A stretch of DNA of 64,000 bases, from positions 10,845 through 74,844 of the forward strand of contig JANPCG010000004.1 of the NCBI GenBank assembly GCA_031430855.1, given 5' to 3'. Positions 1 through 64,000 of the stretch are shown in pieces. Under the pieces are notes generated by a model that saw only the letters and a program-made list of their open reading frames with translations, had not been told where the DNA came from and made no database searches. Numbering within the stretch: the stretch's first letter is position 1; the number at the start of each line of letters is the position of its first letter. Source of the DNA: Candidatus Kaiserbacteria bacterium. Its GTDB lineage: Bacteria; Patescibacteriota; Minisyncoccia; Phycocordibacterales; UBA918. The position numbers and the translations under genes were made by a program.

Positions 1-603
1 GGGAAGGGGGCCAAGGTAAAGGGGAAACAAATTGACGTCTCATACTACAACCCGCGTGACTTTACTGCGGACAAACATAAAAAAGTTGACGAGCGACCCT
101 ATGGTGGTGGGCCGGGTATGGTCATGACCGCCCTACCAATTCTTAAAGCCTGGCAGAAGGCAGTAGGAGGCAAGACCTCCTCCTTGAAGGCGGGTAAGAT
201 AAAAACACTGATTATGTCACCTCGCGGGACCGTGTTCACAAATACAATAGCGAAACAATGGGCGGGAACGTATGACCACCTCGTTTTGATTTCTGGTCGC
301 TACGAAGGCATTGATGCTCGAGTGAAAGAGGTGCTCGGCGCAGAAGAAGTTTCAGTAGGTGACTATGTGCTCACAGGTGGGGAATTGCCGGCCCTTACTA
401 TTATTGATAGTGTGGCCCGCCAAATCCCTGGTGTGTTAGGAACCTTTGATTCGCTTGAAGACGACCGTGCAACGGAAGGCGTTACCTACACCCGTCCAGA
501 AGTCCTTGTATACAAAAAACAGAAATACCCAGTGCCTGAAGTACTTTTAAATGGTAATCATGCTGAGATAGAGCGTTGGCGGAAAGATTCAAAAAATACC
601 TAG
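1..603 (+). CDS. trmD: tRNA (guanine37-N1)-methyltransferase TrmD, 5' end truncated by the window edge
   Basis: Frame 1 translated from position 1 gives ...IDVSYYNPRDFTADKHKKVDERPYGGGPGMVM..., the TrmD SPOUT core. The C-terminal ...VPEVLLNGNHAEIERWRK matches the conserved TrmD tail. The ORF track only starts at an internal Met at 118. Confidence 0.88.
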   Translation, partial: GKGAKVKGKQIDVSYYNPRDFTADKHKKVDERPYGGGPGMVMTALPILKAWQKAVGGKTSSLKAGKIKTLIMSPRGTVFTNTIAKQWAGTYDHLVLISGRYEGIDARVKEVLGAEEVSVGDYVLTGGELPALTIIDSVARQIPGVLGTFDSLEDDRATEGVTYTRPEVLVYKKQKYPVPEVLLNGNHAEIERWRKDSKNT

Positions 604-665
604 GTTGTGCCTATGAATAGATAGTTTGCATCGCTCGTGCCTGTGCAAATGTTTAAAAATGAAGA

Positions 666-695
666 CCCCCCGAATCGCTTCGGGGGATTTATTGT
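666..695. terminator. Bidirectional intrinsic terminator between convergent trmD and the 689..1051 ORF
   Basis: cccccgaa-tcgc-ttcggggg hairpin followed by attt/T-rich sequence on the + strand. It lies between the stops of two convergent genes. Confidence 0.6.
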
Positions 696-1051
696 TTCGC
701 GATGATATTGGCGAAATCTTGTGGGACGACCATCTGTGTACTGATTCCGGACAGGTCAACTTCGAGGAGGTTCTGCACAACCGAGTCTTTAGACAGCTGA
801 TCCATTTCACTGAGATAACGGATCGGAAGCAAGATTTCTTGGACTCTCCCATTGTGCAGATCAATGAGCAGTCGCCGAAACGCCTGTACCGCCGGCGGGT
901 ACGTTGAGACGGAAAATCTGGGTGCTTCAGTGAGGCTTTTGATGGACAGTGCACAGACCACCCAGTCGTCATCCAAGTTCTTTGTTACCAGATGATGTTG
1001 CCCAATAGTCGGATTGCCGACTATGATTTTGTCGATTACTCGAACTTTCAT
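689..1051 (-). CDS. hypothetical protein (120 aa)
   Basis: ORF with a GAGGAG ribosome-binding site 6 nt upstream of the ATG. It is divergent from the rpoB promoter and ends at the shared terminator hairpin. I recognise no family. Confidence 0.5.
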   Translation of the reverse strand: MKVRVIDKIIVGNPTIGQHHLVTKNLDDDWVVCALSIKSLTEAPRFSVSTYPPAVQAFRRLLIDLHNGRVQEILLPIRYLSEMDQLSKDSVVQNLLEVDLSGISTQMVVPQDFANIIAKQ

Positions 1052-1144
1052 AACTTCTCCTCAAAGAGGGGTGACTTCTGCTGTTTATTAAATCATTAAT
1101 TTTGTATAAGTCAACTAGACAAAAACACTGCCAAGAGGTCGCGG

Positions 1145-1173
1145 TTGCGCGATTTGAGGAGGTCTGCTATAAT
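1145..1173 (+). promoter_or_regulatory. sigma70-type promoter for rpoB (TTGCGC-17-TATAAT) with a leader of about 215 nt
   Basis: ttgcgc at 1145-1150, a 17-nt spacer, tataat at 1168-1173. The downstream leader contains the 8-bp hairpin cctgcaca/tgtgcagg at 1289-1312. Confidence 0.45.
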
Positions 1174-1394
1174 CCCCGCACAAACGCAAGGTCTCGACTG
1201 TGTTATGGCTAGAGGGAGATATATCGCGGGGTAAATCACAAGGGGAGTGATGTCGATATTAATAGGGTAAAAAAGTAAGATGTAAATAACCTGCACAAGG
1301 CTGTGTGCAGGTAAACTGCGTCTTACTAATTTGCACACCAGTAATCAATATTTATATGCAATTTAAAGCGGATAATTACGCCTCAACGGGAGCA

Positions 1395-4300
1395 ATGCCA
1401 AAGAAGATATTTTCTATCTCACCGGCGCCAATGATTGAAGTGCCCGATTTGATTGAACCACAACGTGAATCATTCAAGTGGTTTGTGGAGACAGCGCTCA
1501 AGGAGATTTTCACTGAATTTTCACCGATTACTGACTACTCAGAGAAAAAATTTGAATTGAAGTTTAAGAAATATGAACTGGGAGAACCGAAGTGTACCCC
1601 CGAATACGCCAAGGAAAATAAATTAACCTACGACGCTCCACTCCGCGCGCAGGTGATTTTGAAGAACAAGACATTTGAAAGTGAGAAAGATCAGGAAATG
1701 TTCCTCGCTGACATGCCAGTTATGACCGAGAATGGTACCTTCATCATCAACGGTGTTGAACGTGTTATCGTACCTCAGCTCGCGCGCTCATACGGTATCT
1801 TCTTTACTGCAAATGAAGTAAAAGGCCGCACCCTCTTTGGTGCCAAAATCATCCCGGCTCGAGGTGCCTGGATTGAAATGGAATCTGATGCCGATGGCAT
1901 TATCTATGTAAAGATTGACCGCAAGAAGAAGTTCCCAATCTCATCACTTTTACGTGTGATGGGTGTTGAAAAAGAAAAGGACATGATTGACCTCATGAAA
2001 GGGGTTGAGCGTGGCGAAGAATACATGAAGGCGACGATTGCCAAAGATCCTGCGAAATCAGCTGATGAGTCATTTATCGAAATCTATAAGCGTCTCCGCG
2101 ATGGTGACCTCGCTACCCTTGATTCAGCTCGTGAATTTGTGCGTTCTATTTTTGCTCCAGAACGATACGACCTTTCTGAAATCGGACGACATCACTTTAA
2201 TGAACGCTATGGCCGGCCGACTGATAAGAAGGCGACTGACGAGCGAACGGTTTCAATTGAAGACGTTAAATTGATTCTCCAGAATATTGTCGTGATGAAC
2301 CACGATATTACTGCCTTGCCTGACGATATTGACCACCTTGGATTCCGCCGCGTGCGTTACTTTGGTGAAATGCTCCAGCAACGGGTTCGTGTTGGTATGA
2401 CTCGTATGAAGCGAAATATTCAGGATCGTATGTCGACGATTGAGGCAGAGACATCACTCCCAATGCAGATCTTGAATCCGCGTCCACTCCAGGCCGCGAT
2501 CAAGGAATTTTTCTCAACGAACCAACTCTCACAATTCAGTCAGCAACAGAACAACCTGGCTGAAATCGAGCACCTCCGTACGCTCTCTGCGCTTGGTCCC
2601 GGTGGGCTCACGCGTGAACGAGCTGGTTTTGAGGTTCGTGACGTACACACCAGTCACTACGGCCGTCTCTGTCCAATTCACACTCCAGAAGGTCCGAACA
2701 TCGGTCTGATTCTTCGTCTCGCGATGTACGCCAAGGTAAACCGCTTTGGTATTATCGAGACTCCATACGTCAAGGTTGAGAAAGGTGTCGTAACTGGTGA
2801 AGTTACCTACATGAATGCCCATGAGGAAGAGAAGTACACCATTGCTCATGCCGCAGTTGAAATTGATGCCAAAGGTAAAATCGTAAATGAGTTAGTTGAA
2901 GCCCGAAAGAAGGGTGATCCCCGAACCGTACCGCGAAAAGACGTAGAATACATGGATATTGCCACCAACCAAGCGTTCTCAATTGCGACGTCAATGATTC
3001 CGTTTTTGAATCACGACGACGCGAACCGTACCTTGATGGGTTCAAACATGCAGAAGCAGTCAACTCCGTGTCTCATAACTGAAGCGCCAATTGTGGCTAC
3101 TGGTGTTGAAGCGGTGGCGGCACGAGACACAGGTCGCGTAGTATACGCCCTTGAAGCTGGAGAAGTGGTTGAGTGTGATGCACAGCATATAGTCGTGAAG
3201 AACAAAGAAGGGAAGAAGAAGGAGTATCCACTTACGACGCTCAAGCGAACAAACGACTTCTCAGCCTTCTATCACCGCCCGGCGGTAACTATTGGCGTGA
3301 ATGTTAAACGCGGTGATCTGTTAGCTGATACCAGCTCAACTGATAAGGGTCAGCTCGCGGTAGGACAAAACGCTCTCGTTGCCTTTATGTCATGGAATGG
3401 CGCGAACTACGAAGACGCGATTGTTATTTCTGAACGGTTAGTTAAGGCCAGTAAGTTTTCGAGTATCCACCTTGATGAGCTCGAAGTATCTGTTCGTGAC
3501 ACGAAGTTAGGCCCCGAAGTAACTTCAGCTGATATTCCAAACGTGAGTGAAATGAAGCTTCGTAACCTCGATGAAAACGGAATCATTCGCATCGGTGCCG
3601 AAGTCCGTCCCGGTGATATCTTGGTTGGAAAAGTAACTCCAAAAGGTGAAACCCAACTCACTCCAGAAGAACGACTCCTCCGCTCTATCTTTGGAGAGAA
3701 GGCAAAGGATGTGAAAGATACTTCACTTCGTCTTGAAGCAGGGAAGCGTGGACGGGTTATTGGTGTGAAGATTTTCTCTCGAGAGAATGGTGACCAACTC
3801 GAAAGTGGCGTGATCAAGCGAATCCATGTAACGGTTGCACAGGTTCGTAATATCTCGGTTGGAGACAAGCTGGCTGGACGACACGGAAACAAGGGAGTTA
3901 TTTCTCGTATCTTGCCTGAAGAAGATATGCCGTACACAGAAGATGGCCGTCCAATCGACATTTTGCTTACACCGCTTGGAGTACCATCACGTATGAACCT
4001 TGGTCAGATTCTTGAACTCCACCTCGGAATGGCTGCCAATACTCTTGGCTACCAAGCAGTCGTACCACCATTTGCCGGAGCCACTGAAACCCACGTAAAG
4101 GCCGAACTTAAAGCTGCCGGACTGCCTGAAGATGGAAAAATCCAATTGCGTGATGGTCGAACGGGTGATCAATTTGCTCAGAAGACTGCGGTTGGATTCA
4201 TGTATATCTTAAAGCTTCACCATATGGTGGAAGACAAGATTCACATGCGATCAATTGGTCCATACTCACTTATTACACAGCAGCCACTTGGTGGTAAGGC

Positions 4301-4589
4301 GCAGGTGGGAGGTCAGCGCTTTGGAGAAATGGAAGTGTGGGCACTTCTTGGATATGGTGCTGCCTACACTCTGCGTGAGATGCTCACGATTAAGTCTGAC
4401 GATATTGTTGGACGATCAGCTGCCTTTGACTCGATTGTACGCGGTGAAAAAATCGGTCATCCGCACACCCCTGCAGCGTTTAACGTGTTAGTTAATCAAC
4501 TCCGAGGACTCGCGCTTGATGTGAAGTTAACCAAAGATGAGCCCCCACGCCGAAGTCGGGCAGAAGAGTCGTCTTATGAGCCTGCATAA
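1395..4589 (+). CDS. rpoB: DNA-directed RNA polymerase subunit beta
   Basis: 1065-aa product with RpoB hallmarks (…NLDENGIIRIGAEVRPGDILVGKVTPKGE…, GDKLAGRHGNKGVISRILPEEDMPY, FGEMEVWALLGYGAAYTLREMLTIKSDD). The preferred start is the ATG at 1395 (MPKKIFSISPAPM…), preceded by gggag. The track's 1305 start adds a non-conserved N-terminal extension. Confidence 0.97.
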   Translation: MPKKIFSISPAPMIEVPDLIEPQRESFKWFVETALKEIFTEFSPITDYSEKKFELKFKKYELGEPKCTPEYAKENKLTYDAPLRAQVILKNKTFESEKDQEMFLADMPVMTENGTFIINGVERVIVPQLARSYGIFFTANEVKGRTLFGAKIIPARGAWIEMESDADGIIYVKIDRKKKFPISSLLRVMGVEKEKDMIDLMKGVERGEEYMKATIAKDPAKSADESFIEIYKRLRDGDLATLDSAREFVRSIFAPERYDLSEIGRHHFNERYGRPTDKKATDERTVSIEDVKLILQNIVVMNHDITALPDDIDHLGFRRVRYFGEMLQQRVRVGMTRMKRNIQDRMSTIEAETSLPMQILNPRPLQAAIKEFFSTNQLSQFSQQQNNLAEIEHLRTLSALGPGGLTRERAGFEVRDVHTSHYGRLCPIHTPEGPNIGLILRLAMYAKVNRFGIIETPYVKVEKGVVTGEVTYMNAHEEEKYTIAHAAVEIDAKGKIVNELVEARKKGDPRTVPRKDVEYMDIATNQAFSIATSMIPFLNHDDANRTLMGSNMQKQSTPCLITEAPIVATGVEAVAARDTGRVVYALEAGEVVECDAQHIVVKNKEGKKKEYPLTTLKRTNDFSAFYHRPAVTIGVNVKRGDLLADTSSTDKGQLAVGQNALVAFMSWNGANYEDAIVISERLVKASKFSSIHLDELEVSVRDTKLGPEVTSADIPNVSEMKLRNLDENGIIRIGAEVRPGDILVGKVTPKGETQLTPEERLLRSIFGEKAKDVKDTSLRLEAGKRGRVIGVKIFSRENGDQLESGVIKRIHVTVAQVRNISVGDKLAGRHGNKGVISRILPEEDMPYTEDGRPIDILLTPLGVPSRMNLGQILELHLGMAANTLGYQAVVPPFAGATETHVKAELKAAGLPEDGKIQLRDGRTGDQFAQKTAVGFMYILKLHHMVEDKIHMRSIGPYSLITQQPLGGKAQVGGQRFGEMEVWALLGYGAAYTLREMLTIKSDDIVGRSAAFDSIVRGEKIGHPHTPAAFNVLVNQLRGLALDVKLTKDEPPRRSRAEESSYEPA

Positions 4590-4604
4590 TCGTTACTAAT
4601 ATAT

Positions 4605-7600
4605 ATGTCAACATTTTCACCAAAGAAGCCGACTTTGACTCCCCATCAGTTTACTGAAATCGGACTCAAGCTCGCATCTCCAGAAACGATTCTTGAATGG
4701 TCATACGGCGAAGTCACAAAACCAGAAACAATTAACTACCGAACCCAGCGCCCTGAAAAGCACGGTCTCTTTGATGAGAGAATTTTTGGACCAGTTGAAG
4801 ATTATGAATGTTCTTGTAAGAAGTACCGCGGTATCAGGTACAAGGGTATTGTCTGTGAGAAGTGTGGTGTAGAAGTTACGCGCGCTATCGTACGACGTGA
4901 ACGGATGGGTCACATTGACCTTTGTGTGCCAGTTTCACACATTTGGTTCTTGCGTGGAGTACCGTCACGTATTGCCCTTATTCTCGGTATTACTGCTGCC
5001 TCAATCGAAAAAGTTATTTACTTTGCTGGCTATATTGTCACAAAAGTAAGTGAAGACGAGCGAGCGCGACTTTTAAAAGAACTTGAGACTGAGTACAAAA
5101 CAAAATTAAAGGATCTTCAAAACGAAGACGCGCGTGAGGCACTCCGTGTACGTGCTGAGGACATGAAGAAGGAAATAGAACGAATTATGCAGGGGATTGT
5201 ACTTGATGAAACGACCTTCCATAAGTACTCAATTAAATACAGTACCCTCTTTGAAGCGAAGATTGGCGCTGAATCAATCTACGAGCTCTTCAAGAGTATT
5301 GATATGAAGAAATTGCTTGCCCGTCTCGAGACAGAACGAGAGACCGCCGGAGCGATGGAGCGAGCAAAATTGGATAAACGACTTTCTCTCGTGCGCGGCA
5401 TGCTCCATGCGGGCGTGAAGCCAGAGTGGATGTTTCTGACGCGTATTCCGGTGATTCCACCAGCGATTCGTCCAATGGTTGCCCTTGAAGGTGGCCGTCA
5501 CGCTTCTTCAGACCTAAACGACCTGTACCGTCGAGTGATTAACCGAAACAATCGTTTGAAAAAACTGATTGATATTATGGCGCCTGACGTGATCCTTCGT
5601 AACGAAAAGCGTATTCTTCAAGAAGCAGTTGACGCGCTTGTCGACAACTCAATTCGACACGGAAATGCTGCCTACTCAGCTATGGGTCAGGCACAGAGAC
5701 GGCCTCTTAAGTCACTCTCAGATTACCTCAAAAGTAAGCAGGGCTACTTCCGTCAAAATCTCCTCGGAAAGCGGGTTGACTATTCTGGACGTTCAGTAAT
5801 CGTTATTGGTCCGGAATTAACTCTTGATCAATGTGGTTTGCCAAAGCATATGGCCCTCGAACTCTTCCGACCGTTTGTGATTGCAGAGCTCCTCAAACAA
5901 GAATTGGCGTACAACATTCGTGGTGCCGGACGTCTCATTGAAGACGGTGTACCAGAAGTGTGGGCGATTTTGGAAAATATTATTAAGCATAAGCACGTCC
6001 TTTTAAACCGGGCGCCGACACTTCACCGTCAGGGTATCCAGGCATTCCGCCCAGTCTTGATTGAAGGTAATGCGATTCAGGTTCACCCGCTCGTCTGTCG
6101 CGCGTTTAACGCTGACTTCGACGGAGACCAAATGGCCGTTCACGTACCTTTGGGAGAAGAAGCACAGCTTGAAGCGCGTGAGATGATTTCAGCGAATAAG
6201 AACATTTTGAAGCCAGGTTCGTCTGAACCGGTGGTATCGGAAAAGCTTCTTGATATGGCCCTTGGTGCGTACTGGATGACGAAGGTAATTCCTGAAGCGA
6301 AGGGAACCGGAAAATTCTTTTCTTCACCAAACGATGCTATCAATGCCTATGACTACGGAGTGATTGATTTCCGGGCGATGGTAAAGGTGCTTGCTACAGA
6401 TACTGAAAAGTACTCACAGTTTGAAGGTAAGGTATTTGAAACTACTGTCGGGCGCCTCCTCTTTAACAGTGTACTTCCGTCAGATCATAAATTCATTAAT
6501 GATGTGGTGGTACAGAAGATGATTTTTGAAATCATTATCGACATCATCGACGATCGTGGTCCAGAAGCCGTTCCGGCGATTATCGACAAGCTCAAGAAGC
6601 TTGGCTTCAAGTATGCGACACAGTCAGGAACAACTTGGGGAATTGATGAAGTTAAAGTACCAAAAGAAAAAGCAACTATCATTGAAGCATCGCGCGTTGA
6701 AGAGCGGCAAGTGTTCGCCTACTACGATGAAGGTCTTATCTCTCGTGACGAACGTCGTCGTATGATTGTGTCTATCTGGCACCGAGCGAAAACTGAAATT
6801 GAAAAGGTGCTTCCACAGACGCTTGATGAAAACGGATCGGCGTACGAAATGTGGAAGTCTGGGGCTCGAGGTTCTCTCGGTCAAATTGCTCAGATGGCCG
6901 GCATGAAAGGACTTATCGTTAACACCCGAGGTGAAACCCTTGAGTTCCCAATTCTTTCTTCGATGAAAGAAGGTATGACACCAATCGAGTACTTCAACAC
7001 CACACACGGTTCCCGTAAAGGTCTCGCCGACACTGCCTTGCAGACGGCAAAGGCTGGATACCTCACACGACGTCTCTTCGTAGTAGCGCAAGACGCGATT
7101 GTAACGGAAGAAGACTGTAAAACGAAAGAAGGAACCAAGATTGGACGCATCAGTGCTTCAGGTATTGAAATTGCCTTTAGTAAAGCGATTAAGGGACGCA
7201 TTCTCTCTCAAGATGCCGTTGACAGTAAAGGTAATGTTATCTTCCCGAAGGGGCATTTGCTCTCACGTCGTGACGCGGTTGCGGTTGAAGGTTCAACTGC
7301 CTCAATGGTTGAAGTGCGTTCACCAATGACCTGTAAGACGCTTCGTGGTGTTTGTCAGAAGTGTTACGGTATTGACCTTACAACCAACAAACTCATTGAT
7401 ATTGGAGAAGCAGTCGGAACAGTTGCTGCTCAAGCGATTGGAGAGCCGGGAACTCAGCTTACGATGAACACGAAGCACGCTGGAGGTACGGCGTCTGCTG
7501 CGGGAGACGTAACATCAGGTCTTCCACGGGTAGAAGAAGTGTTTGAAAAACGTCAACCAAAAGTACCGGCTATCGTCAGTAAGTGCGAAGGTTTAGTTGT

Positions 7601-8288
7601 TGATATTCGAACCGAAGGTCGTGAAAAAATCATTGTGGTTTCTCCAGACATGAATGCTAAAGGTGCACCAAAGAAGAAGGATAATATTGAATACCCAGTC
7701 CATTACCGCCGCATGGTAACGGTAAACAAAGGTGAGACAGTAATTTCGGGTCAAATGCTTACAGACGGCTCAGCCTTGCTTCCTGAACTCTTCAAGTTTG
7801 GTGGACAGGAAGTAGCTCAGGAATATATTATTTCTGAAGTAAACAAGATTTACGAGCTCCAAGGTGTGACGATTTCACGAAAGCACATTGAACTCATTGT
7901 GAAGCAGATGATGTCTCGCGTGAAAGTAAATAGTACAGGCGATAGTCACTTTACTAATGGTGACGTGGTTGAAGAGTGGATTTTTATTGAAGCAAATAAC
8001 AAGCTCAAGGCTGAAGGCAAGGAAGTTGCCAAGGCTGATCGTTTGATTTTGGGAATTACCGAAACGTCACTCTCACGAAAGAGTTTCCTCTCAGCCGCTT
8101 CTTTCCAGAACACAACACGTGTACTCATTAACGCTGCGGTGAAGGGAAGTGAAGACAACCTCGCTGGTCTCATGGAAAACGTGATTATTGGAAAATTAAT
8201 TCCAGCCGGATCAGGATTCAAGGGGAGTAAGAAGTATCAGATGATGCAGGAGCTTCAAGGAGGCGCCACTAGAATTGATAGAGACTAA
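4605..8288 (+). CDS. rpoC: DNA-directed RNA polymerase subunit beta'
   Basis: 1227 aa. It has the zinc-binding CxxC…CxxC N-terminus ([23 protein letters not shown]), the [12 protein letters not shown] catalytic motif, and trigger-loop/bridge-helix regions. It follows rpoB after a 15-nt gap. Confidence 0.97.
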
Positions 8289-8294
8289 CGGCCT

Positions 8295-8406
8295 CCAAAA
8301 CGCACGCATCTACGTTGTTGCACTGCGGCAGTGGACGCTCACCGTACATCAGGTACGGCTCGTGCCCACTACCTGGCGCGCCTAGTAGCTGCATACGTTT
8401 TGAAAC
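8295..8406 (+). repeat. Intergenic repeat element copy A (CCGTAC-hairpin family), directly 3' of rpoC
   Basis: ccaaaacgcacgcatctacgttgttgc…caccgtacatcaggtacggctc…ctggcgcgcctagtagctgcatacgttttgaaac. It aligns end to end with the copy after rpoD and shares its core with the other copies. Confidence 0.8.
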
Positions 8407-8440
8407 CCTCTGAAGTTAGAACGTTAGAGTAAAATCTAAA

Positions 8441-8490
8441 ACAACAAACCGCTGACACCTTTAGGTGTCAGCGGTTTGTTGTGTATTTGA
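8441..8490. terminator. Strong bidirectional intrinsic terminator
   Basis: aacaacaaaccgctgacacc-ttta-ggtgtcagcggtttgttgtg perfect long hairpin, followed by tattt. Confidence 0.7.
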
Positions 8491-8509
8491 GAAAAGAGTG
8501 AGAATTTCG

Positions 8510-8529
8510 CACTATCATATATGATAGTG
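8510..8529. promoter_or_regulatory. Perfect 20-bp palindrome CACTATCATATATGATAGTG, a putative operator or protein-binding site (copy 1 of 2)
   Basis: Self-complementary 20-mer lying between two terminators. A 26-nt stretch (gcactatcatatatgatagtgRaatt) is identical to 52447..52472, upstream of atpD. Confidence 0.5.
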
Positions 8530-8555
8530 GAAATTTAAATAGTAAAAACGAAAAA

Positions 8556-8598
8556 CCGCCGATAGACTGGCGGATTTCCAGTTATCGGCGGCACACTG
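8556..8598 (-). terminator. Intrinsic terminator of the small minus-strand gene
   Basis: ccgccgata…ttatcggcgg inverted repeat immediately 3' of the minus-strand stop at 8602. Confidence 0.5.
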
Positions 8599-8601
8599 CC
8601 C

Positions 8602-8799
8602 TCATTGAGTTTTCAGATAGATCTCCAGGGCGAACATGATGTTGTCTTGAATCGTCTGGGTTATGGCCAAAAGCGCCAATACGACACCAACTGTTGCAGC
8701 AAGAAAGCGAACCCATGGAGCTTCGTTCTTGATCAATCCGCTTGCAAACATGCCAGCACAGGCTCCACTCATCCAAACGTAAATAAAAACGTACTCCAT
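8602..8799 (-). CDS. small hydrophobic (membrane) protein, 65 aa
   Basis: A GGAGGGA ribosome-binding site lies 7 nt upstream of the ATG. The product (MEYVFIYVWMSGACAGMFASGLIK…VVLALLAITQ) contains two predicted TM helices. The ORF is bounded by terminators. Confidence 0.4.
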   Translation of the reverse strand: MEYVFIYVWMSGACAGMFASGLIKNEAPWVRFLAATVGVVLALLAITQTIQDNIMFALEIYLKTQ

Positions 8800-8892
8800 T
8801 TAGGACTCCCTCCATAGCTTTCAAAATAGTATCACATATATTGTAATAAGTCAATGGTGTGTAAGCGGTGATAAAATTTTTGCGGTATACTA

Positions 8893-10659
8893 GTGGGAAT
8901 TATGGCTTCGGGTGATGCGGTACAGCAGATAAAAGATCGACTCAATATTATTGATGTGATTTCGCCATATGCGGAGCTACATAAGTCTGGACGACACTTT
9001 GTCGCACGCTGCCCATTTCACTCTGAGAAATCACCATCTTTTCATGTGTCAGCTGAACGCGGAACGTATCATTGTTTTGGGTGTAGTGTGGGGGGTGATA
9101 TGTTTTCGTTTATCCAAATGATTGATGGGGTGGATTTCAAGGAGGCACTCAAGATACTCGCAGCTAAAGCTAATGTTGAGTTAGTGCCTGAGAGTCCGCA
9201 AAAGAAAACGGAACGGGATGAGTTGTTTGCAGTCCTCGAAGCTGCAACCCAATTCTTTGAGATTGGTTTAACTAACTCCGTCGATGCCGCTGCATATTTA
9301 GAGCGTCGTGGGGTAACTGCCGAGACGATTAAAAAGTGGCGGATTGGGTACGCGCCAGGGCCACCGGCGGCCGGGTGGCGCGAACTAAAAACCCATTTAG
9401 GGACGAAAAATTTTAAACCGACTACCATGCAACTGGCGGGGTTAATTAAGAGTAGTGAGGGTGGAAAAGAACCGTTCGATGTCTTCCGGGATCGAGTCAT
9501 GTTCCCGATGAGTGACCAGAATGGAAAAATCGTGGCTTTTTCTGGACGCATTTTAGCCAAAGATACCGAGGCGCCAAAATACGTAAATTCACCAGAGACG
9601 CCGTTGTATCATAAGTCAGAATTACTCTATGGGTACGATCGGGCGAAGCATGGCATACGGTCATTGGGTTTTTGGCTGATTGTAGAAGGGCAGTTTGATG
9701 TGGTTATGAGTCATCAGGCGGGCTACACGAATACGGTGGCGGTCTCGGGTACCGCGTTTACTGAACACCATGCTCAACTCCTCGAGCGACTGTCTAACAA
9801 AGTTGTGCTCGCCCTTGATGCAGATAAGGCAGGGATAGCTGCCATGAAGCGCGCAGCGGAACTATTACTGAAGCGGGGGATTGATGTAAAGGTCGCAGCG
9901 ATGCCAGACGGAGCTGATCCGGCGGATATGGTGCTGTCTGATGTGAAGTCATTTAAGACAGCGATTGGCCACTCGGTCCACGTCATTGAATTTTTGTTAG
10001 CTCATTTACGAAAAACAGTGACTGATGATAGAGCATTTAAACTACGAGCCCGAGAGGAAATCATTCCCTTTGTGACGTTAATTCCAAACCGCATTGACCA
10101 AGAACATTTTATAGGAAAAATTGCCGAGGCGCTTGGTACGACGAAAGACGCGGTACACTTTGAAGTCGGTAGAATTCAAGAGGAAAAAAAGAGCACTGCT
10201 CCGGCCGTTGTACCAAAAGCACCGGCGACTTCTGCTGTTGTTGCACCAGCTGCTCCGGTGTTACGGAAAGATAATACGTTTCAGTATCTCTTAGCCGCTG
10301 TCACGGTGACGGTACCTGAAGTGCAATCAATCCTGGAGCGGGAACTTACCGTAATAGTAGGGGATGAGGACATCAAAAAAGAACAAACTGCGGCCGCACC
10401 CGCGATTGCAAAACTGGCCTTCCAGATTGAAAGTTTTATTGAAAAAAATTCTTCCCGGCTACAAATAGAAGAGTGGGTATATAAACTCAATCAACTGCGT
10501 GAAATTTTAATCAAAGAAAAGATTACGGCCGCCCGTACCGAACTCAATCAGTTGGCGGAAACGGGTGGGGACGTGGCAGAGGTTCTCACTCGGGTACAAC
10601 AACTCCAAAAGGAGCTCCAAGTCCCTCCGTATACTCCTGAACTTTTTACACAAAAATAG
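8893..10659 (+). CDS. dnaG: DNA primase
   Basis: Zinc-ribbon CPFHSEKSPSFHV…YHCFGCSVGGD, the RNA-polymerase domain, and TOPRIM (EGQFDVV…LALDADKAG). The track start is a GTG at 8893; an ATG at 8902 (MASGD…) is an equally plausible start. A TATACT -10 box lies at about 8887. Confidence 0.9.
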   Translation: MGIMASGDAVQQIKDRLNIIDVISPYAELHKSGRHFVARCPFHSEKSPSFHVSAERGTYHCFGCSVGGDMFSFIQMIDGVDFKEALKILAAKANVELVPESPQKKTERDELFAVLEAATQFFEIGLTNSVDAAAYLERRGVTAETIKKWRIGYAPGPPAAGWRELKTHLGTKNFKPTTMQLAGLIKSSEGGKEPFDVFRDRVMFPMSDQNGKIVAFSGRILAKDTEAPKYVNSPETPLYHKSELLYGYDRAKHGIRSLGFWLIVEGQFDVVMSHQAGYTNTVAVSGTAFTEHHAQLLERLSNKVVLALDADKAGIAAMKRAAELLLKRGIDVKVAAMPDGADPADMVLSDVKSFKTAIGHSVHVIEFLLAHLRKTVTDDRAFKLRAREEIIPFVTLIPNRIDQEHFIGKIAEALGTTKDAVHFEVGRIQEEKKSTAPAVVPKAPATSAVVAPAAPVLRKDNTFQYLLAAVTVTVPEVQSILERELTVIVGDEDIKKEQTAAAPAIAKLAFQIESFIEKNSSRLQIEEWVYKLNQLREILIKEKITAARTELNQLAETGGDVAEVLTRVQQLQKELQVPPYTPELFTQK

Positions 10660-10694
10660 TTTCTGCTGAATAAGTAGTATGAGCTTGGTAAAAA

Positions 10695-10765
10695 TCATTT
10701 TAGGCAACGAACACAAGGAAATGACAGTGAGGCGTACTTATTGTACGTTGAACCTGGCATTTTTG
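10695..10765 (-). repeat. Partial copy (M) of the CCGTAC-hairpin repeat, reverse orientation, between dnaG and rpoD
   Basis: The reverse complement reads …caacgtacaataagtacgcctcactg…ttccttg. Its loop cgtacaataagtacg is identical to the loop of the copy at 19600-19715. Confidence 0.45.
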
Positions 10766-10843
10766 AAGTGTGAGGCAGCATAAAGTTATTTTTAACGAGT
10801 TCACTGGACATTTTGGCGATTTTCTGTATAGTAGTCGATACGT

Positions 10844-12244
10844 ATGGCACAAGCCCGCAAAGTAGTCAAAAAAAGCAGTAAAAAAGCGGCCAAAACCGTT
10901 ACCAAAGTCACTAAAAAAAAGGTAGCCACAAAGACCAAAAATAAGGTCGCGGCTACAACCAAGAAGGCAAAAACAGTTGTAAAGAAACCCGTTGCTAAAA
11001 AGCCTGTACAAAAAACAACGGCCAAGAAATCCGTGGTTAAAAAGGTGTCTACTAAAATGCCGGTCGCAAAAAAAACAGCTAAACCTGTCACAAAAAAAGC
11101 AGAGACAAAGCCTGTGGCGCCAAAGAAAATTATGCCTGTTAAAGCTGCCCCTCCAGTGAAGCTCACCCGTGGCGAAAAACTCCTCGAACTTAAGGCGGCC
11201 GAACTCATGATCCTTGGACGGACTCGTGGGTACGTTACCTATGATGAACTCTTGCGTTCATTTCCTGAAATTGAAAAAGACGTGATGTTCCTCGATGACC
11301 TTTACGAACGATTTAACGTTGCAGGAATCGATGTGCTTAAATCAGGAGGAATGCTTGGTGATGATCCGGCGGAAGAACTGCTTGCTCAGAAAAATGCCTT
11401 TAAGCGTAACGACAGTAGTTATGACTCGATTCAAATGTACCTTCGTGAAATTGGACAGTACCCATTGTTAAACGCTCATGAAGAACGAGTGTTGGCGAAA
11501 CGTATTGTTGATGGTGACGACGAAGCGCGAAACTTGCTCGCTCGAGCAAACCTTCGCTTGGTGGTTTCGATTGCAAAAAAATACGTTGGTCGGTCACCGG
11601 ACTTAACTCTCCTTGATCTTATTCAGGAAGGAAACCTCGGACTCTTTAAGGCGGTTGATAAATTCGACTTCACGAAAGGCTTTAAATTCTCAACTTATGC
11701 GACGTGGTGGATTAGACAGGCCATTACGCGAGCTCTGGCTGACCAGTCTCGTACCATCCGAATTCCGGTTCACATGGTTGAAACGATGGCAAAATATAAG
11801 CAGGTATCACGTCGTCTCTCGCAAGATTTGGGTCGTGATCCAATGCCTGAGGAGATTGCCACTGAAATGGGAGTCGAAGTAGAAAAAATCTATCAGATTG
11901 AAAAAATCAGTCAGGACACCATTTCGCTCGAGCTTCCGATTGGTGACGAGGATGATAATTCACGACTCTCGGACTTTATTGCTGATGATAAAATTACTTC
12001 ACCTGACCAAGAAGTGTCACATAGTATTTTGACTGATCAAATCACCGAAATTCTCGACACCCTCTCAGAAAAAGAACGAAAGATTCTCGAGATGCGGCAT
12101 GGACTATTGGATGGTACGTATCATACACTTGAAGAAGTAGGAAAGGAGTTTGGGGTAACGCGTGAACGGATTCGTCAGATTGAAGCCAAAGCTCTTGAGA
12201 AAATCCGTCAACACGATAAAGCGCGAAGATTGAAAAGTTATTAG
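10844..12244 (+). CDS. rpoD: RNA polymerase sigma factor RpoD (sigma-70) with a roughly 90-aa lysine/alanine-rich N-terminal extension
   Basis: Region 2 ([40 protein letters not shown]), region 3 and region 4 ([23 protein letters not shown]). The N-terminus is [24 protein letters not shown]… (histone H1-like). A TATAGT -10 box lies 11 nt upstream. Confidence 0.93.
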
Positions 12245-12252
12245 CGAAGCTT

Positions 12253-12365
12253 CCAAAACGCACGCATCTACGTTGTTGCCATTCGCACTCGGACATTCAA
12301 TGTACTATCCAGTACACCTCATGTCCTCATACTCTGGCGCCTAGTAGCTACGTACGTTTTGAAAC
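12253..12365 (+). repeat. Intergenic repeat element copy B, directly 3' of rpoD
   Basis: The ends are near-identical to copy A (ccaaaacgcacgcatctacgttgttgc … ctggcgcctagtagctacgtacgttttgaaac). The core is the variant hairpin tgtac-tatcca-gtaca. Confidence 0.75.
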
Positions 12366-12376
12366 CTCATCGGACG

Positions 12377-12432
12377 CGATTGTGAAATACAAAACAAACC
12401 CCCCCGCAAGCTATGCTTGCGGGGGGGTTTGT
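12377..12432. terminator. Strong bidirectional intrinsic terminator
   Basis: aaacccccccgcaagc-tat-gcttgcgggggggttt, flanked by A- and T-runs. Confidence 0.7.
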
Positions 12433-12439
12433 TGATTTG

Positions 12440-12660
12440 GTGCTAAATAAACGTACAAAACGTATGCAGGGGCTGGTGAGAAAGCGTGGGACGCTTTCGC
12501 AAGACCTTGCCTGCCATCTTTGGAGCGAGAGCGGAAAAGTAGCGACAAGGTGTACAGCTTCCATAAGAAGTGCAAGGAAATTTTGATGAGCCGTATTTAA
12601 TATACGGTGAATTAAAATTTACGCAGCGTAACAAAGCACATGCGTGCGTTTAGGAAGTTT
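12440..12660 (-). repeat. Intergenic repeat element copy J (long variant), 3' of the antiporter gene in the gene's orientation
   Basis: The reverse complement reads cctaaacgcacgcatgtgctttgttacgctgcg…caccgtatattaaatacggctcatc…ccttgcac, then about 100 extra nt, then ctgcatacgttttgtacg, matching the 3' end of copy A. This looks like an insertion or extended variant. Confidence 0.55.
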
Positions 12661-14752
12661 AGATCCGGTCGTGGGCAATATCTTCCCGTAGTACAATCGA
12701 CAACTTCTGCGTAATGAGTTCACGTTCGCGGATTTCTTCAAGGACGGTTTCAGCAATTTTATGAACACTAAATTGTGCGAGACGTTCAGAGAGTACAAGT
12801 GCAATACCGGGATTATCGACAGCAATTACCTGCATTTTCTTTTCAGACTCGGTCCGGAACGTGGTATAGAGATCTGTGACGTGTGTCATTGCACTCGCCG
12901 TAAAAATACTTTCGGCTGAGTCGCTTTGGAGGTTCACGAGTTCTTTGAGCACTTTACGGGCAATAATCGTTTGGGCTCGATAGTACATATAATTATGATC
13001 AATCCGGTCAGTAGCGGTATCTTCAACAAATAGTTTACGTAACACCGTAGCCATTCTTTCGAAGACATCTTTGTTGTCGGTATGGAGCGACATGTCAGGC
13101 TCAAGAACACCATTTTCAATAGATTCAAGCTGGAGTTGGAGTTTGCCAGAGAGTCGGCGGAAGACAGATTCGGTAACTTCGTTGTGGTGGTAGAGGTCCT
13201 TGAGGTGACGTTTTTCAATTCCAATGGCGTACATACGGAGTACGCGAAGCGCTAAGTTATTCCGGGCTTCGCTCGAGAGGTTGCTTACCGCCTTGCAGGC
13301 CTCATTATATGCTTGTACGTGCTTCTCGCGAATCCGTGAGGCTACATTTGTAGCAATGTATCCACGTTCACGATACTTATCGAGCCGTTCTGTGATTTCG
13401 TGATGGATGAGGGCTTGAGCTTCTTGATATTCAATTTTTTCTACTTCAGTTAATTGATCAAGCTTAAGCTTGCGCATTACCCACTGCATAGTTGGTGCTT
13501 TAATAAAGAGGGTAGCTGAAATACAGCCAATCGTGAGAGAGAGCAAGAAATCACGCACACTGATATCGAGGCTCCAGCCCGGAACGCTAAAGGTTTCGGG
13601 AATCAGGAGTACCATAGTTACTGCCAAGGCGCCCCGGAGTGAACCCCAAGACAATAGGTGTTGCCAAGACATGGGCAATCGTCGGTCTGGTGTTGTGGTT
13701 TGATTGTAGGCGACGACGACGGGGTAGATTGAAACAGCCCGGGCAATGGCGACCACAAAGATAGTAATAATAACTACCTGAAGCATGTCACGGTTTAACA
13801 CTGGTGCATCCATAAACAAGAGTCCAATGAGAAGGAAGATCAAAGAGTTTGCAAAGAATGCCAGCTGGCCCCAGAGCTTTTCTACGAATTCTTCCGCGCG
13901 CGGATGGATTTTCGGTCGACCATAGTTACCCATTAAGAGTGCGGCGACTGTGGTAGCGATAATTGGAGAGAGAGGAAGTTCAAAGCCACCGATACTCAAG
14001 TAGTGAGAAATAATTTCTGCTAAAATAAACGTAACGTGGGCCAGTACAATGGTGAGGGTGATACTAGCAGTTTCGTTTTCACGGGTGAGACCGACTAATT
14101 TTGCAAACAAACCTCCCATAATAATACCGAAGAGGACCCCTCCTACCATCATTGAGGTAAAGCTAATAGTTCCGGCGAGAATGGTATCAAAACCATGATA
14201 GCCAAAGGTGGCTACTTCAAGGAGAACCAAGAAAAGAGCTACTGCAGTGGCGTCATTAAAGAGACTTTCACCTTCAAAGATGAGAGAGAGTCGTGGTGGT
14301 GCGCCGAATTCTTTGAAGAGCGCAAGTACGGCCACCGGGTCAGTGGCAGAAATAAGAGCTCCAAATATGAGGGTAATCATAAATGGAACGCCAAGTCCAA
14401 TAAACTCAAGGATGTAAAAGAGCGGAATCGCAATGGCAAGCGTTGAGATTAGTAGACCAACAATCGAAAGAATGAGTACAATTGGCGTGTCTTCCACTAA
14501 TCGCCTAACGTTGATATTGTAGGCTGATTCAAAAATCAGGGTTGGCAACAAAAGGTAAAAAAGTAACTCGGGGGTAAGGTGAAATTCACCAAAAAAATGA
14601 AACGCGGGGACGTTAGCGAGGAGTCCCAAAATCATACCGATAAGTACTAAAAAGACGGTATGGGGGAGACGGAAACGTTTGGCCCAAAAGATAGCCAGAC
14701 TAGAGATTCCTAACATTGCAAAGATGGCAAGGGTGGCGTTAGCAGTGAGCAT
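12659..14752 (-). CDS. CPA1-family Na+/H+ (cation/proton) antiporter with a large C-terminal cytoplasmic domain
   Basis: 697 aa with multiple TM helices. It has the Na_H_Exchanger signature …ISATDPVAVLALFKEFGAPPRLSLIFEGESLFNDATAVALF…. Confidence 0.85.
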   Translation of the reverse strand: MLTANATLAIFAMLGISSLAIFWAKRFRLPHTVFLVLIGMILGLLANVPAFHFFGEFHLTPELLFYLLLPTLIFESAYNINVRRLVEDTPIVLILSIVGLLISTLAIAIPLFYILEFIGLGVPFMITLIFGALISATDPVAVLALFKEFGAPPRLSLIFEGESLFNDATAVALFLVLLEVATFGYHGFDTILAGTISFTSMMVGGVLFGIIMGGLFAKLVGLTRENETASITLTIVLAHVTFILAEIISHYLSIGGFELPLSPIIATTVAALLMGNYGRPKIHPRAEEFVEKLWGQLAFFANSLIFLLIGLLFMDAPVLNRDMLQVVIITIFVVAIARAVSIYPVVVAYNQTTTPDRRLPMSWQHLLSWGSLRGALAVTMVLLIPETFSVPGWSLDISVRDFLLSLTIGCISATLFIKAPTMQWVMRKLKLDQLTEVEKIEYQEAQALIHHEITERLDKYRERGYIATNVASRIREKHVQAYNEACKAVSNLSSEARNNLALRVLRMYAIGIEKRHLKDLYHHNEVTESVFRRLSGKLQLQLESIENGVLEPDMSLHTDNKDVFERMATVLRKLFVEDTATDRIDHNYMYYRAQTIIARKVLKELVNLQSDSAESIFTASAMTHVTDLYTTFRTESEKKMQVIAVDNPGIALVLSERLAQFSVHKIAETVLEEIRERELITQKLSIVLREDIAHDRI

Positions 14753-14864
14753 ACGAGGGATTGGTTAATGCGTAATAATCAGCAAGTTGACACTATACTC
14801 CTCAGAAGGGAAGTCGGCAAGGGTAATTTTAGGCTAAAAATGAATGCTTTTCAGGCTACTCAAG

Positions 14865-14873
14865 TGGTATACT
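14865..14873 (+). promoter_or_regulatory. Extended -10 promoter (TGGTATACT) for the helicase-nuclease gene; near-leaderless mRNA
   Basis: tggtatact lies 10 nt upstream of the ATG at 14884, with no Shine-Dalgarno sequence. The same 9-mer occurs upstream of the ABC ATPase gene at 24515. Confidence 0.45.
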
Positions 14874-14883
14874 AACCATAATT

Positions 14884-17800
14884 ATGGCGCACATATCTAC
14901 TGTAGAGACGACCGGAGACACTTTCCGTGCTGCGTATGCAGCGTTAAATAAAGAACAAAAACTGGCCGTTGATGCGATAGATGGTCCGGTAATGGTAATT
15001 GCGGGTCCTGGTACAGGAAAGACGCAAATTTTAACCCTGCGCATAGCCAATATCCTTTTGCAGACCGATACTGCGCCGGAGAGCATTTTGGCACTCACGT
15101 TTACTGAATCAGGGGCAAGAGCCATGCGCGAACGTTTGCACCACTATATTGGGGCTCGCGCCTATCAGGTAGTAATTTTAACCTTTCATGGGTTCGCCGG
15201 TCGTCTCATAAAGCAATATCCCGAGGCATATGAGCGTATTATCGGCGGTAGACCGGCTACTGACATTGAAAAAATTACTTTGATTGAGACCATTTTGGAT
15301 ACCCCTCAAATTAAACTTTTGCGCCCCTCAGGTAACATCTCGTATTATGTGCGACCAATAGAACGGATTATTGGAGAGCTAAAAAAGGAATATGTGACCC
15401 CTGATGCCTTTGCTGTAATTATTGCGAAGCAAGAGACAAATCTGTTAGATATTGAGCAATATCACTTAAAGGGAGCGCATAAAGGGAAAGAGCGTGGTGA
15501 CTATACAAAGGCTGCGAAAGTAATTAGTAAGAACCGGGAGCTTCTCTATGTGTATCGTCAGTATGAGGCCAGTTTGCGTACCGCACGTATCTATGACTTT
15601 GAAGATATGATTGGTGAGACAGTGTCGGCGCTTGGAGCACAGTCGGATATGCTCCGTGATTTACAGGAGCAATATCAGTATGTTCTAGCTGACGAACATC
15701 AAGATGTGAATGGAGCTCAAAACCGAATCCTCGAGTTGTTGGCTTCGTATCACGATAGTCCAAACATTTTTGTGGTTGGTGACGAAAAACAAGCCATTTT
15801 TCGCTTTCAAGGGGCGTCGTTAGATAACTTTTTGTATTTTAGTGACCGATTTTCCAATACCAACGTAATTTCATTAACCCAAAACTATCGCTCAGGTCAA
15901 AATGTGCTTGATGCTGCCCATAGTTTGGTAGCGGTAGATGATGGGGAATTAAAGGCGCTTCGCGTACCGCTTACTGCGGCCGCCGTGACAGATTCCCTGA
16001 TTACGCGGCAACATTTTTCTCATCAGGTAATCGAAGACGCCTCGGTGGTCGCAGAGATTGAAACTATAATAAAAAAAGGGGCATCCCCTTCAGAGATTGC
16101 GGTAATTGTGCGGAGTAATCGTGAGGTGGAAAGTTTTACGATACTGTTACGTAAGCAGGGTATAGCGGTAGTTGCTTCAGCTGATGGTGATATTCTGGCA
16201 CATCCGATTACACAAACCGTAGAGGCCCTTATTTCTATGGTGGTGAACGTGCACGATGAGGCAGCGTTATTTGCTGTCCTCCATGGAGCATATTGGGGCA
16301 TCCCCGTTTCTGATCTCATTAAAATCACTCGTGCACGTACCTATGATAAAGGATTATTTTCTATTCTGAATGATAGAGAAATTCTCACTGCGCTTCAGGT
16401 TTCAGATGTTGCGTCCGCTCATACAGTTGCGGTAGTAATTAATGAGGCGCGGTCCATGATGGTGAGTGAAGCACCGCATCGAGTGCTGCAGTATCTCCTT
16501 TCGGCGAGTGGTTTTTTAGTGCATGTTATAAAGACCAATCCGGTTGAGGGACAGCGTGTTCTCCGTCGGCTCTATGATGAGGTTGAATTAATGGTAGTCA
16601 GTGATGCGGCCAGTACCTTACGGCACGTCAGTAACGTACTAGCGCAGCGTCGGGAATATAATCTCCCGCTTTCTGCATCATACATTGCAACCCATTCAAA
16701 TGCCGTTCAGGTGATGACTGCTCATAAATCAAAAGGGTTAGAATTTTCACATGTCTTTATTCCACATCTCCAGGATAGTGTATGGGGAGGGGGGCGACAC
16801 GCTGAGTTATTCACGATACCACTTTCAAAACACGCAGAAATTATTGATGCCTTCGATGATGAATTACGACTTTTTTATGTGGCAATCACTCGCGCCAAGA
16901 CGCATGTGTATTTCTCTACCGCAGCAGTCGGAAGTTCAGGTAAAGGAATGCTTCCGACTCGCTTTTTTGATGTGATTGATCCACGAGTGGTAACTGAAGT
17001 ATCGGTCGAAAATTTTGAGTCTGCGTTTTCTCCGCTTGCGCAATTGCTTGAATTGCCGAAAGTTCGTCACATTGATACTGATTTTATTTTAGCGTCATTG
17101 CGGAGTAAAGGGTTTTCAGCTACGTCTTTAAATAATTACCTTAGGAATCCCTGGGATTATGTGTACCGAAATGTCATGCAGATACCCGAGGTGCAGGCTA
17201 CTCACCTTCAATTTGGTACCGCAATTCACGCCGTCCTCGAATCAGTAACTCGTCATTACACAAAAAACCGGGAGTTACCCAGTGCGACATTTATTAAAAC
17301 GAAACTGGAGCAGGCATTATCCAGACTTCCTTTTAGTACGAATGAATTTGTTCGGCATCTTGAATTAGGATTATCGATGCTCTATCCGTACGTAGAATAC
17401 CTACAAGGTCAGTTACCCGTGACGACGAAAGAAGAGTTGCAGATTAAGGTGCTTTTAGAAACGGGGATACCCGAACTACCATTGTTACCACTCACGGGAA
17501 ATTTAGATCGGATTGATATTGGTGTAGACGGGAGGGCGTTTCGCGTCGTCGATTACAAAACAGGTAAGCCAAAATCACGAAACGATATTGAAGGAAAAAC
17601 AGCGACCAGTGATGGGGCGTACAAACGTCAGTTGGTATTTTATACACTTTTGCTCTCGCTGTATAACGATGAACGGTATCTAACCAATACGGGCGTATTA
17701 TCTTTTGTACAGAGCGCGGTATCAGGTCCGGTAAAAGAAGAGGCATTTATCATAACTCAGGAAGAAGTTGCGTTATTAAGAGATGATATTATCAAGAGCT

Positions 17801-17898
17801 GCAAAGAATTAATCGAAGGGAGCTTTTTAACTAACTCCGACCTGGCATATGAGAGTCAGTACCGTGACCTCGCGTTGGCTTTCATCTCTTTGTCATAA
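14884..17898 (+). CDS. UvrD/PcrA-like superfamily-1 helicase fused to a C-terminal PD-(D/E)xK (Cas4/AddB-like) nuclease domain
   Basis: Walker A AGPGTGKTQ, plus motifs II (DEHQD), III–VI (FVVGDEKQAIFRFQGAS, TQNYRS, VMTAHKSKGLEF, LFYVAITRAK). The C-terminus carries …NLDRIDIGVDGRAFRVVDYKTGKPKS…, a nuclease-type D…(D/E)xK core. Confidence 0.85.
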   Translation: MAHISTVETTGDTFRAAYAALNKEQKLAVDAIDGPVMVIAGPGTGKTQILTLRIANILLQTDTAPESILALTFTESGARAMRERLHHYIGARAYQVVILTFHGFAGRLIKQYPEAYERIIGGRPATDIEKITLIETILDTPQIKLLRPSGNISYYVRPIERIIGELKKEYVTPDAFAVIIAKQETNLLDIEQYHLKGAHKGKERGDYTKAAKVISKNRELLYVYRQYEASLRTARIYDFEDMIGETVSALGAQSDMLRDLQEQYQYVLADEHQDVNGAQNRILELLASYHDSPNIFVVGDEKQAIFRFQGASLDNFLYFSDRFSNTNVISLTQNYRSGQNVLDAAHSLVAVDDGELKALRVPLTAAAVTDSLITRQHFSHQVIEDASVVAEIETIIKKGASPSEIAVIVRSNREVESFTILLRKQGIAVVASADGDILAHPITQTVEALISMVVNVHDEAALFAVLHGAYWGIPVSDLIKITRARTYDKGLFSILNDREILTALQVSDVASAHTVAVVINEARSMMVSEAPHRVLQYLLSASGFLVHVIKTNPVEGQRVLRRLYDEVELMVVSDAASTLRHVSNVLAQRREYNLPLSASYIATHSNAVQVMTAHKSKGLEFSHVFIPHLQDSVWGGGRHAELFTIPLSKHAEIIDAFDDELRLFYVAITRAKTHVYFSTAAVGSSGKGMLPTRFFDVIDPRVVTEVSVENFESAFSPLAQLLELPKVRHIDTDFILASLRSKGFSATSLNNYLRNPWDYVYRNVMQIPEVQATHLQFGTAIHAVLESVTRHYTKNRELPSATFIKTKLEQALSRLPFSTNEFVRHLELGLSMLYPYVEYLQGQLPVTTKEELQIKVLLETGIPELPLLPLTGNLDRIDIGVDGRAFRVVDYKTGKPKSRNDIEGKTATSDGAYKRQLVFYTLLLSLYNDERYLTNTGVLSFVQSAVSGPVKEEAFIITQEEVALLRDDIIKSCKELIEGSFLTNSDLAYESQYRDLALAFISLS

Positions 17899-17904
17899 TA
17901 TAAA

Positions 17905-17942
17905 AAACACCCGTGGCCCTTGGGCCACGGGTGTTTTTTGTT
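17905..17942. terminator. Bidirectional intrinsic terminator
   Basis: aacacccgtggccc-ttg-ggccacgggtgtt followed by ttttgtt. Confidence 0.65.
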
Positions 17943-17943
17943 C

Positions 17944-18684
17944 TTACGTAGTTGGAAGTGCGGCTTCTCCTTCGAGTTGGGTTATCAGATTTTCAATGAT
18001 TTGCTTTACGACAGCGTACGGTTGCGCTCCGTTAATAACAGCCTGCTGATCACCAACCATAACAATAGAGTATGGTGTCCCTTGTGCCCCGGCAGCCACA
18101 CCTTCTTGGATAGAAGCCTCAACCTTGGCTTTATTACGACCACTCGAAAGACAAGTGTTGAAATCGGCAGTTTTAACCCCTGCTGCCTCAGCAAATTCTG
18201 GTAATCGTGACATTGCAGTTGGTTCATTGACTTCACGTTCATTAAAGATCGAGTCAGAAAACTTCCAGAACGCCTCATCGCCACCTAATTCACCGACACA
18301 AAAGGCCGCTTCAGAAATGCGCGGGGCATTTGGGTGTAATTGTTCGAGAGGAAATTGTCGATACGCCCAGGCAACTTTACCACCGACGGCAAATTCATCC
18401 ATAACCGTATTCATCGTGTCATGAAAGTTTTTGCAGAATGGGCAGTCATAGTCAGAGTACTCGATAACGACAATTGGTGCGTTTGGATTGCCGCGAACAA
18501 AGTCAGAGTCATCAAGTGGCCGGACTTCTGCTTTGACAGGTTCAGCCGGTACATCACTAGGTTTAATTGCGGTGGCTGGAGCTGAACCAAAGCCGCTGAA
18601 AAAAACGGCTGCGGCAATGAGTCCAAAACCAAATACAATTGCTACTGGAATCGCAATTGAAGTTGAAGTTGTTTGTGGTTGCAT
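17944..18684 (-). CDS. DsbA-like thiol:disulfide oxidoreductase (thioredoxin fold), membrane-anchored
   Basis: CPFC active-site motif (YSDYDCPFCKNFH) and an N-terminal TM segment. The track start is a GTG at 18723 sitting inside the TGATATACT promoter element, so I prefer the downstream ATG at 18684 (MQPQTT…). Confidence 0.75.
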   Translation of the reverse strand: MQPQTTSTSIAIPVAIVFGFGLIAAAVFFSGFGSAPATAIKPSDVPAEPVKAEVRPLDDSDFVRGNPNAPIVVIEYSDYDCPFCKNFHDTMNTVMDEFAVGGKVAWAYRQFPLEQLHPNAPRISEAAFCVGELGGDEAFWKFSDSIFNEREVNEPTAMSRLPEFAEAAGVKTADFNTCLSSGRNKAKVEASIQEGVAAGAQGTPYSIVMVGDQQAVINGAQPYAVVKQIIENLITQLEGEAALPTT

Positions 18685-18783
18685 ATACGTACGAATGAAA
18701 GTAAGAATTGATAATACCTCCACAGTATATCATTTTAGTGCCCAAAATTTAATGAGTTCATGATATACTTTGGGGAATACACT

Positions 18784-19596
18784 ATGGGATTTTTTGACGC
18801 TATTTTACTGGGGTTAATTCAAGGAATAACTGAGTTTTTGCCGATTTCTTCAACGGGGCACTTAATTTTAATGCGTGAGCTTCTTGGTCTCCAGTCTGCT
18901 GGTGGTGAATTGGCGTTTGATGCCGTTCTTCATTTGGCGACGGCACTCGCTGTCATTATTTATTTCTCCAAAGATATTTGGAGCATTGCGCAGACTGCGC
19001 TGCGAAAGTTGGGACGGTTGCCCGTAAATCAGAAAGAACTGACGCTCTTCTATGCCCTTGCTATTGGAACTATTCCAGCCGTGGTGGTGGGAGTGTTGCT
19101 TGAGTCTACTATGGAAACAGCGTTCCGGTCACCCCTGTTGGTGGCAGGGGTTCTTGTTGCTGGTTCTCTCCTGTTCATTTATGCTGAATGGTTTATTTAT
19201 AATTCAGTGCCGAACAATACTGTTACGGTTAAAAAAGGAATCCAGATTGGTCTATTTCAGTGTCTTGCGTTAGTTCCCGGGATGTCTCGGTCGGGAGCCA
19301 CTATTGCAGGTGGTATGTTGTTAGGATTGTCACGAGTCGAAGCGGCACGATTTGCGTTTCTTTTGGCTGTACCGATTATGCTAGGTGCAGGAGGTAAAAA
19401 ACTCATTGAGTTAATTTCTTCACCAGCAACCGTGTCCTGGTTTCCGATACTGATTGGGGCGGTAGTGGCGTTTATTGTCGGATTATTGGCAATTCATTTT
19501 ATGCTAACGTTTGTGAGGCGACATACGTTGTGGCCGTTTATTTGGTATCGGTTACTTCTCGCGGCCTTCGTAGCTTACGTCTACCTCGTCGCGTAA
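18784..19596 (+). CDS. uppP: undecaprenyl-diphosphate phosphatase (BacA/UppP)
   Basis: MGFFDAILLGLIQGITEFLPISSTGHLIL…MSRSGATI…, the classic UppP motifs. The preferred start is 18784, because the track start at 18760 lies inside the TGATATACT -10 element at 18761-18769. Confidence 0.9.
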   Translation: MGFFDAILLGLIQGITEFLPISSTGHLILMRELLGLQSAGGELAFDAVLHLATALAVIIYFSKDIWSIAQTALRKLGRLPVNQKELTLFYALAIGTIPAVVVGVLLESTMETAFRSPLLVAGVLVAGSLLFIYAEWFIYNSVPNNTVTVKKGIQIGLFQCLALVPGMSRSGATIAGGMLLGLSRVEAARFAFLLAVPIMLGAGGKKLIELISSPATVSWFPILIGAVVAFIVGLLAIHFMLTFVRRHTLWPFIWYRLLLAAFVAYVYLVA

Positions 19597-19599
19597 ATC

Positions 19600-19715
19600 T
19601 TTTAAAATCACTTCATCTGCGTTGTTGCGCTGCGGTAAGTTGCGTCTCACCGTACAATAAGTACGACTCAAAGCAACTTCCTTGCGCGCCTAGCAGCTAA
19701 AGTAATTTAAAAAAG
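19600..19715 (+). repeat. Intergenic repeat element copy C, directly 3' of uppP
   Basis: cttcatctgcgttgttgcgctgcgg…ctcaccgtacaataagtacgactc…ccttgcgcgcctagcagctaaag. Confidence 0.8.
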
Positions 19716-19794
19716 ATTTGGATGCTTATTTAAATAAAAAATTAAGGATATTAAAAGTAATAAAAAAGGAAATGACGCAGGTAGGGGACCCGCG

Positions 19795-20025
19795 TCATTC
19801 GGCTTCGCGTAACAGTGCATCAAGGTGATGCGACCGTAAGGGCGGAACGGCGTTAAGGGCAGAAAGTCGCCCGCCATTCTTTGCTTTGATAAACCATACC
19901 AAGCCCCGTCGTTCCTTGGAGGTTGTGGGTTTTCCGGCCACGTAGCGATCAAAGATTGTGCGGTAGTAGTCACTCATCAGCCCGATACTGTTACGTAGCG
20001 GAGGAAACGAATCAGCGTAATTCAA
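19795..20025 (-). CDS. hypothetical protein (76 aa, TTG start)
   Basis: The ORF sits downstream of the exonuclease gene in the same orientation. AGGA lies about 9 nt upstream, and a terminator hairpin aatgacgc…gcgtcatt plus a T-run follows the stop at 19770-19800. I recognise no family. Confidence 0.35.
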   Translation of the reverse strand: MNYADSFPPLRNSIGLMSDYYRTIFDRYVAGKPTTSKERRGLVWFIKAKNGGRLSALNAVPPLRSHHLDALLREAE

Positions 20026-20130
20026 CGTGCTGCCATCCTTTCAGTTGTGATTATTTCCGTGGTGTGACCGACTAAAGTGGTCAAGAACAGACTTAATTAA
20101 TCGTACTCCTTATATTTGTAACTGCAATAG

Positions 20131-20706
20131 TTAAAACAACAAAGAGTGAGTCATTGCGACATCGTCTTTAATCATCCAGGTAGAGATATCAAGCGGGATT
20201 TCACGGTTGCGGGCACCGTCTTTAAATTTCACATGACCGTGAGCCATCGCGTAATCAAAAACCTTTTTAGTCACCTTTACGTCTTGTTCGCAGTATTTTT
20301 TTACTTCATCAATTTTACCTTCCTTCCACCAGCGGACGGCTTGCAGGCCGTGACCTGATTTTTTGGCTCCGACGGTGGCCTGGGCAATGCTATCAAGACG
20401 GAGACGACGACCGATAGACTGGCGGATGGACTCGAGAATATCAATACTCTTTATATGTGTCAGGTCGCCGGGGTAATATTTATTTAAAAGCGGGATATCG
20501 AAGTGGTTACTATTATATCCAACGAGCGCATCAGCGGCCTCTAAAAGTGGCCAGGCTTTTTGTAGTTCATCAACCGTAACCGTGAGATACGTATCAGTCG
20601 CGCTGTCATAAAATGACCCGACTGAGATATCTAATGCTACCGGATCGCTGCTACCCACCTCTTGGAATATGTTTTGGGTTTCAAGGTCAAAAATAATGTA
20701 GCGCAT
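20131..20706 (-). CDS. DEDDy-type 3'-5' exonuclease (RNase H-like fold)
   Basis: Exo motif I MRYIIFDLETQ, motif II YNSNHFDIPLL, motif III YCEQD (YxxxD). An extended -10 box TGATATAAT (reverse complement of 20732-20740) lies about 25 nt upstream of the ATG at 20706. The track's longer 20817 start would therefore be inside or upstream of the promoter. Confidence 0.7.
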   Translation of the reverse strand: MRYIIFDLETQNIFQEVGSSDPVALDISVGSFYDSATDTYLTVTVDELQKAWPLLEAADALVGYNSNHFDIPLLNKYYPGDLTHIKSIDILESIRQSIGRRLRLDSIAQATVGAKKSGHGLQAVRWWKEGKIDEVKKYCEQDVKVTKKVFDYAMAHGHVKFKDGARNREIPLDISTWMIKDDVAMTHSLLF

Positions 20707-20870
20707 AGTAGGAATGAAAGGTAAGAGGTCAATTATATCATGAGTGCTCAAGATTGCCTGAGATGCGAGGCAGGTGGTGAAAAATATTGTGAGGTGTGCT
20801 ACTTGCACATTGAACAAAATTTTTTGCTACCTAACAAAGCTGATCAGGTGATATTGAGTACTTTTGAAGC

Positions 20871-22145
20871 CTACAGGTCTCCGTCAGTGAATTGTTTAAG
20901 AATTTCGTCAATCGTCCCAGTAACCTGCATTTCTTCATTTAAATTTTTAAGGGTGTAGGTATTTTCTTTGATTTCGTTTTCTCCCACTACGAGTACGTAG
21001 TTCACCAGTTTTTCGCTTGCGTCCCCGATCTTTTTGCCAAGTTTCTTAGTGCTGATGTCGGTAGCGACAGAGAGTCCCGCGGTCTCGCGAAACTGCATGG
21101 CAATTTTTTGTCCAACTATATTTTGGGCTGGGTCCATAGGGATCACCATTAGGTCTGGGGTGGTAGTGTTTGCGGTGAGGAGATTGTGGGTTTCGAGAAA
21201 ATCCCGCATGGTAACATCGCCCATACCAAATCCAATGCCACTGATAGCTTCACCGCCAAACATCTCGGTCAAATTATCATAGCGTCCACCGCCAAGCATG
21301 GCTCGATTATTTTCAAGAGAGACATCAAAGATTTCAAAAATAGTACCTGTGTAGTAATTAAATCCACGCGCAATCGATCGATCGATTTTTACATTCGTAA
21401 TACCAAGTTCCTTTAGTCCTTCAACGACTTTATTTGCATCAGTAGCGTCGCCACCAGAAACTAGCGTGTACACTTGAGCAGCAACAGAATCGTCACTAAC
21501 GATTTCTTTTAATGCGGCTTTGTATTCATCAGCAGATATTTTATAAAAACGATCGTTAAGACGAGTAATTGCGTCTTGCTTTTCCATATCTTCTATTCCA
21601 TATTCTATATATTTACTGCGCATTTCAGTGCGGTCATTGACCCTGATTTCAAAGAGAGAAGAGTCAGCTCCAAAGTTGAGAATGAGTTGCGAAGCGAGGG
21701 CAATAATTTCCACGTCGGCAGTGTAATCGGTGGCCCCAAAAATGTCGCAGTTTAACTGCCAGTGTTCACGTAGTCGTCCGCGTTGCGGTCGCTCGTACCG
21801 GAATAGATTTGGAATTGAATACCAACGAATAGGAAAAGACAGTTCGCGTCTGTGCCCTGCAACCATGCGAGCGACGGTTGGGGTCATTTCCGGACGGAGA
21901 GTAACTTCACGCTCGCCGCGATCGATAAAGGTATACGTTTGCTCATTTACCATTTCTTCGTTCTCAGCACCTTTAGCTTTATATAAATCTGATGGTTCAA
22001 GGACCGAAGCGTCGTACCGTTCAAACCCAAAACTCTCAGCCGTTTGGCTCCAGATGTCAAAGATGTGGCGTTGAATCGCCATGTCTTTCGGGTAAAAGTC
22101 ACGTACGCCTTTATACGAATCGGTCGAGAGGATTTTTTCAGTCAT
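20871..22145 (-). CDS. hisS: histidine--tRNA ligase
   Basis: Class II aaRS motifs (…VTLRPEMTPTVARMVA…, RWYSIPNLFRYERPQRGRLREHWQLNCDIFG) and the anticodon-binding C-terminus. The preferred ATG is at 22145 (MTEKIL…); the track start is a TTG at 22169. Confidence 0.9.
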   Translation of the reverse strand: MTEKILSTDSYKGVRDFYPKDMAIQRHIFDIWSQTAESFGFERYDASVLEPSDLYKAKGAENEEMVNEQTYTFIDRGEREVTLRPEMTPTVARMVAGHRRELSFPIRWYSIPNLFRYERPQRGRLREHWQLNCDIFGATDYTADVEIIALASQLILNFGADSSLFEIRVNDRTEMRSKYIEYGIEDMEKQDAITRLNDRFYKISADEYKAALKEIVSDDSVAAQVYTLVSGGDATDANKVVEGLKELGITNVKIDRSIARGFNYYTGTIFEIFDVSLENNRAMLGGGRYDNLTEMFGGEAISGIGFGMGDVTMRDFLETHNLLTANTTTPDLMVIPMDPAQNIVGQKIAMQFRETAGLSVATDISTKKLGKKIGDASEKLVNYVLVVGENEIKENTYTLKNLNEEMQVTGTIDEILKQFTDGDL

Positions 22146-22201
22146 AATTATGGTGATTGTAGGGGACAACTGCTAAAGACGCAACTTAGGTATACATTGG
22201 T

Positions 22202-22774
22202 TTAATCGGGAGCGATTGGCAAGTTACCAATGGTTTTAAGTCGGCTATCCATGGCGGTTTGGATCAGCGATTGTAATCCACGAGGGTCAGGAAGTCCGGG
22301 TGAGGCGAAATTGCTCTCGGCTGCCCCAGCTGTTTGGGCACGAATCATACCGAAGTTAAGCAAAGTAGGAATAAGGCCGCTAATGGTGACTTTTATGTCC
22401 TGTAATCGTTCCAATCTAAAGTTACTTACTTTACGATTAAAATAACTCACTTGCTCAATCACAATGATGCGTCTGTCGGTGATAATCCAGAGGTCAAGGT
22501 AATAGTTCGTCCAGGCGGTGACAGCGGCCATGGCGCTGAGTAGGAGCCAAGCAGCGATTGCAAATACAATAAGTGGAGTGCCGGTTTCAAAAAACGAAAC
22601 CAAAACTGCTTGTGGTGGTAGCGAGAGCACAATCATAAATAAGAACGTTGGCGCCAAGCCAAACAGAACAATAATAGCGAGTTCAATGGTAATGATAAAC
22701 CAATGTTTTCGAACGGTGGTGAGCACTTTCTCGTCAGACTCAAGTTCGATTTTTTCGTAGAGAGTTGTAGACAT
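22202..22774 (-). CDS. membrane protein with a bacterial PH domain (YdbS/YdbT-like, DUF304-type)
   Basis: Two TM helices followed by a PH-like domain (…NYYLDLWIITDRRIIVIEQVSYFNRKVSNFRLERLQDIKV…). Confidence 0.6.
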   Translation of the reverse strand: MSTTLYEKIELESDEKVLTTVRKHWFIITIELAIIVLFGLAPTFLFMIVLSLPPQAVLVSFFETGTPLIVFAIAAWLLLSAMAAVTAWTNYYLDLWIITDRRIIVIEQVSYFNRKVSNFRLERLQDIKVTISGLIPTLLNFGMIRAQTAGAAESNFASPGLPDPRGLQSLIQTAMDSRLKTIGNLPIAPD

Positions 22775-22775
22775 A

Positions 22776-23036
22776 TTACAAGGCTACAACACTTAATCCC
22801 AAGATGGCGATGAGAGGAAGGGTGGTGACAAAATAGGCAACGTAGGTTTGGGCAGTAACTGACTTGTTCATTGAATAATTTTGCCAGTGATAGTACATCA
22901 CTACCGTAAAAACGACATAGATAATCAAGAGAACATAGAGTGTTCCTTGGGCTAAAGCGGCAAGGGGTAATTCAAATGTAGGAAAGGGTTGCATACCATT
23001 ATTGTGCCACACTAAGGATGCTGAAGCGAGGGACAC
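22776..23036 (-). CDS. small membrane protein (86 aa), hypothetical
   Basis: Two hydrophobic helices. It is tightly packed between prmC and the PH-domain gene and overlaps prmC's 3' end by 38 nt. Confidence 0.35.
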   Translation of the reverse strand: MSLASASLVWHNNGMQPFPTFELPLAALAQGTLYVLLIIYVVFTVVMYYHWQNYSMNKSVTAQTYVAYFVTTLPLIAILGLSVVAL

Positions 23037-23904
23037 CGTATTGGTCAGGGTGGGTAACTATGGCAAACCCTTTTTGCTGGGCCATTTCAGTAAGTGCGTT
23101 TACTTGCGCCGGTTCGTGTTCGATCCAGAGTTGTCCGTCGGGGTTTAGATGGGCTGGCGCAACTTCAATAATTTGCTTTATAATTTCCATTCCCTCGCTC
23201 CCTCCAAATAATGCCAGATGAGGCTCGTTCTCTATGACACTCGCTTCAACTGTGTATGCGGCTGCGTCTATATATGGTGGGTTAGTCAGTATGTAGTCAA
23301 ACCCGCGGTTTTGTTTGTGAATTTCTTTGTTGTGGGTCCCGATTTTTTCATCACCATATTCATCATATTGCTCTTTCAAAAATTCTCCCACGCCGCGAAC
23401 TTCACCCGCCACACTCGCGGCTACATCTTTTTGCAGTGCAGAAAACAAATCACTTTCTATAATTTCGGTGATAGAATCACCAAGTAAATTTATCTTGATA
23501 TTTTTTGTTATGGTTGAGAGGTGAGTCGGATCAATTTCGGCAAAGGTAACGTGTGCATTAGAGACCGCTTTTGCGACCGCAACTCCAATTGCGCCACTGC
23601 CAGCACAGAGGTCGAGAATTTTTAAGGAGGAGGCAAGACCTCCTTCGGTATTTTGTTCGAGGTCTCGCCTCGTACTTTGCGCTTGGATTGTAGTGATGGC
23701 TTGCTCGACCCAGTACTCAGTTTCGGGGCGGGGAATGAGGGGATGGGAGTCGAGATAAATGGTGCAGTTCAAGAAAGGTACTTGTCCGATGAGGTACGCT
23801 AAAGGTGTTCCATCTCGTAACTGTTCACAGTCAGCGTAAAAAGCTTCGGTTTCTACGCCGCCGTATTTTTCTTTGAGGAGCCACGCTGATTCTTGATTTT
23901 TCAT
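22999..23904 (-). CDS. prmC: release factor glutamine N5-methyltransferase PrmC (HemK)
   Basis: LAYLIGQVPFLNCTIYLDSHPLIPRPETE, SAM motif ILDLCAGSGAIGVA, catalytic NPPY (ILTNPPYI). The preferred start is 23904 (MKNQESAWLL…); the track's 24072 start adds 56 non-conserved residues. Confidence 0.85.
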   Translation of the reverse strand: MKNQESAWLLKEKYGGVETEAFYADCEQLRDGTPLAYLIGQVPFLNCTIYLDSHPLIPRPETEYWVEQAITTIQAQSTRRDLEQNTEGGLASSLKILDLCAGSGAIGVAVAKAVSNAHVTFAEIDPTHLSTITKNIKINLLGDSITEIIESDLFSALQKDVAASVAGEVRGVGEFLKEQYDEYGDEKIGTHNKEIHKQNRGFDYILTNPPYIDAAAYTVEASVIENEPHLALFGGSEGMEIIKQIIEVAPAHLNPDGQLWIEHEPAQVNALTEMAQQKGFAIVTHPDQYGVPRFSILSVAQ

Positions 23905-23970
23905 GAATTTATGACATAATACAGGTTGAATACATTGCGTCAAGAGACGCTCAACAAGGAGATCTTTACC

Positions 23971-24450
23971 ATGACTAATGATGGCGAAATCAAGGCTGCC
24001 ACCGATGTCGTGCCGATTGCTCGGGCGTACTTTATTATTCAGGGAGTTGAGGGGTGGGCAACTAAAACGCAACTGAAAACACTTCTGGAGCTTATGGTCT
24101 GGGCGTACGGGTTCGATCGTGACTACGATTGGACCTGGAACTTGAAAGACTGCCCGTTGTTGCGCGAGGTCTCATCCTACCAAAAAGCGGCTGAGGTGAT
24201 AGAGGGTTGGTTTGGTAAAAACCAGTTCCCTTTACGCGAAAAGTGGCAAGATGAACATAATGTGTTCGAGAACTGGATTTTGCCGGCTCTCGAGACATGG
24301 GTGGAGGACAGGTATGAGGGCTACCTTGCAAGTTCTACCTGGAAAGGGGTAAAAGGGCACCATGGCGTCCACTGGGATACAGAGAAGCAAGGTCATGTCG
24401 TGCTGTATGAAGGGGATAATTTCAACCCCGTTTTCGATTACCAATTGTAA
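23971..24450 (+). CDS. hypothetical Trp-rich protein (160 aa)
   Basis: A good ribosome-binding site (aaggaga) precedes the ATG at 23971. The gene is divergent from prmC and followed by a terminator. I recognise no family. Confidence 0.5.
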   Translation: MTNDGEIKAATDVVPIARAYFIIQGVEGWATKTQLKTLLELMVWAYGFDRDYDWTWNLKDCPLLREVSSYQKAAEVIEGWFGKNQFPLREKWQDEHNVFENWILPALETWVEDRYEGYLASSTWKGVKGHHGVHWDTEKQGHVVLYEGDNFNPVFDYQL

Positions 24451-24462
24451 TCACCATTTGGA

Positions 24463-24500
24463 AGAGGTGGGCGGCGGCTACGGTTGCCGCCCTTTTTTTG
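24463..24500 (+). terminator. Intrinsic terminator
   Basis: gggcggcggc-tacggtt-gccgccc followed by ttttttt. Confidence 0.7.
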
Positions 24501-24534
24501 TGTAATATTTTGCGTGGTATACTGGCATTTATAT

Positions 24535-25293
24535 ATGACAGACAATACGACAGTGTCGATGCTGGAGATAAAGAACTTGGTAAAAGTATACGGTAGTGGT
24601 GATAAAGCAAAGCGCGCAGTTGATGGAATTAATTTATCAATTCCGAAGGGATCATTTTTTGGACTCTTGGGACCAAACGGCGCAGGGAAATCGACCACGA
24701 TTCATTGTATTACGGGAATTGCGCAACCAACGTCGGGTCAGATTCTGATTGATGGAGTGGATGTCGTGACTGACTATAAACGTGCTCGTACCAAAGTCGG
24801 TCTTTCTCCGCAGGAATTTAATGTTGATATTTTTTCCACACCGATTGAGCTCATGGACTATATAGGTGGGTACTATGGAATTCCGTATGAGGCCCGGATG
24901 TCTCGCATTGATGAACTTATCAAACAATTTGACTTGGAAGAACACCGCAATATAAAGTTTCAAAAATTGTCAGGCGGACTTAAGCGTCGGGCGATGTTGG
25001 GACGCGCACTCGTGCATACCCCCGATTTACTAATTTTGGATGAACCGACAGCTGGAGTTGATGTCGAACAACGTCGGGCGTTATGGACGTATCTAAAGAA
25101 GCTCAATGAAGATGGCAAGACGATTATCCTCACCTCACATTATTTAGAAGAAATTCAATATTTGTGCCGAGACATTGCGATTATTAATCATGGAAAGATA
25201 GTAGCTCAGGGTAGTAAAGAAGAGTTTATGAAAGACGGCCAGTCTATTGAAGAGGCGTACCTCGCGGTTATTAGTGAATCAGACAACAAATAG
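24535..25293 (+). CDS. ABC transporter ATP-binding protein
   Basis: Walker A GPNGAGKST, signature LSGGLKRR, Walker B LLILDEPTAGVD. An extended -10 box TGGTATACT at 24515-24523 gives a short leader, so the ATG at 24535 is preferred. Confidence 0.85.
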   Translation: MTDNTTVSMLEIKNLVKVYGSGDKAKRAVDGINLSIPKGSFFGLLGPNGAGKSTTIHCITGIAQPTSGQILIDGVDVVTDYKRARTKVGLSPQEFNVDIFSTPIELMDYIGGYYGIPYEARMSRIDELIKQFDLEEHRNIKFQKLSGGLKRRAMLGRALVHTPDLLILDEPTAGVDVEQRRALWTYLKKLNEDGKTIILTSHYLEEIQYLCRDIAIINHGKIVAQGSKEEFMKDGQSIEEAYLAVISESDNK

Positions 25294-25294
25294 T

Positions 25295-26062
25295 ATGACA
25301 ATTAATTGGATAGGGTTATACACGATGTTGAGGCGTGAAGTGAAAAGGACACTCCGTGTTTCAGTGCAGACATTGGCGGCGCCAGTGATTTCAGCAGCTT
25401 TATATATTTTTATTTTTGGTACCGTGATTGGTTCAAAAATCGATAATTTTGCGGGCGTTCCGTACATCTCGTTTGTGTTTCCTGGGGTACTCATGTTGTC
25501 AATAATTAACGCTTCGTTTTCGAGTGCTTCCTCGGCACTATTTTTTATGAAGTTTACGCGTGGTATTGAAGAGATTTTAATCACACCTTTCTCGTACATT
25601 GAAATGTTATTGGGTTTTGTCGGTAGTGCGGTCGCCAGGGCAATGATTGTGGCGTTTCTGATTCTGATTGTGGGAATGCTGTTTGGGGCGGTAACACTGA
25701 CTAATCCATTGATGTTTATATTTTATGTGGCTGCTATTTCAGCTATCTTTGCGATGTTAGGAATTATTGTGGCGCTGTGGGCTGAAGGGTTCGAACAATT
25801 GCAGATGCTTAATACGTTTGTGATTACGCCACTCACATACCTGGGTGGAATCTTCTATTCAATTACTATGTTGCCGCCACTGGCTGCACAGATTACTATT
25901 CTCAACCCCTTCTTTTATTTTGCGGATGGTATTCGCGGCGCGATGATTGGCTACCACGAAGCGAATCAGATTATTGGGCTAATAGTAGTGATAGGATTGG
26001 TGGTGTTTCTTGGGATTCTCGTCACTCAGCTTTTCAAGCGTGGTTGGAAAATCCGAAGTTAA
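25295..26062 (+). CDS. ABC-2 type transporter permease
   Basis: Six TM segments. It is coupled to the upstream ATPase (the stop at 25293 is followed by the ATG at 25295). Confidence 0.75.
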   Translation: MTINWIGLYTMLRREVKRTLRVSVQTLAAPVISAALYIFIFGTVIGSKIDNFAGVPYISFVFPGVLMLSIINASFSSASSALFFMKFTRGIEEILITPFSYIEMLLGFVGSAVARAMIVAFLILIVGMLFGAVTLTNPLMFIFYVAAISAIFAMLGIIVALWAEGFEQLQMLNTFVITPLTYLGGIFYSITMLPPLAAQITILNPFFYFADGIRGAMIGYHEANQIIGLIVVIGLVVFLGILVTQLFKRGWKIRS

Positions 26063-26079
26063 CAATAATAATAACCCAC

Positions 26080-26165
26080 CTACTGCGTTGCGCTTCGGCA
26101 AAATAATTTTCAACGTATCAAAAGTACGTCTCAAATAATTTTCCTCGCGCGCCTTGTATCTGGGT
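26080..26165 (+). repeat. Intergenic repeat element copy G, directly 3' of the ABC permease gene
   Basis: ctgcgttgcgcttcggcaaaataattttcaacgtatcaaaagtacgtctcaaataattttcctcgcgcgccttg. It aligns base by base with the copy at 32968. Confidence 0.7.
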
Positions 26166-26255
26166 CATTCTTCCCGTTAACTAAAATAATCACAAAAATT
26201 AATTGTAGTAGCGAACAAATCTCCACAGATAGATACGTATAAAGAGACAAATTGA

Positions 26256-27299
26256 ATGTATACTTTCATTAGTATGAAACGACACGCAAAAATGTACGAG
26301 ACAGTCGCAGCACTGATGGCACCTGGAAAAGGTATCCTCGCTGCTGACGAAAGTGATAGTACCGCAGGGAAGCGCCTGCAGATGGTTCATTTACCAAACG
26401 AAGAAGCCAATCGACAAGATTTTCGCGAACTCCTCTTTACTGCACCAGGAGTTGAAGATTACCTCTCTGGCGTTATCTTGTATGACTCAACTATCAAGAG
26501 TGCTGCTGACGACGGCACACCGTTTGGTGATGTCTTGATTGCTCGTGGCATTGTCCCTGGAATTAAAGTTGATCTGGGTACCAAGGATTTTGATGGCTTT
26601 AGTGGCGAGGTAGTGACTCAGGGACTTGATGGTCTTGAAGAGAGATTTACCGAATACTATGACCTTGGCGCTCGCTTTGCCAAGTGGCGGATGGTCATCA
26701 CAATTGATGAACATATTCCAACTGATGCGTGCTTGGAAATCAACGCGGTGATGTTGGCGCGCTACGCACAGATAGCCCAGCGCACGGGTATTGTACCAAT
26801 GGTTGAGCCAGAAGTTATTTTCGCTGGCGATCATGACATTGTTCGGGCAGAAGCGGTTACGACGCGTGCACTTCAAATTCTCTTTCAAACACTAATGCGA
26901 TACAAGGTTGACCTTGAGGCGTTGATACTAAAGTCATCTATGGTTTTAGCGGGGGATATGAATGGTGACCAATCAACCGCTGAACAAATTGCGAATGCAA
27001 CTCTACGCTGTTTCCATATGTCTGTGCCGCATGAAGTTGGCGGTATCGTGTTTCTCTCCGGTGGTCAGTCACCAAAGCGAGCCACCGAAAACCTTAATGC
27101 GATTGCAAAATTAGGTGCGCAACCATGGCCAATTACATTCTCATATTCTCGTGCAATTGAAGAGCCGTTTCTCCTCGCGTGGCAAGGTAAGCCAGAGAAT
27201 ATCGCCAAAGCTCAAGAAGTTCTCCTTCATGCCTGTCAGATGAATAGTCTCGCAGCTCAAGGGCTCTACAGCGCCACTGACGACAAAATCCTCAAATAA
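26256..27299 (+). CDS. fructose-bisphosphate aldolase, class I
   Basis: …APGKGILAADESDSTAGKRL… N-terminal class I FBA signature (animal-aldolase-like) and a Schiff-base region. The start is ambiguous (26256, 26274 or 26292). Confidence 0.82.
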   Translation: MYTFISMKRHAKMYETVAALMAPGKGILAADESDSTAGKRLQMVHLPNEEANRQDFRELLFTAPGVEDYLSGVILYDSTIKSAADDGTPFGDVLIARGIVPGIKVDLGTKDFDGFSGEVVTQGLDGLEERFTEYYDLGARFAKWRMVITIDEHIPTDACLEINAVMLARYAQIAQRTGIVPMVEPEVIFAGDHDIVRAEAVTTRALQILFQTLMRYKVDLEALILKSSMVLAGDMNGDQSTAEQIANATLRCFHMSVPHEVGGIVFLSGGQSPKRATENLNAIAKLGAQPWPITFSYSRAIEEPFLLAWQGKPENIAKAQEVLLHACQMNSLAAQGLYSATDDKILK

Positions 27300-27309
27300 T
27301 ATCTTAAAT

Positions 27310-27342
27310 TAAAACTGCCGATATGGCAGTTTTAATTTACTC
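27310..27342. terminator. Intrinsic terminator after the aldolase gene
   Basis: taaaactgccgatatggcagtttta palindromic hairpin followed by attt. Confidence 0.55.
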
Positions 27343-27454
27343 TCTTTGCTTAAACAAAGATACCGCTGGAGGCAGTATTTTTGTAGATAACATATACTTG
27401 CGTTCGAGTCTACGTTCCAGCGGTTCTTCCTCGGTAGGTCGAATCGGGAACAAA

Positions 27455-27490
27455 GTAAAACAATACCACCTGACGGTGGTTGTTTTACTT
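27455..27490. terminator. Bidirectional terminator, 3' of rpmG
   Basis: aaacaataccacc-tgac-ggtggttgtttt with flanking T-runs on both strands. Confidence 0.5.
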
Positions 27491-27491
27491 T

Positions 27492-27671
27492 TTATTTCTT
27501 CTGTTTGTAGACGGTGTGCTCTTTGGCGATTGGGTTGAACTTCTTGGTCTCGTACTTCTTACTTGGGTCCTTTTTTACCTTATTGTTAAAACGAGTGTAA
27601 TACACGTGGCCTTTTCCAACGCCTTTTGCGTTGCCCAAAGAGACGAGCTTTACGAGTAAATCTTGTGACAT
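27492..27671 (-). CDS. rpmG: 50S ribosomal protein L33 (not in the ORF track, 59 aa)
   Basis: The reverse strand translates to MSQDLLVKLVSLGNAKGVGKGHVYYTRFNNKVKKDPSKKYETKKFNPIAKEHTVYKQKK, which has the L33 pattern (Y.T.KNK…KLELKKYDP…KHV.HKE). A sigma70 promoter TTGACG-17-TACAAT lies upstream at 27682..27710 on the minus strand. Confidence 0.72.
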   Translation of the reverse strand: MSQDLLVKLVSLGNAKGVGKGHVYYTRFNNKVKKDPSKKYETKKFNPIAKEHTVYKQKK

Positions 27672-27681
27672 AGTGGTGCCG

Positions 27682-27710
27682 ATTGTAGCAGAAAGAGGTC
27701 AATTCGTCAA
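27682..27710 (-). promoter_or_regulatory. Near-consensus sigma70 promoter for rpmG
   Basis: On the minus strand, TTGACG, a 17-nt spacer, TACAAT, then 10 nt to the ATG. Confidence 0.55.
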
Positions 27711-27872
27711 TTTAGATAGTTTTGGTTAAACGTTCTAAGAATTATGTGTCATAGCACACATTTCAAGAGACTATCAACAGCGGATTGAGAGGGTGTCCCG
27801 AGGTTTAAAAATAAGCGTGGTATTATGGTTTTGTCTACCACGCAAGGACCCTTGTGTTGTACGCTTTTTGCT

Positions 27873-29096
27873 ATGAGAGTACTCACTTTTGGTTGGGACT
27901 TCCCACCGTCTCGTAACGGTGGTCTTGGGGTCGCCTGCTATGGCCTCACGCGTGAACTCGCAGAGAAGGGGATAGAAGTAATTTTTGTCCTCCCAAAACA
28001 ACAAGAGGTAATCGGTACCCCGCGTTTTGTGTTTGCCAATAATGAGCGTCGGGTACGAGTACGAGAAATTTCGTCCGGGTTATTGCCGTATCAAAATTCA
28101 GGCAGTGTCATTGAAAGCATTATCGGATTCGAAACTGATGGCAGGCCAAAATACCAAACGCGTACTATTCTAGAAGAGGTGCACCGTTTTGCGCACGACG
28201 CGGCAGCTATTGCCGAGGAAGAGGAATTTGATTTGATACACGCACATGATTGGACTTCTTATCTCGCCGGAGTGGCTGCAAAAGTAGTATCTGGAAAACC
28301 ACTTATTCTTCATGTTCATGCCACATCATATGATCAGGCGGCGAGTAACAATGTTGATCCGTCAATTTATACCATTGAGCGCGAAGCATTCCACTTTGCT
28401 GATCAGGTTGTGACGGTGAGTGAGTTCACTCGCCAAATTTTAATTGAGAAGCATAATGTCCCGCCGGAGAAGGTCCTGGTGGTGCATAATGGCTGCGATA
28501 CTTTCGAACCGCCACGTCACCAGCCAGTACTGCAGGAGCTGAAAGCTCAGGGGCGTAAAATCATTCTCTATCATGGACGTATCACAATCCAAAAAGGGGT
28601 CGACTATTTTGTGAGAGCAGCGAGAAGGGTTGTCGATGTTGACCCAAACGTGATGTTTGTTATTTCAGGGTGGGGTGATATGACGAATCAAATTATTGCT
28701 CAGGTTGGATCTATGGGGCTCTCTGGTCATGTTATGTTTGCGGGTGCTCTCTGGGAAGAAGAGCGGGATCGGATGTATCAAGCCGCTGATCTTGTGGTGA
28801 TGCCATCTGTTTCTGAACCGTTTGGACTCGTTCCACTTGAAGCGTTGCAACACGGGACACCGTCTTTGATATCAAAACAGTCAGGAGTGTCGGAAGTATT
28901 AACACACGTTCTCAAGGTTGATTTTTGGGATGTCGATGAGATGGCAAACAAAATTCTAGCCACGCTGCGCTATCCAGTGTTACATCAACAGTTGCGCACC
29001 TCAGGTCGGCAAGAAATTTATAAACTATCCTGGGCGGACGCTGCCCGTAAAATAAAACGATTGTATCAAAATCTGATACACTATAGTTCAACCTAA
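27873..29096 (+). CDS. glycosyltransferase, glycogen/alpha-glucan synthase-like (GT5/GT4 fold)
   Basis: N-terminal NGGLG (KxGGL-like) motif and C-terminal E-x7-E motif (EPFGLVPLEALQHGTP). An extended -10 box TGGTATTAT lies at about 27815. The preferred start is 27873 (MRVLTFGWDF…). Confidence 0.75.
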   Translation: MRVLTFGWDFPPSRNGGLGVACYGLTRELAEKGIEVIFVLPKQQEVIGTPRFVFANNERRVRVREISSGLLPYQNSGSVIESIIGFETDGRPKYQTRTILEEVHRFAHDAAAIAEEEEFDLIHAHDWTSYLAGVAAKVVSGKPLILHVHATSYDQAASNNVDPSIYTIEREAFHFADQVVTVSEFTRQILIEKHNVPPEKVLVVHNGCDTFEPPRHQPVLQELKAQGRKIILYHGRITIQKGVDYFVRAARRVVDVDPNVMFVISGWGDMTNQIIAQVGSMGLSGHVMFAGALWEEERDRMYQAADLVVMPSVSEPFGLVPLEALQHGTPSLISKQSGVSEVLTHVLKVDFWDVDEMANKILATLRYPVLHQQLRTSGRQEIYKLSWADAARKIKRLYQNLIHYSST

Positions 29097-29101
29097 TTTC
29101 T

Positions 29102-30478
29102 ATGCTTAGCGTTTGTCCTTATTTTCACGTTCACCAGCCGTATCGGGTAAAAAAATACCGCGTCTTTGATATTGGAAACGACAACCAGTACTTCAATGAT
29201 AGTAGTGAAACTGATCTCAATAACCGTCGTATTATTGATAAAGTTGCGAATAAATCCTACCGACCGACCAATAAAATCTTAAAAGAACTGCTTGATACAC
29301 ACCCTGAATTTCGGTTTGCGCTTTCTTTCTCTGGTACGGCACTCGATCAGTTCGAAGCGTATGCGCCAGACGTCCTCGAGTCATTTCAAGAGTTGGTTGC
29401 AACGGGACGGGTAGAAATTTTAGCTGACACCTACCACCACTCGCTCGCATTCTTTTATTCAGTCCCGGAGTTCGAGCGACAGGTAAGCAAACATGCCAAG
29501 CGTATTAAATCACTCTTTGGCGTAACGCCACGAGTGTTCCGTAATACTGAATTGTCGTATCGAAATGATTTAGCAAAATGGTGTGAAGACAATGGGTACC
29601 TCGGCATTATGGCAGAAGGTTGGGATAAGTACCTTGGTTGGCGCAGTCCAAACTATGTCTACCGACCAGCCGGTTGTAGTCGTATCAAGGTCCTCTTAAA
29701 AAATTATAAATTATCTGATGACGTTGCCTTTCGGTTTGGTAACCAGGGGTGGGCGAGCTACCCATTGCGGGCAGAGACGTTTGCTGACTGGATCCATGCT
29801 CATCATGGTGACGGTGAGACCATCAATCTGTTCATGGACTATGAGACTTTCGGTGAACACCAATGGGAAGATACGGGAATTTTTGATTTTTTGCGGGCAT
29901 TGCCAGGCATTCTTTTGGCACACCCTGATACTAGTTTTAAAACCCCAACTGAAACCGTGATGTCATACGAACCAACGGGAGAGTATGATGTGCCCGATGT
30001 GCTGACGTGGGCTGATACTGATCGTGATCTTACTGCGTGGACCGGGAATGATATCCAGCGTGATGCGCTTTCAAAAATTTACGCGCTTGAGGCTGACATT
30101 ATGAAAATTGGTGACAAAGATATGATTGAAGTCTGGCGCAAGCTTCAGACGTCCGATCACTTTTATTACATGTGTACGAAGTGGTCTGAAGACGGTGATG
30201 TTCATGCGTACTTCAGTCCGTACAAATCCCCATATGACGCATATATCGCTTTCATGAATGCGCTGTCTGATTTACAATTGAGAGTACAGTATGCTGTAGA
30301 GAAACAGACTGCAGAAGTTACCCACGCTGCTGTAAAAGCCAAGACGATAACCATACCGGTGACTGATTTTGGTCCCGAGCCGGATGTAACCCTTGAACTA
30401 ACGTGGCAGATGAAAGTACGAGCGTGGTGGCAAGGATTGGTTAACCGCTCACGGTTCAAGAATTTTTTAGCAAAGTAG
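29102..30478 (+). CDS. glycoside hydrolase family 57 (alpha-amylase / branching-enzyme type)
   Basis: N-terminal FHVHQP motif (the GH57 'HQP' signature) and a (beta/alpha)7-barrel-length product of 458 aa. It follows the synthase gene after a 5-nt gap. Confidence 0.75.
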   Translation: MLSVCPYFHVHQPYRVKKYRVFDIGNDNQYFNDSSETDLNNRRIIDKVANKSYRPTNKILKELLDTHPEFRFALSFSGTALDQFEAYAPDVLESFQELVATGRVEILADTYHHSLAFFYSVPEFERQVSKHAKRIKSLFGVTPRVFRNTELSYRNDLAKWCEDNGYLGIMAEGWDKYLGWRSPNYVYRPAGCSRIKVLLKNYKLSDDVAFRFGNQGWASYPLRAETFADWIHAHHGDGETINLFMDYETFGEHQWEDTGIFDFLRALPGILLAHPDTSFKTPTETVMSYEPTGEYDVPDVLTWADTDRDLTAWTGNDIQRDALSKIYALEADIMKIGDKDMIEVWRKLQTSDHFYYMCTKWSEDGDVHAYFSPYKSPYDAYIAFMNALSDLQLRVQYAVEKQTAEVTHAAVKAKTITIPVTDFGPEPDVTLELTWQMKVRAWWQGLVNRSRFKNFLAK

Positions 30479-30499
30479 TAACGTATAGTTCTTTAAAGT

Positions 30500-30979
30500 A
30501 TGGCAATAGAAAAAATGAAGGCGCTGTTTGGAAAAAAAGAACGGGCAATCAAAGTAGTGGCGGTCAAAGAAATTCCAACACCAAAGAAAAAAGCAGTGGT
30601 AAAAAAGACTGTGGCGAAAAAAGCGGTAGTTAAGAAAGTCGCCGCGGTAAAGACGGTCCCCAAAAAAGTCGCCCCCAAAAAAGCAGTAGCGAAAAATGTA
30701 ACCGCAACCAAAAAGCGTTTTGTCGTAGCCTCTGACTCCGAATCTTTTTGGGTGAGTGATGGGCAAGTTTTAAATAGTCTGATTGCACTTGAAACGGCGC
30801 TCAAATCAATGAAATCAGCGGTATACACGTACCATGTCAATAAAGATGGTAATCACTTTGCTGATTGGGCAGAGGCGGTGTTAGGCGATACTGAATGTGC
30901 CAAAGCGTTGCGCGGAGCAAAGACTGCTTCGGCTGCCTACAAAGTCGTGGTGACCCACACTAAGTTGTATACGTCGTAA
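30500..30979 (+). CDS. lysine/alanine-rich histone H1-like protein with a C-terminal globular domain
   Basis: N-terminal (A/V)KK repeats (KKKAVVKKTVAKKAVVKKVAAVKTVPKKVAPKKAVAK) followed by about 80 aa of non-repetitive sequence (FWVSDGQVLNSLIALETALKSMKSAVYTYHVNKDGNHFADWAE…). It is embedded in the glucan cluster. Confidence 0.55.
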   Translation: MAIEKMKALFGKKERAIKVVAVKEIPTPKKKAVVKKTVAKKAVVKKVAAVKTVPKKVAPKKAVAKNVTATKKRFVVASDSESFWVSDGQVLNSLIALETALKSMKSAVYTYHVNKDGNHFADWAEAVLGDTECAKALRGAKTASAAYKVVVTHTKLYTS

Positions 30980-30987
30980 TATTCTAT

Positions 30988-32958
30988 ATGGCCCGCGCAA
31001 TTACGGTCGGTAACGGAAACCTGCTTGTTGGGCTTGATTATCGTGGGCAAGTACGCGACCTCTATTTCCCGTACGTAGGCCTCACTAATCACGTGAGCGG
31101 TGCGAGTGGAAGCTACGTTCATCGAATCGGGGTCTATGTTGACGGTGTTATGAGTTGGCTTGATGATCCGTTATGGGAGATCACAATGGGTGGCGACACC
31201 AATTGTTCAATTGGGAATATGGTGGCACTTCACGAGGAGCTCGGATTACGGCTTGAGTCTTTTGATGGGGTTCATAATGAACAGAATGTTTTTTTACGTC
31301 GTTTTTCTCTCACCAATACCAAAGTCGATGCGCGTACGGTTAAATTTTTTATCTCACAACAATTCCGAATCGCGGAATCGAGGCGTGGCGATACAGCTTT
31401 TTATGATCCCCGCGTAAATGCGATTATTCACTACAAGGATACTGATACGTTTCTTATTAATGCGACCAAAAATGGAGTACAGTTTACTGAATTTAACATT
31501 GGACTTTTTGGTATTGAAGGAAAGGAGGGGACCTACCATGATGCACATGATGGAGTGTTAGAGCGTAATCCGATTGAACATGGTTCGGTTGATTCAGTAA
31601 TTGGTTTTACCTGTGAGTTGGGAAGTGAGGGAACAGACGTCATGTATTACTGGATTGCATGTGCTGATTCTATCCCGGCAGCCCACACGCTTGATGCGCT
31701 TGTGATTGAGGAGACGCCTGAGCGCCTGTTGGTTTCTACTGAGGCGTACTGGAAGGCCTGGCTTGAGAAAGAAGATAAAGATACAAGTGTTCTTACTCCT
31801 TCGCTTAAAACATTGTATGAACGCTCCCTCGTGACCATCAGGGTTCATGCCGATAATCGTGGGGGCATTATTGCGAGTAGTGATACTGATATGCTCCATC
31901 ATGGTCGAGACACCTACAGTTATGTTTGGCCGCGAGATGGAGCTCTCATTGCTCACGCGCTCGATGTTTCAGGGTACACCGATGTGGGTGAACGCTTTTT
32001 TACCTTTGTCACAAAGTGCCAAGAACCTGGTGGTTATTTAATGCACAAATATCTCACCAATGGCAGTCTCGGAAGTTCCTGGCATCCATGGCTCCAGCAA
32101 GGCAAGCCCTACTTACCGATTCAAGAAGATGAGACAGCGAGTGTTTTATTTATGTTATGGAAGCACTACGAAATGACACGTAACTTAGAGTTTGTTGAGA
32201 GTCATTACAATTCATTTATCGAGCCCGCAGCAAAGTTTTTAGTTGATTATATTGAACCGGTAACCGGTTTGCCACAGGCCTCGTTTGATTTGTGGGAAGA
32301 AAAATATGGCACCTCAACCTATACCGCTGCCTCTGTGTACGCTGGTCTTGTGGCAGCAACAAAGTTTGCTAGTTTGCTTGGGAAAGACATTGATGCTCGT
32401 ACCTATCAGGTGGTGGCTGCCCGCATGCAGAGTGCGATTGTTGAACATCTCTATGATGCAGAGCTCAAGATGTTTGTGAAGCACGTTCGTCACACCGATG
32501 ATGGTGAGTTAGTCTACGATCGAACGATTGATACGAGTAGTTTCCACGGCATTGTGTTATTTGGGGTGCTTGAACTTGATTCTCCAGAAATCAAACAGTC
32601 ACTCAAAACGATTGAAAAAGTTCTGCAAGTGGAGGGTAATAGTCAGGGTTTTGTCCGGTATCAAAACGATACGTATTACACCATGCAAGAAGCTGGCTCG
32701 CCAAATCCGTGGGTGATTACCACCTTATGGATTGCTCAGTACTATATAAAAATTGCCAAAAAAGTAGGTGATTTAAAGCGCCCGCTTGAGTTGCTTGAAT
32801 GGACCGCATCTCATGCAGCTCCCGGTGGGACACTCGCTGAACAGATGCATCCGCATACGAGAGAACATCGGTCAGCATCACCGTTAATTTGGAGTCATGC
32901 TGAGTATGTGCTTACTATCGATATGTATCTCGATAAAATCGATGAGCTAAAGAAATAG
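30988..32958 (+). CDS. glycoside hydrolase family 15 (glucoamylase / glucodextranase-like)
   Basis: 656 aa with an N-terminal beta-sandwich and an (alpha/alpha)6 catalytic domain. It has the GH15-type region LWEEKYGTSTYTAASVYAGLVAATKFASLLG. Confidence 0.78.
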   Translation: MARAITVGNGNLLVGLDYRGQVRDLYFPYVGLTNHVSGASGSYVHRIGVYVDGVMSWLDDPLWEITMGGDTNCSIGNMVALHEELGLRLESFDGVHNEQNVFLRRFSLTNTKVDARTVKFFISQQFRIAESRRGDTAFYDPRVNAIIHYKDTDTFLINATKNGVQFTEFNIGLFGIEGKEGTYHDAHDGVLERNPIEHGSVDSVIGFTCELGSEGTDVMYYWIACADSIPAAHTLDALVIEETPERLLVSTEAYWKAWLEKEDKDTSVLTPSLKTLYERSLVTIRVHADNRGGIIASSDTDMLHHGRDTYSYVWPRDGALIAHALDVSGYTDVGERFFTFVTKCQEPGGYLMHKYLTNGSLGSSWHPWLQQGKPYLPIQEDETASVLFMLWKHYEMTRNLEFVESHYNSFIEPAAKFLVDYIEPVTGLPQASFDLWEEKYGTSTYTAASVYAGLVAATKFASLLGKDIDARTYQVVAARMQSAIVEHLYDAELKMFVKHVRHTDDGELVYDRTIDTSSFHGIVLFGVLELDSPEIKQSLKTIEKVLQVEGNSQGFVRYQNDTYYTMQEAGSPNPWVITTLWIAQYYIKIAKKVGDLKRPLELLEWTASHAAPGGTLAEQMHPHTREHRSASPLIWSHAEYVLTIDMYLDKIDELKK

Positions 32959-32967
32959 AGAGGTATT

Positions 32968-33078
32968 CCAAAAATACTTCATCTGCGTTGTTGGTCTTCA
33001 AAAAATTATATTCACCGTACATTCGTACGGCTCACACAATTTTTCTTGCCCGCCTAGCAGCTAAAGCATTTTTGAAAC
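32968..33078 (+). repeat. Intergenic repeat element copy D, directly 3' of the GH15 gene
   Basis: ccaaaaatacttcatctgcgttgttg…caaaaaattatattcaccgtacattcgtacggctcacacaatttttcttgcccgcctagcagctaaagcatttttgaaac. Confidence 0.8.
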
Positions 33079-33217
33079 ACCTATTCAGACTGAAATTATT
33101 TTTCGATACAAATCTTTTTTAAACTCTAGCCGTTGACGCTTTTATATTTACAAAATATACATCTCCCTATACTGTAGTCGACAGGCTCTTGATTGGAGGA
33201 TGAAGGTGGGAGGCGTT

Positions 33218-33457
33218 ATGGTGCAGAGGGTAGAGAAAGACCCGTTGTGGCCCGATCGGGTCGTGATTGCGGGTGAAGCCACGGGGCTCTCTATGGCCAC
33301 TCATGGTTCGGGTAATCACCAGCTGATTCTTCGGACTGGCGAGCGTTTGACAGCGTCGGTTCCGCAGACTGTATTCCCGCTGGTCACTGTTGGTCAGGTG
33401 ATTGATGGTGACCAATTTTGTCGCTGTGCTTGGGGGTATATCATTGGACTGACTTAA
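33218..33457 (+). CDS. hypothetical small protein (79 aa)
   Basis: Upstream promoter-like TTGACG…TATACA / TATACT and a GGGAGG ribosome-binding site 4 nt before the ATG, with a strong terminator after the stop. The overlapping minus-strand ORF (33167..33511) is low-complexity and lacks signals. Confidence 0.4.
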   Translation: MVQRVEKDPLWPDRVVIAGEATGLSMATHGSGNHQLILRTGERLTASVPQTVFPLVTVGQVIDGDQFCRCAWGYIIGLT

Positions 33458-33487
33458 AGCAGCAGAAGACGAAAAAGAAAGGGAATG

Positions 33488-33525
33488 ACTCGCGCAGTTT
33501 GCGCGAGTCATTTTTAGTAACGTTT
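33488..33525. terminator. Strong bidirectional terminator shared with truB
   Basis: gaatgactcgcgcagtttgcgcgagtcatt followed by ttt. Confidence 0.65.
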
Positions 33526-34329
33526 AGAAAAGAATCTGCCAATTAAAGGGAGTTGCTTATAGCGACCTATTTCGCTCCGATGAATGTGGTAGGCGAGGCC
33601 TACAATTGAGTGGAGTTTGGTAATCTCTTCGGCGAGACTTCGCATGTAAGTACCACTGCTTGCGGTGCAAACAAAAGTAGCGATAGTGAAATGGTCTGTC
33701 GACAGACCATTCTCTAGGAATTTTTTCCAATCAGCCCGCACATCAGTGCGTCTAAAGTCTCGACCTAGGGCTTTACTTTCGTCCGTTACGGGAGTTACTG
33801 TTTCAATTTTGGTGCTTACTTCGGAATAAATCTCAACACGGGTTTTGGTTATTACATTTTTGAGTCGAAGTGCGTAGACGGTAGACGTTTGAGTGGGGAT
33901 CGTAATTTCACCTAGTCTACCTTCCAGTGTCCAGACGTGTAAGGGTTTGCCCCGTACCGTTTTAGAGGAGAAGTGGGGGTAGGGAAGGGAGATGTTGCCG
34001 GTGAGGGTACGGGCTGCGGACGTAAGTGACGTGTGGGTTGGAGTAGGTATGACTTCAGAGAAACGGAGTCTTCCGAGCACATCACCGGTATCAGAACCTA
34101 CACCAAACAAAACTGAGAACTCGTATCGTTTATCGAGACCATGGTACTCAGATTGTTTTTTGCACTCGTCGCCAATTAAAACTAGGAGTTTACCCGAGGC
34201 CATCGGGTCGAGACGCCCGGCGTATGAGAGAGGAACACCCGTAAATTCAGGGTGAGATTTGCGCCAGAGCTCAGCACATTCCAAAGGTGTTTGTCCTACC
34301 GTTTTTTCTAAAACAACATATTTCTGCAT
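33514..34329 (-). CDS. truB: tRNA pseudouridine(55) synthase TruB
   Basis: …VPLSYAGRLDPMASGKLLVLIGDECKKQSEYHGLDKRYEFSVLFGVGSDTGDVLG… matches the TruB catalytic-Asp motif (G..LDP.A.G.L…G.ATK…DK.Y). The preferred start is 34329 (MQKYVVLEK…). Confidence 0.78.
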   Translation of the reverse strand: MQKYVVLEKTVGQTPLECAELWRKSHPEFTGVPLSYAGRLDPMASGKLLVLIGDECKKQSEYHGLDKRYEFSVLFGVGSDTGDVLGRLRFSEVIPTPTHTSLTSAARTLTGNISLPYPHFSSKTVRGKPLHVWTLEGRLGEITIPTQTSTVYALRLKNVITKTRVEIYSEVSTKIETVTPVTDESKALGRDFRRTDVRADWKKFLENGLSTDHFTIATFVCTASSGTYMRSLAEEITKLHSIVGLAYHIHRSEIGRYKQLPLIGRFFSKRY

Positions 34330-34389
34330 ATTTGCTACTGTATCATACAAACGAAAAGGGCCGAACGTGATGTTCGGCCCCACCCAGTC

Positions 34390-34752
34390 TTAACCTTTTG
34401 TGCCGTTTGTCATGCAACTGGTGGTTTTCATCAAGTGCTCGAATCGACTCGCCAGCATCCATTTCCTCAGGTAGTAGACCTCAAAATCCCCGTCAGGAAT
34501 CACTTGGAAGTTTACATTGAGTAGTGGATCGGCCGGGTCTAAAAGTTCGAGGTATGCCTTACAGGCAACGGTCGGTTCGTTTACTTGCCGCATATCAAAC
34601 GTTGGAACGATAATTTGAACGCGCCAGGCATTTTCGTAAAGCTCAACCTCTTCTGAAAGTTGATAGTCCACGAAAGGGCCTGACTCATCAGCGTATGCGC
34701 TGTTGTTCAAAAACATGATCGCTGCGGCAATCAGTGTCAAAAACTTGGTCAT
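34390..34752 (-). CDS. exported hypothetical protein (signal peptide)
   Basis: N-terminal MTKFLTLIAAAIMFLNNSAYA signal peptide. A GAGGGA ribosome-binding site lies 9 nt upstream. A terminator gggccgaacgtgatgttcggccc follows the stop. Confidence 0.5.
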   Translation of the reverse strand: MTKFLTLIAAAIMFLNNSAYADESGPFVDYQLSEEVELYENAWRVQIIVPTFDMRQVNEPTVACKAYLELLDPADPLLNVNFQVIPDGDFEVYYLRKWMLASRFEHLMKTTSCMTNGTKG

Positions 34753-34913
34753 TGGTCTGCTCCCTCACGGTAGGTCGACGTTGTGCCGTACCTTCTAGGA
34801 AAAATAATAGCACACTTTTATATAAAAATCAAGTATTCTGGATAAAATAGTCAAATATTTAGTAAAAAATTAAAAAGAATTTCGAATCACCTAATTAAAA
34901 GACCTTTTAGGTA

Positions 34914-35876
34914 CTAGTCTTCTGCGTCGTCTTCGTCTTCAATCTCTGTCTGGATTATCTCCTCGATGATGTCTTCGAGAGAAAGCACGCCTATCGCTTC
35001 ACTATTTGATTTCTCGACAATTGCCAGGTGGCGTTTTTGCTTTAACATCGCGGTTAATACCGTGTCGAGATTGGTGCCGCCTTTGATTCGCATAATGTTG
35101 GTCTCGAACGCTTCTTCGGTTTGCTTGATGGAGATGTTTTCATCTTCAGTCAGTAAGTCTTTGGCAAAGAGAATGCCGACGACATTAGTTTTATTACTAC
35201 TGTAAATTGGAAAACGGGAATAGCCAGCATCATTTACTGATTCAAAAAAATTATCCGTCAGGGTTTGGTTTTCATCAAACATAACTACCTTTTCAATCGG
35301 AGTCATTACTTCTCGCACTTTCAGATGAGAGAATCGTAAGGCGCCATGAATGATGCGCTCTTCATCTTCATCAATGGCGCTGTGTTCTGAATCCTCGTGT
35401 TCAGACACAATCTCCATCAGTTCACGGTGTGAGTACATGGTTGGCATGGCATGCCCGAGTAGTTTGTCCAAAGTGTAGGCAACAGGGAAGGCAATGGGAT
35501 AAAAAATGATTATTAAGAAGCGAGTGATTGGTGCGAACGCACTACCAAATGCTAGCGCATGCCGGGAGAACAGTGCTTGGGGGCCAATTTCACCAAAGAT
35601 AAAGATGAGCGTAGTAGCCAAGATACTCGCAAAAATTCCACTGGTAAGCGAGCCAAGATATACCGATAAGATAGTATTAACCACTACGTTTCCGAGAATC
35701 AGGGTGGTAAGAAGGAGATTCCCACGAGCACGTAGTGGATAGATTACTAGCGCTTGCGGATCACCAGCTTTGGCTCGGCGTCGCAGTGAGTGAATATCTA
35801 AGGAAAAATAGGCAAGGGTGAGTCCTGAGAAAATGGCAGAACAGCAAATCAGAAACAGCGTGAGTAAATAGATCAC
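34914..35876 (-). CDS. HlyC/CorC family transporter (DUF21 TM domain + tandem CBS + CorC_HlyC)
   Basis: N-terminal 4-TM DUF21 region, then CBS pairs (…VREVMTPIEKVVMFDE…), then a C-terminal transporter-associated domain. Confidence 0.82.
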   Translation of the reverse strand: MIYLLTLFLICCSAIFSGLTLAYFSLDIHSLRRRAKAGDPQALVIYPLRARGNLLLTTLILGNVVVNTILSVYLGSLTSGIFASILATTLIFIFGEIGPQALFSRHALAFGSAFAPITRFLIIIFYPIAFPVAYTLDKLLGHAMPTMYSHRELMEIVSEHEDSEHSAIDEDEERIIHGALRFSHLKVREVMTPIEKVVMFDENQTLTDNFFESVNDAGYSRFPIYSSNKTNVVGILFAKDLLTEDENISIKQTEEAFETNIMRIKGGTNLDTVLTAMLKQKRHLAIVEKSNSEAIGVLSLEDIIEEIIQTEIEDEDDAED

Positions 35877-36002
35877 GGTAGGGAATTAGAGTGGCGAACC
35901 ACCGAGAAAAGCATTTACAATCAAGAGGAGAATAAATCCGCCGATTACAAGAAGTAAGAATTGCATAGTTTTATGAGAATACCACATTTCACCACATTTT
36001 TA

Positions 36003-36040
36003 AACAACATCTGCCCCGGCGTAGCCGGGGCAGATGTTGT
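36003..36040. terminator. Bidirectional intrinsic terminator
   Basis: atctgccccggc-gta-gccggggcagat flanked by aaacaac and gttgtttagtttttt. Confidence 0.65.
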
Positions 36041-36074
36041 TTAGTTTTTTAACTTACACCGAATCTGAAAAGGA

Positions 36075-36195
36075 TTTTCAAAAATTGATGCAGCGCTAGG
36101 CGTGGAAGAAAAATTTGATGAGCCGTACTTTTCGTACGGTAAGTCTAATTTTTTGCACCACAACAACGCGGTGCGCAGTTTTTTGGAATTCCTCC
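36075..36195 (-). repeat. Intergenic repeat element copy H (reverse orientation), 3' of the DEAD-box helicase gene; includes an 80-nt segment identical to copy I
   Basis: 36091..36170 equals 37627..37706, 80/80 identical. The reverse complement shows the family consensus …cgcgttgttgtggtgcaaaaaattagacttaccgtacgaaaagtacggctcatcaaatttttcttccacgcctagcgctg…. Confidence 0.85.
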
Positions 36196-37590
36196 CTATT
36201 TTGTGACGAAAGTGAGAGCCTGCCCTCGTTTATCAGCCCGTCCCGTTCGGCCAATTCGGTGAACATAATCTTCATACGCATTTGGAAGGTCGTAGTTAAT
36301 GACGTGTGAGACATCATCAACGTGGATACCACGAGCAGCGACGTCAGTTGCAACGAGTACCTGAACCCGGCCCAATTTAAAGTTCTGGAGGGCGCGCTGT
36401 CTCTGTGGGTGACTCTTGTTACCGTGAATGGCATCGGACTTGATACCAGCGCGAGTGAGTTCTTGAGAAAGTTTCTCCACGCTATGCTTCATTGCGCCAA
36501 AGATGATGACGCGAGTAAAGTCCGCCTTCTTTAAGAGTGCAACGAGCGTATCAAACTTGGTGTGCGGTTCGTAATACACTACGTCTTGCGTGATACTGCC
36601 GGTAATATCTTTCTTACGAACGGAAATCGTAATTGGATCATTCATGAATTCATGAATCATTCCTTTTACACTGTCAGACATAGTTGCAGAGAAGAAGAGG
36701 GTTTCGTGTGGATCAGGGACGTCTTTCAAAATCTTTCGCATATCATGGATGAATCCCATATCGAGCATACGGTCAGCTTCATCAAGTACGATGGTTGAAA
36801 ATCCGCCCGGTTTGATGTGTCCACGGTCAATGAGGTCTTGAACGCGTCCTGGAGTACCAATAATAAAATGATTCTGGCGACGGAGGCCCTGAATCTGTGG
36901 GCGAATATTCATTCCACCAACACAAACAGTTGAGAAGATTTTCATTTTCTCAGTCAGTCGCTTGAGTTCCTGTTCTACTTGAATTGCGAGTTCGCGGGTA
37001 GGTGCGAGAATAAGTGTTTGACGACTATATTGCTTGAGTGTCTTGTTAATGAGTGGTACCAAGAACGCTGCCGTTTTACCGGTCCCCGTTTGGGCTAATC
37101 CAACCACATCACGACCATCAAGGATGTGAGGAATAATTTGATCTTGAATTGGTGAGGGAATAGTTAGTCCCATGTTGGTAATCGTAGTTACGAGAGGCTG
37201 TTCAAGGCCAAAGGTTTTGAAAGTATGCTTCGCTTCATAGACTTCTTCTGGTGTCGTATCGGCCGGGTTAAGGTTGATGTAGCGAGACACGTCAAAGGTT
37301 TGCATTTTGCGTCCCCCTCGACTCCCTCCACCGCTGCGACTGCCGCCACGACTCCCTCCACCTCGACTACTGCTACCTCCAAAAGAGGGTCGACTTGATG
37401 ACGGGCGATTAGAACTACTACTAAAACTGCGACGTGGTCCGTGACTAGCGCTACTTGGAGCAATTTGACGTGAGCCACTGCGGTCGCTAAAGCGGCGGGC
37501 TGCGCCATTTCCAGAACCACTATCACTCGTTGAGCGGGGGCGACTAGAAAAGCTAGGTTTCCGACTAGGTCGGCTTGTTGATGAATCCAT
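36196..37590 (-). CDS. DEAD-box ATP-dependent RNA helicase with a C-terminal Arg/Gly/Ser-rich tail
   Basis: Q-motif, Walker A AQTGTGKT, DEAD (VLDEADRM), SAT, HRIGRTGR. The C-terminal roughly 90 aa are GGSRGG/RSFSS repeats. Confidence 0.9.
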   Translation of the reverse strand: MDSSTSRPSRKPSFSSRPRSTSDSGSGNGAARRFSDRSGSRQIAPSSASHGPRRSFSSSSNRPSSSRPSFGGSSSRGGGSRGGSRSGGGSRGGRKMQTFDVSRYINLNPADTTPEEVYEAKHTFKTFGLEQPLVTTITNMGLTIPSPIQDQIIPHILDGRDVVGLAQTGTGKTAAFLVPLINKTLKQYSRQTLILAPTRELAIQVEQELKRLTEKMKIFSTVCVGGMNIRPQIQGLRRQNHFIIGTPGRVQDLIDRGHIKPGGFSTIVLDEADRMLDMGFIHDMRKILKDVPDPHETLFFSATMSDSVKGMIHEFMNDPITISVRKKDITGSITQDVVYYEPHTKFDTLVALLKKADFTRVIIFGAMKHSVEKLSQELTRAGIKSDAIHGNKSHPQRQRALQNFKLGRVQVLVATDVAARGIHVDDVSHVINYDLPNAYEDYVHRIGRTGRADKRGQALTFVTK

Positions 37591-37604
37591 ATTAAATTAA
37601 TGAG

Positions 37605-37740
37605 AATGAAACTTTCGTAAATGAGTACAGCGCTAGGCGTGGAAGAAAAATTTGATGAGCCGTACTTTTCGTACGGTAAGTCTAATTTTTTGCACCACAA
37701 CAACGCGATGTGCCATTTAGGTAAGTTTTTGTGCAGGTTG
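37605..37740 (-). repeat. Intergenic repeat element copy I (reverse orientation), 5' of the DEAD-box helicase gene; direct repeat of copy H
   Basis: The 80-nt stretch 37627..37706 is identical to 36091..36170. Flanks diverge on both sides. Confidence 0.85.
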
Positions 37741-37904
37741 TAAAACCAATCGAAGGGGTAGGGTGGCAGAGATAGCCACAAAATTCTTCTACTGCCACAA
37801 AAGACGCCCTACACGAGAATCTTAAGGTAGTAAGAGAATAACATTAAAATCATAAAGAGTCAATTTTATGAGTGATGATATACTGGATAAAAATGTAATG
37901 CAGT

Positions 37905-39026
37905 ATGAAAGAAGCCTTTTCTTTAAAAGACCACCTGTTTAACCAAGCGTCAGTATCATATTTGGCTGATTTATTTGTGGCTACCGACCCGCAATTTAAT
38001 AAAAAGAAGTTTGTTGTTCAGGTAGTAGGTAGGTTTCCTCAATTAGAGCTCAAGGAGCGTATCGGATGGATTACCGAAGTGCTAAGTACCTATTTACCCA
38101 CGGACCCTGGTGCTGCGCTGAAACTAATCGTTGCTGCTCTACCTACTCCCTTAGATCCCAACAAAACCGATGATGATTTTGGAAGATTTATTTTTGCACC
38201 CTTGGGTGAGTTTGTGGTTCGATATGGCTGTACAAAAAAGTATCTAAAGCAATCGCTCGCCACCTTGAAGCAGTTGACGATGCGGTTTTCGATGGAGGAC
38301 GCAATGCGGACATTTTTGAATACCTTTCCAACCGAAACATTAGCCGAATATGACAGATGGGTCAACGATAAAAATTATCACGTTAGACGTTTGGTAAGTG
38401 AAAGTGCGCGACCGAGTTTACCGTGGTCTCAAAAAATTGGGATTGACTATAAGGTGGTTATAAAATATCCTGATCTTCTGTATGCGGATTCAACTCGGTA
38501 TGTCGTGCGTTCGGTCGCAAATCATCTGAACGATGTCAGTAAAAAAGATTCGGAACTGGTGGTATCGACACTCAAGCGCTGGCATAAAGAGAAAAACCAA
38601 AATCCACTCGAACTTGATTGGCTTACGCGACACGCGCTACGAACGCTGGTAAAGTGGGGAGACATAAAGGCTCTGGCACTCCTGGGGTATACTACACACA
38701 CGGTACCGGTCGTTTCAAACTTCGTAGTGCCTAAAAAAGTAGCAAAAGGTGATCGGTTGGTATTCTCTTTTGATGTAATCTCGAGCATTTCCCAAAACCT
38801 ACTGATTGACTACGTCATTGATTTTGTAAAATTAAATGGCACAACGAAACCAAAAGTATTTAAGATTAAAAAAATAATGGCACTCCCTAATGCCATTATT
38901 TCAGTTCAAAAAAATCATCATCTTAAAGCTGATGCAACTACCTTTAAACTCAATGCTGGAACCCATTGCCTCACGATTCAAATAAACGGCCAAAAATTAA
39001 CGACTGTCCAATTCGAGATTGTTTAA
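37905..39026 (+). CDS. DNA alkylation repair (AlkC/AlkD-like HEAT-repeat) family protein, tentative
   Basis: 373-aa predicted all-helical repeat protein. It has some family-like segments (…NDKNYHVRRLVSESARPSLPW…). An extended -10 box TGATATACT lies at about 37872. Its neighbour is an ATL protein. The assignment rests on weak sequence recollection plus context. Confidence 0.4.
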   Translation: MKEAFSLKDHLFNQASVSYLADLFVATDPQFNKKKFVVQVVGRFPQLELKERIGWITEVLSTYLPTDPGAALKLIVAALPTPLDPNKTDDDFGRFIFAPLGEFVVRYGCTKKYLKQSLATLKQLTMRFSMEDAMRTFLNTFPTETLAEYDRWVNDKNYHVRRLVSESARPSLPWSQKIGIDYKVVIKYPDLLYADSTRYVVRSVANHLNDVSKKDSELVVSTLKRWHKEKNQNPLELDWLTRHALRTLVKWGDIKALALLGYTTHTVPVVSNFVVPKKVAKGDRLVFSFDVISSISQNLLIDYVIDFVKLNGTTKPKVFKIKKIMALPNAIISVQKNHHLKADATTFKLNAGTHCLTIQINGQKLTTVQFEIV

Positions 39027-39029
39027 ACG

Positions 39030-39090
39030 ATGTGGAGTAAAAGAAGGAGGCAAGACTTCCTACTGGGGGAGGTCTTGCCTCCTTCTTAGT
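39030..39090. terminator. Strong bidirectional terminator
   Basis: aagaaggaggcaagacttcc…ggtcttgcctccttctt, a roughly 17-bp stem between convergent genes. Confidence 0.7.
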
Positions 39091-39095
39091 TTTGC

Positions 39096-39419
39096 TTAAT
39101 TGAGTTCGGAGAAGTCGTAGAAGATTTCTTCAAAATCGATGATGAAGCCGCGGGAGTTTAATGTAATACCTTCACGTTTATACAGTTTCAAGCGCACGTT
39201 CTCATATTCAGGATTCATCCAGACACGACCGCCGGCATACACAATCCGGTGCCACGGAATAACTTTAGGATTAGGTGCTTTTCCGAGGATGCTCGAGATA
39301 CTTCGCGCGGCCATTCCGCCACCACCAGCGGCTTTGGCAATCGCCCCATAGGTCGTTACTCTTCCGGCTGGTATAGCTAGGGCGAGTTCGTAGACACGCT
39401 GACTAAATTCTCGAGCCAT
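39096..39419 (-). CDS. alkyltransferase-like (ATL) protein: O6-alkylguanine-binding, catalytically inactive MGMT homologue
   Basis: MGMT/Ogt C-terminal DNA-binding domain fold sequence with PWHRIV in place of the canonical PCHRV, so Trp replaces the alkyl-acceptor Cys as in Atl1/YbaZ. The helix-turn-helix region is TYGAIAKAAGGGGMAARS. A TTG alternative start exists at 39443. Confidence 0.7.
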   Translation of the reverse strand: MAREFSQRVYELALAIPAGRVTTYGAIAKAAGGGGMAARSISSILGKAPNPKVIPWHRIVYAGGRVWMNPEYENVRLKLYKREGITLNSRGFIIDFEEIFYDFSELN

Positions 39420-39478
39420 ATATTGCTGGTATAGTAGTGACAATAGGGTTTTTAAAAAGTAAGGGGTCGAACCCCTTA

Positions 39479-40069
39479 CTAATCTGAAGGGCCCGATCCT
39501 TCAGATTTTTGTGGGGGGTTAGGGAGAGAACCAAGAAATTCAATGAGATTGGTGATATGTTCTTCAATCGTAACACCAAAACCCGCGACGGCGTTATGGA
39601 TATGTTCGCGGCTAATACCGGGGGCAAACCTGGGTTCGTCGAGTCGTTTTTTGATTGATGAGACTTTCATATCACCGAACGGAATTGGATTTAGTTTTTG
39701 GTACGCGTAAAAAATACCACAGATTTCATCGCACGCCACGAGGGCCCAGTCGAGTTTACTTTCTGGTTTAATGGTATATCCATTAAACCCATCGGCGTGG
39801 GCCAAGACCGCTTGGATTAATTCTGGAGGAAACTGGAGGTCTTTAAGCCAGTTGAGTGATGGGCCAGGATGCTCAGTTGGATGTTCGTCATAATCAATGT
39901 CGTGTAAATATCCCGTGAGCCACCAGAGGTGAGCGTCTTCACCTAATTTCAGAGCGTAGCCTTCGACCGCTCGACCAACCATTTCGGCATGGAATTGTTG
40001 ATAGGTGTCGCGAACGTGAGAGGTGAGTAATGCTTGGGCTTCATCTTTGGTGGGTAGGGGAGTATTCAT
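39479..40069 (-). CDS. HD-domain phosphohydrolase
   Basis: H…HD motif (…WWLTGYLHDIDYDEHPTEH…) and a terminator hairpin gtaaggggtcgaaccccttac after the stop. Confidence 0.72.
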   Translation of the reverse strand: MNTPLPTKDEAQALLTSHVRDTYQQFHAEMVGRAVEGYALKLGEDAHLWWLTGYLHDIDYDEHPTEHPGPSLNWLKDLQFPPELIQAVLAHADGFNGYTIKPESKLDWALVACDEICGIFYAYQKLNPIPFGDMKVSSIKKRLDEPRFAPGISREHIHNAVAGFGVTIEEHITNLIEFLGSLPNPPQKSEGSGPSD

Positions 40070-40172
40070 AATTTTTAGTATACCAAATCACCAAAATTAC
40101 ACTATATAAAAACGGACCAAAGTCACCCAAAAGGGGGAATGGTCCGCTGCCCGAGCTTAACGGGTTGCTTGG

Positions 40173-40688
40173 TTATTCTATGGGCTTCAGAACTTCGTAG
40201 GTCAGCCCCTTGAGGAGACCAATTTCTTCGGCAGAACGTCCGCCGCCAAGGGCTTCAAGAAGCCCTCTCGACAAATCGGGACGTTTGGTAACGTGTTCTC
40301 CGCCTCTGTCTTGCACCACTGCCAACCGGCTAATACCTGTGTTGGGATTGCTAATGCGCAAGATCGTTCCCTTGGGTAGGGAGTTAAAGGCGACAACGGT
40401 CACGTCACACTCGTGATAGAGCGTGCCTGAAGCCATGGGATTCCGGTTATGATACCGGCTGGCGTAGTAACTGCCGTCAGCCTTGAACGTTTTGACCGTT
40501 TCAAAACTTTTGGCTTCGAGATACGGATGACTGTCAAAGAGCACTTGGCACTGGGTGCCTTTTTTGTGCTGACTGAAGTCACGCTCGTATCCATGCCCCG
40601 GTTGAGGCTTCGCCACCGCACTACTGGCCGCCAGTGCAAGACTGACGGCAACGAGGGTAGTGACGAACTTACTTCGGATATTGAGCAT
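40173..40688 (-). CDS. RlpA-like double-psi beta-barrel protein (lytic transglycosylase-like), exported
   Basis: Signal peptide MLNIRSKFVTTLVAVSLALAASSAVA. The DPBB core is SYYASRYHNRNPMASGTLYHECDVTVVAFNSLPKGTILRISNPNTGISRLAVVQDRGG. An AAGGAG ribosome-binding site lies 7 nt upstream of the ATG at 40688; the track's 40760 start adds a basic, non-signal extension. Confidence 0.7.
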   Translation of the reverse strand: MLNIRSKFVTTLVAVSLALAASSAVAKPQPGHGYERDFSQHKKGTQCQVLFDSHPYLEAKSFETVKTFKADGSYYASRYHNRNPMASGTLYHECDVTVVAFNSLPKGTILRISNPNTGISRLAVVQDRGGEHVTKRPDLSRGLLEALGGGRSAEEIGLLKGLTYEVLKPIE

Positions 40689-40846
40689 TCCTATGCTCCT
40701 TCTATTGTTGCGGGTGCTTCTTTGGTCTTTTCTACACTCCTTCCGAACACTAAGACGCACGAACAGGAAAAGTCTTACAGAATCAGGGAGTGGAATAATA
40801 TGGCTTTAAATATGGCTTTTATCTCTATGTGGTACACTTACCCTAT

Positions 40847-41596
40847 ATGCGACTGCTGATATTTTTAGTAATTATTATCATATTTGCCCTTGTAATCTGG
40901 CTCACTGGTGCCTTGAGGCTGGGAAAAACCCTCTATCTGATCCTCCGAATTACCCCCTATGAACAAACGGTAACTGGGTCGCCAGCAATCCTCATTGTGG
41001 GAGATAGTACTGGGTATGGTACCGGAGCAGAAGTGGGTAAAGATAGTATTGCGGGTTTGATAGGGTCTGATTACTCGGCATACTCAGTCGTCAACCGAAG
41101 TAAAAACGGACGGACGATTGGGGAAGCGGTGGAAGAAATGAAAAAACTACCATCAGACGAACGATACGAACTAATAGTGTTACAAATGGGAAGTAACGAT
41201 ATTTTGCAGAAACGACCGCTCGATGTTGTAAGGAGCGATCTCTCATTACTATTCGCAATAGCGCTCGAGCATAGTGATCACGTGGTAATGATCACATGTG
41301 GAAACGTGGGTACCGCTTCGAGGTTTGCGGGTACGAAACGAGCGCTTGAGTACGAGCAGCTGACTCGTCTATATCGAGAAATGGTAATCCCTCTCGCGGC
41401 AGAATCCGGTGTGCGATACGTTGATTTATTTGAAGAGCCGGGGGTTGATATGTTTTTGCGTGAACCAAAAAAATATCTCTCTATCGACGGCCTGCACCCA
41501 AGTAGTGCCGGGTATGCCTATTGGTACGAGCGCTTGCAGCCAGCCCTCGTCAGTATGCTTCCGCGTACTCCTACCACCACGCCATCCAACCCTTGA
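40847..41596 (+). CDS. SGNH/GDSL-family hydrolase, membrane-anchored
   Basis: Block I ILIVGDSTGYG, block III NRSKNGRT, block V LQMGSNDIL…DGLHPS, and an N-terminal TM helix. Confidence 0.75.
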   Translation: MRLLIFLVIIIIFALVIWLTGALRLGKTLYLILRITPYEQTVTGSPAILIVGDSTGYGTGAEVGKDSIAGLIGSDYSAYSVVNRSKNGRTIGEAVEEMKKLPSDERYELIVLQMGSNDILQKRPLDVVRSDLSLLFAIALEHSDHVVMITCGNVGTASRFAGTKRALEYEQLTRLYREMVIPLAAESGVRYVDLFEEPGVDMFLREPKKYLSIDGLHPSSAGYAYWYERLQPALVSMLPRTPTTTPSNP

Positions 41597-42251
41597 GCGC
41601 CTGAATAATTCCTTGCGATTCTGTTTTGGCGAGATCAGCTACTTCACACGTGAGTCCACAGCTTTCAGTCGGTGGTACGCCTTTTTCGGGACAGGTGCCC
41701 GAATACATACAGGCCATTTCTGTAATTTCTCCGACGTATTTTTGAATATTAGAGTCAGCAGGGTCTCCGTAGTAGAGTAAAATCCGGTCTTCTTCGTTAA
41801 TTATATAGTCGGTAATATTGGTAACGCGTTCGCCATTCACTATTAAAAGTAGGGAATTAGTGCCCTTAGAGCAGTGTTGTGTGCCGGTATCTTCAGTAAA
41901 GCAGTCGTTTGTCAGCTTCATTCCAATTGAATCAAAAAAATCAGTGAGGGTTACGCCATCAGCATGGCGATGAATAACTTCATCGTTACCATCGTGGAAA
42001 TGAAGTGATGCGTGATGGGTAAGTTCAGGATTAGACTGATAACGCGGATCGGTAAAGCGTAGTCGGATGTCCCCAACATAAACGCGAACGTCAGAATGAA
42101 CATGTACTTCGGTGTCGGTACTTGTTGCTATGGGATGAGTAGTACTGCTCCTTAAAGTGCCAAGGGCATAGGCGCCGAGCAGTAATGTAAAAAGTCCAGC
42201 CAAAAGAGCCTTAACGTTAGTCTGGCGTAATGATGATGTTATTTTATTCAT
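41571..42251 (-). CDS. exported His-rich hypothetical protein
   Basis: N-terminal signal/TM segment (…LLAGLFTLLLGAYALG). Multiple His clusters (HVHSDVRVYVGD, THHASLHFHDG, IHRHADG) suggest metal binding. Its 3' end overlaps the convergent SGNH gene by 26 nt. Confidence 0.5.
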   Translation of the reverse strand: MNKITSSLRQTNVKALLAGLFTLLLGAYALGTLRSSTTHPIATSTDTEVHVHSDVRVYVGDIRLRFTDPRYQSNPELTHHASLHFHDGNDEVIHRHADGVTLTDFFDSIGMKLTNDCFTEDTGTQHCSKGTNSLLLIVNGERVTNITDYIINEEDRILLYYGDPADSNIQKYVGEITEMACMYSGTCPEKGVPPTESCGLTCEVADLAKTESQGIIQALKGWMAWW

Positions 42252-42288
42252 GATACCTACATAGTAATCCTAATTGGAGTTGCGTCAA

Positions 42289-43164
42289 TTAAAAATTGGT
42301 ATCCCGATACAGGGTATTCTCAACTAACGTAAACGTGGCCACTCCGAGCTGTTCAGTGCTGGCAATTGCTTCAAATTGGTCGGGAGGCATAATTAACGCT
42401 ACGGTTGCAAAAGCGTCGGCATCCCGTGCCGTGGGTGCTTTTATAAATGTCGCATCAGCTATTAATAGATTATCGCTCTCAGTAATAATATGAGAATAAA
42501 CTTTTCCGTCTGTTTTCCAGGTTCGTTTATGTGGACTACTGGCCGCAAATCCCTGATTACGTATGGTGGTGGTTTCTATATAAGTAGTTGGTTCAGTTGG
42601 ATGTTCCAGGTAGATGGTTATCGGTTGATCATTTTCACTCGTTGCAAACATGTCACCTCCACCATTAATGAGGAAGTAGGAGAGCTGGTGTTGGTTTTGT
42701 AGATATTCAGCCAGGAGATCAATGACGTAGCCTTTACCAAATCCGCCAATATCAACCTGTCCTGTATGTAGGGTAATCTGTTCCGGTCTAATCGTTAGCG
42801 AATTATGGGGCGAGGGAAGGGGAGTCGTAAACGCCTTGCCAACAAAAGAGTAGGTACTATCGTAGCCGTGCGCACTCAGTTTTTCACCAATCATCACGTT
42901 AAATTTACCCTGCGTACGGTCAAATAACGTAATCCCATAGGTGAGGAGATTAATAAATTCAGTCGGAGGATTAATGAGAACTCCCGTCAGATTAAGCTGA
43001 CTTATGAGTGAATCGGGTCGAAATCGTGAGTACCGTTGTTCAAATTCCGACAGCAAAAACTCACAGCCATTTACTGTGGCGGCGCGCTTCACATCAGAAA
43101 TGTCATCAAATATTTCAATCCACCACCGGGTCCCCAGAGCATCGATGGTAAACGGAAGAGACAT
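42289..43164 (-). CDS. apbE: FAD:protein FMN transferase (ApbE family)
   Basis: ApbE signatures …IGGFGKGYVIDLLAEYL…FLINGGGDMFATSE… in a roughly 290-aa product. Confidence 0.85.
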   Translation of the reverse strand: MSLPFTIDALGTRWWIEIFDDISDVKRAATVNGCEFLLSEFEQRYSRFRPDSLISQLNLTGVLINPPTEFINLLTYGITLFDRTQGKFNVMIGEKLSAHGYDSTYSFVGKAFTTPLPSPHNSLTIRPEQITLHTGQVDIGGFGKGYVIDLLAEYLQNQHQLSYFLINGGGDMFATSENDQPITIYLEHPTEPTTYIETTTIRNQGFAASSPHKRTWKTDGKVYSHIITESDNLLIADATFIKAPTARDADAFATVALIMPPDQFEAIASTEQLGVATFTLVENTLYRDTNF

Positions 43165-43168
43165 TCGT

Positions 43169-43768
43169 TTAGAGGCGGGCGTCAGCTGCTACTTCGACCA
43201 AAGCCTTATTGAATGCTCCGGTAGTGAGTGAAGCGCCTCCCACTCGAGAGAGTGAAATACTTTCAAGGCTCTTTCCCAACACTTGTGCTTTGTAGGCATC
43301 ACTAAATTTCTTTTGGTAGTTGGTCGAGGTGTCAGCAGTCTCACCACTATAGGTTACGTTACTTGCGGTTACGATGTCGTTTGCGAGAGTGAGCGAAACA
43401 TTTATCTCGTGTGTTGTTCGACTCGGAGCGACGTAGGTGGTTGTGACATTGTAGGTGCCATTTTTGAATGTTGTGGCGGGTGCAACCGATGTTGTTACTG
43501 GCTTACTGACAGGCGGGGTGGAAGGAGTGGTTAGAGTCGTTTCCGGTTTTGTGGTGGGTGTAACTGGTGCCGTCGTTGTGGTTTCAGTTGTAACGACGGT
43601 ATTGGTTTCTACAGGGGTTGAAGTTGGAGTTTCAATCGCTGGGGCAGTGTCTTCTACTCGGGTGATTGGTGTAGTTGTGGCAGGTTTTGGGCCAGATAAA
43701 TAATACCCACCAAGACCGAGAGCGACCAAGATTCCTACAATGACAAGAACAAATGGCATACAATACAA
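43169..43768 (-). CDS. membrane-anchored Thr/Pro-rich protein with a C-terminal FMN-binding (FMN_bind) domain; likely ApbE flavinylation substrate
   Basis: N-terminal TM helix, a roughly 80-aa T/P-rich linker, then an FMN_bind-like domain (GTYNVTTTY…ETADTSTNYQKKFSDAYKAQVLGKSLESISLSRVGGASLTTGAFNKALVEVA) with an SGAT-like GGAS flavinylation motif. It lies 4 nt downstream of apbE. Confidence 0.6.
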   Translation of the reverse strand: MYCMPFVLVIVGILVALGLGGYYLSGPKPATTTPITRVEDTAPAIETPTSTPVETNTVVTTETTTTAPVTPTTKPETTLTTPSTPPVSKPVTTSVAPATTFKNGTYNVTTTYVAPSRTTHEINVSLTLANDIVTASNVTYSGETADTSTNYQKKFSDAYKAQVLGKSLESISLSRVGGASLTTGAFNKALVEVAADARL

Positions 43769-43851
43769 AAAATTATATTAGTTAACGTGCATAGTATATC
43801 GTATTGCGATAGTGGTGCCAAACGAAGTGTGTTTTCTGATATACTTTTACT

Positions 43852-45363
43852 ATGAAAATACTTACGTACCCAGTACCGGTAATTGAATCCTGGATTGATC
43901 GTACTAATATGTATCTCATCGTGCTCTATGGCCTTGGTGGCATGTTTTTGTATGCGTTTGTGCTCTCGCTGGTCGGTAGTCTTTCCGTCACTCCAGGACC
44001 ATTAATTGCTTCAGTTCTGGTACTTATGTTGAGTGCTGGAATTACCAGCGTCGTGAGTGGAAAAATTGCCGGCGTCACCGCCCATCATCCATCATCAGTT
44101 ATTACGGCACTGATCCTGTTTTTTTTAATGAGCCCTGCCACCACGACCAATGAATATTTGGTACTGGCTGCTGTTGCGGCGCTCGCAGTGATCTCAAAAT
44201 ATGTTTTTAGCTATCGCCGACAACATATTTTTAATGCCGCAGGGCTCGCTGTTTGGTTGATGGCACTTCTTGGCTATGGTGCAGCGTCCTGGTGGGTAGG
44301 TACTCCCTTGTTATTTGTTCCCCTGCTTGTAGCTGGAGTCATGGTAGTAACTAAAGTACGAGCCTGGCCACTCGTACTGTCTTTTCTCGGTGTTGGATTT
44401 ACTACTTTCCTGTTTGAAGAGTGGCGTTTTGGGAATGATTTCACCGCAACGTGGTCGATTTATTTTCTCGCGTACCCAACGCTGTTTCTGGGTTTTTTTA
44501 TGCTTACTGAACCGTTTACACTGCCACCGACGCGGTCGCTAAAGATGGGATACGGTGCCCTCGTTGGATTTCTGTCGAGTACCGCTCTCTTTGTCCCGTT
44601 TCTTACAATGACTCCCGAGCTTGCACTTTTGCTCGGTAACCTCGTTGCCTATCCCTATACGTTACGGCGCAAGCTGTATCTCTCGTTTATTTCAAAACGT
44701 GAGATTGGGCCACTTCTGTATGAGTATACGTTTGAAAAACCAGCCGGGTTTACTTTTAAGTCGGGTCAATACCTAGAGTGGATGCTCCCTCATGCTAAGG
44801 TGGACGGTCGCGGAATTCGTCGTTACTTTACTATTCTCTCGTCAGCAACCGAACCAGTGGTCAGGCTGGCATGCAAAGTACCTGCCCTGGGGAGTAGTTA
44901 CAAGCGGGCGCTCGAGGAGTTAAATAAAGGAGACAGCATCATTGCGAGTCAGTTGGCAGGTGATTTTTTACTGCCACAAGACCCACATAAAAAAATTGCT
45001 TGGGTGGCGGGAGGGATTGGTGTTACTCCGTTTGTGAGTCAATCAAATTGGCTCCAAGCAACCAATATAAAATGTAATATTATTTTATTGTATGCGGCTT
45101 ATACTACTGAAGAACTGGTCTACCAGGATGTTCTCGAAAAATCAGCCACTCTCATTCCTGTGCTCGCTCAGGGAGTAGTTCCCGGTTCTGAATCAGGGTA
45201 TATCACGGCAGACATAATCGCTCGGCGGACACCTGATTTTAAAGAACGTACGTGGTACATTTCCGGTCCTCCCGGTATGGTGTCGGCTACCGCTATAGCG
45301 CTTCGTTCGCTCGGTGTGTCGAAGCGACGGATTGTTAAAGATTTCTTCCCCGGTTTGGCCTAA
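43852..45363 (+). CDS. integral-membrane oxidoreductase: N-terminal polytopic TM domain fused to a ferredoxin-NADP reductase-like FAD/NAD(P)-binding domain
   Basis: About 270 aa with 8-9 TM helices, then the FNR-like module: FAD-binding RRYFTILSS (RxYS), NAD-binding GGIGVTP, C-terminal WYISGPPGMV. Divergent from the apbE operon. Confidence 0.75.
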   Translation: MKILTYPVPVIESWIDRTNMYLIVLYGLGGMFLYAFVLSLVGSLSVTPGPLIASVLVLMLSAGITSVVSGKIAGVTAHHPSSVITALILFFLMSPATTTNEYLVLAAVAALAVISKYVFSYRRQHIFNAAGLAVWLMALLGYGAASWWVGTPLLFVPLLVAGVMVVTKVRAWPLVLSFLGVGFTTFLFEEWRFGNDFTATWSIYFLAYPTLFLGFFMLTEPFTLPPTRSLKMGYGALVGFLSSTALFVPFLTMTPELALLLGNLVAYPYTLRRKLYLSFISKREIGPLLYEYTFEKPAGFTFKSGQYLEWMLPHAKVDGRGIRRYFTILSSATEPVVRLACKVPALGSSYKRALEELNKGDSIIASQLAGDFLLPQDPHKKIAWVAGGIGVTPFVSQSNWLQATNIKCNIILLYAAYTTEELVYQDVLEKSATLIPVLAQGVVPGSESGYITADIIARRTPDFKERTWYISGPPGMVSATAIALRSLGVSKRRIVKDFFPGLA

Positions 45364-45420
45364 GCGAGTACGAAGTTGATGACTGCGCGATGTATACTTG
45401 AACGAGGATTGTATCATTGT

Positions 45421-46758
45421 ATGAAATTTTCACTCACTAACTCAATCGCCATTGAAACGAGCGTTATAACTACGCAGGGACTTTCTTTGGCGGGATACAT
45501 TACTCAGCTACGCACAGTGGCTGACACCGGTAGTTATGGCGCACTGGAGTCGTCAATTAATTTACCCGCTGATGATGATTTATTAGATCAGGTAGAAAAA
45601 TTAGCGGTATCGTTTATTACTCCTGACTTACGATTTGTATTTGTGATTGGAATCGGAGGTTCAAACTTAGGTACCAAAGCAATCTATGATGCGCTGTATG
45701 GTGCTCGTGATGTTACAGAGCACAGTAAACCCAAATTAATTTTTGTTGATACCAATGACGCTGCCCTCCTCACTGCCTATCGAGACTTGATTTGGTCGTG
45801 CACTCATGCGACGGAGTGTCTCCTTATTAGCGTCAGTAAATCAGGTGGTACCACCGAGACGTTGGCAAACACCGAAATCTTGCTGGGAGTATTCCGGGAG
45901 AAATGGAAAACTGATACTGACCGCCTCGTGGTGATTGCAGATGCAGAATCTCCCTATGGAGTAGCTGCTCGCGCGAAGGGAATCGCGACACTCACGATGC
46001 CAACTATTGTAGGTGGCCGCTTCTCAGTTCTTTCGGCAGTCGGATTATTCCCACTCGCGATAATGGGGCTTCCTATCAAAGAGTTGCATGCTGGTGCTGC
46101 TGAGCTCAGATTAAAATGTATCCATCCTGATATTGCTCATAATCCTGCAGCACAATCCGCTTTAGTATTGGCCGCTTGTTATGAAAAGGGAATGGTTATT
46201 CATGATACGTTTGTGTTTCAGAGTGGATTAGAGTCACTTGGTTTTTGGTATCGACAATTGTTGGGTGAAAGTATTGGTAAAGAACAGAAAACGGGAGAGC
46301 TGGTTGGGATTACTCCGACGGTATCAGTTGGTTCAACGGATCTTCATTCTGTTGGTCAGTTGTATCTCGGTGGTCCTCGTGACAAAATCACTTCGTTTGT
46401 GTTTGGAACGTTTGATCATCAGATGCCCAAAGTGCCACAAGAACGGCGCGTTTTTCCCGAGCTCGTGCCTATGATTGCGGGAAAATCAACCGACACGATT
46501 ATGAGCGCAATCTTGGCCGGTACTAAAGTGGCCTATAATAATCGAAAACTGCCGTTTATGGAGGTAGAATTAGAGGGAATTACTCTCCATGAGTTGGGTG
46601 CATTTATGCAATTCAAAATGATTGAAGTAATGTACCTTGGTCATCTTCTTAAGGTTAATCCCTTTGATCAACCGGCAGTAGAACTGTATAAAATAGAGAC
46701 AAAAAAGATTCTCGAGATACCGGAGCCCGTAGTGCTGACAGCTGGTGATGTTGCCTAA
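45421..46758 (+). CDS. pgi: glucose-6-phosphate isomerase
   Basis: SIS-domain signatures (…LISVSKSGGTTETLAN…, GGRFSVLSAVGL) and C-terminal catalytic region. The start is uncertain (45376 or 45421). Confidence 0.85.
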   Translation: MKFSLTNSIAIETSVITTQGLSLAGYITQLRTVADTGSYGALESSINLPADDDLLDQVEKLAVSFITPDLRFVFVIGIGGSNLGTKAIYDALYGARDVTEHSKPKLIFVDTNDAALLTAYRDLIWSCTHATECLLISVSKSGGTTETLANTEILLGVFREKWKTDTDRLVVIADAESPYGVAARAKGIATLTMPTIVGGRFSVLSAVGLFPLAIMGLPIKELHAGAAELRLKCIHPDIAHNPAAQSALVLAACYEKGMVIHDTFVFQSGLESLGFWYRQLLGESIGKEQKTGELVGITPTVSVGSTDLHSVGQLYLGGPRDKITSFVFGTFDHQMPKVPQERRVFPELVPMIAGKSTDTIMSAILAGTKVAYNNRKLPFMEVELEGITLHELGAFMQFKMIEVMYLGHLLKVNPFDQPAVELYKIETKKILEIPEPVVLTAGDVA

Positions 46759-46791
46759 GACGGCAGTGTATTTATGATACACTGACAATAT

Positions 46792-47037
46792 ATGAGAGAA
46801 TCACACCGCCGAAGTATTGCTAAAGGTATCACCTGGAGAATTGTAGCGTCCGTAACCACGATGGTGGTTGTTTTTGTTATTACTGGCGACTTGGCCTTAA
46901 TGGCAAGTGTGGGGTTTGTTGACGTGACCTTTAAAATCCTTTTTTACTACTTGCACGAACGGTTTTGGGGCAGGGTACACTGGGGACTCTTGGGGACAGA
47001 GCCAAATCTCAGTTCAGATTCTCCTACTAAGTCCTAG
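46792..47037 (+). CDS. DUF2061-type small membrane protein
   Basis: RRSIAKGITWRIVASVTTMVVVFVITGDLALMASVGFVDVTFKILFYYLHERFWGRVHW matches the DUF2061 pattern (R.S..K..TWR…TT…TG…YY.HER.W). It sits immediately upstream of the atp operon. Confidence 0.55.
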   Translation: MRESHRRSIAKGITWRIVASVTTMVVVFVITGDLALMASVGFVDVTFKILFYYLHERFWGRVHWGLLGTEPNLSSDSPTKS

Positions 47038-47116
47038 GTTTGTCACCAGGAATGCTTTGCACTCCGTAGTATCTCTGGTATGATGCGGGCGGCGCCTTGA
47101 ATGTGCCAAAAAAGCC

Positions 47117-47902
47117 TTGATTTATATGTTTGGAATTGCAACCGCATACGCTGCCGAAAGTGGAATTCACGTTAAACTCGCTCCCTATATTGTGGGCGAG
47201 TTCCTGGGCGTGCCAATTACGGCCACAATGCTCACTACGTGGCTTACTATGGTACTCTTGATTGGTGTAGCGATACTTGTTAAATCAAAACTTGCTGTCG
47301 TGCCAGGTAAACTACAAAGTTTATTTGAACTGATTATTGGTTACGTATACGATTATATGAGTGAGGTGCTTGAGAGTCGAACACTGGCTCGAAAATACTT
47401 TCCGATTGTCATGACGATATTCCTCTTCGTGTTGGCCCTTAACTGGGTGGGACTACTTCCGGGGGTAACATCAATTGGTCTGTATGAAGTGCATGACGGG
47501 ACAAAGCACTTCACACCGCTCTTGTACCCGGCTGCTACCGATCTTAATATCACGATTGCTTTTGCTATCATTGCGTTTTTCACTATTGAAATTGCTGGTG
47601 TACTGGCGATTGGGTTCTTTAAGTACACCGGCAAGTTCATTAACTTTAAATCTTTCGGCGGTTTTGCCTTAGGGTTGCTTGAACTAATTTCAGAACTAGC
47701 GCGGTTGGTATCGTTTTCATTCCGTTTGTTTGGAAACATCTTTGCGGGCAAGACCCTCTTGGTGGTAGTCATGTTTTTTGTGCCATTCATTATCCCGGTA
47801 CCACTCGTCGCGTTTGAAGTTTTTGTAGGATTTATCCAGGCATTTGTGTTTGCGATTCTGACCTTGTTTTTCATCAAACTGGCGGTGGAAGAACCACATT
47901 AA
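47117..47902 (+). CDS. atpB: F0F1 ATP synthase subunit a
   Basis: Five TM helices and the conserved Arg region …FSFRLFGNIFAGKTLLVV…. Confidence 0.85.
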   Translation: MIYMFGIATAYAAESGIHVKLAPYIVGEFLGVPITATMLTTWLTMVLLIGVAILVKSKLAVVPGKLQSLFELIIGYVYDYMSEVLESRTLARKYFPIVMTIFLFVLALNWVGLLPGVTSIGLYEVHDGTKHFTPLLYPAATDLNITIAFAIIAFFTIEIAGVLAIGFFKYTGKFINFKSFGGFALGLLELISELARLVSFSFRLFGNIFAGKTLLVVVMFFVPFIIPVPLVAFEVFVGFIQAFVFAILTLFFIKLAVEEPH

Positions 47903-48001
47903 GAAAGTTAGTAAATAATCACGAGTTCCATGGATTCATGTATCTCGTACTTGTTTGGTAACAGTAAATTAATAATTGTAGGACTTACAGAAACGAGTGC
48001 A

Positions 48002-48086
48002 ATTCGAGGCGTCCAAGTAAAATATTACGAGACGTACATTAGTACGGTGAGAAATATTTTACGCCGGACAACAAAGAAGTGCTCCG
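48002..48086 (-). repeat. Intergenic repeat element copy L (reverse orientation) between atpB and atpE
   Basis: The reverse complement reads cggagcacttctttgttgtccggcgtaaaatatttctcaccgtactaatgtacgtctcgtaatattttacttggacgcctcgaat, showing the family core and flanks. Confidence 0.6.
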
Positions 48087-48110
48087 TTTATGTAAGTGCT
48101 GCCTAAGTAA

Positions 48111-48380
<270 letters not shown>

Positions 48381-48490
48381 TTTCCGCGAAATTGGCGAAC
48401 TGCTGCGCTGCGGTAAAATTTTTACTCACCGTGTAAAAATACGGCTCGCAAAATTTTCCTTGCACGCCTTGCATTTCATCCAATTCAGCG
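48381..48490 (+). repeat. Intergenic repeat element copy E, directly 3' of atpE
   Basis: …ctgctgcgctgcggtaaaatttttactcaccgtgtaaaaatacggctcgcaaaattttccttgcacgccttgcatttcatcc. Confidence 0.7.
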
Positions 48491-48589
48491 AAAATTACTC
48501 CTGCTCTGAGCTTGTTTAAAAATAATTTAAACTTAGAGCTAAAGTTGGGAACACGCTCTCATTATTAGTTAAGCTCATTGCAAGATTGT

Positions 48590-48675
48590 CTGAGATTCGC
48601 GAAGTACAAAAGAAATAATTTGAGACGTACTTTTCGTACGACGAAAATAATTTCTTGCAGTACGACAAAGAAGAT
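48590..48675 (+). repeat. Intergenic repeat element copy K, 5' of atpF
   Basis: aataatttgagacgtacttttcgtacgacgaaaataatttcttgcag. It aligns with copy G (aataattttcaacgtatcaaaagtacgtctcaaataattttcctcgc). Confidence 0.55.
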
Positions 48676-48709
48676 TAGATGATATTGCAATGAGCGCTCT
48701 CTCACTGCT

Positions 48710-49162
48710 ATGGAAGATATCGTAAAAGCTTTTGGTATCGACGGTCGTTTGATCTTCATTCAAATCGTAAACTTTGCCATTTTGATGGTGGCCCTGGTGT
48801 ACTTCTTGTACAACCCAATCTTGAACATGCTTAAAGCGCGTGAAGACAAGATTATAGAGGGGATTAAAGATGCCGAAGCCGCCGCCGTAGCAAAAGCTCA
48901 AGCTGACGCTGAGAAAAAAGTCATTTTGACTGACGCTCATACTGAAGCAGTGGCGGTAAATGCCCGTGCTAAATCAGCGGCGGATGCGACCGCGAGCGAC
49001 ATTGTGGCAAAGGCGCAAAGTGACGCTGCTGCAGTAATTGCGGAAGCGGCGGTGAAAGCCGAACAGTTAAAGGCACAGGCCGAACGCGATAGTGCTGCCG
49101 AGATTGCCAAAACTGCCATTCTGGCAGCTGAGAAAATCCTGACCCAAAAGAACGCATCATAA
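48710..49162 (+). CDS. atpF: F0F1 ATP synthase subunit b
   Basis: Single N-terminal TM helix followed by a long Ala/Lys/Glu-rich coiled-coil (AEAAAVAKAQADAEKK…). Confidence 0.8.
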   Translation: MEDIVKAFGIDGRLIFIQIVNFAILMVALVYFLYNPILNMLKAREDKIIEGIKDAEAAAVAKAQADAEKKVILTDAHTEAVAVNARAKSAADATASDIVAKAQSDAAAVIAEAAVKAEQLKAQAERDSAAEIAKTAILAAEKILTQKNAS

Positions 49163-49165
49163 TTT

Positions 49166-49549
49166 ATGAAAGATACCTACGTTCATGCAGTATTAGAACT
49201 GTTATCTTCCGGTGAATCGGCTGAGACTGTTTTAGTAAACCTCAAAAAGGTTCTGGCAGCGCGGGGACATAGTAAATTACACGCCAGCATACTTAGCAGT
49301 CTTGCTACCAAGCTGCAATTGGAGACAGAGCACAATCTACCAAAAGTTGTACTAGCTAAAGAGGGGAGTGTCAGTGAAGCTGAAATCAAACGTGCCCTGA
49401 GTACGCTCAGTGCACCAAATGATAATTATAGTGTCACTTATAATCCTAATATTATTGGTGGACTCATCGCTACCTTTCAAAGTAAACAACTAGACCAAAG
49501 TTACCAAACCAAGCTACGTGAATTATATCAATCAATTATCACCGCCTAA
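49166..49549 (+). CDS. atpH: F0F1 ATP synthase subunit delta (OSCP), shortened form (127 aa)
   Basis: The C-terminal …IGGLIATFQSKQLDQSYQTKLRELYQS matches the delta C-terminal domain, and the gene sits between b and alpha. It is about 50 aa shorter than the typical roughly 177 aa. Confidence 0.7.
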   Translation: MKDTYVHAVLELLSSGESAETVLVNLKKVLAARGHSKLHASILSSLATKLQLETEHNLPKVVLAKEGSVSEAEIKRALSTLSAPNDNYSVTYNPNIIGGLIATFQSKQLDQSYQTKLRELYQSIITA

Positions 49550-49562
49550 TTATTATAAATAT

Positions 49563-51128
49563 ATGAGCACCACCATTATTGACCGAATTAAAAAAGAAAT
49601 CGCCGCTTTGGATGTTACTGTTACCCCAAAAGAAATAGGTACGGTAACTGCCGTATCTGACGGTATCATTGAAATCTCTGGCTTAACTTCAGCCAAGGTG
49701 ATGGAAATGGTGGTGTTTGGTGTGGGTGAGGGAGCGACTCTCGAAACTGCCCTCAAGCAAACAACTGTTCTCTATGGTCTCGTACTTAACCTCGAGGAGG
49801 ATGTGGTGAAGGTGGTGGTGCTTGGTGAAAGTGCTGGCATCCGTGAAGGGATGACGGTGTTCCGTACCAACACGCTACTTTCTGTACCTGTTGGTGATGG
49901 CATTGTCGGGCGAGTGGTCAATGCCCTTGGTGAAATGATTGATGGTAAAGGTGCAATCACGACTGATAAAAACATGCCGATTGAACGGGTAGCCTATGGC
50001 GTGATGGATCGTTCATCGGTAAACGAACCAATTCACACGGGGATCAAAGCAATTGATTCTATGATTCCAATTGGACGTGGTCAGCGTGAACTTATTATTG
50101 GTGACCGTGGTACTGGGAAAACAACCATTGCGATTGATACTATCATCAACCAAAAGTACGAACCAAAAGAGAAACGACCAATTTGTATTTATGTAGCTAT
50201 TGGTCAGAAGCGTTCAAAAACTGCCAACATCATGGCCCAGCTCGAGAAAGCGGGTGCGATGGAATACACGACTATCATCGCCACGTCAGCGTCTGAAGCT
50301 TCGCCACTCTTGTTCCTTGCTCCATTTACGGGCATGGCGATTGGTGAGTACTTTATGGAGCAAGGTCGTGATGTTTTGATTATTCTTGACGACCTGAGTA
50401 AACACGCGGTAGCGTACCGACAGATGTCACTCTTGCTCCGTCGCCCACCAGGACGTGAAGCCTACCCCGGAGACATCTTTTACCTTCACTCACGTCTCCT
50501 CGAGCGATCAGCAAAATTATCAGCCGAACTCGGCGGCGGCTCAATCACTGCCTTGCCAATTATCGAAACCCAAGAAGGTGACGTGTCGGCGTACATTCCA
50601 ACCAACGTCATTTCAATTACTGACGGGCAGATTTTCCTTGAAACTGATCTCTTTAACAAGGGTATTCGTCCAGCCTTGAACGTCGGTATTTCAGTATCGC
50701 GTGTGGGATCAAGTGCCCAAACCAAAGCGATGAAGGCGGTGGCGGGGAAGATTCGTCTTGAGCTTGCTCAGTTCCGCGAACTGGAAGCCTTTATGCAATT
50801 TGCCTCTGATCTAGATGCCGATACAAAAGCTCGTATCGACAGTGGTCGCAAATATGTAGAGATGCTCAAGCAAACGCAAAACAACCCGATGCCGTTCTAC
50901 AAACAAGTGGTATCTATTTATGGAGCGAACACCGGATTGTTCGATGGAGCTGACCCAAAAAATGTGCGCGCGATTGAAGACTCGTACCAAGCCTTCATCC
51001 TTCGTGACCGCAAGGACATGCTCGATACTATCGAAACAACCCGCGCTCTGTCTGACGAACTCAAGGCCGACCTTGATACATCAATTGTTGATTTCAAAGA
51101 AGCGAATAGTAACTTGTACACTGCGTAA
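49563..51128 (+). CDS. atpA: F0F1 ATP synthase subunit alpha
   Basis: Walker A GDRGTGKT and extensive alpha-subunit identity (…ELIIGDRGTGKTTIAIDTIINQ…, AYRQMSLLLRRPPGREAYPGDIFYLHSRLLERSAK). The preferred start is 49563 (MSTTIIDRIKKEI…). Confidence 0.95.
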   Translation: MSTTIIDRIKKEIAALDVTVTPKEIGTVTAVSDGIIEISGLTSAKVMEMVVFGVGEGATLETALKQTTVLYGLVLNLEEDVVKVVVLGESAGIREGMTVFRTNTLLSVPVGDGIVGRVVNALGEMIDGKGAITTDKNMPIERVAYGVMDRSSVNEPIHTGIKAIDSMIPIGRGQRELIIGDRGTGKTTIAIDTIINQKYEPKEKRPICIYVAIGQKRSKTANIMAQLEKAGAMEYTTIIATSASEASPLLFLAPFTGMAIGEYFMEQGRDVLIILDDLSKHAVAYRQMSLLLRRPPGREAYPGDIFYLHSRLLERSAKLSAELGGGSITALPIIETQEGDVSAYIPTNVISITDGQIFLETDLFNKGIRPALNVGISVSRVGSSAQTKAMKAVAGKIRLELAQFRELEAFMQFASDLDADTKARIDSGRKYVEMLKQTQNNPMPFYKQVVSIYGANTGLFDGADPKNVRAIEDSYQAFILRDRKDMLDTIETTRALSDELKADLDTSIVDFKEANSNLYTA

Positions 51129-51140
51129 TAAAATACTACT

Positions 51141-52046
51141 GTGGCACTCAAACAAATTAAAAACAAAATAATTTCGACCAAGAAAACTGGTAAGGTAACC
51201 AAAGCCATGGAGGCGGTGTCGGCAGTTAAAATGCGCAAGAGTCAGGCGCGTGCCTTTGATAGTCGTCCGTATATACATGCGGCGATGCGGATTTTAGCGC
51301 GGCTTTCACAATCGGGGGATGTGACAACCCATCCACTTGCGCAAAAGCGAGATACTGCGAAGAAACTAGTGGTGATGGTCACGAGTGACAAAGGTCTAGC
51401 GGGGAGCGTTAATAGTGCCATTATTAAAACGGTTGAGATGATGGTGCGAGCAGGTGAGCAGTTTGACGTCATAACGATTGGTCGCAAAGCGACTGAGTTT
51501 GCTGCGCGAGCTAACCTCGCGAATCTTGGTCAATTCAATAATGTGAGCGATGACGTAACAGTTGCAGATGTATACGCCATGGCTGATGTAGCCTTATCTT
51601 CATACAAAGCCGCGGAAACTTACAGCAAAGTTGAGGTAATCTACCAGAACTTTATCTCAACGTTTGAACAAGAACCAACCATACGTCAAATTCTCCCCCT
51701 TGATCCTGCCGAAATTCACTACATCATGCAAGGTATCAAACCCAAGGTCGGGAAATTCAGTGACTCAGTTGTATCGGCAGATAACGTCATTAATTACGAA
51801 ATCGAACCAACCGCTTCCGCTGTGCTTGATGTCCTCATTCCACAGCTTGTCCAAATTATGCTTTTCCATGCCTTACTTGAGAGTAAGGCGTCCGAGCATA
51901 GCGCCCGTATGGTCGCTATGAAAAATGCCACCGACAAGAGTAAGGAAGTAACAAAGTTCCTAACGCTAAAATACAACAAAGCCCGCCAAGCTGCGATTAC
52001 GGCTGAGGTGGCTGAAATTACTGGCGGTATGGAGGCACTTAAGTAA
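51141..52046 (+). CDS. atpG: F0F1 ATP synthase subunit gamma
   Basis: N-terminal MALKQIKNKIISTKKTGKVTKAMEAVSAVKMRK and C-terminal …YNKARQAAITAEVAEITGGMEAL gamma signatures. Confidence 0.9.
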   Translation: MALKQIKNKIISTKKTGKVTKAMEAVSAVKMRKSQARAFDSRPYIHAAMRILARLSQSGDVTTHPLAQKRDTAKKLVVMVTSDKGLAGSVNSAIIKTVEMMVRAGEQFDVITIGRKATEFAARANLANLGQFNNVSDDVTVADVYAMADVALSSYKAAETYSKVEVIYQNFISTFEQEPTIRQILPLDPAEIHYIMQGIKPKVGKFSDSVVSADNVINYEIEPTASAVLDVLIPQLVQIMLFHALLESKASEHSARMVAMKNATDKSKEVTKFLTLKYNKARQAAITAEVAEITGGMEALK

Positions 52047-52050
52047 TAAT

Positions 52051-52374
52051 ATGAAAAATAAATCAACACAAACTCATATTTTTAATATAGTACTCGATGA
52101 CATGTATTTTTTTCATATCGCCGGACTGTCTACGTTGGCATGGATTTTTTCGACAATTCTCTTGATATTTATCTTAGGTAAAGAAGTAGTTGCACTATAT
52201 TTGATACTAGCTTTTACGTACCCAATTGCTTTAATAATTCAGTTGTTTCTTTTATATACAGTTTCGTATTTTAAGAAAAAAAATATGATGAACCAACTAA
52301 AATTTGCATCACTTTTGTCTATAGCCTGTTTGCCAATAGCGGTTCTCGTTTCTTACATAATGGTTTTCATGTAA
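52051..52374 (+). CDS. hypothetical small membrane protein inserted between atpG and atpD (AT-rich)
   Basis: 107-aa ORF with three hydrophobic segments. By eye it is markedly more AT-rich than the flanking atp genes. No ribosome-binding site. It breaks the conserved atpG-atpD adjacency. Confidence 0.4.
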   Translation: MKNKSTQTHIFNIVLDDMYFFHIAGLSTLAWIFSTILLIFILGKEVVALYLILAFTYPIALIIQLFLLYTVSYFKKKNMMNQLKFASLLSIACLPIAVLVSYIMVFM

Positions 52375-52383
52375 CGGTTGTAG

Positions 52384-53868
<1,485 letters not shown>

Positions 53869-53874
53869 CAATAG

Positions 53875-53980
53875 TGGGCAATCTGCCTTGTTGTACTTCG
53901 CGAAATAACTTTCATCGTATAAAAATACGCCTCAAATGATTTCACTCGCACGCCTCGCATCTCACCCACTCTAGCTCCAC
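53875..53980 (+). repeat. Intergenic repeat element copy F, directly 3' of atpD
   Basis: …ctgccttgttgtacttcgcgaaataactttcatcgtataaaaatacgcctcaaatgatttcactcgcacgcctcgcatc… (CGTAT/ATACG variant of the core hairpin). Confidence 0.65.
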
Positions 53981-54018
53981 CTGATTTCTTGGCAACTAAA
54001 AATAATGTTAAAAATATT

Positions 54019-54264
54019 ATGGCAAAACTATTAAAATTGACGATATCTAAGGTTGATGCTCCCGTATTTGACGGGGACGTGGTTTCGGTGACGGTCCCCG
54101 GAACTGAAGGGGAGATGACGATTCTTGCTGACCACACGGCGCTTATTTCCGTGCTAAAGCCTGGAATGATTACGGTGGTGACAGAAGGAGGTGCTAAAGA
54201 GACTTTTGAAACAAGTAGTGGAACAATCGAAATCAGTAACAACCACGCTACTGTTTTAATCTAG
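54019..54264 (+). CDS. atpC: F0F1 ATP synthase subunit epsilon, N-terminal beta-sandwich domain only (81 aa)
   Basis: MAKLLKLTISKVDAPVFDGDVVSVTVPGTEGEMTILADHTALISVLKPGMITV… is the typical epsilon N-terminal domain. The C-terminal regulatory helices are absent. The track's 53989 start is an alternative. Confidence 0.7.
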   Translation: MAKLLKLTISKVDAPVFDGDVVSVTVPGTEGEMTILADHTALISVLKPGMITVVTEGGAKETFETSSGTIEISNNHATVLI

Positions 54265-54375
54265 TTTACCTACCAATACATTCATAAAAAAACGGGTAAA
54301 GTAACGCCTGGTTTTTTGTTTGAAATAAAGGTTTATGCCGCACGTATTAATATTATAACAACAATATAAATATTT

Positions 54376-55071
54376 ATGGATAAAAATAAAGTCGCCATGA
54401 TAGCGGTTGGAGCTTTTATATTAGGTGGTTTGGGTGTGGCGGCAGTCGGAAATATGGGCGGACATGGCTGGAATCGTGGTTATGAAAATGATAGCGGTCG
54501 AGAGTGGGGGATGGGTGATATGATGCATGGCGACTATCGAACTGTAGACCGCATAGATGATACTTCTAACAAAAATGATACAGGTATGATGGGTGACAGC
54601 AATATGGGAATGGGGAACATGCACGATATGAATATGATGGTGCAAAGTGAACGAGAATTTCTCCAGGCGATGATACCTCATCACGAGGAAGCAATTTCAA
54701 CCGCCAAAGAAGTAGTGGAGCGTGGAGGGTCTACGGCAGAAATAAAGACACTCGCCGAAAATATTATTAAGGCCCAAGAAAAAGAAGTGCTGGATATGAA
54801 AACGTGGTACAAAAATTGGTATGGTACTGACTACGTTGCTGATGGAAAGTATAAGCCAATGATGCGAACACTTTCTAATCTTTCTGGAGCTGAACTGGAT
54901 AAGGTGTTCTTAAGTGATATGATCATGCACCATATGGGAGCGATTATGATGGCGCAAAGTGTCTCATCTCACATTGAACATCAAGAGATGACAACACTCG
55001 CTCAGAATATCAAAACAACCCAAAGTGATGAGATAACACAGATGCAAAATATCCTTAAAACGTTAAACTAA
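54376..55071 (+). CDS. DUF305 family protein with a Met/His-rich N-terminal region (putative copper-handling), exported or membrane-anchored
   Basis: N-terminal hydrophobic segment. A Met-rich stretch (MGDMMHGDY…MMGDSNMGMGNMHDMNMM). Two DUF305 repeats with HH motifs (FLQAMIPHHEEAI…; FLSDMIMHHMGAIMMAQ). Confidence 0.65.
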   Translation: MDKNKVAMIAVGAFILGGLGVAAVGNMGGHGWNRGYENDSGREWGMGDMMHGDYRTVDRIDDTSNKNDTGMMGDSNMGMGNMHDMNMMVQSEREFLQAMIPHHEEAISTAKEVVERGGSTAEIKTLAENIIKAQEKEVLDMKTWYKNWYGTDYVADGKYKPMMRTLSNLSGAELDKVFLSDMIMHHMGAIMMAQSVSSHIEHQEMTTLAQNIKTTQSDEITQMQNILKTLN

Positions 55072-55085
55072 CGTTTTTAAAAAAC

Positions 55086-55120
55086 AAAAAACCTTTCAGG
55101 TAACTGAAAGGTTTTTTGTT
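55086..55120. terminator. Bidirectional terminator
   Basis: aaaacctttcag-gtaa-ctgaaaggtttt followed by ttgtt. Confidence 0.65.
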
Positions 55121-55140
55121 AAAAAGATTTTTGAGGTTAT

Positions 55141-55671
55141 TTAGAGAGCAATACTGTCAGCGGAGGTCTTCTCCAGTCCTTCTTGTTTTGGAGTCTCAAC
55201 TTTACACGATGTTTTTGCGGTATTTTTGAATGTGTCCCACGCAGCTTTACGACTATTTTTTAGTTGTTCACTGACTGATTTCTTGTCAGTCTTCCAGGTC
55301 TTCCACGCAGTGGTGAGTGCTTGATTTCGTTCATTAGCGTCAGCAATATTCCAGCCAACTACGAGACTATTTCTTCGATTGGATAGTCCGGTAGCCATTT
55401 TATCGCTAAAAGTTGTCCAGGCGGTAGCGATACTTGCTTCACGAACACTTACTGCCGTAGCCATACAGGTTCGATCAGCGGTACTGCTCGCGTTTTTAAC
55501 TTTTGGTGTACTACTCGCTTTATCACCCCGCATTTTTAGTGAATCAAATTGGGCTGAAAGTGTTTGTAGTTGATTGGTTAGTGTTTGTATATCGAGTGTC
55601 GCCGCTTTTGTCTGTGCTGGCATAATCAGCAAAGCGAAAAACGCAAAACTGAAAACAATGTACTTTGTCAT
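55141..55671 (-). CDS. exported hypothetical protein (signal peptide, Ala/Thr/Lys-rich)
   Basis: MTKYIVFSFAFFALLIMPAQTKA signal peptide and a repeated WKT/WDTFKNTAKT-type motif. Confidence 0.5.
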   Translation of the reverse strand: MTKYIVFSFAFFALLIMPAQTKAATLDIQTLTNQLQTLSAQFDSLKMRGDKASSTPKVKNASSTADRTCMATAVSVREASIATAWTTFSDKMATGLSNRRNSLVVGWNIADANERNQALTTAWKTWKTDKKSVSEQLKNSRKAAWDTFKNTAKTSCKVETPKQEGLEKTSADSIAL

Positions 55672-55959
55672 ATTGATTATGGTTAATTGATAATAAACCT
55701 TTACCTATTATACAGTAAGGGTGAGTAATCTTTGAAATAAAAGCCCAAACGAGTAACTTTTTAGTTACATAAAGGGTTAAAATTAGTATGAAAATAAGAG
55801 TATCATCACAGAAAACTGTACTTTTGGCGTTCACGAGCTTTTTTTGCCTACTTTATATTATGGATTTTTTCGTTCCTGAAGAAAAAATTTACCCCAACCC
55901 TGCCGCTTATATCGAAGGAGCAACGCCGCCTCGTACTGAAATCTGGGAGATGTACTAAT

Positions 55960-56826
55960 TTATTTTTGACATCCGGGGCAATAATGGGTTCCTCTCCCAG
56001 CAGCTCTGATTTTCACAATCAATGTGCCGCAGCGTGAACAGGGTGTCTTTTGTTTCCCAAATACGTTCAGGTAATCAGTAAAATTGCCGGCGTCTCCGCC
56101 GGTGTCAGCAAAATGCTGGAAGGTAGTACCGCCTACCACAATGGCCTCGTTCATCACGTTACCAGCTGACTCCGCTATGAGTGTTGCTTCGGCTTTGGTG
56201 ACTCGATTTGCTCTTCTCGTTGGACGTACCCGGGCGCGCCAGAGGGCTTCGTCTACGTAAATATTCCCCAAGCCGGCAATAAATGATTGGTCTAAAAGAG
56301 CTGCTTTCACGAGCGCTTTCTTTTTTCGGAGTGCGGTGACAAAGGAGGGGGTGTCAAAGTCTGGGTCAATCGGCTCGGGTCCGAACCCTTTACGGGCAAG
56401 GGTAACGAGTGCCGCGGTGGCGAGTTTGGTGTATCCAAATAGGCGCATATCGTTAAAATAAAGCTGACTTTGATCACTAAAGTGAAAAGCGACCCGGGTA
56501 TGCCGGTTGGGGAGGTGTGTACTCGAAGATTCTGTCATACTGTGGCCGCCCCCGGTAATAGATCCGCCTTTAGCCACGTAAAAAAATTGTCCGGTCATTT
56601 TGAGGTGAGCAAGTATAAATATGTCCTCTTCGTTGGTAAAACTAATAATCAGAAGTTTACCGACGCGATCGATATGAGCAATCGTTTTATGTGCAAGGGT
56701 TTGGACGAAACTCTCATCGTGTTCAATTGTTTTACTGTGGTAGACCGTAATGTCACTGATTGTCTTACCAATAATTTTCCGCATTAATTGGAGGCGTACC
56801 GTCTCAACTTCAGGGAGTTCTGGCAT
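55960..56826 (-). CDS. mutM: formamidopyrimidine-DNA glycosylase (Fpg/MutM family)
   Basis: N-terminal MPELPEVETVR (catalytic Pro2/Glu3) and C-terminal zinc finger CSRCGTLIVKIRAAGRGTHYCPGCQ. The track start at 56844 adds 6 residues before the obligatory N-terminal Met-Pro. Confidence 0.85.
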   Translation of the reverse strand: MPELPEVETVRLQLMRKIIGKTISDITVYHSKTIEHDESFVQTLAHKTIAHIDRVGKLLIISFTNEEDIFILAHLKMTGQFFYVAKGGSITGGGHSMTESSSTHLPNRHTRVAFHFSDQSQLYFNDMRLFGYTKLATAALVTLARKGFGPEPIDPDFDTPSFVTALRKKKALVKAALLDQSFIAGLGNIYVDEALWRARVRPTRRANRVTKAEATLIAESAGNVMNEAIVVGGTTFQHFADTGGDAGNFTDYLNVFGKQKTPCSRCGTLIVKIRAAGRGTHYCPGCQK

Positions 56827-56993
56827 AGTGACACTATTGTACACAACATTACAAAAACGAGTACAAATCTTATATAGAATGGCTTGAAATAACAGTCAAA
56901 AACTGATCGAAAAATGTGCACCACGAGGAAATATAATGACCTCTGTTGACGAGTGGTAAGCATTTTGCTGTCAGATTTGGCTGTTAGTTCTGC

Positions 56994-57047
56994 CAAGCAA
57001 GCCACTTTATTACTGTGTACATTAGTCCTCTGTAATAAAGTGGCTTG
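56994..57047. other. Long perfect stem-loop (18-bp stem) in an orphan 280-nt intergenic region
   Basis: agcaagccactttattac - 18 nt loop - gtaataaagtggcttgct. A second imperfect hairpin plus a T-run follows at about 57075-57125. Confidence 0.4.
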
Positions 57048-57128
57048 CTATTGTGGTTCTCTATTAGATGGGTTCTACCCAAAAAACAGAGCCGTAGAGA
57101 CCCTGTTTTAGCTGGTATTTATGTAGTA

Positions 57129-57380
57129 TTAGGTTCTTCGCAATGCTCCAATGATCGTAATGAGTATAACTGATCCTACGATAGCAACCATAAAACTATA
57201 TAGGTCAAAACCGTTTACGGATGGTTGTCCAAGACTGCTCATTATCCAGCCTCCTAAAACTGCACCAATAATTCCGATGACAACATTTAAGATGATACCT
57301 TGTTGATTATCTGTCCCCATAATTATCGAGGCTACCCATCCGACAATTCCCCCAAAAAATATCCACAATAAAATTCCCAT
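57129..57380 (-). CDS. GlsB/YeaQ/YmgE-family (transglycosylase-associated) small membrane protein
   Basis: MGILLWIFFGGIVGWVASIIMG…VVIGIIGAVLGGWI… is the characteristic Gly-zipper TM pattern. Confidence 0.7.
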   Translation of the reverse strand: MGILLWIFFGGIVGWVASIIMGTDNQQGIILNVVIGIIGAVLGGWIMSSLGQPSVNGFDLYSFMVAIVGSVILITIIGALRRT

Positions 57381-57403
57381 ATGTATATAGTTATGTGTAA
57401 AGG

Positions 57404-57757
57404 TTACTCCTGATTCCGTAAGCGAGCGCTTGCTTCAGGGGTGCTAATATCTTCACCCATGAGAAAGAGATTTATGATTCCAGCCGCAATCACAAAGTAG
57501 ATGATGGCGGCGAGAATGGTGGTCCATTCAAAGATTGTTCCCGCTGCATAAGTGACACGAAATACAGCGGTAAATGGAGCTACGAGGATGTCAGTCAGAC
57601 TATAGATGACGTTCGTAAATGTGGCAGAGCCGTTAGCTGCTAACAACTTAAGTACGAAGCGTAGCGCGAGTAGTATCTCGATTGCACCGACGATAAACCA
57701 AACTATTTGTGTTCCCAAGTACACTGACGGTGCGTTTGGAGAAGAATATGTAGTCAT
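57404..57757 (-). CDS. YggT-like small membrane protein
   Basis: …ALRFVLKLLAANGSATFTNVIYSLTDILVAPFTAVF… resembles the YggT/Ycf19 repeat. Confidence 0.45.
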   Translation of the reverse strand: MTTYSSPNAPSVYLGTQIVWFIVGAIEILLALRFVLKLLAANGSATFTNVIYSLTDILVAPFTAVFRVTYAAGTIFEWTTILAAIIYFVIAAGIINLFLMGEDISTPEASARLRNQE

Positions 57758-57808
57758 ACAATAATAAATTAAGAGCTAATAAAAACAGGAACTCAACATA
57801 GAGAATGA

Positions 57809-58399
57809 TTATTTCATATGTTTGAGCTCTTCAAATTCAGCCCGCAGTTTAGCTAGACTCTGTTCAAAGTCGTCAGCCCGTTTTGTGTAAGCGGCTTCGA
57901 GCTCGCTTGCGTGTCCAGCAAATGAATCAGCTATGTCCATCATTTCCGTAATATCTTCCATGGCGAGCAGAATAATTGGCGGAATATCAGTTTGACCGGC
58001 ATCATTTTTGTAATGAATTTGTCTAGCGTTAAGAATCATGATCTTGCGACCAATCGAAGGAAAATCATGGGTTACTTTAAAGCCCTTAAAAAATGTATTT
58101 TTCGGGAGAATATCTTCCAGGAGGCGCCGTAGTTCGGGAATATCCCATTGACCGTTACCAAGTTTATACACCAGAGTATTTTCGGTATCTTTTAATGCAA
58201 CTTGAAAAGTCTGATAAAACGATTCATTCGCCGCAAGGACACAGAGGTTTTTATCGAGAATAATAACTGGTTCTCGAACCACATCAACAATTGTTTTAAT
58301 GTAAATCCAACTTCCTTCCCACATTTGGGTAAAGAAGTCGACACCACTTGCAAGGTTCGTATCGTTTTGAGTCAGAGGCATTTTTGATTGAATGTCCAT
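57809..58399 (-). CDS. PAS-like domain protein with a C-terminal coiled-coil (paralogue of 63078..63743)
   Basis: Shares …ILD.(N/D)L.V..AN..FYQ.FQV….TEN…Y.LGNGQWDIP.LR.LLE.ILP… with the other copy. Divergent from the ECF sigma factor gene. Confidence 0.55.
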   Translation of the reverse strand: MDIQSKMPLTQNDTNLASGVDFFTQMWEGSWIYIKTIVDVVREPVIILDKNLCVLAANESFYQTFQVALKDTENTLVYKLGNGQWDIPELRRLLEDILPKNTFFKGFKVTHDFPSIGRKIMILNARQIHYKNDAGQTDIPPIILLAMEDITEMMDIADSFAGHASELEAAYTKRADDFEQSLAKLRAEFEELKHMK

Positions 58400-58533
58400 A
58401 ATACTTTAGCCGCGTCACGATCGAGATTATTGCAAAAGCATCAATTTAGTAATATTAATGGTATAGTGTAATTTGTTACTAATAATTGACATATTTATGT
58501 AATATAAATGCGTTCCAAACGGCATCACTATAT

Positions 58534-59067
58534 ATGTTATCCATCCAAGAAAAATTGGAATTACAGCTCATTATGACAGCTGCCCATAACGACTTTGAAA
58601 AAGGTCTTAAGAAACACGCCAAATTTAGATTGAACGACGAGACAAAGTGTGACGATTTGGTACAAGATACCTTTATGAAGACGTGGGTATATTTGGTTAA
58701 GGCTGGTAAAATTGATTTGATGAAGCCGTTTTTGTACCACATATTAAATTGTCTAATTATCGATGAGTATCGAAAAAAAAAGAGCACCTCGCTTGATGCA
58801 TTGTTAGAAAAAGGTTTTGAGCCCGGCAATGATGACTTTGTCAGAACGGTTGATATGTTAGATGGTAGGTCAGCACTAAAACTCATTGCGTTATTGCCGC
58901 CCTCGTATCAAAAAATTATGACGATGCGTTACGTGGAGGATTTAACCCTTAGTGAAATCTCTGAAGTTACCGGTCAAACTAAAAATACGATTGCCGTAAA
59001 AACACATCGTGGAATGGAAAAGCTACGGGCATTATATAGTTTTCATTACCCAACCGTCTCAGTGTAA
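58534..59067 (+). CDS. ECF-type RNA polymerase sigma factor (sigma-70 regions 2 and 4)
   Basis: Region 2 DLVQDTFMKTWVYL and region 4 helix-turn-helix LSEISEVTGQTKNTIAVKTHRGMEKLR. An extended -10 box TGGTATAGT lies at about 58470. The track start at 58486 is inside or just after the promoter. Confidence 0.8.
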   Translation: MLSIQEKLELQLIMTAAHNDFEKGLKKHAKFRLNDETKCDDLVQDTFMKTWVYLVKAGKIDLMKPFLYHILNCLIIDEYRKKKSTSLDALLEKGFEPGNDDFVRTVDMLDGRSALKLIALLPPSYQKIMTMRYVEDLTLSEISEVTGQTKNTIAVKTHRGMEKLRALYSFHYPTVSV

Positions 59068-59156
59068 TAGTGTTCAAGTTGTGTCGGCACAATCAGTGTC
59101 CGAGAAATTACTTTTGGTATTCTCGCGGAAAATTTTTACACAGTAATTTTCTTTAT

Positions 59157-59555
59157 ATGAAAAACATTATAGATACCGCAATAGATAATACCCAGTTCTC
59201 AACTCTGGTAACTGCTATCAAAGCAGCTGGTTTAGTTGAAGTGCTTTCCGGGGTAGGACCTTTTACGGTGTTTGCACCGACTAATGATGCGTTTGCTAAA
59301 ATTGATCCTGATACGCTCAAGGCTGTCTTAGCAGATAAAGAAAAACTCACCTCAATTTTGACCTACCACGTGGTGGCCGGAAAGGTTATGGCAGCTGACG
59401 TCGCAGCACTTTCTACGGCAACAACCGTACAGGGTGATGATGTTGCGATTGATACTACCTCTGGAGTAAAAGTTAATGACGCCATGGTGACAGCCACTGA
59501 TATTGAATGCACTAATGGAGTGATTCATGTGCTTGATACGGTATTGATGCCGTAA
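59157..59555 (+). CDS. fasciclin (FAS1) domain protein
   Basis: …FSTLVTAIKAAGLVEVLSGVGPFTVFAPTNDAFAKI…LTYHVVAGKV…NGVIHVLDTVLMP FAS1 H1/H2 motifs. An extended -10 box TGGTATTCT lies at about 59113. Confidence 0.8.
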   Translation: MKNIIDTAIDNTQFSTLVTAIKAAGLVEVLSGVGPFTVFAPTNDAFAKIDPDTLKAVLADKEKLTSILTYHVVAGKVMAADVAALSTATTVQGDDVAIDTTSGVKVNDAMVTATDIECTNGVIHVLDTVLMP

Positions 59556-59763
59556 GCGGAATCGAAATTAGCCTCGAGTGTTCTTTCGTCAATTGCAAAA
59601 ATCAGTCTCCCGGAGATTGATTTTTGCGTTACGTAAGACTGTTTTGTGTAATAATCCCAGTCTCACTGCGGTAATAGAGACAGTGGAGGTATGTCTGCAA
59701 TTGGTAGCACCTCAAATTTCCACCGCAGTATTCGATTGTTAATAACCTAACTTAATTTATTGT

Positions 59764-60039
59764 ATGATAATGGCTACTTCAAAGCAGGGGATGGTAGGAG
59801 TGGTAGGTTTCGTGTTGGTGATTAGCTGTCTTTTGTCCGTACTTGTAACTCCGGCCTCAGCTTCTGCTGCCGTGTATGCCTATGTAGACACAGCTGGCGA
59901 AGTAAAATCAGTGACAGCAAACGACTGGATGACCGCAATTGCAATTGCGCCTGGTATTCATATCCATAGTGGGGTAATGCTCCTTACTACAGCGATAGAC
60001 TATTTGATGGTAGGAGATTCCGTACAGAGTGCAAAATAG
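59764..60039 (+). CDS. small exported hypothetical protein (91 aa)
   Basis: Signal peptide (…VVGFVLVISCLLSVLVTPASASA). A strong terminator follows (tacagggggaacgcc-gta-ggcgttccccctgta). Confidence 0.4.
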   Translation: MIMATSKQGMVGVVGFVLVISCLLSVLVTPASASAAVYAYVDTAGEVKSVTANDWMTAIAIAPGIHIHSGVMLLTTAIDYLMVGDSVQSAK

Positions 60040-60054
60040 GTTTATATTTAGATG

Positions 60055-60090
60055 GATACAGGGGGAACGCCGTAGGCGTTCCCCCTGTAT
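60055..60090 (+). terminator. Strong intrinsic terminator
   Basis: tacagggggaacgcc-gta-ggcgttccccctgta followed by ttgtg. Confidence 0.7.
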
Positions 60091-60172
60091 TGTGTCCCGT
60101 AATTAGGTAGAACTGGTTACTAAGGAGTATGGTTAGGGTATCTGTACGTTTTATTTTTTATAAAAAAGCACT

Positions 60173-61258
60173 ATGATTAAAAAAATTCTACCCGTTGGTA
60201 TTTGCCTGATGTTCATTGTACTCGTCATGCCAAACCTTTCTTTGGCCGCTACCAAGAAACCTTCGTGTACCCTTACTGTGTCAGTTGATAATGTAGATAC
60301 GAAAATCCGAAGTGGAGATATTAACTATCTACGTGCCGGGTCCGTCGTGCGCGTAGGGTGGACGAGTCGTAATGCGACAAAAGCCACTGATGGACACGGT
60401 AAAACGGTACCCGTTCAAGGAGAGGCAACGTCGACAATCGAGCGCAATCAAACGCTTTCGTATCGATTTAACCGAGGGAGTACACGAACTGCGTGCACTG
60501 TTTCGTTTCGAGTAGTTTCTGGTACGGTTGTCCAAAAAAGAGACACTAAAGCACCATTCTCCCTTCAGTTTTTGGGTAAAGTTCACGGGCTGTCATCAGT
60601 TAGTTTATTCGTGTACCCACAAGGAACGACAACGCCAATCTATACCAGTCCAACCATTCGTCTTCGAAATAGTGGTTGGTCACATACTATACCAAAGCCG
60701 CTTACTGACGGAGTCTATCAAGTTGTGCTCGTGGGTGCCCGAAGCGGAACCAGATTGGTGTTGGCTACTACAACTCTTTTGGTTGGGGCAAGCACGACTG
60801 GGTCACGGGGCGCTTCAACCGTCGTGGTAGTGCCGGTACCACTCCTCATTGGTGGTGTTGGTCACTCTGGTGCCTCGGTAGCGGTCGCGTATTTGCAGGT
60901 TATTAACATTGGTACCTCCGCCGCTCAATTGCACGGATTTACCCTGAATCAAACTGGTACGACTCCAGTAGAAGCGATTGTTGGAATGACAGCTGTGACC
61001 GACAACGGTGTTGCTCGAGGATCATCCGGAACCATGTCGTCAGGTACGCCATTTGTAGGTAATGGAGTATTTGTTCCCCTTGAAACAACATTGGCACCAA
61101 GCGAAATGAGATTGGTGACGATTAAGGCAGTCTTGGCACCTAACCTCACACCCTATCTTGCAACAAAAACTACTTTGTATGTAACCGGTATATCAACTGA
61201 CACAAAATCCAAAGGAGACTTTCCGCTGTATGGTACGACGTGGACGATTGGTTTATAA
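60173..61258 (+). CDS. exported hypothetical protein (361 aa, Thr/Gly/Val-rich, beta-rich)
   Basis: Signal peptide MIKKILPVGICLMFIVLVMPNLSLA. I recognise no family. Confidence 0.5.
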   Translation: MIKKILPVGICLMFIVLVMPNLSLAATKKPSCTLTVSVDNVDTKIRSGDINYLRAGSVVRVGWTSRNATKATDGHGKTVPVQGEATSTIERNQTLSYRFNRGSTRTACTVSFRVVSGTVVQKRDTKAPFSLQFLGKVHGLSSVSLFVYPQGTTTPIYTSPTIRLRNSGWSHTIPKPLTDGVYQVVLVGARSGTRLVLATTTLLVGASTTGSRGASTVVVVPVPLLIGGVGHSGASVAVAYLQVINIGTSAAQLHGFTLNQTGTTPVEAIVGMTAVTDNGVARGSSGTMSSGTPFVGNGVFVPLETTLAPSEMRLVTIKAVLAPNLTPYLATKTTLYVTGISTDTKSKGDFPLYGTTWTIGL

Positions 61259-61270
61259 GAGGCGTTACGC

Positions 61271-61747
61271 TTAATCGGGACGTACTTTGAGCGTATTTTT
61301 AATCTCAGTAATGATATCTTCCAGCCGGTGTTCGGCTTTTAAAAAGTAGTGATGGATATCAAGTTCTGCGTAGGTTTTAATCAGGTCAGGATTAGCGCTG
61401 TTTGAAACGACAAAAATCGGGATAGTGCTCCAGATGCCACCATTGGCTTTAAATTTAACAATAAAATCAAGCCCATCTTCTTCTCCGATTAAGTTATGGT
61501 CAAGCCAAATTGCGTCAACTTTCTCCAAAGCTTGTACGTGCGCCAACGCAGATTCAATAGTTGTTGGTGTTAGATGGTCAGCTGTTTTAGGAAATTCGAT
61601 AGTGAAGGCAGTTTCTACACTACGAGCAGTTATTACGGTAAAACCATTTCGCTCTAGTTTCCCTGAGATTGCCAAGAGTAGGGCAGCATCATCTTCAATG
61701 ACGAGGATTGTTTTTGCGGTGATTTGATTTGATGATTTCATGTTCAT
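61271..61747 (-). CDS. single-domain response regulator (CheY-like receiver)
   Basis: ILVIEDD acidic pocket, phospho-acceptor region AIWLDHNL, VVSNS, conserved Lys. No output domain. It lies 10 nt downstream of the kinase gene. Confidence 0.72.
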   Translation of the reverse strand: MNMKSSNQITAKTILVIEDDAALLLAISGKLERNGFTVITARSVETAFTIEFPKTADHLTPTTIESALAHVQALEKVDAIWLDHNLIGEEDGLDFIVKFKANGGIWSTIPIFVVSNSANPDLIKTYAELDIHHYFLKAEHRLEDIITEIKNTLKVRPD

Positions 61748-61757
61748 AGAAGTATTG

Positions 61758-63062
61758 TTATGTTGTAATAGAGCTGGTCATAGGTAGTTCAATGTGAAAA
61801 ATCGAACCGATATTTTCTTTTGACTCAAACCAAACGCGGCCGCCTGAATTTTCAATAATAGCTTTAACGATATAGAGGCCAAGTCCGGTACCTTCGATGT
61901 CTTTACTTCGTACATTATCGGCACGGAATAGTCTGGTAAAAATATGTGGATGTTGCCTCTCTGGTATTCCACAGCCAGTATCAGAAACAGTAAATCTCAT
62001 ATGTTGTTTATCTTGGTCGAGTTCGAGACAAACGTTAATGTTGCCACCATCAGGGGTATACTTAATGGCGTTTGACACCAGGTTTTGTAATACCATACGG
62101 AGCAGTTTTGCGTCAGATTCCATTGTTGGCATGGCTGCGTCAAAGTGCTGACTGAGGTGTAACTGTTTTTTATCTATTTCTGGTTGTTGTTCAGCAATGA
62201 CATTTTGTAGTAAGGAGATTATATCAACTAGCTCTGGTTCAAGGACAAATGTTCCTAAACTCATACGGGTAACATTAAGTAGGGCATTTACCAGAGTAAT
62301 CATACGCTGATTACCTTTATACACTTCAGTAAGATATTTCTCTTGCCCATCAGTAAGTGTCCCTACATCTCCCGAGAGTAGCATTTCGGTATACCAATTT
62401 ATCGCAGAGAGTGGTGAACGGAGCTGATGTGAGGCCAGGCTGACAAATTCTGTCTTTGCTTTATCGATGTCCATTTCCTTTGTAATGTTTCGAAATGAAG
62501 TCACGAGCCCAATGACAGTCTCATGCAATCTCACTGGGGTAATAATTGAGCTGGCAGGGAACCGAGTACCATTTTTACGGATGAAAAAATATGGTTTCGT
62601 GGCGTCGCTCGTATAGTGGTTTCCGTCAAGCACAGCGGTAATTACGTCCGGTAAAAAATCCTCACGTATGCCATTTGCGTTTTCAATGAGGAGTACCCTT
62701 TGGATAGTATCCCCGACGACTTCAGCGGCTGTCCAGCCAGTGAGTTCTTCAAATGCACGATTCACAAATGTAATATGGCCGAGGCTATCGGTCACAATAA
62801 TTCCGTCACCAATACTCTCAAGAATAGCAGTGTCAATAGCATTCTTTTGTAGTAGTGTTTCGGCCGCCTCAGCCATTTGCAGGGTTTTAGTTTCAAGTAT
62901 CTTATTGCTCGTTTCCAAATCTTCTAAGATATTCAAAATAGCTCGACTTTGTCTGCTGCTGGTGACGGCGTTTTCTTGATAATCTTCGAGAACGTTTAAA
63001 ATTGCCGCTTGCGTATGGTCGCGATAATTTGTTGTATTTTTTGCTGTGTTGTCGGAATTCAA
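61758..63062 (-). CDS. sensor histidine kinase (PAS + HisKA + HATPase_c), cytoplasmic
   Basis: PAS region (…ILESIGDGIIVTDSLGHITFVNRAFEELTGWTAAEVVG…), H-box FVSLASHQLRSPL, N/G1/G2 boxes (LVSNAIKYT, DTGCGIP, GTGLGLYIV). No TM helices. Confidence 0.85.
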   Translation of the reverse strand: MNSDNTAKNTTNYRDHTQAAILNVLEDYQENAVTSSRQSRAILNILEDLETSNKILETKTLQMAEAAETLLQKNAIDTAILESIGDGIIVTDSLGHITFVNRAFEELTGWTAAEVVGDTIQRVLLIENANGIREDFLPDVITAVLDGNHYTSDATKPYFFIRKNGTRFPASSIITPVRLHETVIGLVTSFRNITKEMDIDKAKTEFVSLASHQLRSPLSAINWYTEMLLSGDVGTLTDGQEKYLTEVYKGNQRMITLVNALLNVTRMSLGTFVLEPELVDIISLLQNVIAEQQPEIDKKQLHLSQHFDAAMPTMESDAKLLRMVLQNLVSNAIKYTPDGGNINVCLELDQDKQHMRFTVSDTGCGIPERQHPHIFTRLFRADNVRSKDIEGTGLGLYIVKAIIENSGGRVWFESKENIGSIFHIELPMTSSITT

Positions 63063-63077
63063 AATAGAGTAACGTAA

Positions 63078-63743
63078 CTAGAGGCTCAGCGGCACGGACT
63101 GCTTCAGATGCTCGATTTCTTGTTTAAGGGCAATCATTTTAAGTTCTCGTCCTACCATCACTTTATTCAGAAGCTCGAGCTCTTTCACTCGTTCGGCAAT
63201 TTCACTGGTTCGATTGGCAACAGTTAGTTCAAGTCCGGTGGTGTATTCCGCTAATTTTTGTTCAAGGTCTTTACGAACTGTGATGTCTTCCATGGCGAGT
63301 ACAATCATGTGTGCCGTATCAACATCAATCTGGTGAGCATTGAGGAGGATGGTCCGCGTTCCAATTTGTTGGAAGGTATGTGCAACCTCAAAATCCTTAA
63401 CTACTTTTTTGAGCGGTAAAATTTCCTCTAGTAAACTCCGCAGATCGGGGATGTTCCATTGACCATTGCCAAGATCATAGAGAAACATATTTTCTGTCAG
63501 TTCTGGCGACACCTGAAAATTTTGGTAAAAAGTAGGATTTGCTAACACTACCCGCAAATCGGAATCGAGAATAAGGAATGATTCCCGGGCTATTTCAACA
63601 AGTGTCTTTAGGTAGTGGAGCGCAAGCGTTTTCGTTTCTGTGGTGGCGACATGAGTCGTTTTTTTCATAATTCTTAGTTTTTCAAGGCCTAAATACGGAA
63701 TTGTAAATTTACCAATATATTGCCGTAGGTGATATGTAATCAT
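63078..63743 (-). CDS. PAS-like domain protein with a C-terminal coiled-coil (paralogue of 57809..58399), first gene of the PAS-HK-RR operon
   Basis: Shares the LGNGQWNIPDLRSLLEEILP motif block with the paralogue. Its stop lies 15 nt before the kinase start. An alternative start is at 63668 (MKKTTH…). Confidence 0.55.
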   Translation of the reverse strand: MITYHLRQYIGKFTIPYLGLEKLRIMKKTTHVATTETKTLALHYLKTLVEIARESFLILDSDLRVVLANPTFYQNFQVSPELTENMFLYDLGNGQWNIPDLRSLLEEILPLKKVVKDFEVAHTFQQIGTRTILLNAHQIDVDTAHMIVLAMEDITVRKDLEQKLAEYTTGLELTVANRTSEIAERVKELELLNKVMVGRELKMIALKQEIEHLKQSVPLSL

Positions 63744-64000
63744 TACAGTGCTATTGATTGAAATCTAGACTAGAAGTTAAAACCGGAGTGAGTAATAGTG
63801 TGTCATGGGATGTAATTATGTAGTCACAGATATACGCCGTATCAGAGATCACTATAATTACAAAATAGGGAGATAAGATTGGTCGGGATAGGGCAGTCAT
63901 GCTATCTGTCCACTTGTTATGCTTTTTTTGGATTTTTTATGGTTCATACTCGCGGTACTATAAGGGTATTATTTACTATGGCTGAAAGATTTCCCACACA

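Follow-up and report, generated by a model that had tools for sequence, protein, structure and literature searches.

Regulators of the TrpR family bind 20-bp palindromes, with the consensus cacTTTAnnnnnnTAAAgtg for HisR (= YerC) and TGTAcTnGTnnACnAgTACA for TrpR, and about half of the hisR genes are preceded by a HisR site and autoregulated (PMC9413887). HisR, the YerC/YecD protein of the Firmicutes, belongs to PF01371. Its operators are perfect 20-bp dyads with cac...gtg ends, and one is often found in front of the gene of the regulator itself. The palindrome analysed here, CACTATCATATATGATAGTG, agrees with the HisR operator in length and in its cac...gtg ends, and a variant of it, TACTTTCATATATGAAAGTA, is likewise comparable; the gene that accompanies such palindromes in Patescibacteria encodes a protein of the same family and is also often preceded by a site. 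The two systems differ in several respects. The centre ATATAT is invariant in the Patescibacteria sites and free in HisR. The Patescibacteria sites are also found after the regulator gene, at gene 3' ends and inside genes. No histidine genes lie beside them, the neighbours being atpD, rarA, ruvB, uvrC, dnaG, mnmA, rpmE and others. The trp operator of E. coli, TGTACTAGTTAACTAGTACA, differs from the Patescibacteria site both in sequence and in half-site spacing. The organisms that carry the latter are not known to make tryptophan.

The CIRCE element is another perfect inverted repeat that has been kept over a very deep phylogeny because one conserved repressor, HrcA, reads it. Once transcribed, CIRCE functions as an RNA hairpin as well, and the Patescibacteria sites have a similar double aspect. 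The resemblance ends there: HrcA belongs to an unrelated protein family, CIRCE lies in the 5' regions of genes that form a coherent heat-shock regulon and not at 3' ends, and it is devoid of the locus-specific arm extensions seen in Patescibacteria.

Both copies of CACTATCATATATGATAGTG in the window (the whole stretch of DNA that was analysed, 64,000 nucleotides) are most probably operators of a TrpR/YerC-like regulator that is found throughout the Patescibacteria, as judged from comparative sequence evidence. The protein family and the logic of the 20-bp dyad are already known. New are the clade, the C-terminal extension of the protein, the bracketing of its own gene by sites, and the way in which sites are placed at gene ends and extended there. 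The literature was searched and contained no description of such a regulator or motif in Patescibacteria/CPR, in which, to our knowledge, little is known of transcriptional regulation. The analysis provides a concrete conserved regulator-site pair, for which a specificity residue and a target (ATP synthase beta) are predicted. Saccharibacteria, where the pair occurs, include cultivable and genetically tractable strains. The pair would also account for two oddities of the window, an isolated dyad between terminators after rpoC and a dyad inside the atp operon.

The palindrome in the window and in other genomes

The palindrome is a perfect 20-bp dyad with exactly two occurrences in the window (Table 1). 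No further match with three or fewer mismatches was found in the window, and searches of the window with half-sites and with a relaxed core recovered only the same two copies. A scan of 79 kb of the source contig gave no other site with six or fewer mismatches. The palindrome was absent from 100 dinucleotide-preserving shuffles and none is expected by chance, which confirms the earlier note's claim of a duplicated perfect dyad beyond chance. The identity between the copies had been counted there as 26 nt. The exact stretch common to both is 21 nt, GCACTATCATATATGATAGTG, as a G precedes both palindromes; the next base is G after copy 1 and A after copy 2, and 26 nt are reached only if a 1-nt gap is allowed. 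Likewise, the distance between copy 2 and atpD, previously put at 18 nt, is one nucleotide shorter (Table 1). In copy 1, 6-7 additional bases pair past a 1-nt bulge (8502-8536), with an RNA fold of -15.3 kcal/mol. Copy 2 shows no extended pairing and its RNA fold is -9.1 kcal/mol. An Rfam scan of the whole window returned no family at the gathering score, and a scan of the window for tRNA and tmRNA returned none.

Table 1. Position of the palindromes and associated features in the window
Feature	Position	Strand	Remark and basis
Palindrome copy 1, CACTATCATATATGATAGTG	8510..8529	.	Putative orphan operator in the rpoC-dnaG gap; exact match and fold
Palindrome copy 2, CACTATCATATATGATAGTG	52449..52468	.	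Putative operator 17 nt upstream of the atpD start codon (ATG at 52486); exact match
atpD (ATP synthase beta)	52486..53868	+	Candidate regulated gene; translation and Pfam context
ORF107	52051..52374	+	Small hydrophobic ORF of 107 aa inserted between atpG and atpD, upstream of copy 2
Conserved segment CTTTCACTACTCAGTGGTACTGAGTCATTATTAA	52411..52444	+	Just upstream of copy 2, with a small hairpin; window compared with L059
rpoC terminator hairpin	8441..8482	+	19-bp stem, left of copy 1
Terminator of a convergent small ORF (8602-8799, minus strand)	8556..8598	-	Right of copy 1
Decayed site relic CCTATGAATAGATAGTTTG	610..628	+	After trmD, where the JAZKIJ palindrome is intact
Decayed relic TTCTATCACCGAAATTATAGAA	23455..23476	-	Inside prmC; intact in-frame TIIYDS in JAZKIJ, PAMC01 and JAYVHQ

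Genomes were scanned for exact matches to the 18-nt core ACTATCATATATGATAGT, using one genome per species (185,579 species, 596 Gb). The scan gave 108 loci, about 94 of which belong to Patescibacteria (by record title) or to MAGs syntenic with them. Saccharibacteria, Paceibacteria/Parcubacteria, Kaiserbacteria and Campbellbacteria are represented, among others. The 14 core loci from other phyla compare with about 9 expected by chance for an 18-mer in 596 Gb, by our own arithmetic. Several genomes have 6-8 exact core copies. The earlier note had named confinement of the dyad to its two places in the window, with none at orthologous positions in relatives, as a pattern that would speak against its proposal. 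Such confinement is not seen: many related genomes carry the motif, also at orthologous positions. At 15 core loci, a PF01371 gene of ~140 aa directly adjoins the palindrome, and in most cases a copy lies on either side of the gene. Where a locus has two or three copies, a spacing of 476-524 bp recurs, with the regulator gene in between.

A sample free of motif bias was obtained by searching metagenome contigs with a protein alignment and not with the motif, which yielded 80 loci with 67 distinct genes. Palindromes were counted in this sample when they were centred on ATATAT, with arms of at least 8 and at most one mismatch. A palindrome centred no more than 45 nt upstream of the ATG was found for 56 of 66 regulator genes (modal distance 17 nt), and one lying no more than 130 nt past the gene for 55 of 60. 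The background elsewhere in the same loci was 0.034 palindromes per 175 nt. In relatives, the palindrome before the gene ends 4-8 nt ahead of the ATG, another often lies ~100 nt further upstream, and one directly follows the stop codon. The arms vary by lineage (CTATCATATATGATAG, CTTATCATATATGATAAG, TACTTCTATATATAGAAGTA, TTACCATATATGGTAA, CTTTGATATATCAAAG and CTATGATATATCATAG) and are identical between the upstream and downstream copies of one locus. No such match would be expected of a plain terminator. Away from the regulator gene, the metagenome loci have about one site per 34 kb (a rough rate), and the density here, two per 79 kb, is similar.

The TrpR-like protein and its co-variation with the site

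The regulator is a protein of ~140 aa with a Trp_repressor domain and a conserved C-terminal extension. The proteins of L013 and L040, which come from relatives and not from the window, scored 48.1 and 44.2 bits against PF01371 (cutoff 27), and 112 of 114 database homologues were already annotated with this family. Scores were 24.8 and 18.2 bits against TIGR02531 (YerC/YecD, the HisR equivalog; cutoff 42.2) and 21.8 and 26.2 bits against TIGR01321 (TrpR proper), far below the cutoff of 67.25. As they fall under the curated cutoffs for both TrpR and YerC/YecD, these proteins form a separate subfamily. In a profile search of the PDB, the YerC-type TrpR-like structures 3kor, 3frw and 3g1c were matched at E ~1e-10 and E. 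coli TrpR at 1e-5. An AlphaFold2 model (pLDDT 89.7) predicts an all-helical TrpR-like fold with a helix-turn-helix. The best PDB matches to the model found by Foldseek were 1trr, 1tro and 6f9k (probability 1.00, rmsd ~2 Å over ~80 residues), the best structural matches being TrpR and TrpR-operator complexes (TM-score normalised to the target 0.63-0.75). The modelled protein differs from HisR by an extra conserved C-terminal segment of ~45 aa, with a predicted long helix (residues 93-122) followed by the conserved tail NPFG..ALKKKYPLHFLLFPWPK.

Sixty-seven proteins were aligned against the half-site adjoining each gene. The highest mutual information, 0.93 bit, was obtained between N77 (VGPNTV), the first residue of the recognition helix, and the operator base at +/-4 from the centre. 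Asparagine goes with C in 27 of 29 cases and aspartate with G in 13 of 13, and A, G or R is accompanied by CC or CT. At least four independent residue/base switches were placed on a neighbour-joining tree. In L144, which lies inside the N/C clade, Q occurs with G; in L175, inside the D/G clade, A occurs with C. In L141, L135, L136 and L139, N was changed to G alongside a change of TTTCATA to TTCTATA, and the sister lineages kept N. Co-variation of this kind is the signature expected of direct base readout by the protein. The co-varying start of the recognition helix corresponds to the Ile79-Ala80-Thr81 region of TrpR, which enters the major groove. If the protein binds as TrpR and HisR do, it would do so as a homodimer, with a recognition helix on each of the half-sites, CTATCA and TGATAG, arranged symmetrically about the invariant ATATAT centre. 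The proposal made from the window alone, that the dyad is the operator of a dimeric DNA-binding protein, gains support from these comparisons, and the candidate family can now be named as TrpR/YerC (PF01371).

Other known sites were also considered. The tetO operator has the same CTATCA/TGATAG half-sites, with a spacer of 1 bp and not 4 bp, and was rejected. The NrdR box (16 bp, with similar outer bases), the Fur box and the DnaA box were set aside for their misfit in spacing or length and for the TrpR-family gene that adjoins the palindrome.

The copies at rpoC and atpD

The gap between rpoC and dnaG in the window is ordered terminator, palindrome, terminator, small ORF (minus strand), dnaG, and the previous placing of copy 1 between two terminators was borne out (Table 1). 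In GFS_3221 (JAYTKW), whose atpD region is ~82% identical in nucleotides to that of the window, the regulator gene P0001 sits between dnaG and an rpoC of 1227 aa, equal in length to the rpoC of the window. One palindrome follows the stop codon of P0001, a second ends 4 nt before its ATG and a third, another ~110 nt upstream, adjoins the terminator of a convergent ORF. The saccharibacterium L013 has the order rpoC - palindrome - gene (minus strand) - palindrome - palindrome - dnaG. As GFS_3221 and L013 share this order, an ancient position of the cassette in the rpoC-dnaG gap is suggested. A palindrome is present at the orthologous position after rpoC in L116, L096, L109 and L013, and L109 and L096 have the same terminator-palindrome-terminator layout as the window.

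When copy 1 was aligned with the distal operator of GFS_3221, the core formed an island of identity between diverged flanks, and the arrangement matched. JAZKIJ, the closest relative among the loci (82-83% nucleotide identity in rpoBC), and the similar MAG JAIYEC have kept the palindrome after rpoC, with the regulator gene absent from that gap. On the basis of this alignment and of these two genomes, copy 1 is read as what remains of a locus with the order rpoC - palindrome - TrpR-like gene - palindrome - palindrome - dnaG: the gap would have lost the regulator gene and kept the distal operator. Two suggestions of the earlier note, that copy 1 marks a tiny independent transcription unit or is the site of a partition or nucleoid protein, find no support in this synteny, which points to a surviving distal operator. 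An argument against an operator function of copy 1 is its location between two convergent terminators, where it has no promoter to control.

The regulator gene itself was searched for with an HMM in the six-frame translation of the window and in 79 kb of the 234,835-bp source contig, and both searches were negative. In JAZKIJ, the gene is located beside transketolase (tkt) and a PfkB kinase (pfkB), and in two further genomes within a gap-rpiB-rpe-tkt cluster. Some relatives carry the gene in a pentose-phosphate cluster, which the window does not contain. The regulator is likely encoded elsewhere in the source genome, as it is in this closest relative, since both copies are perfect (20/20) despite flanks that have strongly diverged from those of relatives and since JAZKIJ has the same configuration, an empty slot with a retained palindrome, with its gene kept elsewhere. 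The source genome could also have no regulator, the window, the 79 kb and the syntenic slot all being without the gene.

If the regulator had been lost entirely, both copies would be non-functional leftovers, a reading that we consider unlikely. It fits the missing gene and the decay of two other orthologous sites in this genome, one after trmD and one inside prmC (Table 1), the latter with half-sites still visible and a spacer 2 nt longer. It is also in keeping with the origin of the traced homologues (P0004, P0075, P0086, P0007 and P0003), which all come from other assemblies or samples. Uniform neutral decay, however, would not yield two perfect and two wrecked sites; the state of the two copies and the configuration of JAZKIJ likewise speak for a retained regulator, and the search for its gene covered about a third of one contig.

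In the atp operon, copy 2 is preceded by ORF107, for which no Pfam family was found. In GFS_3221 (L059), atpD is preceded by the same palindrome at a distance of 19 nt. What is inserted between atpG and atpD differs, with ~1 kb in GFS_3221 vs ORF107 in the window. The two sequences are identical over about 34 nt just upstream of the palindrome (Table 1) and diverged further upstream. This conserved segment probably represents the end of the upstream unit, the -35 region of atpD, or both. In two other lineages (L079 and L028), a palindrome and a small ORF are found between atpA and atpG.

The genes of the window are devoid of Shine-Dalgarno sequences, and -10-like hexamers lie 11-17 nt ahead of the ATG (TATACT for dnaG, TATAGT for rpoD); the transcripts therefore seem to be near-leaderless. 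The dyad of copy 2 spans positions -18 to -37 relative to the ATG of atpD and plausibly overlaps the atpD core promoter. Repression of atpD by promoter occlusion would be a reasonable supposition from this position, and the regulator bound at copy 2 would repress atpD-atpC. At the regulator gene, the right arm of the dyad supplies a -10 of the TAGNAT type at -12 to -7. A palindrome placed over the -10 of the regulator's near-leaderless promoter would imply autorepression.

The sequences TATGAT and TATCAT within the dyad may double as a -10 element, as each matches TATAAT at 5 of 6 positions, on both strands, and the -10 boxes of these near-leaderless genes are close to the ATG. It is hardly credible that the dyad is only a -10-type promoter element that works in both directions, or that it is bound by an unrelated protein (partition, nucleoid or restriction-modification controller). 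A generic promoter motif would not be limited to about two sites per 79 kb and would not sit between convergent terminators. Nor would it co-vary with a residue of a TrpR-family protein or bracket the gene of that protein in most of the 67 loci.

The sites were also compared with mobile repeats. REP/REPIN sequences are also short palindromes located mainly in 3' intergenic space, and they flank the RAYT gene on both sides. A small mobile or self-propagating palindromic element of the REP/MITE kind, for which the TrpR-like gene would supply the associated protein, could have been inserted with small ORFs after rpoC and in the atp operon, which would agree with the repeats on both sides of the regulator gene and with the preference of the sites for 3' intergenic space. 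The palindrome accompanies inserted small ORFs at differing atp junctions (window and L059 vs L079 and L028), and the palindrome and gene of JAZKIJ are flanked by a duplicated 5' end of dnaG. Such an origin is nevertheless very improbable. There are only about two copies per 79 kb sharing 18-21 nt (21 nt in the window), without target-site duplications. Copy numbers are in the tens and not in the hundreds, and the Patescibacteria copies have only a core of 16-20 bp in common. The protein is a bare HTH protein without a catalytic domain, and there is no HUH transposase. The regulator gene occupies the rpoC-dnaG slot in both Saccharibacteria and Kaiserbacteria-like lineages; as it is found in the same chromosomal slot across lineages, it has been vertically inherited. 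Gene and sites are syntenic across classes with no sign of mobility, and sites are conserved at orthologous positions. With these features, the palindromes correspond neither to the REP/RAYT type nor to MITEs.

Placement and extension of the sites

Site placement was counted with crude ORF calls on the motif-first loci, for CPR sites. Thirty-one sites were between convergent 3' ends, 45 between tandem genes and 13 between divergent 5' ends, 9-10 of these 13 at the regulator gene itself; the remainder were inside ORFs (16) or at locus edges (8). Genes with a site no more than 100 nt upstream of the start codon were rarA (twice), ruvB, uvrC, dnaG, mnmA, rpmE and genes for an EVE-domain protein, a glycosyltransferase and an aminotransferase, a heterogeneous set in which no coherent regulon was found.

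Most sites in relatives are at gene 3' ends, unlike classical repressor sites.

About half of the sites have complementary flanks that are specific to the locus, with at least 5 extra Watson-Crick pairs in 53 of 113 sites and up to 20 pairs. These extended sites are long perfect palindromes of 30-58 bp, and the extension is more than a dimer bound to DNA would need, which speaks against a simple operator. Over 12 flanking positions, 64.2% of the cells were paired, vs 43.1 +/- 1.4% in shuffles (0/500) and 41-46% in slid controls, and compensatory changes were found in all 12 flanking pairs. Extension is commonest between convergent genes (21/31, 68%). A T-run (at least 4) toward the direction of the upstream gene follows 36 of 63 extended sites vs 5 of 51 bare ones. 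Some extended sites resemble intrinsic terminators that work in both directions and carry the operator at the apex. Among the palindromes before the regulator gene, 24 of 59 have arms of at least 14 (up to 23), sometimes including the ATG, and a T-run on the gene strand was found in only 10 of the 61 palindromes behind it. On both counts, terminator function is not the whole story, and the palindrome after the gene is not claimed here as the terminator of the regulator gene.

The pairing of the flanks, the compensatory changes, the enrichment between convergent genes, the T-runs and the folding of the extended forms at about -22 kcal/mol would all be expected of an RNA or ssDNA hairpin, that is, of a terminator or insulator stem-loop with a conserved apex which either acts free of protein or is read by the protein as a hairpin and not as a duplex. 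We regard this explanation as improbable for the sites as a whole. Pairing cannot explain the coupling between one recognition-helix residue and the base at +/-4, nor the clustering of sites at the regulator gene. The extended palindromes upstream of this gene cannot be its terminators, and few of those behind it have a T-run on the gene strand. When the window copies were examined as intrinsic terminators, the core stem had 3 G-C pairs and no T-run was present on the strand of the upstream gene; at copy 2, CTTTTT is found only on the untranscribed minus strand. The extension in the window is small (copy 1) or nil (copy 2), there is no U-tract on the transcribed strand, and copy 1 already lies between two conventional GC-rich terminators.

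The operator reading was also weighed against a different role of the same protein. With what would be a set of roughly 20-30 sites per genome across the phylum, the TrpR-fold protein might serve mainly as a transcriptional roadblock/insulator or as a chromosome organiser, which we hold to be rather doubtful. The protein might then recognise extruded hairpins or cruciforms and not act as a metabolite-sensing repressor. If so, copy 1, in the silent gap after the highly expressed rpoBC, would be a working example and not a leftover. Template switching during replication is a known mutational route for quasi-palindromes. Possible causes of the placement at 3' ends and of the long arms are a roadblock or insulator function, hairpins or cruciforms, and growth by template switching. 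A sharper question is raised for the proposed regulator, namely why the conserved sites of a TrpR-fold protein are mostly at gene ends and grow into long perfect palindromes.

Thirteen of the 16 intragenic sites read TIIYDS in frame in long ORFs, and the other three are in doubtful short ORFs, in another frame. In three genomes (JAZKIJ, PAMC01 and JAYVHQ), the prmC site is exactly identical within a stretch otherwise rich in indels. The prmC palindrome is probably a real site and not a codon coincidence, and the other intragenic matches may be coincidences. Conservation inside a coding region, as in prmC, is not what a classical repressor would lead one to expect. Finally, in the convergent gap corresponding to positions ~39,020-39,100 of the window, L071 has a palindrome hairpin and the window a conventional GC-rich terminator; compared side by side, the two sequences read as a replacement and not as an insertion into a shared hairpin.

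Relics and other palindromes

Two decayed relics of the 20-bp operator palindrome were found in the window, each at a position where the copy is intact in JAZKIJ, the closest relative among the loci of other genomes. Two additional genomes likewise retain an intact palindrome within prmC, where it forms an island of identity amid an indel-rich coding stretch. Two other perfect palindromes of the window are listed in the table.

Many of the operator palindromes around the regulator (TrpR-like) gene in loci L121-L200 are perfect across 28-58 bp, with arms of up to 29, and the ATG of the gene is often included in the arm of the palindrome located 5' of it. Bacteria do not normally maintain perfect palindromes this long in a stable form, so those seen here may have grown by template switching or may function as hairpins or cruciforms.

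Coordinates of the features described (L handles, loci of other genomes)
Feature	Locus	Position	Strand	Remark
Decayed palindrome relic	window	610-628		intact after trmD in JAZKIJ
Decayed palindrome relic	window	23455-23476	minus	intact, in frame inside prmC of JAZKIJ
Perfect palindrome, 22 bp	window	33690-33711		AATGGTCTGTCGACAGACCATT; unrelated to operator sequence
Perfect palindrome, 18 bp	window	36640-36657		ATTCATGAATTCATGAAT; unrelated to operator sequence
Long perfect operator palindrome	L125	2455-2494		example
Long perfect operator palindrome	L167	~260-300		example
Long perfect operator palindrome	L182	~376-424		example
Candidate structured RNA	window	8290-8417		rpoC 3' UTR
Candidate structured RNA	L116	9170-9325	minus	rpoC 3' UTR
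Candidate structured RNA	L096 (JAZKIJ)	1255-1432		rpoC 3' UTR
Small ORF beside palindrome	window	52051-52374		atpG/atpD junction
Small ORF beside palindrome	L059	5900-6970		atpG/atpD junction
Small ORF beside palindrome	L079	3919-4289		atpA/atpG junction
Small ORF beside palindrome	L028	869-1200		atpA/atpG junction

rpoC-dnaG region and gene starts

The segment of about 130 nt running from the rpoC stop codon to the rpoC terminator is conserved in three related genomes. It was predicted by RNAalifold to fold into one long hairpin of 40 pairs. Compensatory double changes occur at 15 of these, and no match to the window segment was found in Rfam. This segment is a candidate structured RNA. In JAZKIJ (L096:1750-2560, contig JAZKIJ010000005.1), the palindrome and a minus-strand gene form a segment flanked by a duplication of ~190 nt, which comprises the 5' end of dnaG together with the sequence upstream of it. 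The duplication resembles a scar left in the rpoC-dnaG gap by an insertion or rearrangement.

No Shine-Dalgarno sequence was visible at the starts of rpoC, dnaG, rpoD, atpA-H and pgi in the window. The regions upstream of these genes are A/T-rich, and -10-like hexamers (e.g. TATACT for dnaG and TATAGT for rpoD) lie 11-17 nt 5' of the ATG. Taken together, these features suggest that near-leaderless transcripts are the norm for the genes of the window.

Pentose-phosphate and ATP synthase loci

In several Paceibacteria-like genomes (L201-L206, L114, L040), the TrpR-like gene lies in or next to a gap-rpiB-rpe-tkt (pentose-phosphate) cluster, where it is adjoined by a PfkB kinase gene. This cluster is a second recurrent genomic context of the gene and might hint at its ligand or regulon.

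The ORFs inserted beside the palindrome in ATP synthase operons (in the window, the relative GFS_3221 (L059) and two other lineages) are small and mostly hydrophobic, and the junction varies. These ORFs could encode accessory subunits specific to each lineage, or they could be insertions.

Follow-up and report, generated by a model that had tools for sequence, protein, structure and literature searches.

An exact 80-nt direct repeat around a DEAD-box helicase gene of Candidatus Kaiserbacteria, best explained by gene conversion between two hairpin elements, and an apparent helicase deletion allele

The 64,000-nt stretch of Candidatus Kaiserbacteria DNA analysed here (the window) contains a DEAD-box RNA helicase gene flanked by an exact 80-nt direct repeat, and comparison with orthologous loci indicates that this identity is best explained by recent gene conversion, in which an element in the 5'UTR of the helicase acted as donor to a related element in its 3'UTR. 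The overall reading, which we consider probable, combines two old, positionally conserved copies of a hairpin element, a recent 5'UTR to 3'UTR conversion, the resulting identity as a recombination substrate, and an apparent deletion allele of the helicase. The pair offers a case of gene conversion between dispersed repeats with a resolved direction and an approximate date, and probably also a case of helicase loss mediated by repeats inside a single natural population of an uncultured member of the CPR.

The two cores match at 80 of 80 positions with an offset of 1537 nt, and no such match is expected by chance, as judged from shuffled sequences. A sequence-only reading of this DNA had already reported the perfect repeat, with its second copy placed 1 nt off (37627-37706), and had assigned both tracts to one element family in one orientation, which holds. 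Similarity extends beyond the cores at 91% over 106 nt (36076-36181 versus 37613-37718), and a covariance model (R1) extends the full elements to 2 nt past the helicase stop codon on the downstream side and to 15 nt before the ATG on the upstream side (Table 1), the cores themselves lying 25 nt from the stop codon and 37 nt from the ATG. The 80-nt identity ends within the element, not at its ends. The full copies share the same orientation; the strand listed for the downstream copy is the strongly folding strand, termed S, and the helicase mRNA carries its complement.

The gene encodes an RhlE-like helicase with an S/R/G-rich N-terminus, for which JGI sources hold relatives at no more than 81% protein identity. 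A conserved promoter and a conserved leader precede it, the leader reading ACCTTAAGATTCTCGTGTAGGGC ... CCTGCACA and being closed by the long-range helix GUGUAGG/CCUGCAC; 34 of 78 related loci carry the leader motif ahead of their helicase gene, and no Rfam model matches the leader. On the other side of the gene, a hairpin with a U-tract stands 3' of the downstream element in the window and in five related loci (L002, L003, L004, L007 and L008). The downstream copy is thus 3'UTR, running from the stop codon to a canonical terminator, and the upstream copy is 5'UTR, with the conserved promoter and leader on one side and the ATG on the other. The suggestion that the upstream copy acts as a structured 5'UTR stands as regards position, since the copy is inside the 5'UTR and 3' of the promoter, but the widely conserved leader is a different sequence of ~100 nt farther upstream, and the helicase mRNA bears the weaker-folding strand of the element.

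Table 1. Coordinates of the helicase locus and of hairpin-family copies in the window
Feature	Position	Strand	Evidence or remark
RhlE-like DEAD-box RNA helicase CDS, 464 aa	36196..37590	-	Pfam DEAD 3e-46, Helicase_C 9e-32; homologues
Helicase promoter TTGACT-17-TATTCT, TG extension	37835..37863	-	TTGAC...TGTTAT..T conserved in orthologous loci
Conserved helicase 5' leader	37731..37828	-	motif, alignment, fold
Intrinsic terminator: perfect 20-bp GC-rich hairpin, flanking A and T runs	36001..36043	.	terminator scan
Downstream (3'UTR) family copy, full	36069..36193	+	R1, 115.8 bits; folds
Exact 80-nt core, downstream copy	36091..36170	.	gene-conversion recipient tract
Upstream (5'UTR) family copy, full	37606..37730	+	R1, 100.7 bits
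Exact 80-nt core, upstream copy	37628..37707	.	putative gene-conversion donor
Family copy adjoining rpoC stop codon	8288..8412	-	R1, 110.4 bits
Family copy in dnaG-rpoD gap, 40 nt before rpoD ATG	10678..10803	+	R1, 74.7 bits; Pfam
Family copy adjoining rpoD stop codon	12246..12371	-	R1, 104.1 bits
Family copy adjoining Na/H exchanger gene stop codon	12536..12661	+	R1, 81.9 bits
Family copy adjoining bacA stop codon	19595..19720	-	R1, 116.6 bits
Family copy adjoining hisS stop codon	20739..20864	+	R1, 107.7 bits
Family copy adjoining ABC-2 permease gene stop codon	26058..26183	-	R1, 104.2 bits
Family copy adjoining GH15 stop codon	32961..33084	-	R1, 117.2 bits
Family copy 16 nt before atpE ATG, S on mRNA strand	47978..48100	+	R1, 88.1 bits
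Family copy at atpE stop codon	48379..48498	-	R1, 75.2 bits
Family copy 14 nt before atpF ATG, S on mRNA strand	48571..48695	+	R1, 109.5 bits
Family copy at atpD stop codon, atpD-atpC gap	53861..53984	-	R1, 107.9 bits

The identity might instead be an assembly artefact, from a collapsed or wrongly duplicated repeat, and such an artefact had been named among the things that would overturn the sequence-only reading. Short-k Logan contigs do end at the repeat, and the contig of strain L085 begins within the upstream copy, yet four independent assemblies contain both exact 80-mers and the same four junctions. Two k141 contigs (ERZ27315211 and ERZ27315213), a scaffold (ERZ28573518) and a 234-kb contig of a metagenome-assembled genome (GCA_043735715.1) each span both copies. 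Moreover, the k=31 Logan contigs in two runs stop exactly 30 nt inside the repeat, and a contig end at k-1 = 30 nt into each copy is what a true two-copy repeat should give. With the structure alike in all four assemblies, an artefact is scarcely conceivable and is set aside.

The origin of the identity is revealed by the orthologous loci. Both copies are present at orthologous positions in five relatives (L003, L004, L005, L007 and L093), but there the upstream and downstream copies of a genome are only 57-65% identical or, in L093, have no word in common that exceeds 9 nt. The two-copy arrangement is therefore old. Across the relatives, copies group by position, upstream ones together and downstream ones together; the upstream copy is missing in L002, L006, L008 and L009, and the downstream copy in L006 and L009. 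In the window, each copy has retained outer arms that match the orthologues at its own position, and each set of arms pairs. The downstream copy of the window, however, combines downstream-type outer arms with upstream-type alleles in its centre, whereas L085, whose helicase DNA is 96% identical, has kept downstream-type alleles at those central positions. The segment GGCGTGGAAG...GCACCACAACAACG of the upstream core is also common to the upstream copies of L003 and L007.

These patterns point to a non-reciprocal conversion of at most 80 nt in the lineage of the window strain, whereby the centre of the 5'UTR copy replaced that of the 3'UTR copy and left the outer arms of both unaltered. Of the two origins proposed from the sequence, recent duplication or gene conversion, it is the second that agrees with position-specific arms around an upstream-type centre. 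That one of the copies arose by recent segmental duplication or by a fresh insertion might seem to follow from the contrast between 80/80 identity in this pair and the 60-75% identity among the other copies in the window, a range that was confirmed. Such an event is nevertheless highly improbable: dissimilar copies fill both positions in five other genomes, the outer arms differ between the two window copies while each set still pairs, and the identity stops inside the element. Identical copies would also result from selection if the helicase mRNA required this precise sequence at its two ends, say as a binding site for the helicase itself, and the upstream copy is indeed conserved in six lineages, those of L003 and L007 being 91% identical where the helicase coding sequences are 74.6% identical. 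In all other two-copy genomes, though, the upstream and downstream copies differ strongly, variable stems included, and it is implausible that independent substitutions would reach 80/80; this explanation is exceedingly unlikely. Gene conversion thus remains the preferred account. The upstream and downstream copies of L085 are already similar in part, and more than one conversion event is therefore likely, which renders the timing approximate.

The same strain seems to have an allele without the helicase. In Logan contig L091, from run SRR20217179, the upstream flank is joined through a single core to the downstream flank, the helicase being absent, and the contig matches the window at 100% identity over 5257 nt. 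Judged from this one short-k contig of one run, supplied without read counts, the allele appears to lack the 1537-nt helicase segment, and the 80-nt direct identity left by conversion would have been the substrate for homologous recombination. It had been proposed that the repeat-flanked cassette could excise or duplicate in this manner; loss is supported by one dataset, but a search for circular or tandem-duplication junctions found none. Look-ups of the neighbouring 373-aa protein yielded no further deletion alleles: L093 and L094 carry the helicase, and L095 and L096 end before the repeat.

It is also possible, though unlikely, that L091 arose by graph simplification, with low-coverage branches lost and the helicase still present in the sample. 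An 80-nt repeat is beyond resolution at k=31, and the joined path occurs in one run only, its coverage not given. Several observations argue for a genuine deletion. The branches that such assemblers usually trim as tips or bulges are shorter than 1.46 kb, the length of the helicase loop. In two other runs, contigs do end at the repeat, and each Logan contig represents a path without branches in a k=31 graph (PMC12424806). Finally, in an incomplete index, the exact helicase protein is recorded for SRR20217180 only, and the records of SRR20217179 hold both flanking genes. A deletion allele thus appears the better account of L091, and the locus resembles known cases of deletion and conversion between dispersed short repeats, with an 80-nt direct repeat around a 1.5-kb segment, a single-copy junction and a conversion tract bounded within the repeats. 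The mechanism is ordinary bacterial repeat dynamics, here in an uncultured CPR bacterium.

Both copies belong to an abundant family of hairpin elements of ~125 nt, found in Kaiserbacteria and other Paceibacteria, with 14 copies in the window, all of them intergenic. Copies occur at a density of about one per 4.6 kb, with spacings of 0.2-15 kb and seven on each strand. They are placed with great regularity relative to stop and start codons: 28 of 46 family copies lie within -5 to +6 nt of a stop codon, and rpoD and atpE, like the helicase gene, are each bracketed by two copies. For the copy in the dnaG-rpoD gap, S coincides with the mRNA strand. The site at the GH15 stop codon is occupied by different family variants in near-identical strains, the swap reaching the stop codon itself. 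A description of the family was not found in the literature; searches for repeats, MITEs or palindromes of Parcubacteria, Patescibacteria or Kaiserbacteria returned nothing relevant, and these three groups go unmentioned in a genome-language-model preprint dealing with non-coding elements.

The family fold is strongly supported, with 93% of cells paired and 36 of 39 pairs covarying in 50 copies across relatives, values that none of 500 shuffles reached. In consensus form the element folds as one 125-nt hairpin, whose conserved loops are CUAGGCG / CAACAACG and GAG...UGA. S is the more stable strand in 48 of 48 copies, and in most copies the conserved fold, with its G.U and tandem G.A pairs, lies on the unexpected strand, namely the one complementary to the mRNA; the asymmetry amounts to 238 G.U against 24 A.C pairs. 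A simple mRNA-hairpin model does not predict a fold on that strand. Orientation set by replication was rejected, S falling seven times on each strand in a window of uniform GC skew, as was mutation bias as the source of the G.U excess, for which non-template-strand deamination would, by reasoning, predict the reverse asymmetry. No conserved promoter motif was found in or upstream of the S strand, and scanning with the strong promoter consensus of this genome placed no promoter adjoining the elements. A promoter at 8854-8823 was assigned to a small convergent gene.

Among known systems, the ERIC/IRU elements of Enterobacteria and Yersinia, which are transcribed imperfect palindromes of ~127 bp, have in common with the family an almost equal size (120-127 nt), one long imperfect hairpin, transcribed intergenic or UTR sites, either orientation with respect to the neighbouring cistrons and many diverged copies. 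ERIC elements in Yersinia are reported to influence mRNA stability in an orientation-dependent way. The two are not known to be related in sequence, and the present family differs in belonging to Patescibacteria, a different phylum, in lying a few nucleotides from stop codons or ~15 nt before start codons, and in a strongly strand-asymmetric fold. REP, BIME and REPIN sequences are likewise numerous extragenic palindromes at gene 3' ends, subject to gene conversion, variant turnover and potential rearrangement, but the unit here is a ~125-nt hairpin with two conserved internal loops rather than a 20-40-nt REP, a unit that often occurs in inverted doublets, and its consensus lacks the conserved GTAG/GTGG head; no RAYT (Y1 transposase) was found among the window ORFs or the locus gene calls. 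MITEs of the Correia or RUP type were also considered. Copies are polymorphic for presence and absence in related genomes, as MITEs are. Filled and empty sites in the helicase 5'UTR and 3'UTR are too diverged to display a clean insertion, and no target-site duplication is evident in them. Instead of near-identical sets with an autonomous parent there are copies 60-75% alike (apart from the converted pair) and no transposase.

As for intrinsic termination, the family hairpin is flanked by A and T runs on both strands, adjoining an AU/GU-rich stem, and none of the elements was picked up in the terminator scan. That they mark the ends of transcription units is contradicted by the copies in the helicase 5'UTR and within two operons, atp and dnaG-rpoD, and by the separate canonical terminator after the 3'UTR copies. 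Rfam 15 models, including cold-shock and DEAD-box leaders, ribozymes, riboswitches and thermometers, gave no gathering-score match in the window and only chance-level matches at permissive thresholds, and the window holds no tRNA or tmRNA. A hammerhead-like UGAUGAG...GAA was dismissed, only GAG...UGA being conserved, and so was a K-turn: the 3-nt bulge is absent, and the flanking positions pair and covary.

Another comparison is that with integron attC sites, such as the 123-126-nt repeats of Vibrio cholerae, which are similar in size, conserve structure over sequence, lie directly 3' of an ORF in a constant orientation, fold on the strand complementary to it, and create a site-gene-site arrangement able to lose its gene. 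Were the elements attC-like single-strand recombination sites, the helicase would be an excisable cassette deleted by site-specific recombination. This would accommodate the ~125-nt imperfect palindromes of conserved fold and variable sequence, the fixed orientation at stop codons, the gene-complementary folded strand, the exchange of variants as far as the stop codon at one site, and the single-copy product L091. The family has no R/L box consensus, however: paired R''/R' core sites (RYYYAAC ... GTTRRRY) are absent from the stem base, and the GTTGTTG that does occur lies in an internal loop opposite CTAGGCG, at the end opposite to R'. Nor is there a co-oriented cassette array with intI and attI; copies stand on both strands beside housekeeping genes such as rpoC, rpoD, hisS and the atp genes. 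The window yielded no domain of an integrase, transposase or reverse transcriptase, no circular junction was recovered, and RecA-type recombination is already served by the 80-nt identity. Site-specific excision is accordingly very unlikely. Somewhat less so, but still doubtful, is the broader proposal that the family comprises, rather than passive REP-like repeats, gene-boundary elements of a new class that act as the mRNA-complementary single strand, in template DNA or antisense RNA, a form which might be a site of structure-specific recombination or mobility; the helicase, and perhaps rpoD and atpE, would then be cassette-like modules, with the helicase deletion and GH15 variant swapping as products.

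We infer that family copies are transcribed at cistron boundaries as hairpins with effects on the stability or processing of the mRNA. The helicase may itself act on such hairpins and thereby on its own mRNA, in which case its own flanking copies would constitute a simple feedback loop.

An exact 80-nt direct repeat brackets the DEAD-box RNA helicase gene (464 aa), as comparison of the window with itself shows, its copies lying at an offset of 1537 nt, with ~91% similarity reaching 106 nt around the pair; in shuffled sequence the chance expectation for an 80-nt match is 0. The sequence-only reading, which had described such repeats around the gene, is thus borne out at 80/80 positions, its second interval being off by 1 nt. 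An assembly artefact as the source of this identity is excluded, because both 80-mers and all four wild-type junctions occur in four independent assemblies (a 234-kb contig of GCA_043735715.1, k141 contigs of ERZ27315211 and of ERZ27315213, and ERZ28573518), and because Logan contigs (k=31) of SRR20217180 and SRR23617143 end exactly 30 nt into the repeat, the behaviour required of a true repeat. The nearest relatives of the helicase, some of which bear the name RhlE, are found in Candidatus Kaiserbacteria and other Paceibacteria (Patescibacteria/CPR). The DNA encoding its N-terminus consists of imperfect 9-30-nt tandem repeats that specify an S/R/G-rich low-complexity tail.

Coordinates of features in the window and in related loci
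Feature	Sequence	Position	Strand
Exact repeat, downstream	window	36091-36170	
Exact repeat, upstream	window	37628-37707	
Helicase gene	window	36196..37590	minus
Helicase N-terminal tandem repeats	window	37313-37387	
Helicase promoter	window	37863-37835	minus
Promoter plus leader	L002-L065	upstream of helicase	
Promoter plus leader	window	37731-37863	minus
Counterpart of terminator hairpin	window	36001-36043	
Element at GH15 stop codon	window	32961-33084	
GH15-site variant	L083	14520-14690	
GH15-site variant	L085	4600-4815	
Upstream copy	L003	9857-9980	
Upstream copy	L007	9856-9982	
Disrupted downstream copy	L005	10002-10200	
rpoD with bracketing copies	window	10678-12371	
atpE with bracketing copies	window	47978-48498	
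Partial model match	window	23317-23405	
65-aa ORF	window	8602..8799	minus
Promoter of 65-aa ORF	window	8854-8823	
Terminators of 65-aa ORF	window	about 8545-8590; 8432-8480	
Palindromic word	window	8509-8544; 52448-52483	

The repeat belongs to a family of ~125-nt elements, of which repeat finding and a covariance model built from 12 copies together identified 14 full copies in the 64-kb window and 36 more in related loci. Each folds as a single long hairpin whose stems vary and covary; conserved in it are an internal loop (CUAGGCG facing CAACAACG) and an apical module (GAG-CCGUAC-loop-GUACGG-UGA), the latter with a nearly invariant G.U pair. Across 48 distinct copies, standard pairing fills 93% of the cells of the 39 modelled pairs, and 36 of these pairs show two-sided changes, with shuffled and slid controls nowhere near. 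The element was unmatched in Rfam 15 at both gathering and permissive thresholds, and no description of it was found in the literature searched. The repeat pair is a phenomenon ordinary in kind; its family is, as far as could be checked, undescribed, and shows an unexpected strand asymmetry. A weak partial match to the model (29 bits) inside a methyltransferase ORF is probably a chance hit or a decayed fragment.

Recent duplication, which the sequence-only reading had offered beside gene conversion as the origin of the pair, is rejected by related genomes in which both positions are occupied by dissimilar copies. Five related loci (L003, L004, L005, L007 and L093) carry both copies at orthologous positions, and four (L002, L008, L010 and L051) have a downstream copy without an upstream partner. 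The downstream copy of L005 is disrupted, ~90 nt of extra sequence breaking its stop-proximal arm. Upstream copies are alike across genomes (outer arms GTAAAYGAGTACAG ... TGTGYCRTTTA), as are downstream copies (TTTCARAAA..GATGCAG ... TGCGC..TTTTTGGAA), whereas upstream and downstream copies inside one related genome have 57-65% identity, or a longest common word of <=9 nt. In the window, the outer arms retain these position-specific signatures, each still paired, and identity is confined to the central 80 nt, which are of upstream type (GGCGTGGAAG ... GCACCACAACAACG, matching the upstream copies of L003 and L007). L085, a close strain with 96% identity to the window in helicase DNA, has alleles GAAAAAG, CTCACC and GCGATA in its downstream copy, at places where the window's downstream copy has upstream alleles. 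The simplest reading of these sequences is a non-reciprocal gene conversion, later than the divergence from L085, in which the upstream copy was the donor and the downstream copy the recipient. Because L085's own two copies already have stems in common, an earlier conversion event probably also occurred.

Turnover of variants is also seen at the stop codon of the GH15 gene, where three different family variants occur among close strains with flank identities of 99.5% (L083, L084) or of 97% and 89% on the two sides (L085). The replaced tract reaches as far as the stop codon and takes it in (TAG vs TAA); the final 20 nt of GH15 have two further substitutions, and the L083 variant is akin to the one that the distant L007 has there. 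The fall in L085 flank identity across the element indicates that it marks a recombination breakpoint. Similarly, the upstream helicase copies of L003 and L007 are 91% identical and the helicase coding sequences 74.6% identical, which implies either that the element is strongly constrained or that lineages exchange it. Thus, variant exchange between sites and lineages seems common, with the helicase pair a fresh example.

Loss of the repeat-flanked segment, also anticipated from the sequence, is supported by one dataset. L091, a 5585-nt Logan contig from SRR20217179, runs from the helicase leader through the upstream flank, one 80-nt core, the downstream flank, the terminator and the CNNM gene onward, without the helicase, and is 100% identical to the window across 5257 nt. 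A second contig of this run, bearing a divergent 373-aa gene, shares a 30-nt overlap with it. Each Logan contig represents a non-branching path through a simplified k=31 graph (PMC12424806), so the joined path of L091 means that in SRR20217179 the links from core to helicase either did not exist or had been removed. Records of the exact helicase protein come from the sister run only. Among the sequences fetched, the deletion junction occurs in L091 only, and no circle or tandem junctions were seen. A real helicase deletion allele in SRR20217179 is probable.

Measured at one fixed end of the element, 28 of 46 copies fall within -5 to +6 nt of the stop codon of an opposite-strand gene, and 10 of the 14 window copies abut stop codons in this way (rpoC, rpoD, Na/H exchanger, bacA, hisS, ABC-2 permease, GH15, helicase, atpE and atpD). 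Three window copies are oppositely oriented, 40, 16 and 14 nt ahead of the start codons of rpoD, atpE and atpF, respectively; with the copies at their stops, those of rpoD and atpE bracket these genes as inverted repeats. Bracketing by direct repeats is confined to the helicase, whose upstream copy is the only stop-codon-oriented copy ahead of a start codon, 15 nt away. No transposase, integrase or reverse transcriptase domains were found in the window.

A strong promoter (TTGAC-17-TGnTAT..T) is common to all related helicase loci, and is followed by a conserved ~100-nt leader consisting of ACCTTAAGATTCTCGTGTAGGGC, a variable hairpin and then CCTGCACA (also written CTTAAGATTCTCGTGTAGGGC ... 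CCTGCACAGCCC). The leader, which precedes the helicase gene in 34 of 78 Paceibacteria loci, is closed by the helix GUGUAGG/CCUGCAC with one covarying pair; a small hairpin lies between it and the ATG. It has no Rfam match and is a candidate new cis-regulatory leader. The distance from leader motif to ATG is 112-137 nt in L002, L006, L008 and L010 and 167 nt in L009, all lacking the upstream element and having a small hairpin at that place, and 233-243 nt in genomes with the element, a difference indicating that the upstream copy is a ~125-nt insertion within an older 5'UTR. On the 3' side, the stop codon in L002, L003, L004, L007 and L008 is followed by the element and this by a canonical GC-rich hairpin with U-tract, and in element-less genomes the terminator directly follows the stop; on the helicase strand, the window's counterpart hairpin has only a weak run of U. 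Promoter and leader upstream, and terminator downstream, place both copies within the predicted helicase mRNA, of which they would be transcribed parts. The suggestion that the upstream copy is a structured 5'UTR holds to the extent that it sits there, behind a conserved promoter and leader.

The -15/+2 placement relative to cistrons, the pairs of copies around atpE, rpoD and the helicase, the within-operon copies and the separate terminators suggest that family copies may be hairpins in the transcript that mark cistron boundaries and affect how mRNA decays or is processed, the same role as has been proposed for ERIC and REP elements. DEAD-box helicases are the type of enzyme that unwinds such hairpins, and the helicase could feed back on its own mRNA through the conserved 5'UTR copy, unusual in orientation and position.

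The strand of the element complementary to the adjacent gene (S) is more stable as RNA than the gene-sense strand in 48 of 48 copies (mean -51.1 vs -35.1 kcal/mol), an advantage that persists under DNA parameters. In the family alignment, the modelled pairs of the 48 distinct copies hold 238 G.U on S vs 24 A.C cells (equivalent to G.U on the other strand), the alignment being fitted to the S model and strands assigned from the asymmetric conserved loops; the MFE comparison is model-independent. The consensus folds at -39.4 kcal/mol on S, with 33 covarying pairs, and at -12.8 on the gene-sense strand, and a conserved tandem G.A and G.U module is found on S only. Replication strand as the determinant of orientation is excluded by the 7 plus and 7 minus placements of S despite uniform GC skew across the window, and transcription-linked deamination bias, by reasoning, predicts the reverse asymmetry. 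RNA of the S strand is unlikely at the helicase 3'UTR copy, because a strong plus-strand terminator lies directly upstream of S. Candidate sources of the asymmetry are propagation or conversion that passes through an S-strand intermediate, a role at the DNA level, or homogenisation of the rest by donor copies oriented in the S sense.

An unannotated 65-aa membrane-type ORF with a strong promoter and two successive terminator hairpins is convergent with rpoC, the rpoC-end element lying between the two. The palindromic word GCACTATCATATATGATAGTG, found twice and each time intergenic or at a gene boundary, could represent an operator or a further small repeat.

Follow-up and report, generated by a model that had tools for sequence, protein, structure and literature searches.

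A predicted NQR/RNF-like flavin electron-transfer module in a Candidatus Kaiserbacteria bacterium

The closest described relatives of the locus analysed here belong to the NQR/RNF-like system, which is proposed to move electrons from NAD(P)H through the membrane onto an extracellular flavin protein. Its operational definition, cited from Méheust 2021 (eLife; PMC8238504), includes that the gene for the NqrB/RnfD-like protein has an ApbE or FMN_bind gene no more than five genes away. The same source links a few clusters to VIT1 iron transport. In the passages of Huang 2024 that describe the system (PMC10979944), it is modelled with AlphaFold-multimer: the second subunit docks on the outside face, the membrane subunit does not retain the flavinylation threonine of NqrB/RnfD and, from the model, insertion of a flavin into the vacated pocket is proposed. 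The system is known in the candidate phyla radiation, Actinobacteria and Chloroflexi, and we found no experimentally tested member of it in the literature.

Gene content and conservation of the locus

The window, meaning the whole 64-kb stretch of DNA that was analysed, carries four intact ORFs, confirming the gene positions and strands proposed in a sequence-only reading of the same DNA, and the motifs noted there are all present in the translations, as SLSRVGGAS, RRYFT and GGIGVTP. The features, with the basis of each in brackets, are as follows.

41571-42251, minus strand: His/Cys-rich protein gene, 226 aa (ORF list)
42289-43164, minus strand: ApbE gene, 291 aa (ORF list; PF02424)
43169-43768, minus strand: gene for a TM-anchored, Thr/Pro-rich FMN_bind-like protein, 199 aa (ORF list)
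43229-43231, minus strand: Ser180 codon, predicted FMN attachment site in SLSRVGGA-S (profile alignment)
43769-43851, no strand: divergent intergenic region, 83 bp, with two -10-like boxes (consensus matches only)
43852-45363, plus strand: polytopic RnfD::FNR fusion gene, 503 aa (ORF list)
43852-44676, plus strand: NqrB/RnfD-like membrane domain, aa 1-275, predicted N-in/C-in (hhalign, topology)
44269-44304, plus strand: short outside loop LGYGAASWWVGT, aa 140-151 (RsxD alignment, translation)
44677-45363, plus strand: cytoplasmic FNR-type FAD/NAD(P)H module (motifs, sequence matches, Foldseek)
44818-44832, plus strand: RRYFT motif (translation)
45010-45030, plus strand: GGIGVTP motif (translation)

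The apbE start lies 4 nt past the stop of the upstream gene, in a different frame, and the His/Cys-rich gene follows 37 nt beyond the ApbE gene on the same strand. ApbE is encoded two genes from the RnfD::FNR gene and the FMN_bind-like gene is the latter's divergent neighbour, so that both fall within the five-gene distance of the published definition. On its minus strand the intergenic region carries a promoter-like TTGGCA-17-TATACT, and relatives keep its TAGTATA and TGATATA boxes, all of these being consensus matches only. Both the window and close relatives have the RnfD::FNR gene upstream of pgi and the F1Fo atp operon, and the window also contains a Na+/H+ exchanger gene.

Co-conservation in relatives, which the sequence-only reading had named as a check, was recovered: FMN_bind, ApbE and RnfD::FNR genes occur together in 19 of 26 distant full-length loci from Patescibacteria, Chloroflexota, Actinomycetota and Alphaproteobacteria-labelled MAGs (four phyla), and close relatives also keep the cluster. 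Such recurrence argues that the arrangement is not due to chance. In the other phyla the three-gene cassette stands alone, the atp synteny being limited to one lineage.

Predicted properties of the four proteins

The 503-aa protein combines a 10-helix NqrB/RnfD-like membrane domain with a C-terminal NqrF/FNR-type FAD/NAD(P)H module, and its AF2 model has a pLDDT of 84. Pfam searches matched NAD_binding_1 (PF00175; E=6e-6, 27.3 bits, cutoff 22) and NQR2_RnfD_RnfE (PF03116; E=7.2e-6, 26.0 bits, below the cutoff of 27.7). Both models were matched by 20/20 family members, with a best PF03116 E-value of 1.1e-13, and most of the more than 2,600 homologues likewise carry PF00175 plus PF03116. The membrane domain also aligned with E. 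coli RsxD in hhalign (94.6%, E=6.5e-8) and keeps the motifs HxSxxITxLI, SKxxxxRxQHxxNxAA, WW, FMLTEPFTxPP and PELALxxGN. By sequence homology it is an NqrB/RnfD homologue, contrary to the earlier statement that no recognisable NqrB/RnfD domain is present; on this ground the locus is placed within the published NQR/RNF-like system, as a divergent member. The C-terminal module is related to FNR, NqrF and flavohaemoprotein reductase modules by NCBIfam and PDB sequence matches, and to NqrF FAD domains, FNRs and flavohaemoglobin by Foldseek (E 1e-13 to 1e-16); Foldseek matches to NOX cover this module.

Predicted topology places the FNR module inside and the loop of aa 140-151 outside, with 15 K/R residues counted in the predicted inside loops of the membrane domain and one outside. 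This loop, which is variable across relatives, stands in place of the ~70-aa RnfD/NqrB loop bearing the flavinylated threonine, and the SQAT187 loop of RsxD lies opposite a gap in the family, indicating from the alignment that the RnfD-like domain has lost its flavinylation loop, in line with Huang 2024. The sequence-only reading had suggested looking for bis-His haem in the TM domain. The alignment of relatives contains no such site, H125 being the only invariant histidine; a haem-based route is therefore unlikely and, since the domain is at the same time an RnfD homologue, electron transfer is probably flavin-only.

An N-terminal TM anchor (aa 1-27) that looks uncleaved, a Thr/Pro-rich linker of ~70 aa and an FMN_bind domain (aa ~100-199) make up the 199-aa protein. 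For the FMN_bind domain with a GGAS site that had been proposed, the direct Pfam match is absent (PF04205, none at E<=0.1), but remote homology and the site itself hold: a profile of the protein and its relatives aligned with canonical FMN_bind partners (hhalign, 96.8% probability, E=2.9e-10), placing Ser180 in register with the threonine of their VDIISGA-T. Ser180 also falls opposite TGAT of E. coli RsxG, in a weak alignment, and each of the 27 relatives has S or T at its position. The divergence lies in the motif, GGAS rather than [S/T]GA[S/T] with the Asp at -6 replaced by Ser, and in PF04205 scores of 15-22.1 bits in same-subtype relatives against 34-42 bits in canonical partners (cutoff 22). 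On these alignments the protein is an NqrC/RnfG-type subunit with a divergent FMN_bind domain. In the window's lineage the anchor of the FMN_bind partner begins at residue 1-3 without K/R on its N side; in most lineages K/R residues are present there, and Actinomycetota partners carry a lipoprotein lipobox. From these features and the S/T/P-rich linkers, the partner is predicted to be exported, with its FMN domain outside.

ApbE matches PF02424 at E=1.9e-34 and, relative to E. coli ApbE, keeps GT, TxG, GKG, GGD, S209, R214, H225 and AD..T; we propose it as the FAD:protein FMN transferase of the neighbouring subunit. No hydrophobic segment that could serve as signal peptide or anchor was found in its 291 residues: the protein lacks the ~35-aa lipoprotein leader present on E. 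coli ApbE and begins 9 residues before the conserved ALGT strand, a leaderless state shared by 119 of its 120 closest relatives. Leaderless cluster ApbEs facing a substrate predicted to be exported are a point beyond the published papers and one left unexplained by the simple model. The locus would probably escape the published pipeline, because PF03116 is sub-threshold and neither target gene seems to encode a cleavable signal peptide.

The 226-aa His/Cys-rich protein is predicted to be exported or anchored by an N-terminal segment and gave no match in Pfam or NCBIfam. It belongs to an unannotated family of 1,438 representative clusters that conserves HxHxD, YQS, HxHD..D.VxHxH and six cysteines; the AF2 model (pLDDT 82) has no significant structural counterpart in the PDB. 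Elsewhere, family members are fused to DsbA, a CopA-like ATPase or multicopper oxidase, and the protein may therefore bind metal and accept electrons as a partner of the module. The suggested link to the module holds, as gene neighbourhood, for one Patescibacteria lineage, where the gene adjoins the module in eight loci, one of them (L088) rearranged so that the gene is convergent to the RnfD::FNR gene, but not for the wider family: most sampled family loci have no flavin module, their neighbours being mixed (UDG, YceI and housekeeping genes), and the gene is absent from the distant modules. Its role here is uncertain for that reason.

Proposed electron route and competing explanations

The core idea of the sequence-only reading, a single extracytoplasmic flavin electron-transfer module, is supported by the domain identities and by gene co-conservation. 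We consider it likely that the locus encodes a two-subunit Nqr/Rnf-like complex, with its own flavin transferase, that exports electrons from NAD(P)H. In the 503-aa protein, fold and motifs identify the cytoplasmic FNR-type FAD module as the place where NAD(P)H would be oxidised. From there the NqrB/RnfD-like domain would carry the electrons over the membrane, probably by way of a non-covalently bound flavin (NqrB links its riboflavin and FMN sites), to FMN held covalently on Ser180 of the 199-aa subunit, where ApbE would have attached it. Because the flavinylation loop is gone from the RnfD-like domain, it is probable that the tethered FMN domain places its flavin in the vacated outside pocket; the linker of ~70 residues would then let it hand electrons on to extracellular acceptors. 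Overall, this would be a one-way outlet from NAD(P)H to the outside in a fermentative organism; no respiratory chain was seen in the 64-kb window. For this scheme we infer the direction of electron flow, the cofactor content, the preference between NADH and NADPH, and the acceptor. In this Patescibacteria lineage the co-transcribed His/Cys-rich protein is the best candidate for the immediate acceptor or for a metal-handling partner, with reduction of Cu(II) or Fe(III) or a thiol/metal redox relay as examples, but this step is a tentative proposal and on balance a doubtful one.

The stronger competing account, to which we give slightly under even chances, treats the fourth gene as a bystander with an unrelated envelope metal or disulfide function, while the electrons of the three-gene module go to acceptors that diffuse or come from the host, for instance Fe(III), free flavins, O2 or components of the host surface. 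The size of the 1,438-cluster family, the module-free setting and mixed neighbours of most of its sampled loci, and the distant modules that do without it all fit this account, as do the few clusters tied to VIT1 iron transport in the part of Méheust 2021 cited above (PMC8238504); persistence of the gene beside the module in the eight lineage loci, including rearranged L088, and its same-strand position 37 nt after ApbE in the window speak for a connection. A role as a minimal ion translocator, with NAD(P)H electron flow coupled to movement of Na+ or H+ that feeds the adjacent ATP synthase, is very improbable. NqrB and RnfD are implicated in ion translocation by NQR and RNF, and the placement of the gene in the window and close relatives, upstream of both pgi and the atp genes, together with the Na+/H+ exchanger, is compatible with such a role. 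However, the window contains no NqrD/E or RnfA/E homologues, the module offers no way back to a cytoplasmic or quinone acceptor, only one lineage shows the atp synteny while the cassette stands alone in other phyla, and outward electron transfer alone would build no inside-negative potential. Chance adjacency or a decaying locus with no functional unit is hardly credible: it has the sub-threshold Pfam scores and nothing else in its favour, against intact ORFs, retained catalytic and cofactor motifs, and a cassette that recurs across four phyla.

The leaderless ApbE bears on two further explanations. Its lack of a signal or anchor, here and in nearly all close relatives (119/120), is what would be seen if the FMN_bind domain lay inside, flavinylated there and shuttling electrons between the FNR module on one side and, on the other, the membrane domain or an acceptor in the cytoplasm or membrane, with no electron export; the anchor at residue 1-3 without N-side K/R in the window's lineage points the same way, and cytoplasmic ApbEs with cytoplasmic substrates exist (PMC12052999). 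We nevertheless regard this as improbable. N-side K/R residues in most lineages and the lipobox of Actinomycetota partners argue for export, S/T/P-rich linkers typify exposed proteins, NqrC and RnfG are periplasmic, and the deleted RnfD loop is outside by the positive-inside count, which places the vacated flavin pocket on that face, where the multimer model of Huang 2024, as described there, also docks the subunit (PMC10979944). Export can be reconciled with a leaderless enzyme if flavinylation precedes it, and we give a small but real chance to a joint reading in which this sequence of events is combined with a His/Cys-rich metalloprotein reduced by the tethered FMN domain. ApbE would modify Ser180 in the cytoplasm before the domain, now bearing FMN, is threaded through the membrane, so that FAD export would not be needed; lying 19 residues from the C-terminus, Ser180 would be exposed only at the end of translation. 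If this joint reading were true, Patescibacteria would gain a metal (Cu or Fe) or thiol-redox outlet driven by NAD(P)H, and flavin-based extracytoplasmic electron transfer would be common rather than rare in the candidate phyla radiation, such systems having been overlooked through signal-peptide and Pfam filters.

Comparison with described systems

Against haem-based systems, the module shares its logic with MsrQ-like and PepSY-like flavinylation systems that have C-terminal NAD-binding domains and with the NOX/ferric-reductase superfamily: a cytoplasmic FNR-type NAD(P)H module is joined to a membrane domain that sends electrons outward, whether to a metal or to a flavinylated protein. The systems named here rely on bis-His haem b, whereas the TM domain of the window's protein has one invariant histidine; a haem ferric-reductase, NOX or MsrQ-like identity was accordingly rejected, two conserved TM His pairs being missing and H125 standing alone. 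The analogy with Listeria FmnB/PplA drawn in the sequence-only reading is one of function, in that an ApbE-flavinylated, surface-tethered FMN protein would serve as the electron outlet of a fermentative monoderm, and it fails for the machinery. No Ndh2 with a C-terminal anchor, EetA/EetB, DmkA-type quinone supply or PplA-type parts were found in the 64-kb window, and the module's membrane machinery is of another kind, with neither quinone nor Ndh2 nor EetA/B; unlike the 199-aa protein, PplA is a lipoprotein and has two FMN_bind domains, and FmnB is an exported lipoprotein, whereas the window's ApbE is leaderless.

Homology to Na+-NQR and Rnf extends from NqrB/RnfD (membrane domain) and NqrC/RnfG (FMN_bind subunit) to the FAD/NAD part of NqrF (C-terminal domain), together with ApbE-dependent covalent FMN, which in the module is predicted. 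The module differs in lacking NqrA/D/E, RnfA/B/C/E and Fe-S centres; its B/D-like domain has no site for covalent FMN, and there is no semicircular route by which electrons return to quinone or ferredoxin. Its FNR module lacks the 2Fe-2S domain of NqrF and is fused straight to the membrane domain. No other Nqr or Rnf subunits occur among the genes of the 64-kb window, and a canonical Na+-NQR/Rnf complex was rejected on the missing subunit set and the deleted covalent-FMN loop of NqrB/RnfD.

The NQR/RNF-like system is the closest match, sharing an NqrB/RnfD-like domain fused to a PF00175 module, a membrane-anchored NqrC/RnfG-like FMN_bind subunit with clustered apbE, and loss of the flavinylation threonine of the RnfD-like subunit. 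The locus departs from it in its FMN_bind domain, a divergent GGAS subtype paired with a distinct, longer ApbE clade, and in a substrate-ApbE operon that is divergent from, not collinear with, the RnfD::FNR gene. It further adds the His/Cys-rich fourth gene, whose membership of a large unannotated extracytoplasmic family goes beyond the published papers.

Locus organization and conservation of the cassette

The locus comprises four ORFs, whose coordinates match exactly those proposed in the sequence-only reading:

41571–42251, minus strand: ORF, His-rich protein, 226 aa
42289–43164, minus strand: ORF, ApbE, 291 aa
43169–43768, minus strand: ORF, TM-anchored Thr/Pro-rich protein, 199 aa
43229–43231, minus strand: Ser180 codon of the 199-aa protein, predicted FMN attachment site (translation and alignment register)
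43852–45363, plus strand: ORF, polytopic FNR fusion, 503 aa

The 503-aa gene, which encodes an NqrB/RnfD-like membrane domain fused to a C-terminal FNR-type module (RnfD::FNR), is divergent from the 199-aa gene. A shared operator, such as a Rex-like palindrome, was looked for and not found in the 83-bp spacer between them, where only –10-like boxes are kept. A fusion of ApbE to its substrate, or a hidden upstream start, was ruled out, as the two genes are read in different frames and separated by 4 nt. Contig JAYTDW010000006.1 (assembly GCA_043735715.1) contains a stretch identical to the window, and the closest homologues are named Patescibacteria, Paceibacteria or Kaiserbacteria where the source gives a name.

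The predicted co-conservation of ApbE, the FMN protein and the FNR protein was borne out in close relatives and in 19 of the 26 loci with a full-length relative, which carry FMN_bind, ApbE and RnfD::FNR together, mostly as collinear, adjacent or overlapping genes. Represented among these cassettes are several Patescibacteria groups, Chloroflexota (Ktedonospora, Anaerolineales), Actinomycetota and Alphaproteobacteria-labelled MAGs; the window's lineage has the FMN_bind–ApbE pair in the opposite orientation to RnfD::FNR. Complete cassettes also occur on long Alphaproteobacteria-labelled contigs (locus L014, on a 1.1-Mb contig of a Mesorhizobium MAG, and loci L010 and L022), which fall outside the phyla stressed in the 2021 description (PMC8238504).

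Flanking genes are partly shared among close relatives. Located 3' of RnfD::FNR on the same strand (45376–54200, plus) are pgi, a gene for a small DUF2061 membrane protein and the F1Fo ATP synthase operon, and this RnfD::FNR–pgi–DUF2061–atp order is preserved in loci L001, L004, L005 and L087, with a P-type cation ATPase inserted ahead of pgi in L005. A GDSL-lipase gene (40829–41596, plus) is convergent with the His/Cys-rich gene (41571–42251, minus), their 3' ends overlapping by 26 nt (41571–41596), a pairing also present in L001, L004 and L087. The gene for a conserved 373-aa protein without a Pfam family (37905–39026, plus) is syntenic in L001, L004, L005 and L087, and a 195-aa exported protein (40173–40760, minus) is without a Pfam match, the L005 gene at the same position matching RlpA-like DPBB_1.

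The RnfD::FNR fusion and its FMN_bind partner

Pfam searches matched the 503-aa protein to NAD_binding_1 (E=6e-6) and NQR2_RnfD_RnfE (PF03116; E=7.2e-6, 26.0 bits where the cutoff is 27.7), and NCBIfam added weak NqrB and RsxD matches. More than 2,600 homologues were recovered by database search (E≤1e-5), the best 120 of which are full length at 45–72% identity, most of them carrying precomputed PF00175 and PF03116; some homologues are named at source as 'RnfABCDGE subunit D' or 'ferredoxin-NADP reductase/RnfD', and the closest ones with an organism given at source belong to Patescibacteria. All 20 members of the family alignment match both Pfam families (best PF03116 E=1.1e-13), and the membrane-domain profile aligns with E. 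coli RsxD over 198 columns (hhalign, 94.6% probability, E=6.5e-8); a profile of the TM domain retrieved nothing at E≤1 from PDB sequences. The PF03116 matches in the window and its 20 relatives, together with the RsxD alignment, overturn the sequence-only view that the TM domain is not a recognizable NqrB/RnfD. The C-terminal half matches FNR-type FAD/NAD modules in sequence and in fold, including NqrF (Foldseek E 1e-13 to 1e-16), and the RRYFT and GGIGVTP motifs are invariant in the family alignment.

In the hhalign comparison, the ~70-residue RsxD loop with the flavinylated Thr (SQAT187) aligns to a gap in the RnfD::FNR family, and the loop left in the 503-aa protein is short and variable (LGYGAASWWVGT, aa 140–151), so the membrane domain lacks a covalent-FMN site. 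The GYGAAS stretch of the TM domain was ruled out as a place of covalent FMN attachment, the loop being variable and corresponding to the deletion of the RnfD loop. Haem-based transfer (NOX or MsrQ-like) was ruled out and a bis-His haem route is disfavoured because H125 is the sole invariant His of the membrane domain. The AF2 model (pLDDT 84) has approximately ten helices before residue 270, and the predicted inside loops hold 15 K/R against 1 outside, so that predicted helices and charge bias put the FNR module and the two termini on the cytoplasmic side and loop 140–151 outside.

In the 199-aa protein, an N-terminal hydrophobic anchor (aa 1–27) is joined through a Thr/Pro-rich linker of ~70 residues to a C-terminal domain of ~95 residues, and iterative searches in related loci tie the protein to two partner subtypes. 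Subtype A has the canonical VDIISGATxTS motif and scores above the Pfam FMN_bind cutoff (34–42 bits). Subtype B, found in the window and its close relatives, in Saccharibacteria and in Actinomycetota, carries SLSRVGGASLTT, KVSGSSLTP or KVAGSSLSS and scores 15–22 bits or nothing. Profile–profile comparison of B with A (96.8% probability, E=2.9e-10) sets Ser180 (GGA-S) opposite the Thr of SGA-T; E. coli RsxG, which aligns weakly, gives the same register, and the position is S or T in 27/27 relatives examined. On the strength of this profile match, register and conservation, the 199-aa protein is assigned as a divergent NqrC/RnfG-type FMN_bind subunit with Ser180 as its putative flavinylation site. 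The earlier FMN_bind claim thus stands as remote homology with Ser180 in register, the protein itself giving no Pfam match. FMN-bind2 of Huang et al. 2024 (PMC10979944) was ruled out as the divergent subtype on length, ~160 aa against ~95 aa here. Elsewhere, RnfD::FNR and ApbE of locus L088 are separated by two FMN_bind-like genes in tandem (5165–6304), and locus L039 (460–1371) encodes one 303-aa protein with two FMN_bind-like domains (GGAT, GQAT); from these, some lineages may possess multi-flavin versions of the partner.

Leaderless ApbE and the His/Cys-rich protein

ApbE is unambiguously assigned (PF02424, E=1.9e-34). Compared with E. coli ApbE, it retains the conserved motifs and is missing the ~35-residue lipoprotein leader: it has no hydrophobic segment, starts 9 residues ahead of the first conserved strand and allows no start farther upstream. 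The leader is missing in every ApbE adjoining a full-length RnfD::FNR gene in the loci examined (L004–L028) and in 119/120 of the closest relatives in a large protein collection (P0337–P0456); the defining papers (PMC8238504, PMC10979944) are silent on leaderless ApbE. Two forms were distinguished, the cassette variants being seen in L006–L032 (FMN_bind and ApbE genes upstream of position ~5000 in each): a long form (287–308 aa, starting near A(L/I)GT), which pairs with FMN_bind subtype B (G(G/S)(A/S)S), and a short form (~245 aa, MGMPITVEV start, without a ~50-residue insertion), which pairs with subtype A (SGAT). Because the ApbE forms track the FMN_bind subtypes, co-evolution of ApbE and substrate motif is suggested.

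The substrate, for its part, looks exported, judging by an anchor with K/R on the N side in most lineages, S/T/P-rich linkers and, in the Actinomycetota partners, a lipoprotein lipobox (VLASC or LGAGC). ApbE might act in the cytoplasm and flavinylate the C-terminal domain prior to its passage across the membrane; Ser180 lies 19 residues from the C-terminus. Alternatively, ApbE might itself be exported via a non-classical route. That the FMN domain in fact faces the cytoplasm would also account for a leaderless ApbE, and we consider this improbable, the topology evidence weighing against it.

The N terminus of the 226-aa protein is an anchor or signal flanked by K/R on its N side, and the conserved core consists of HxHxD, YQS, HxHD..D.VxHxH and six Cys. 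It gave no Pfam or NCBIfam match, and nothing significant in a PDB profile search or Foldseek against PDB. Its AF2 model (pLDDT 82) yielded only weak Foldseek matches. Over all these searches the sole hints (E≥0.03) were weak similarities, not taken as a fold assignment, to the transcobalamin beta-domain (DUF4430-like fold) and, around HxHxD, to a local motif of a metallo-beta-lactamase family protein. An exhaustive HMMER scan (E≤1e-3) delimits a family of 1,438 representative clusters, the best 150 of which include 22 with a DsbA-like thioredoxin domain as fusion partner, two or three with a P-type ATPase (in one case bearing an HMA domain, hence CopA-like) and one with a multicopper oxidase. 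These fusions point to an extracytoplasmic metal-handling (probably copper) and/or thiol-redox role for the family. Within the window's lineage, eight loci, one of them rearranged, have the gene next to the flavin module; it is missing from distant modules and elsewhere stands among unrelated genes. The broad family alignment held no stretch conserved enough for scanning, and a narrower one (A2) gave 25 loci, in which neighbours outside the module were heterogeneous and no function emerged from context. We regard the protein, tentatively and with considerable doubt, as a candidate acceptor or partner of the module and not as an established part.

In the window, a stand-alone DsbA-like thioredoxin gene adjoins bacA, encoding undecaprenyl-diphosphatase (17944–18723, minus; 18760–19596, plus), and may be relevant given the frequent DsbA fusions and six conserved Cys of the His/Cys-rich family. 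Directly after the atp operon, a DUF305 protein (54376–55071, plus), of a family that includes the copper-binding CopM, is a possible second envelope copper protein.

Proposed electron path and relation to known systems

We propose that NAD(P)H would reduce FAD in the cytoplasmic FNR module of the 503-aa protein. A flavin bound in the RnfD-like domain would relay the electrons to the Ser180-linked FMN, on the tethered FMN_bind domain at the outside of the cell, and an external acceptor would take them up from this FMN. Direct results of the analysis are the identities of the domains, their motifs, the loop deletion, the charge-bias topology and the co-conservation; we infer which way electrons flow, which cofactors are present, how the two subunits dock, what the acceptor is and in which compartment flavinylation occurs. 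The flavin-based NAD(P)H-to-outside function of the sequence-only interpretation is retained in this proposal, its unrecognizable membrane domain being replaced by an RnfD-like one. To our knowledge, Patescibacteria have no respiratory chain, and a flavin wire of three genes, widely conserved and leading from NAD(P)H to the outside, would count among their few membrane redox devices. The leaderless ApbE of the cluster, or the recurrent attachment of the His/Cys-rich protein, could revise views on the flavinylation step and the terminal acceptor.

Full NQR/RNF and Listeria-type EET were both ruled out, the other Nqr or Rnf subunits and the Listeria-type genes, respectively, being missing from the 64-kb window. 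A 697-aa Na+/H+ exchanger family protein (12659–14752, minus) was noted solely with regard to an ion-pump alternative. The locus is a divergent member of the 'NQR/RNF-like system' (Méheust et al. 2021, PMC8238504), and thus a new member of a system already known and defined only computationally; the literature searched contained no experimental study of it. Published detection rules would probably miss this locus because its ApbE is without a signal peptide, PF04205 failed and PF03116 falls just under threshold. As divergent members would probably escape these rules, the system may be more frequent in the candidate phyla radiation than estimated, which may in part explain the under-representation of flavinylation found there in the 2021 survey (PMC8238504).

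The Ktedonobacter complex has been modelled with AlphaFold-multimer by Huang et al. 2024, who suggested that FMN carried by the NqrC/RnfG-like subunit visits the vacated site for non-covalently bound flavin (PMC10979944). The deleted loop and subunit homologies of the window, found independently, agree with that description (PMC10979944).
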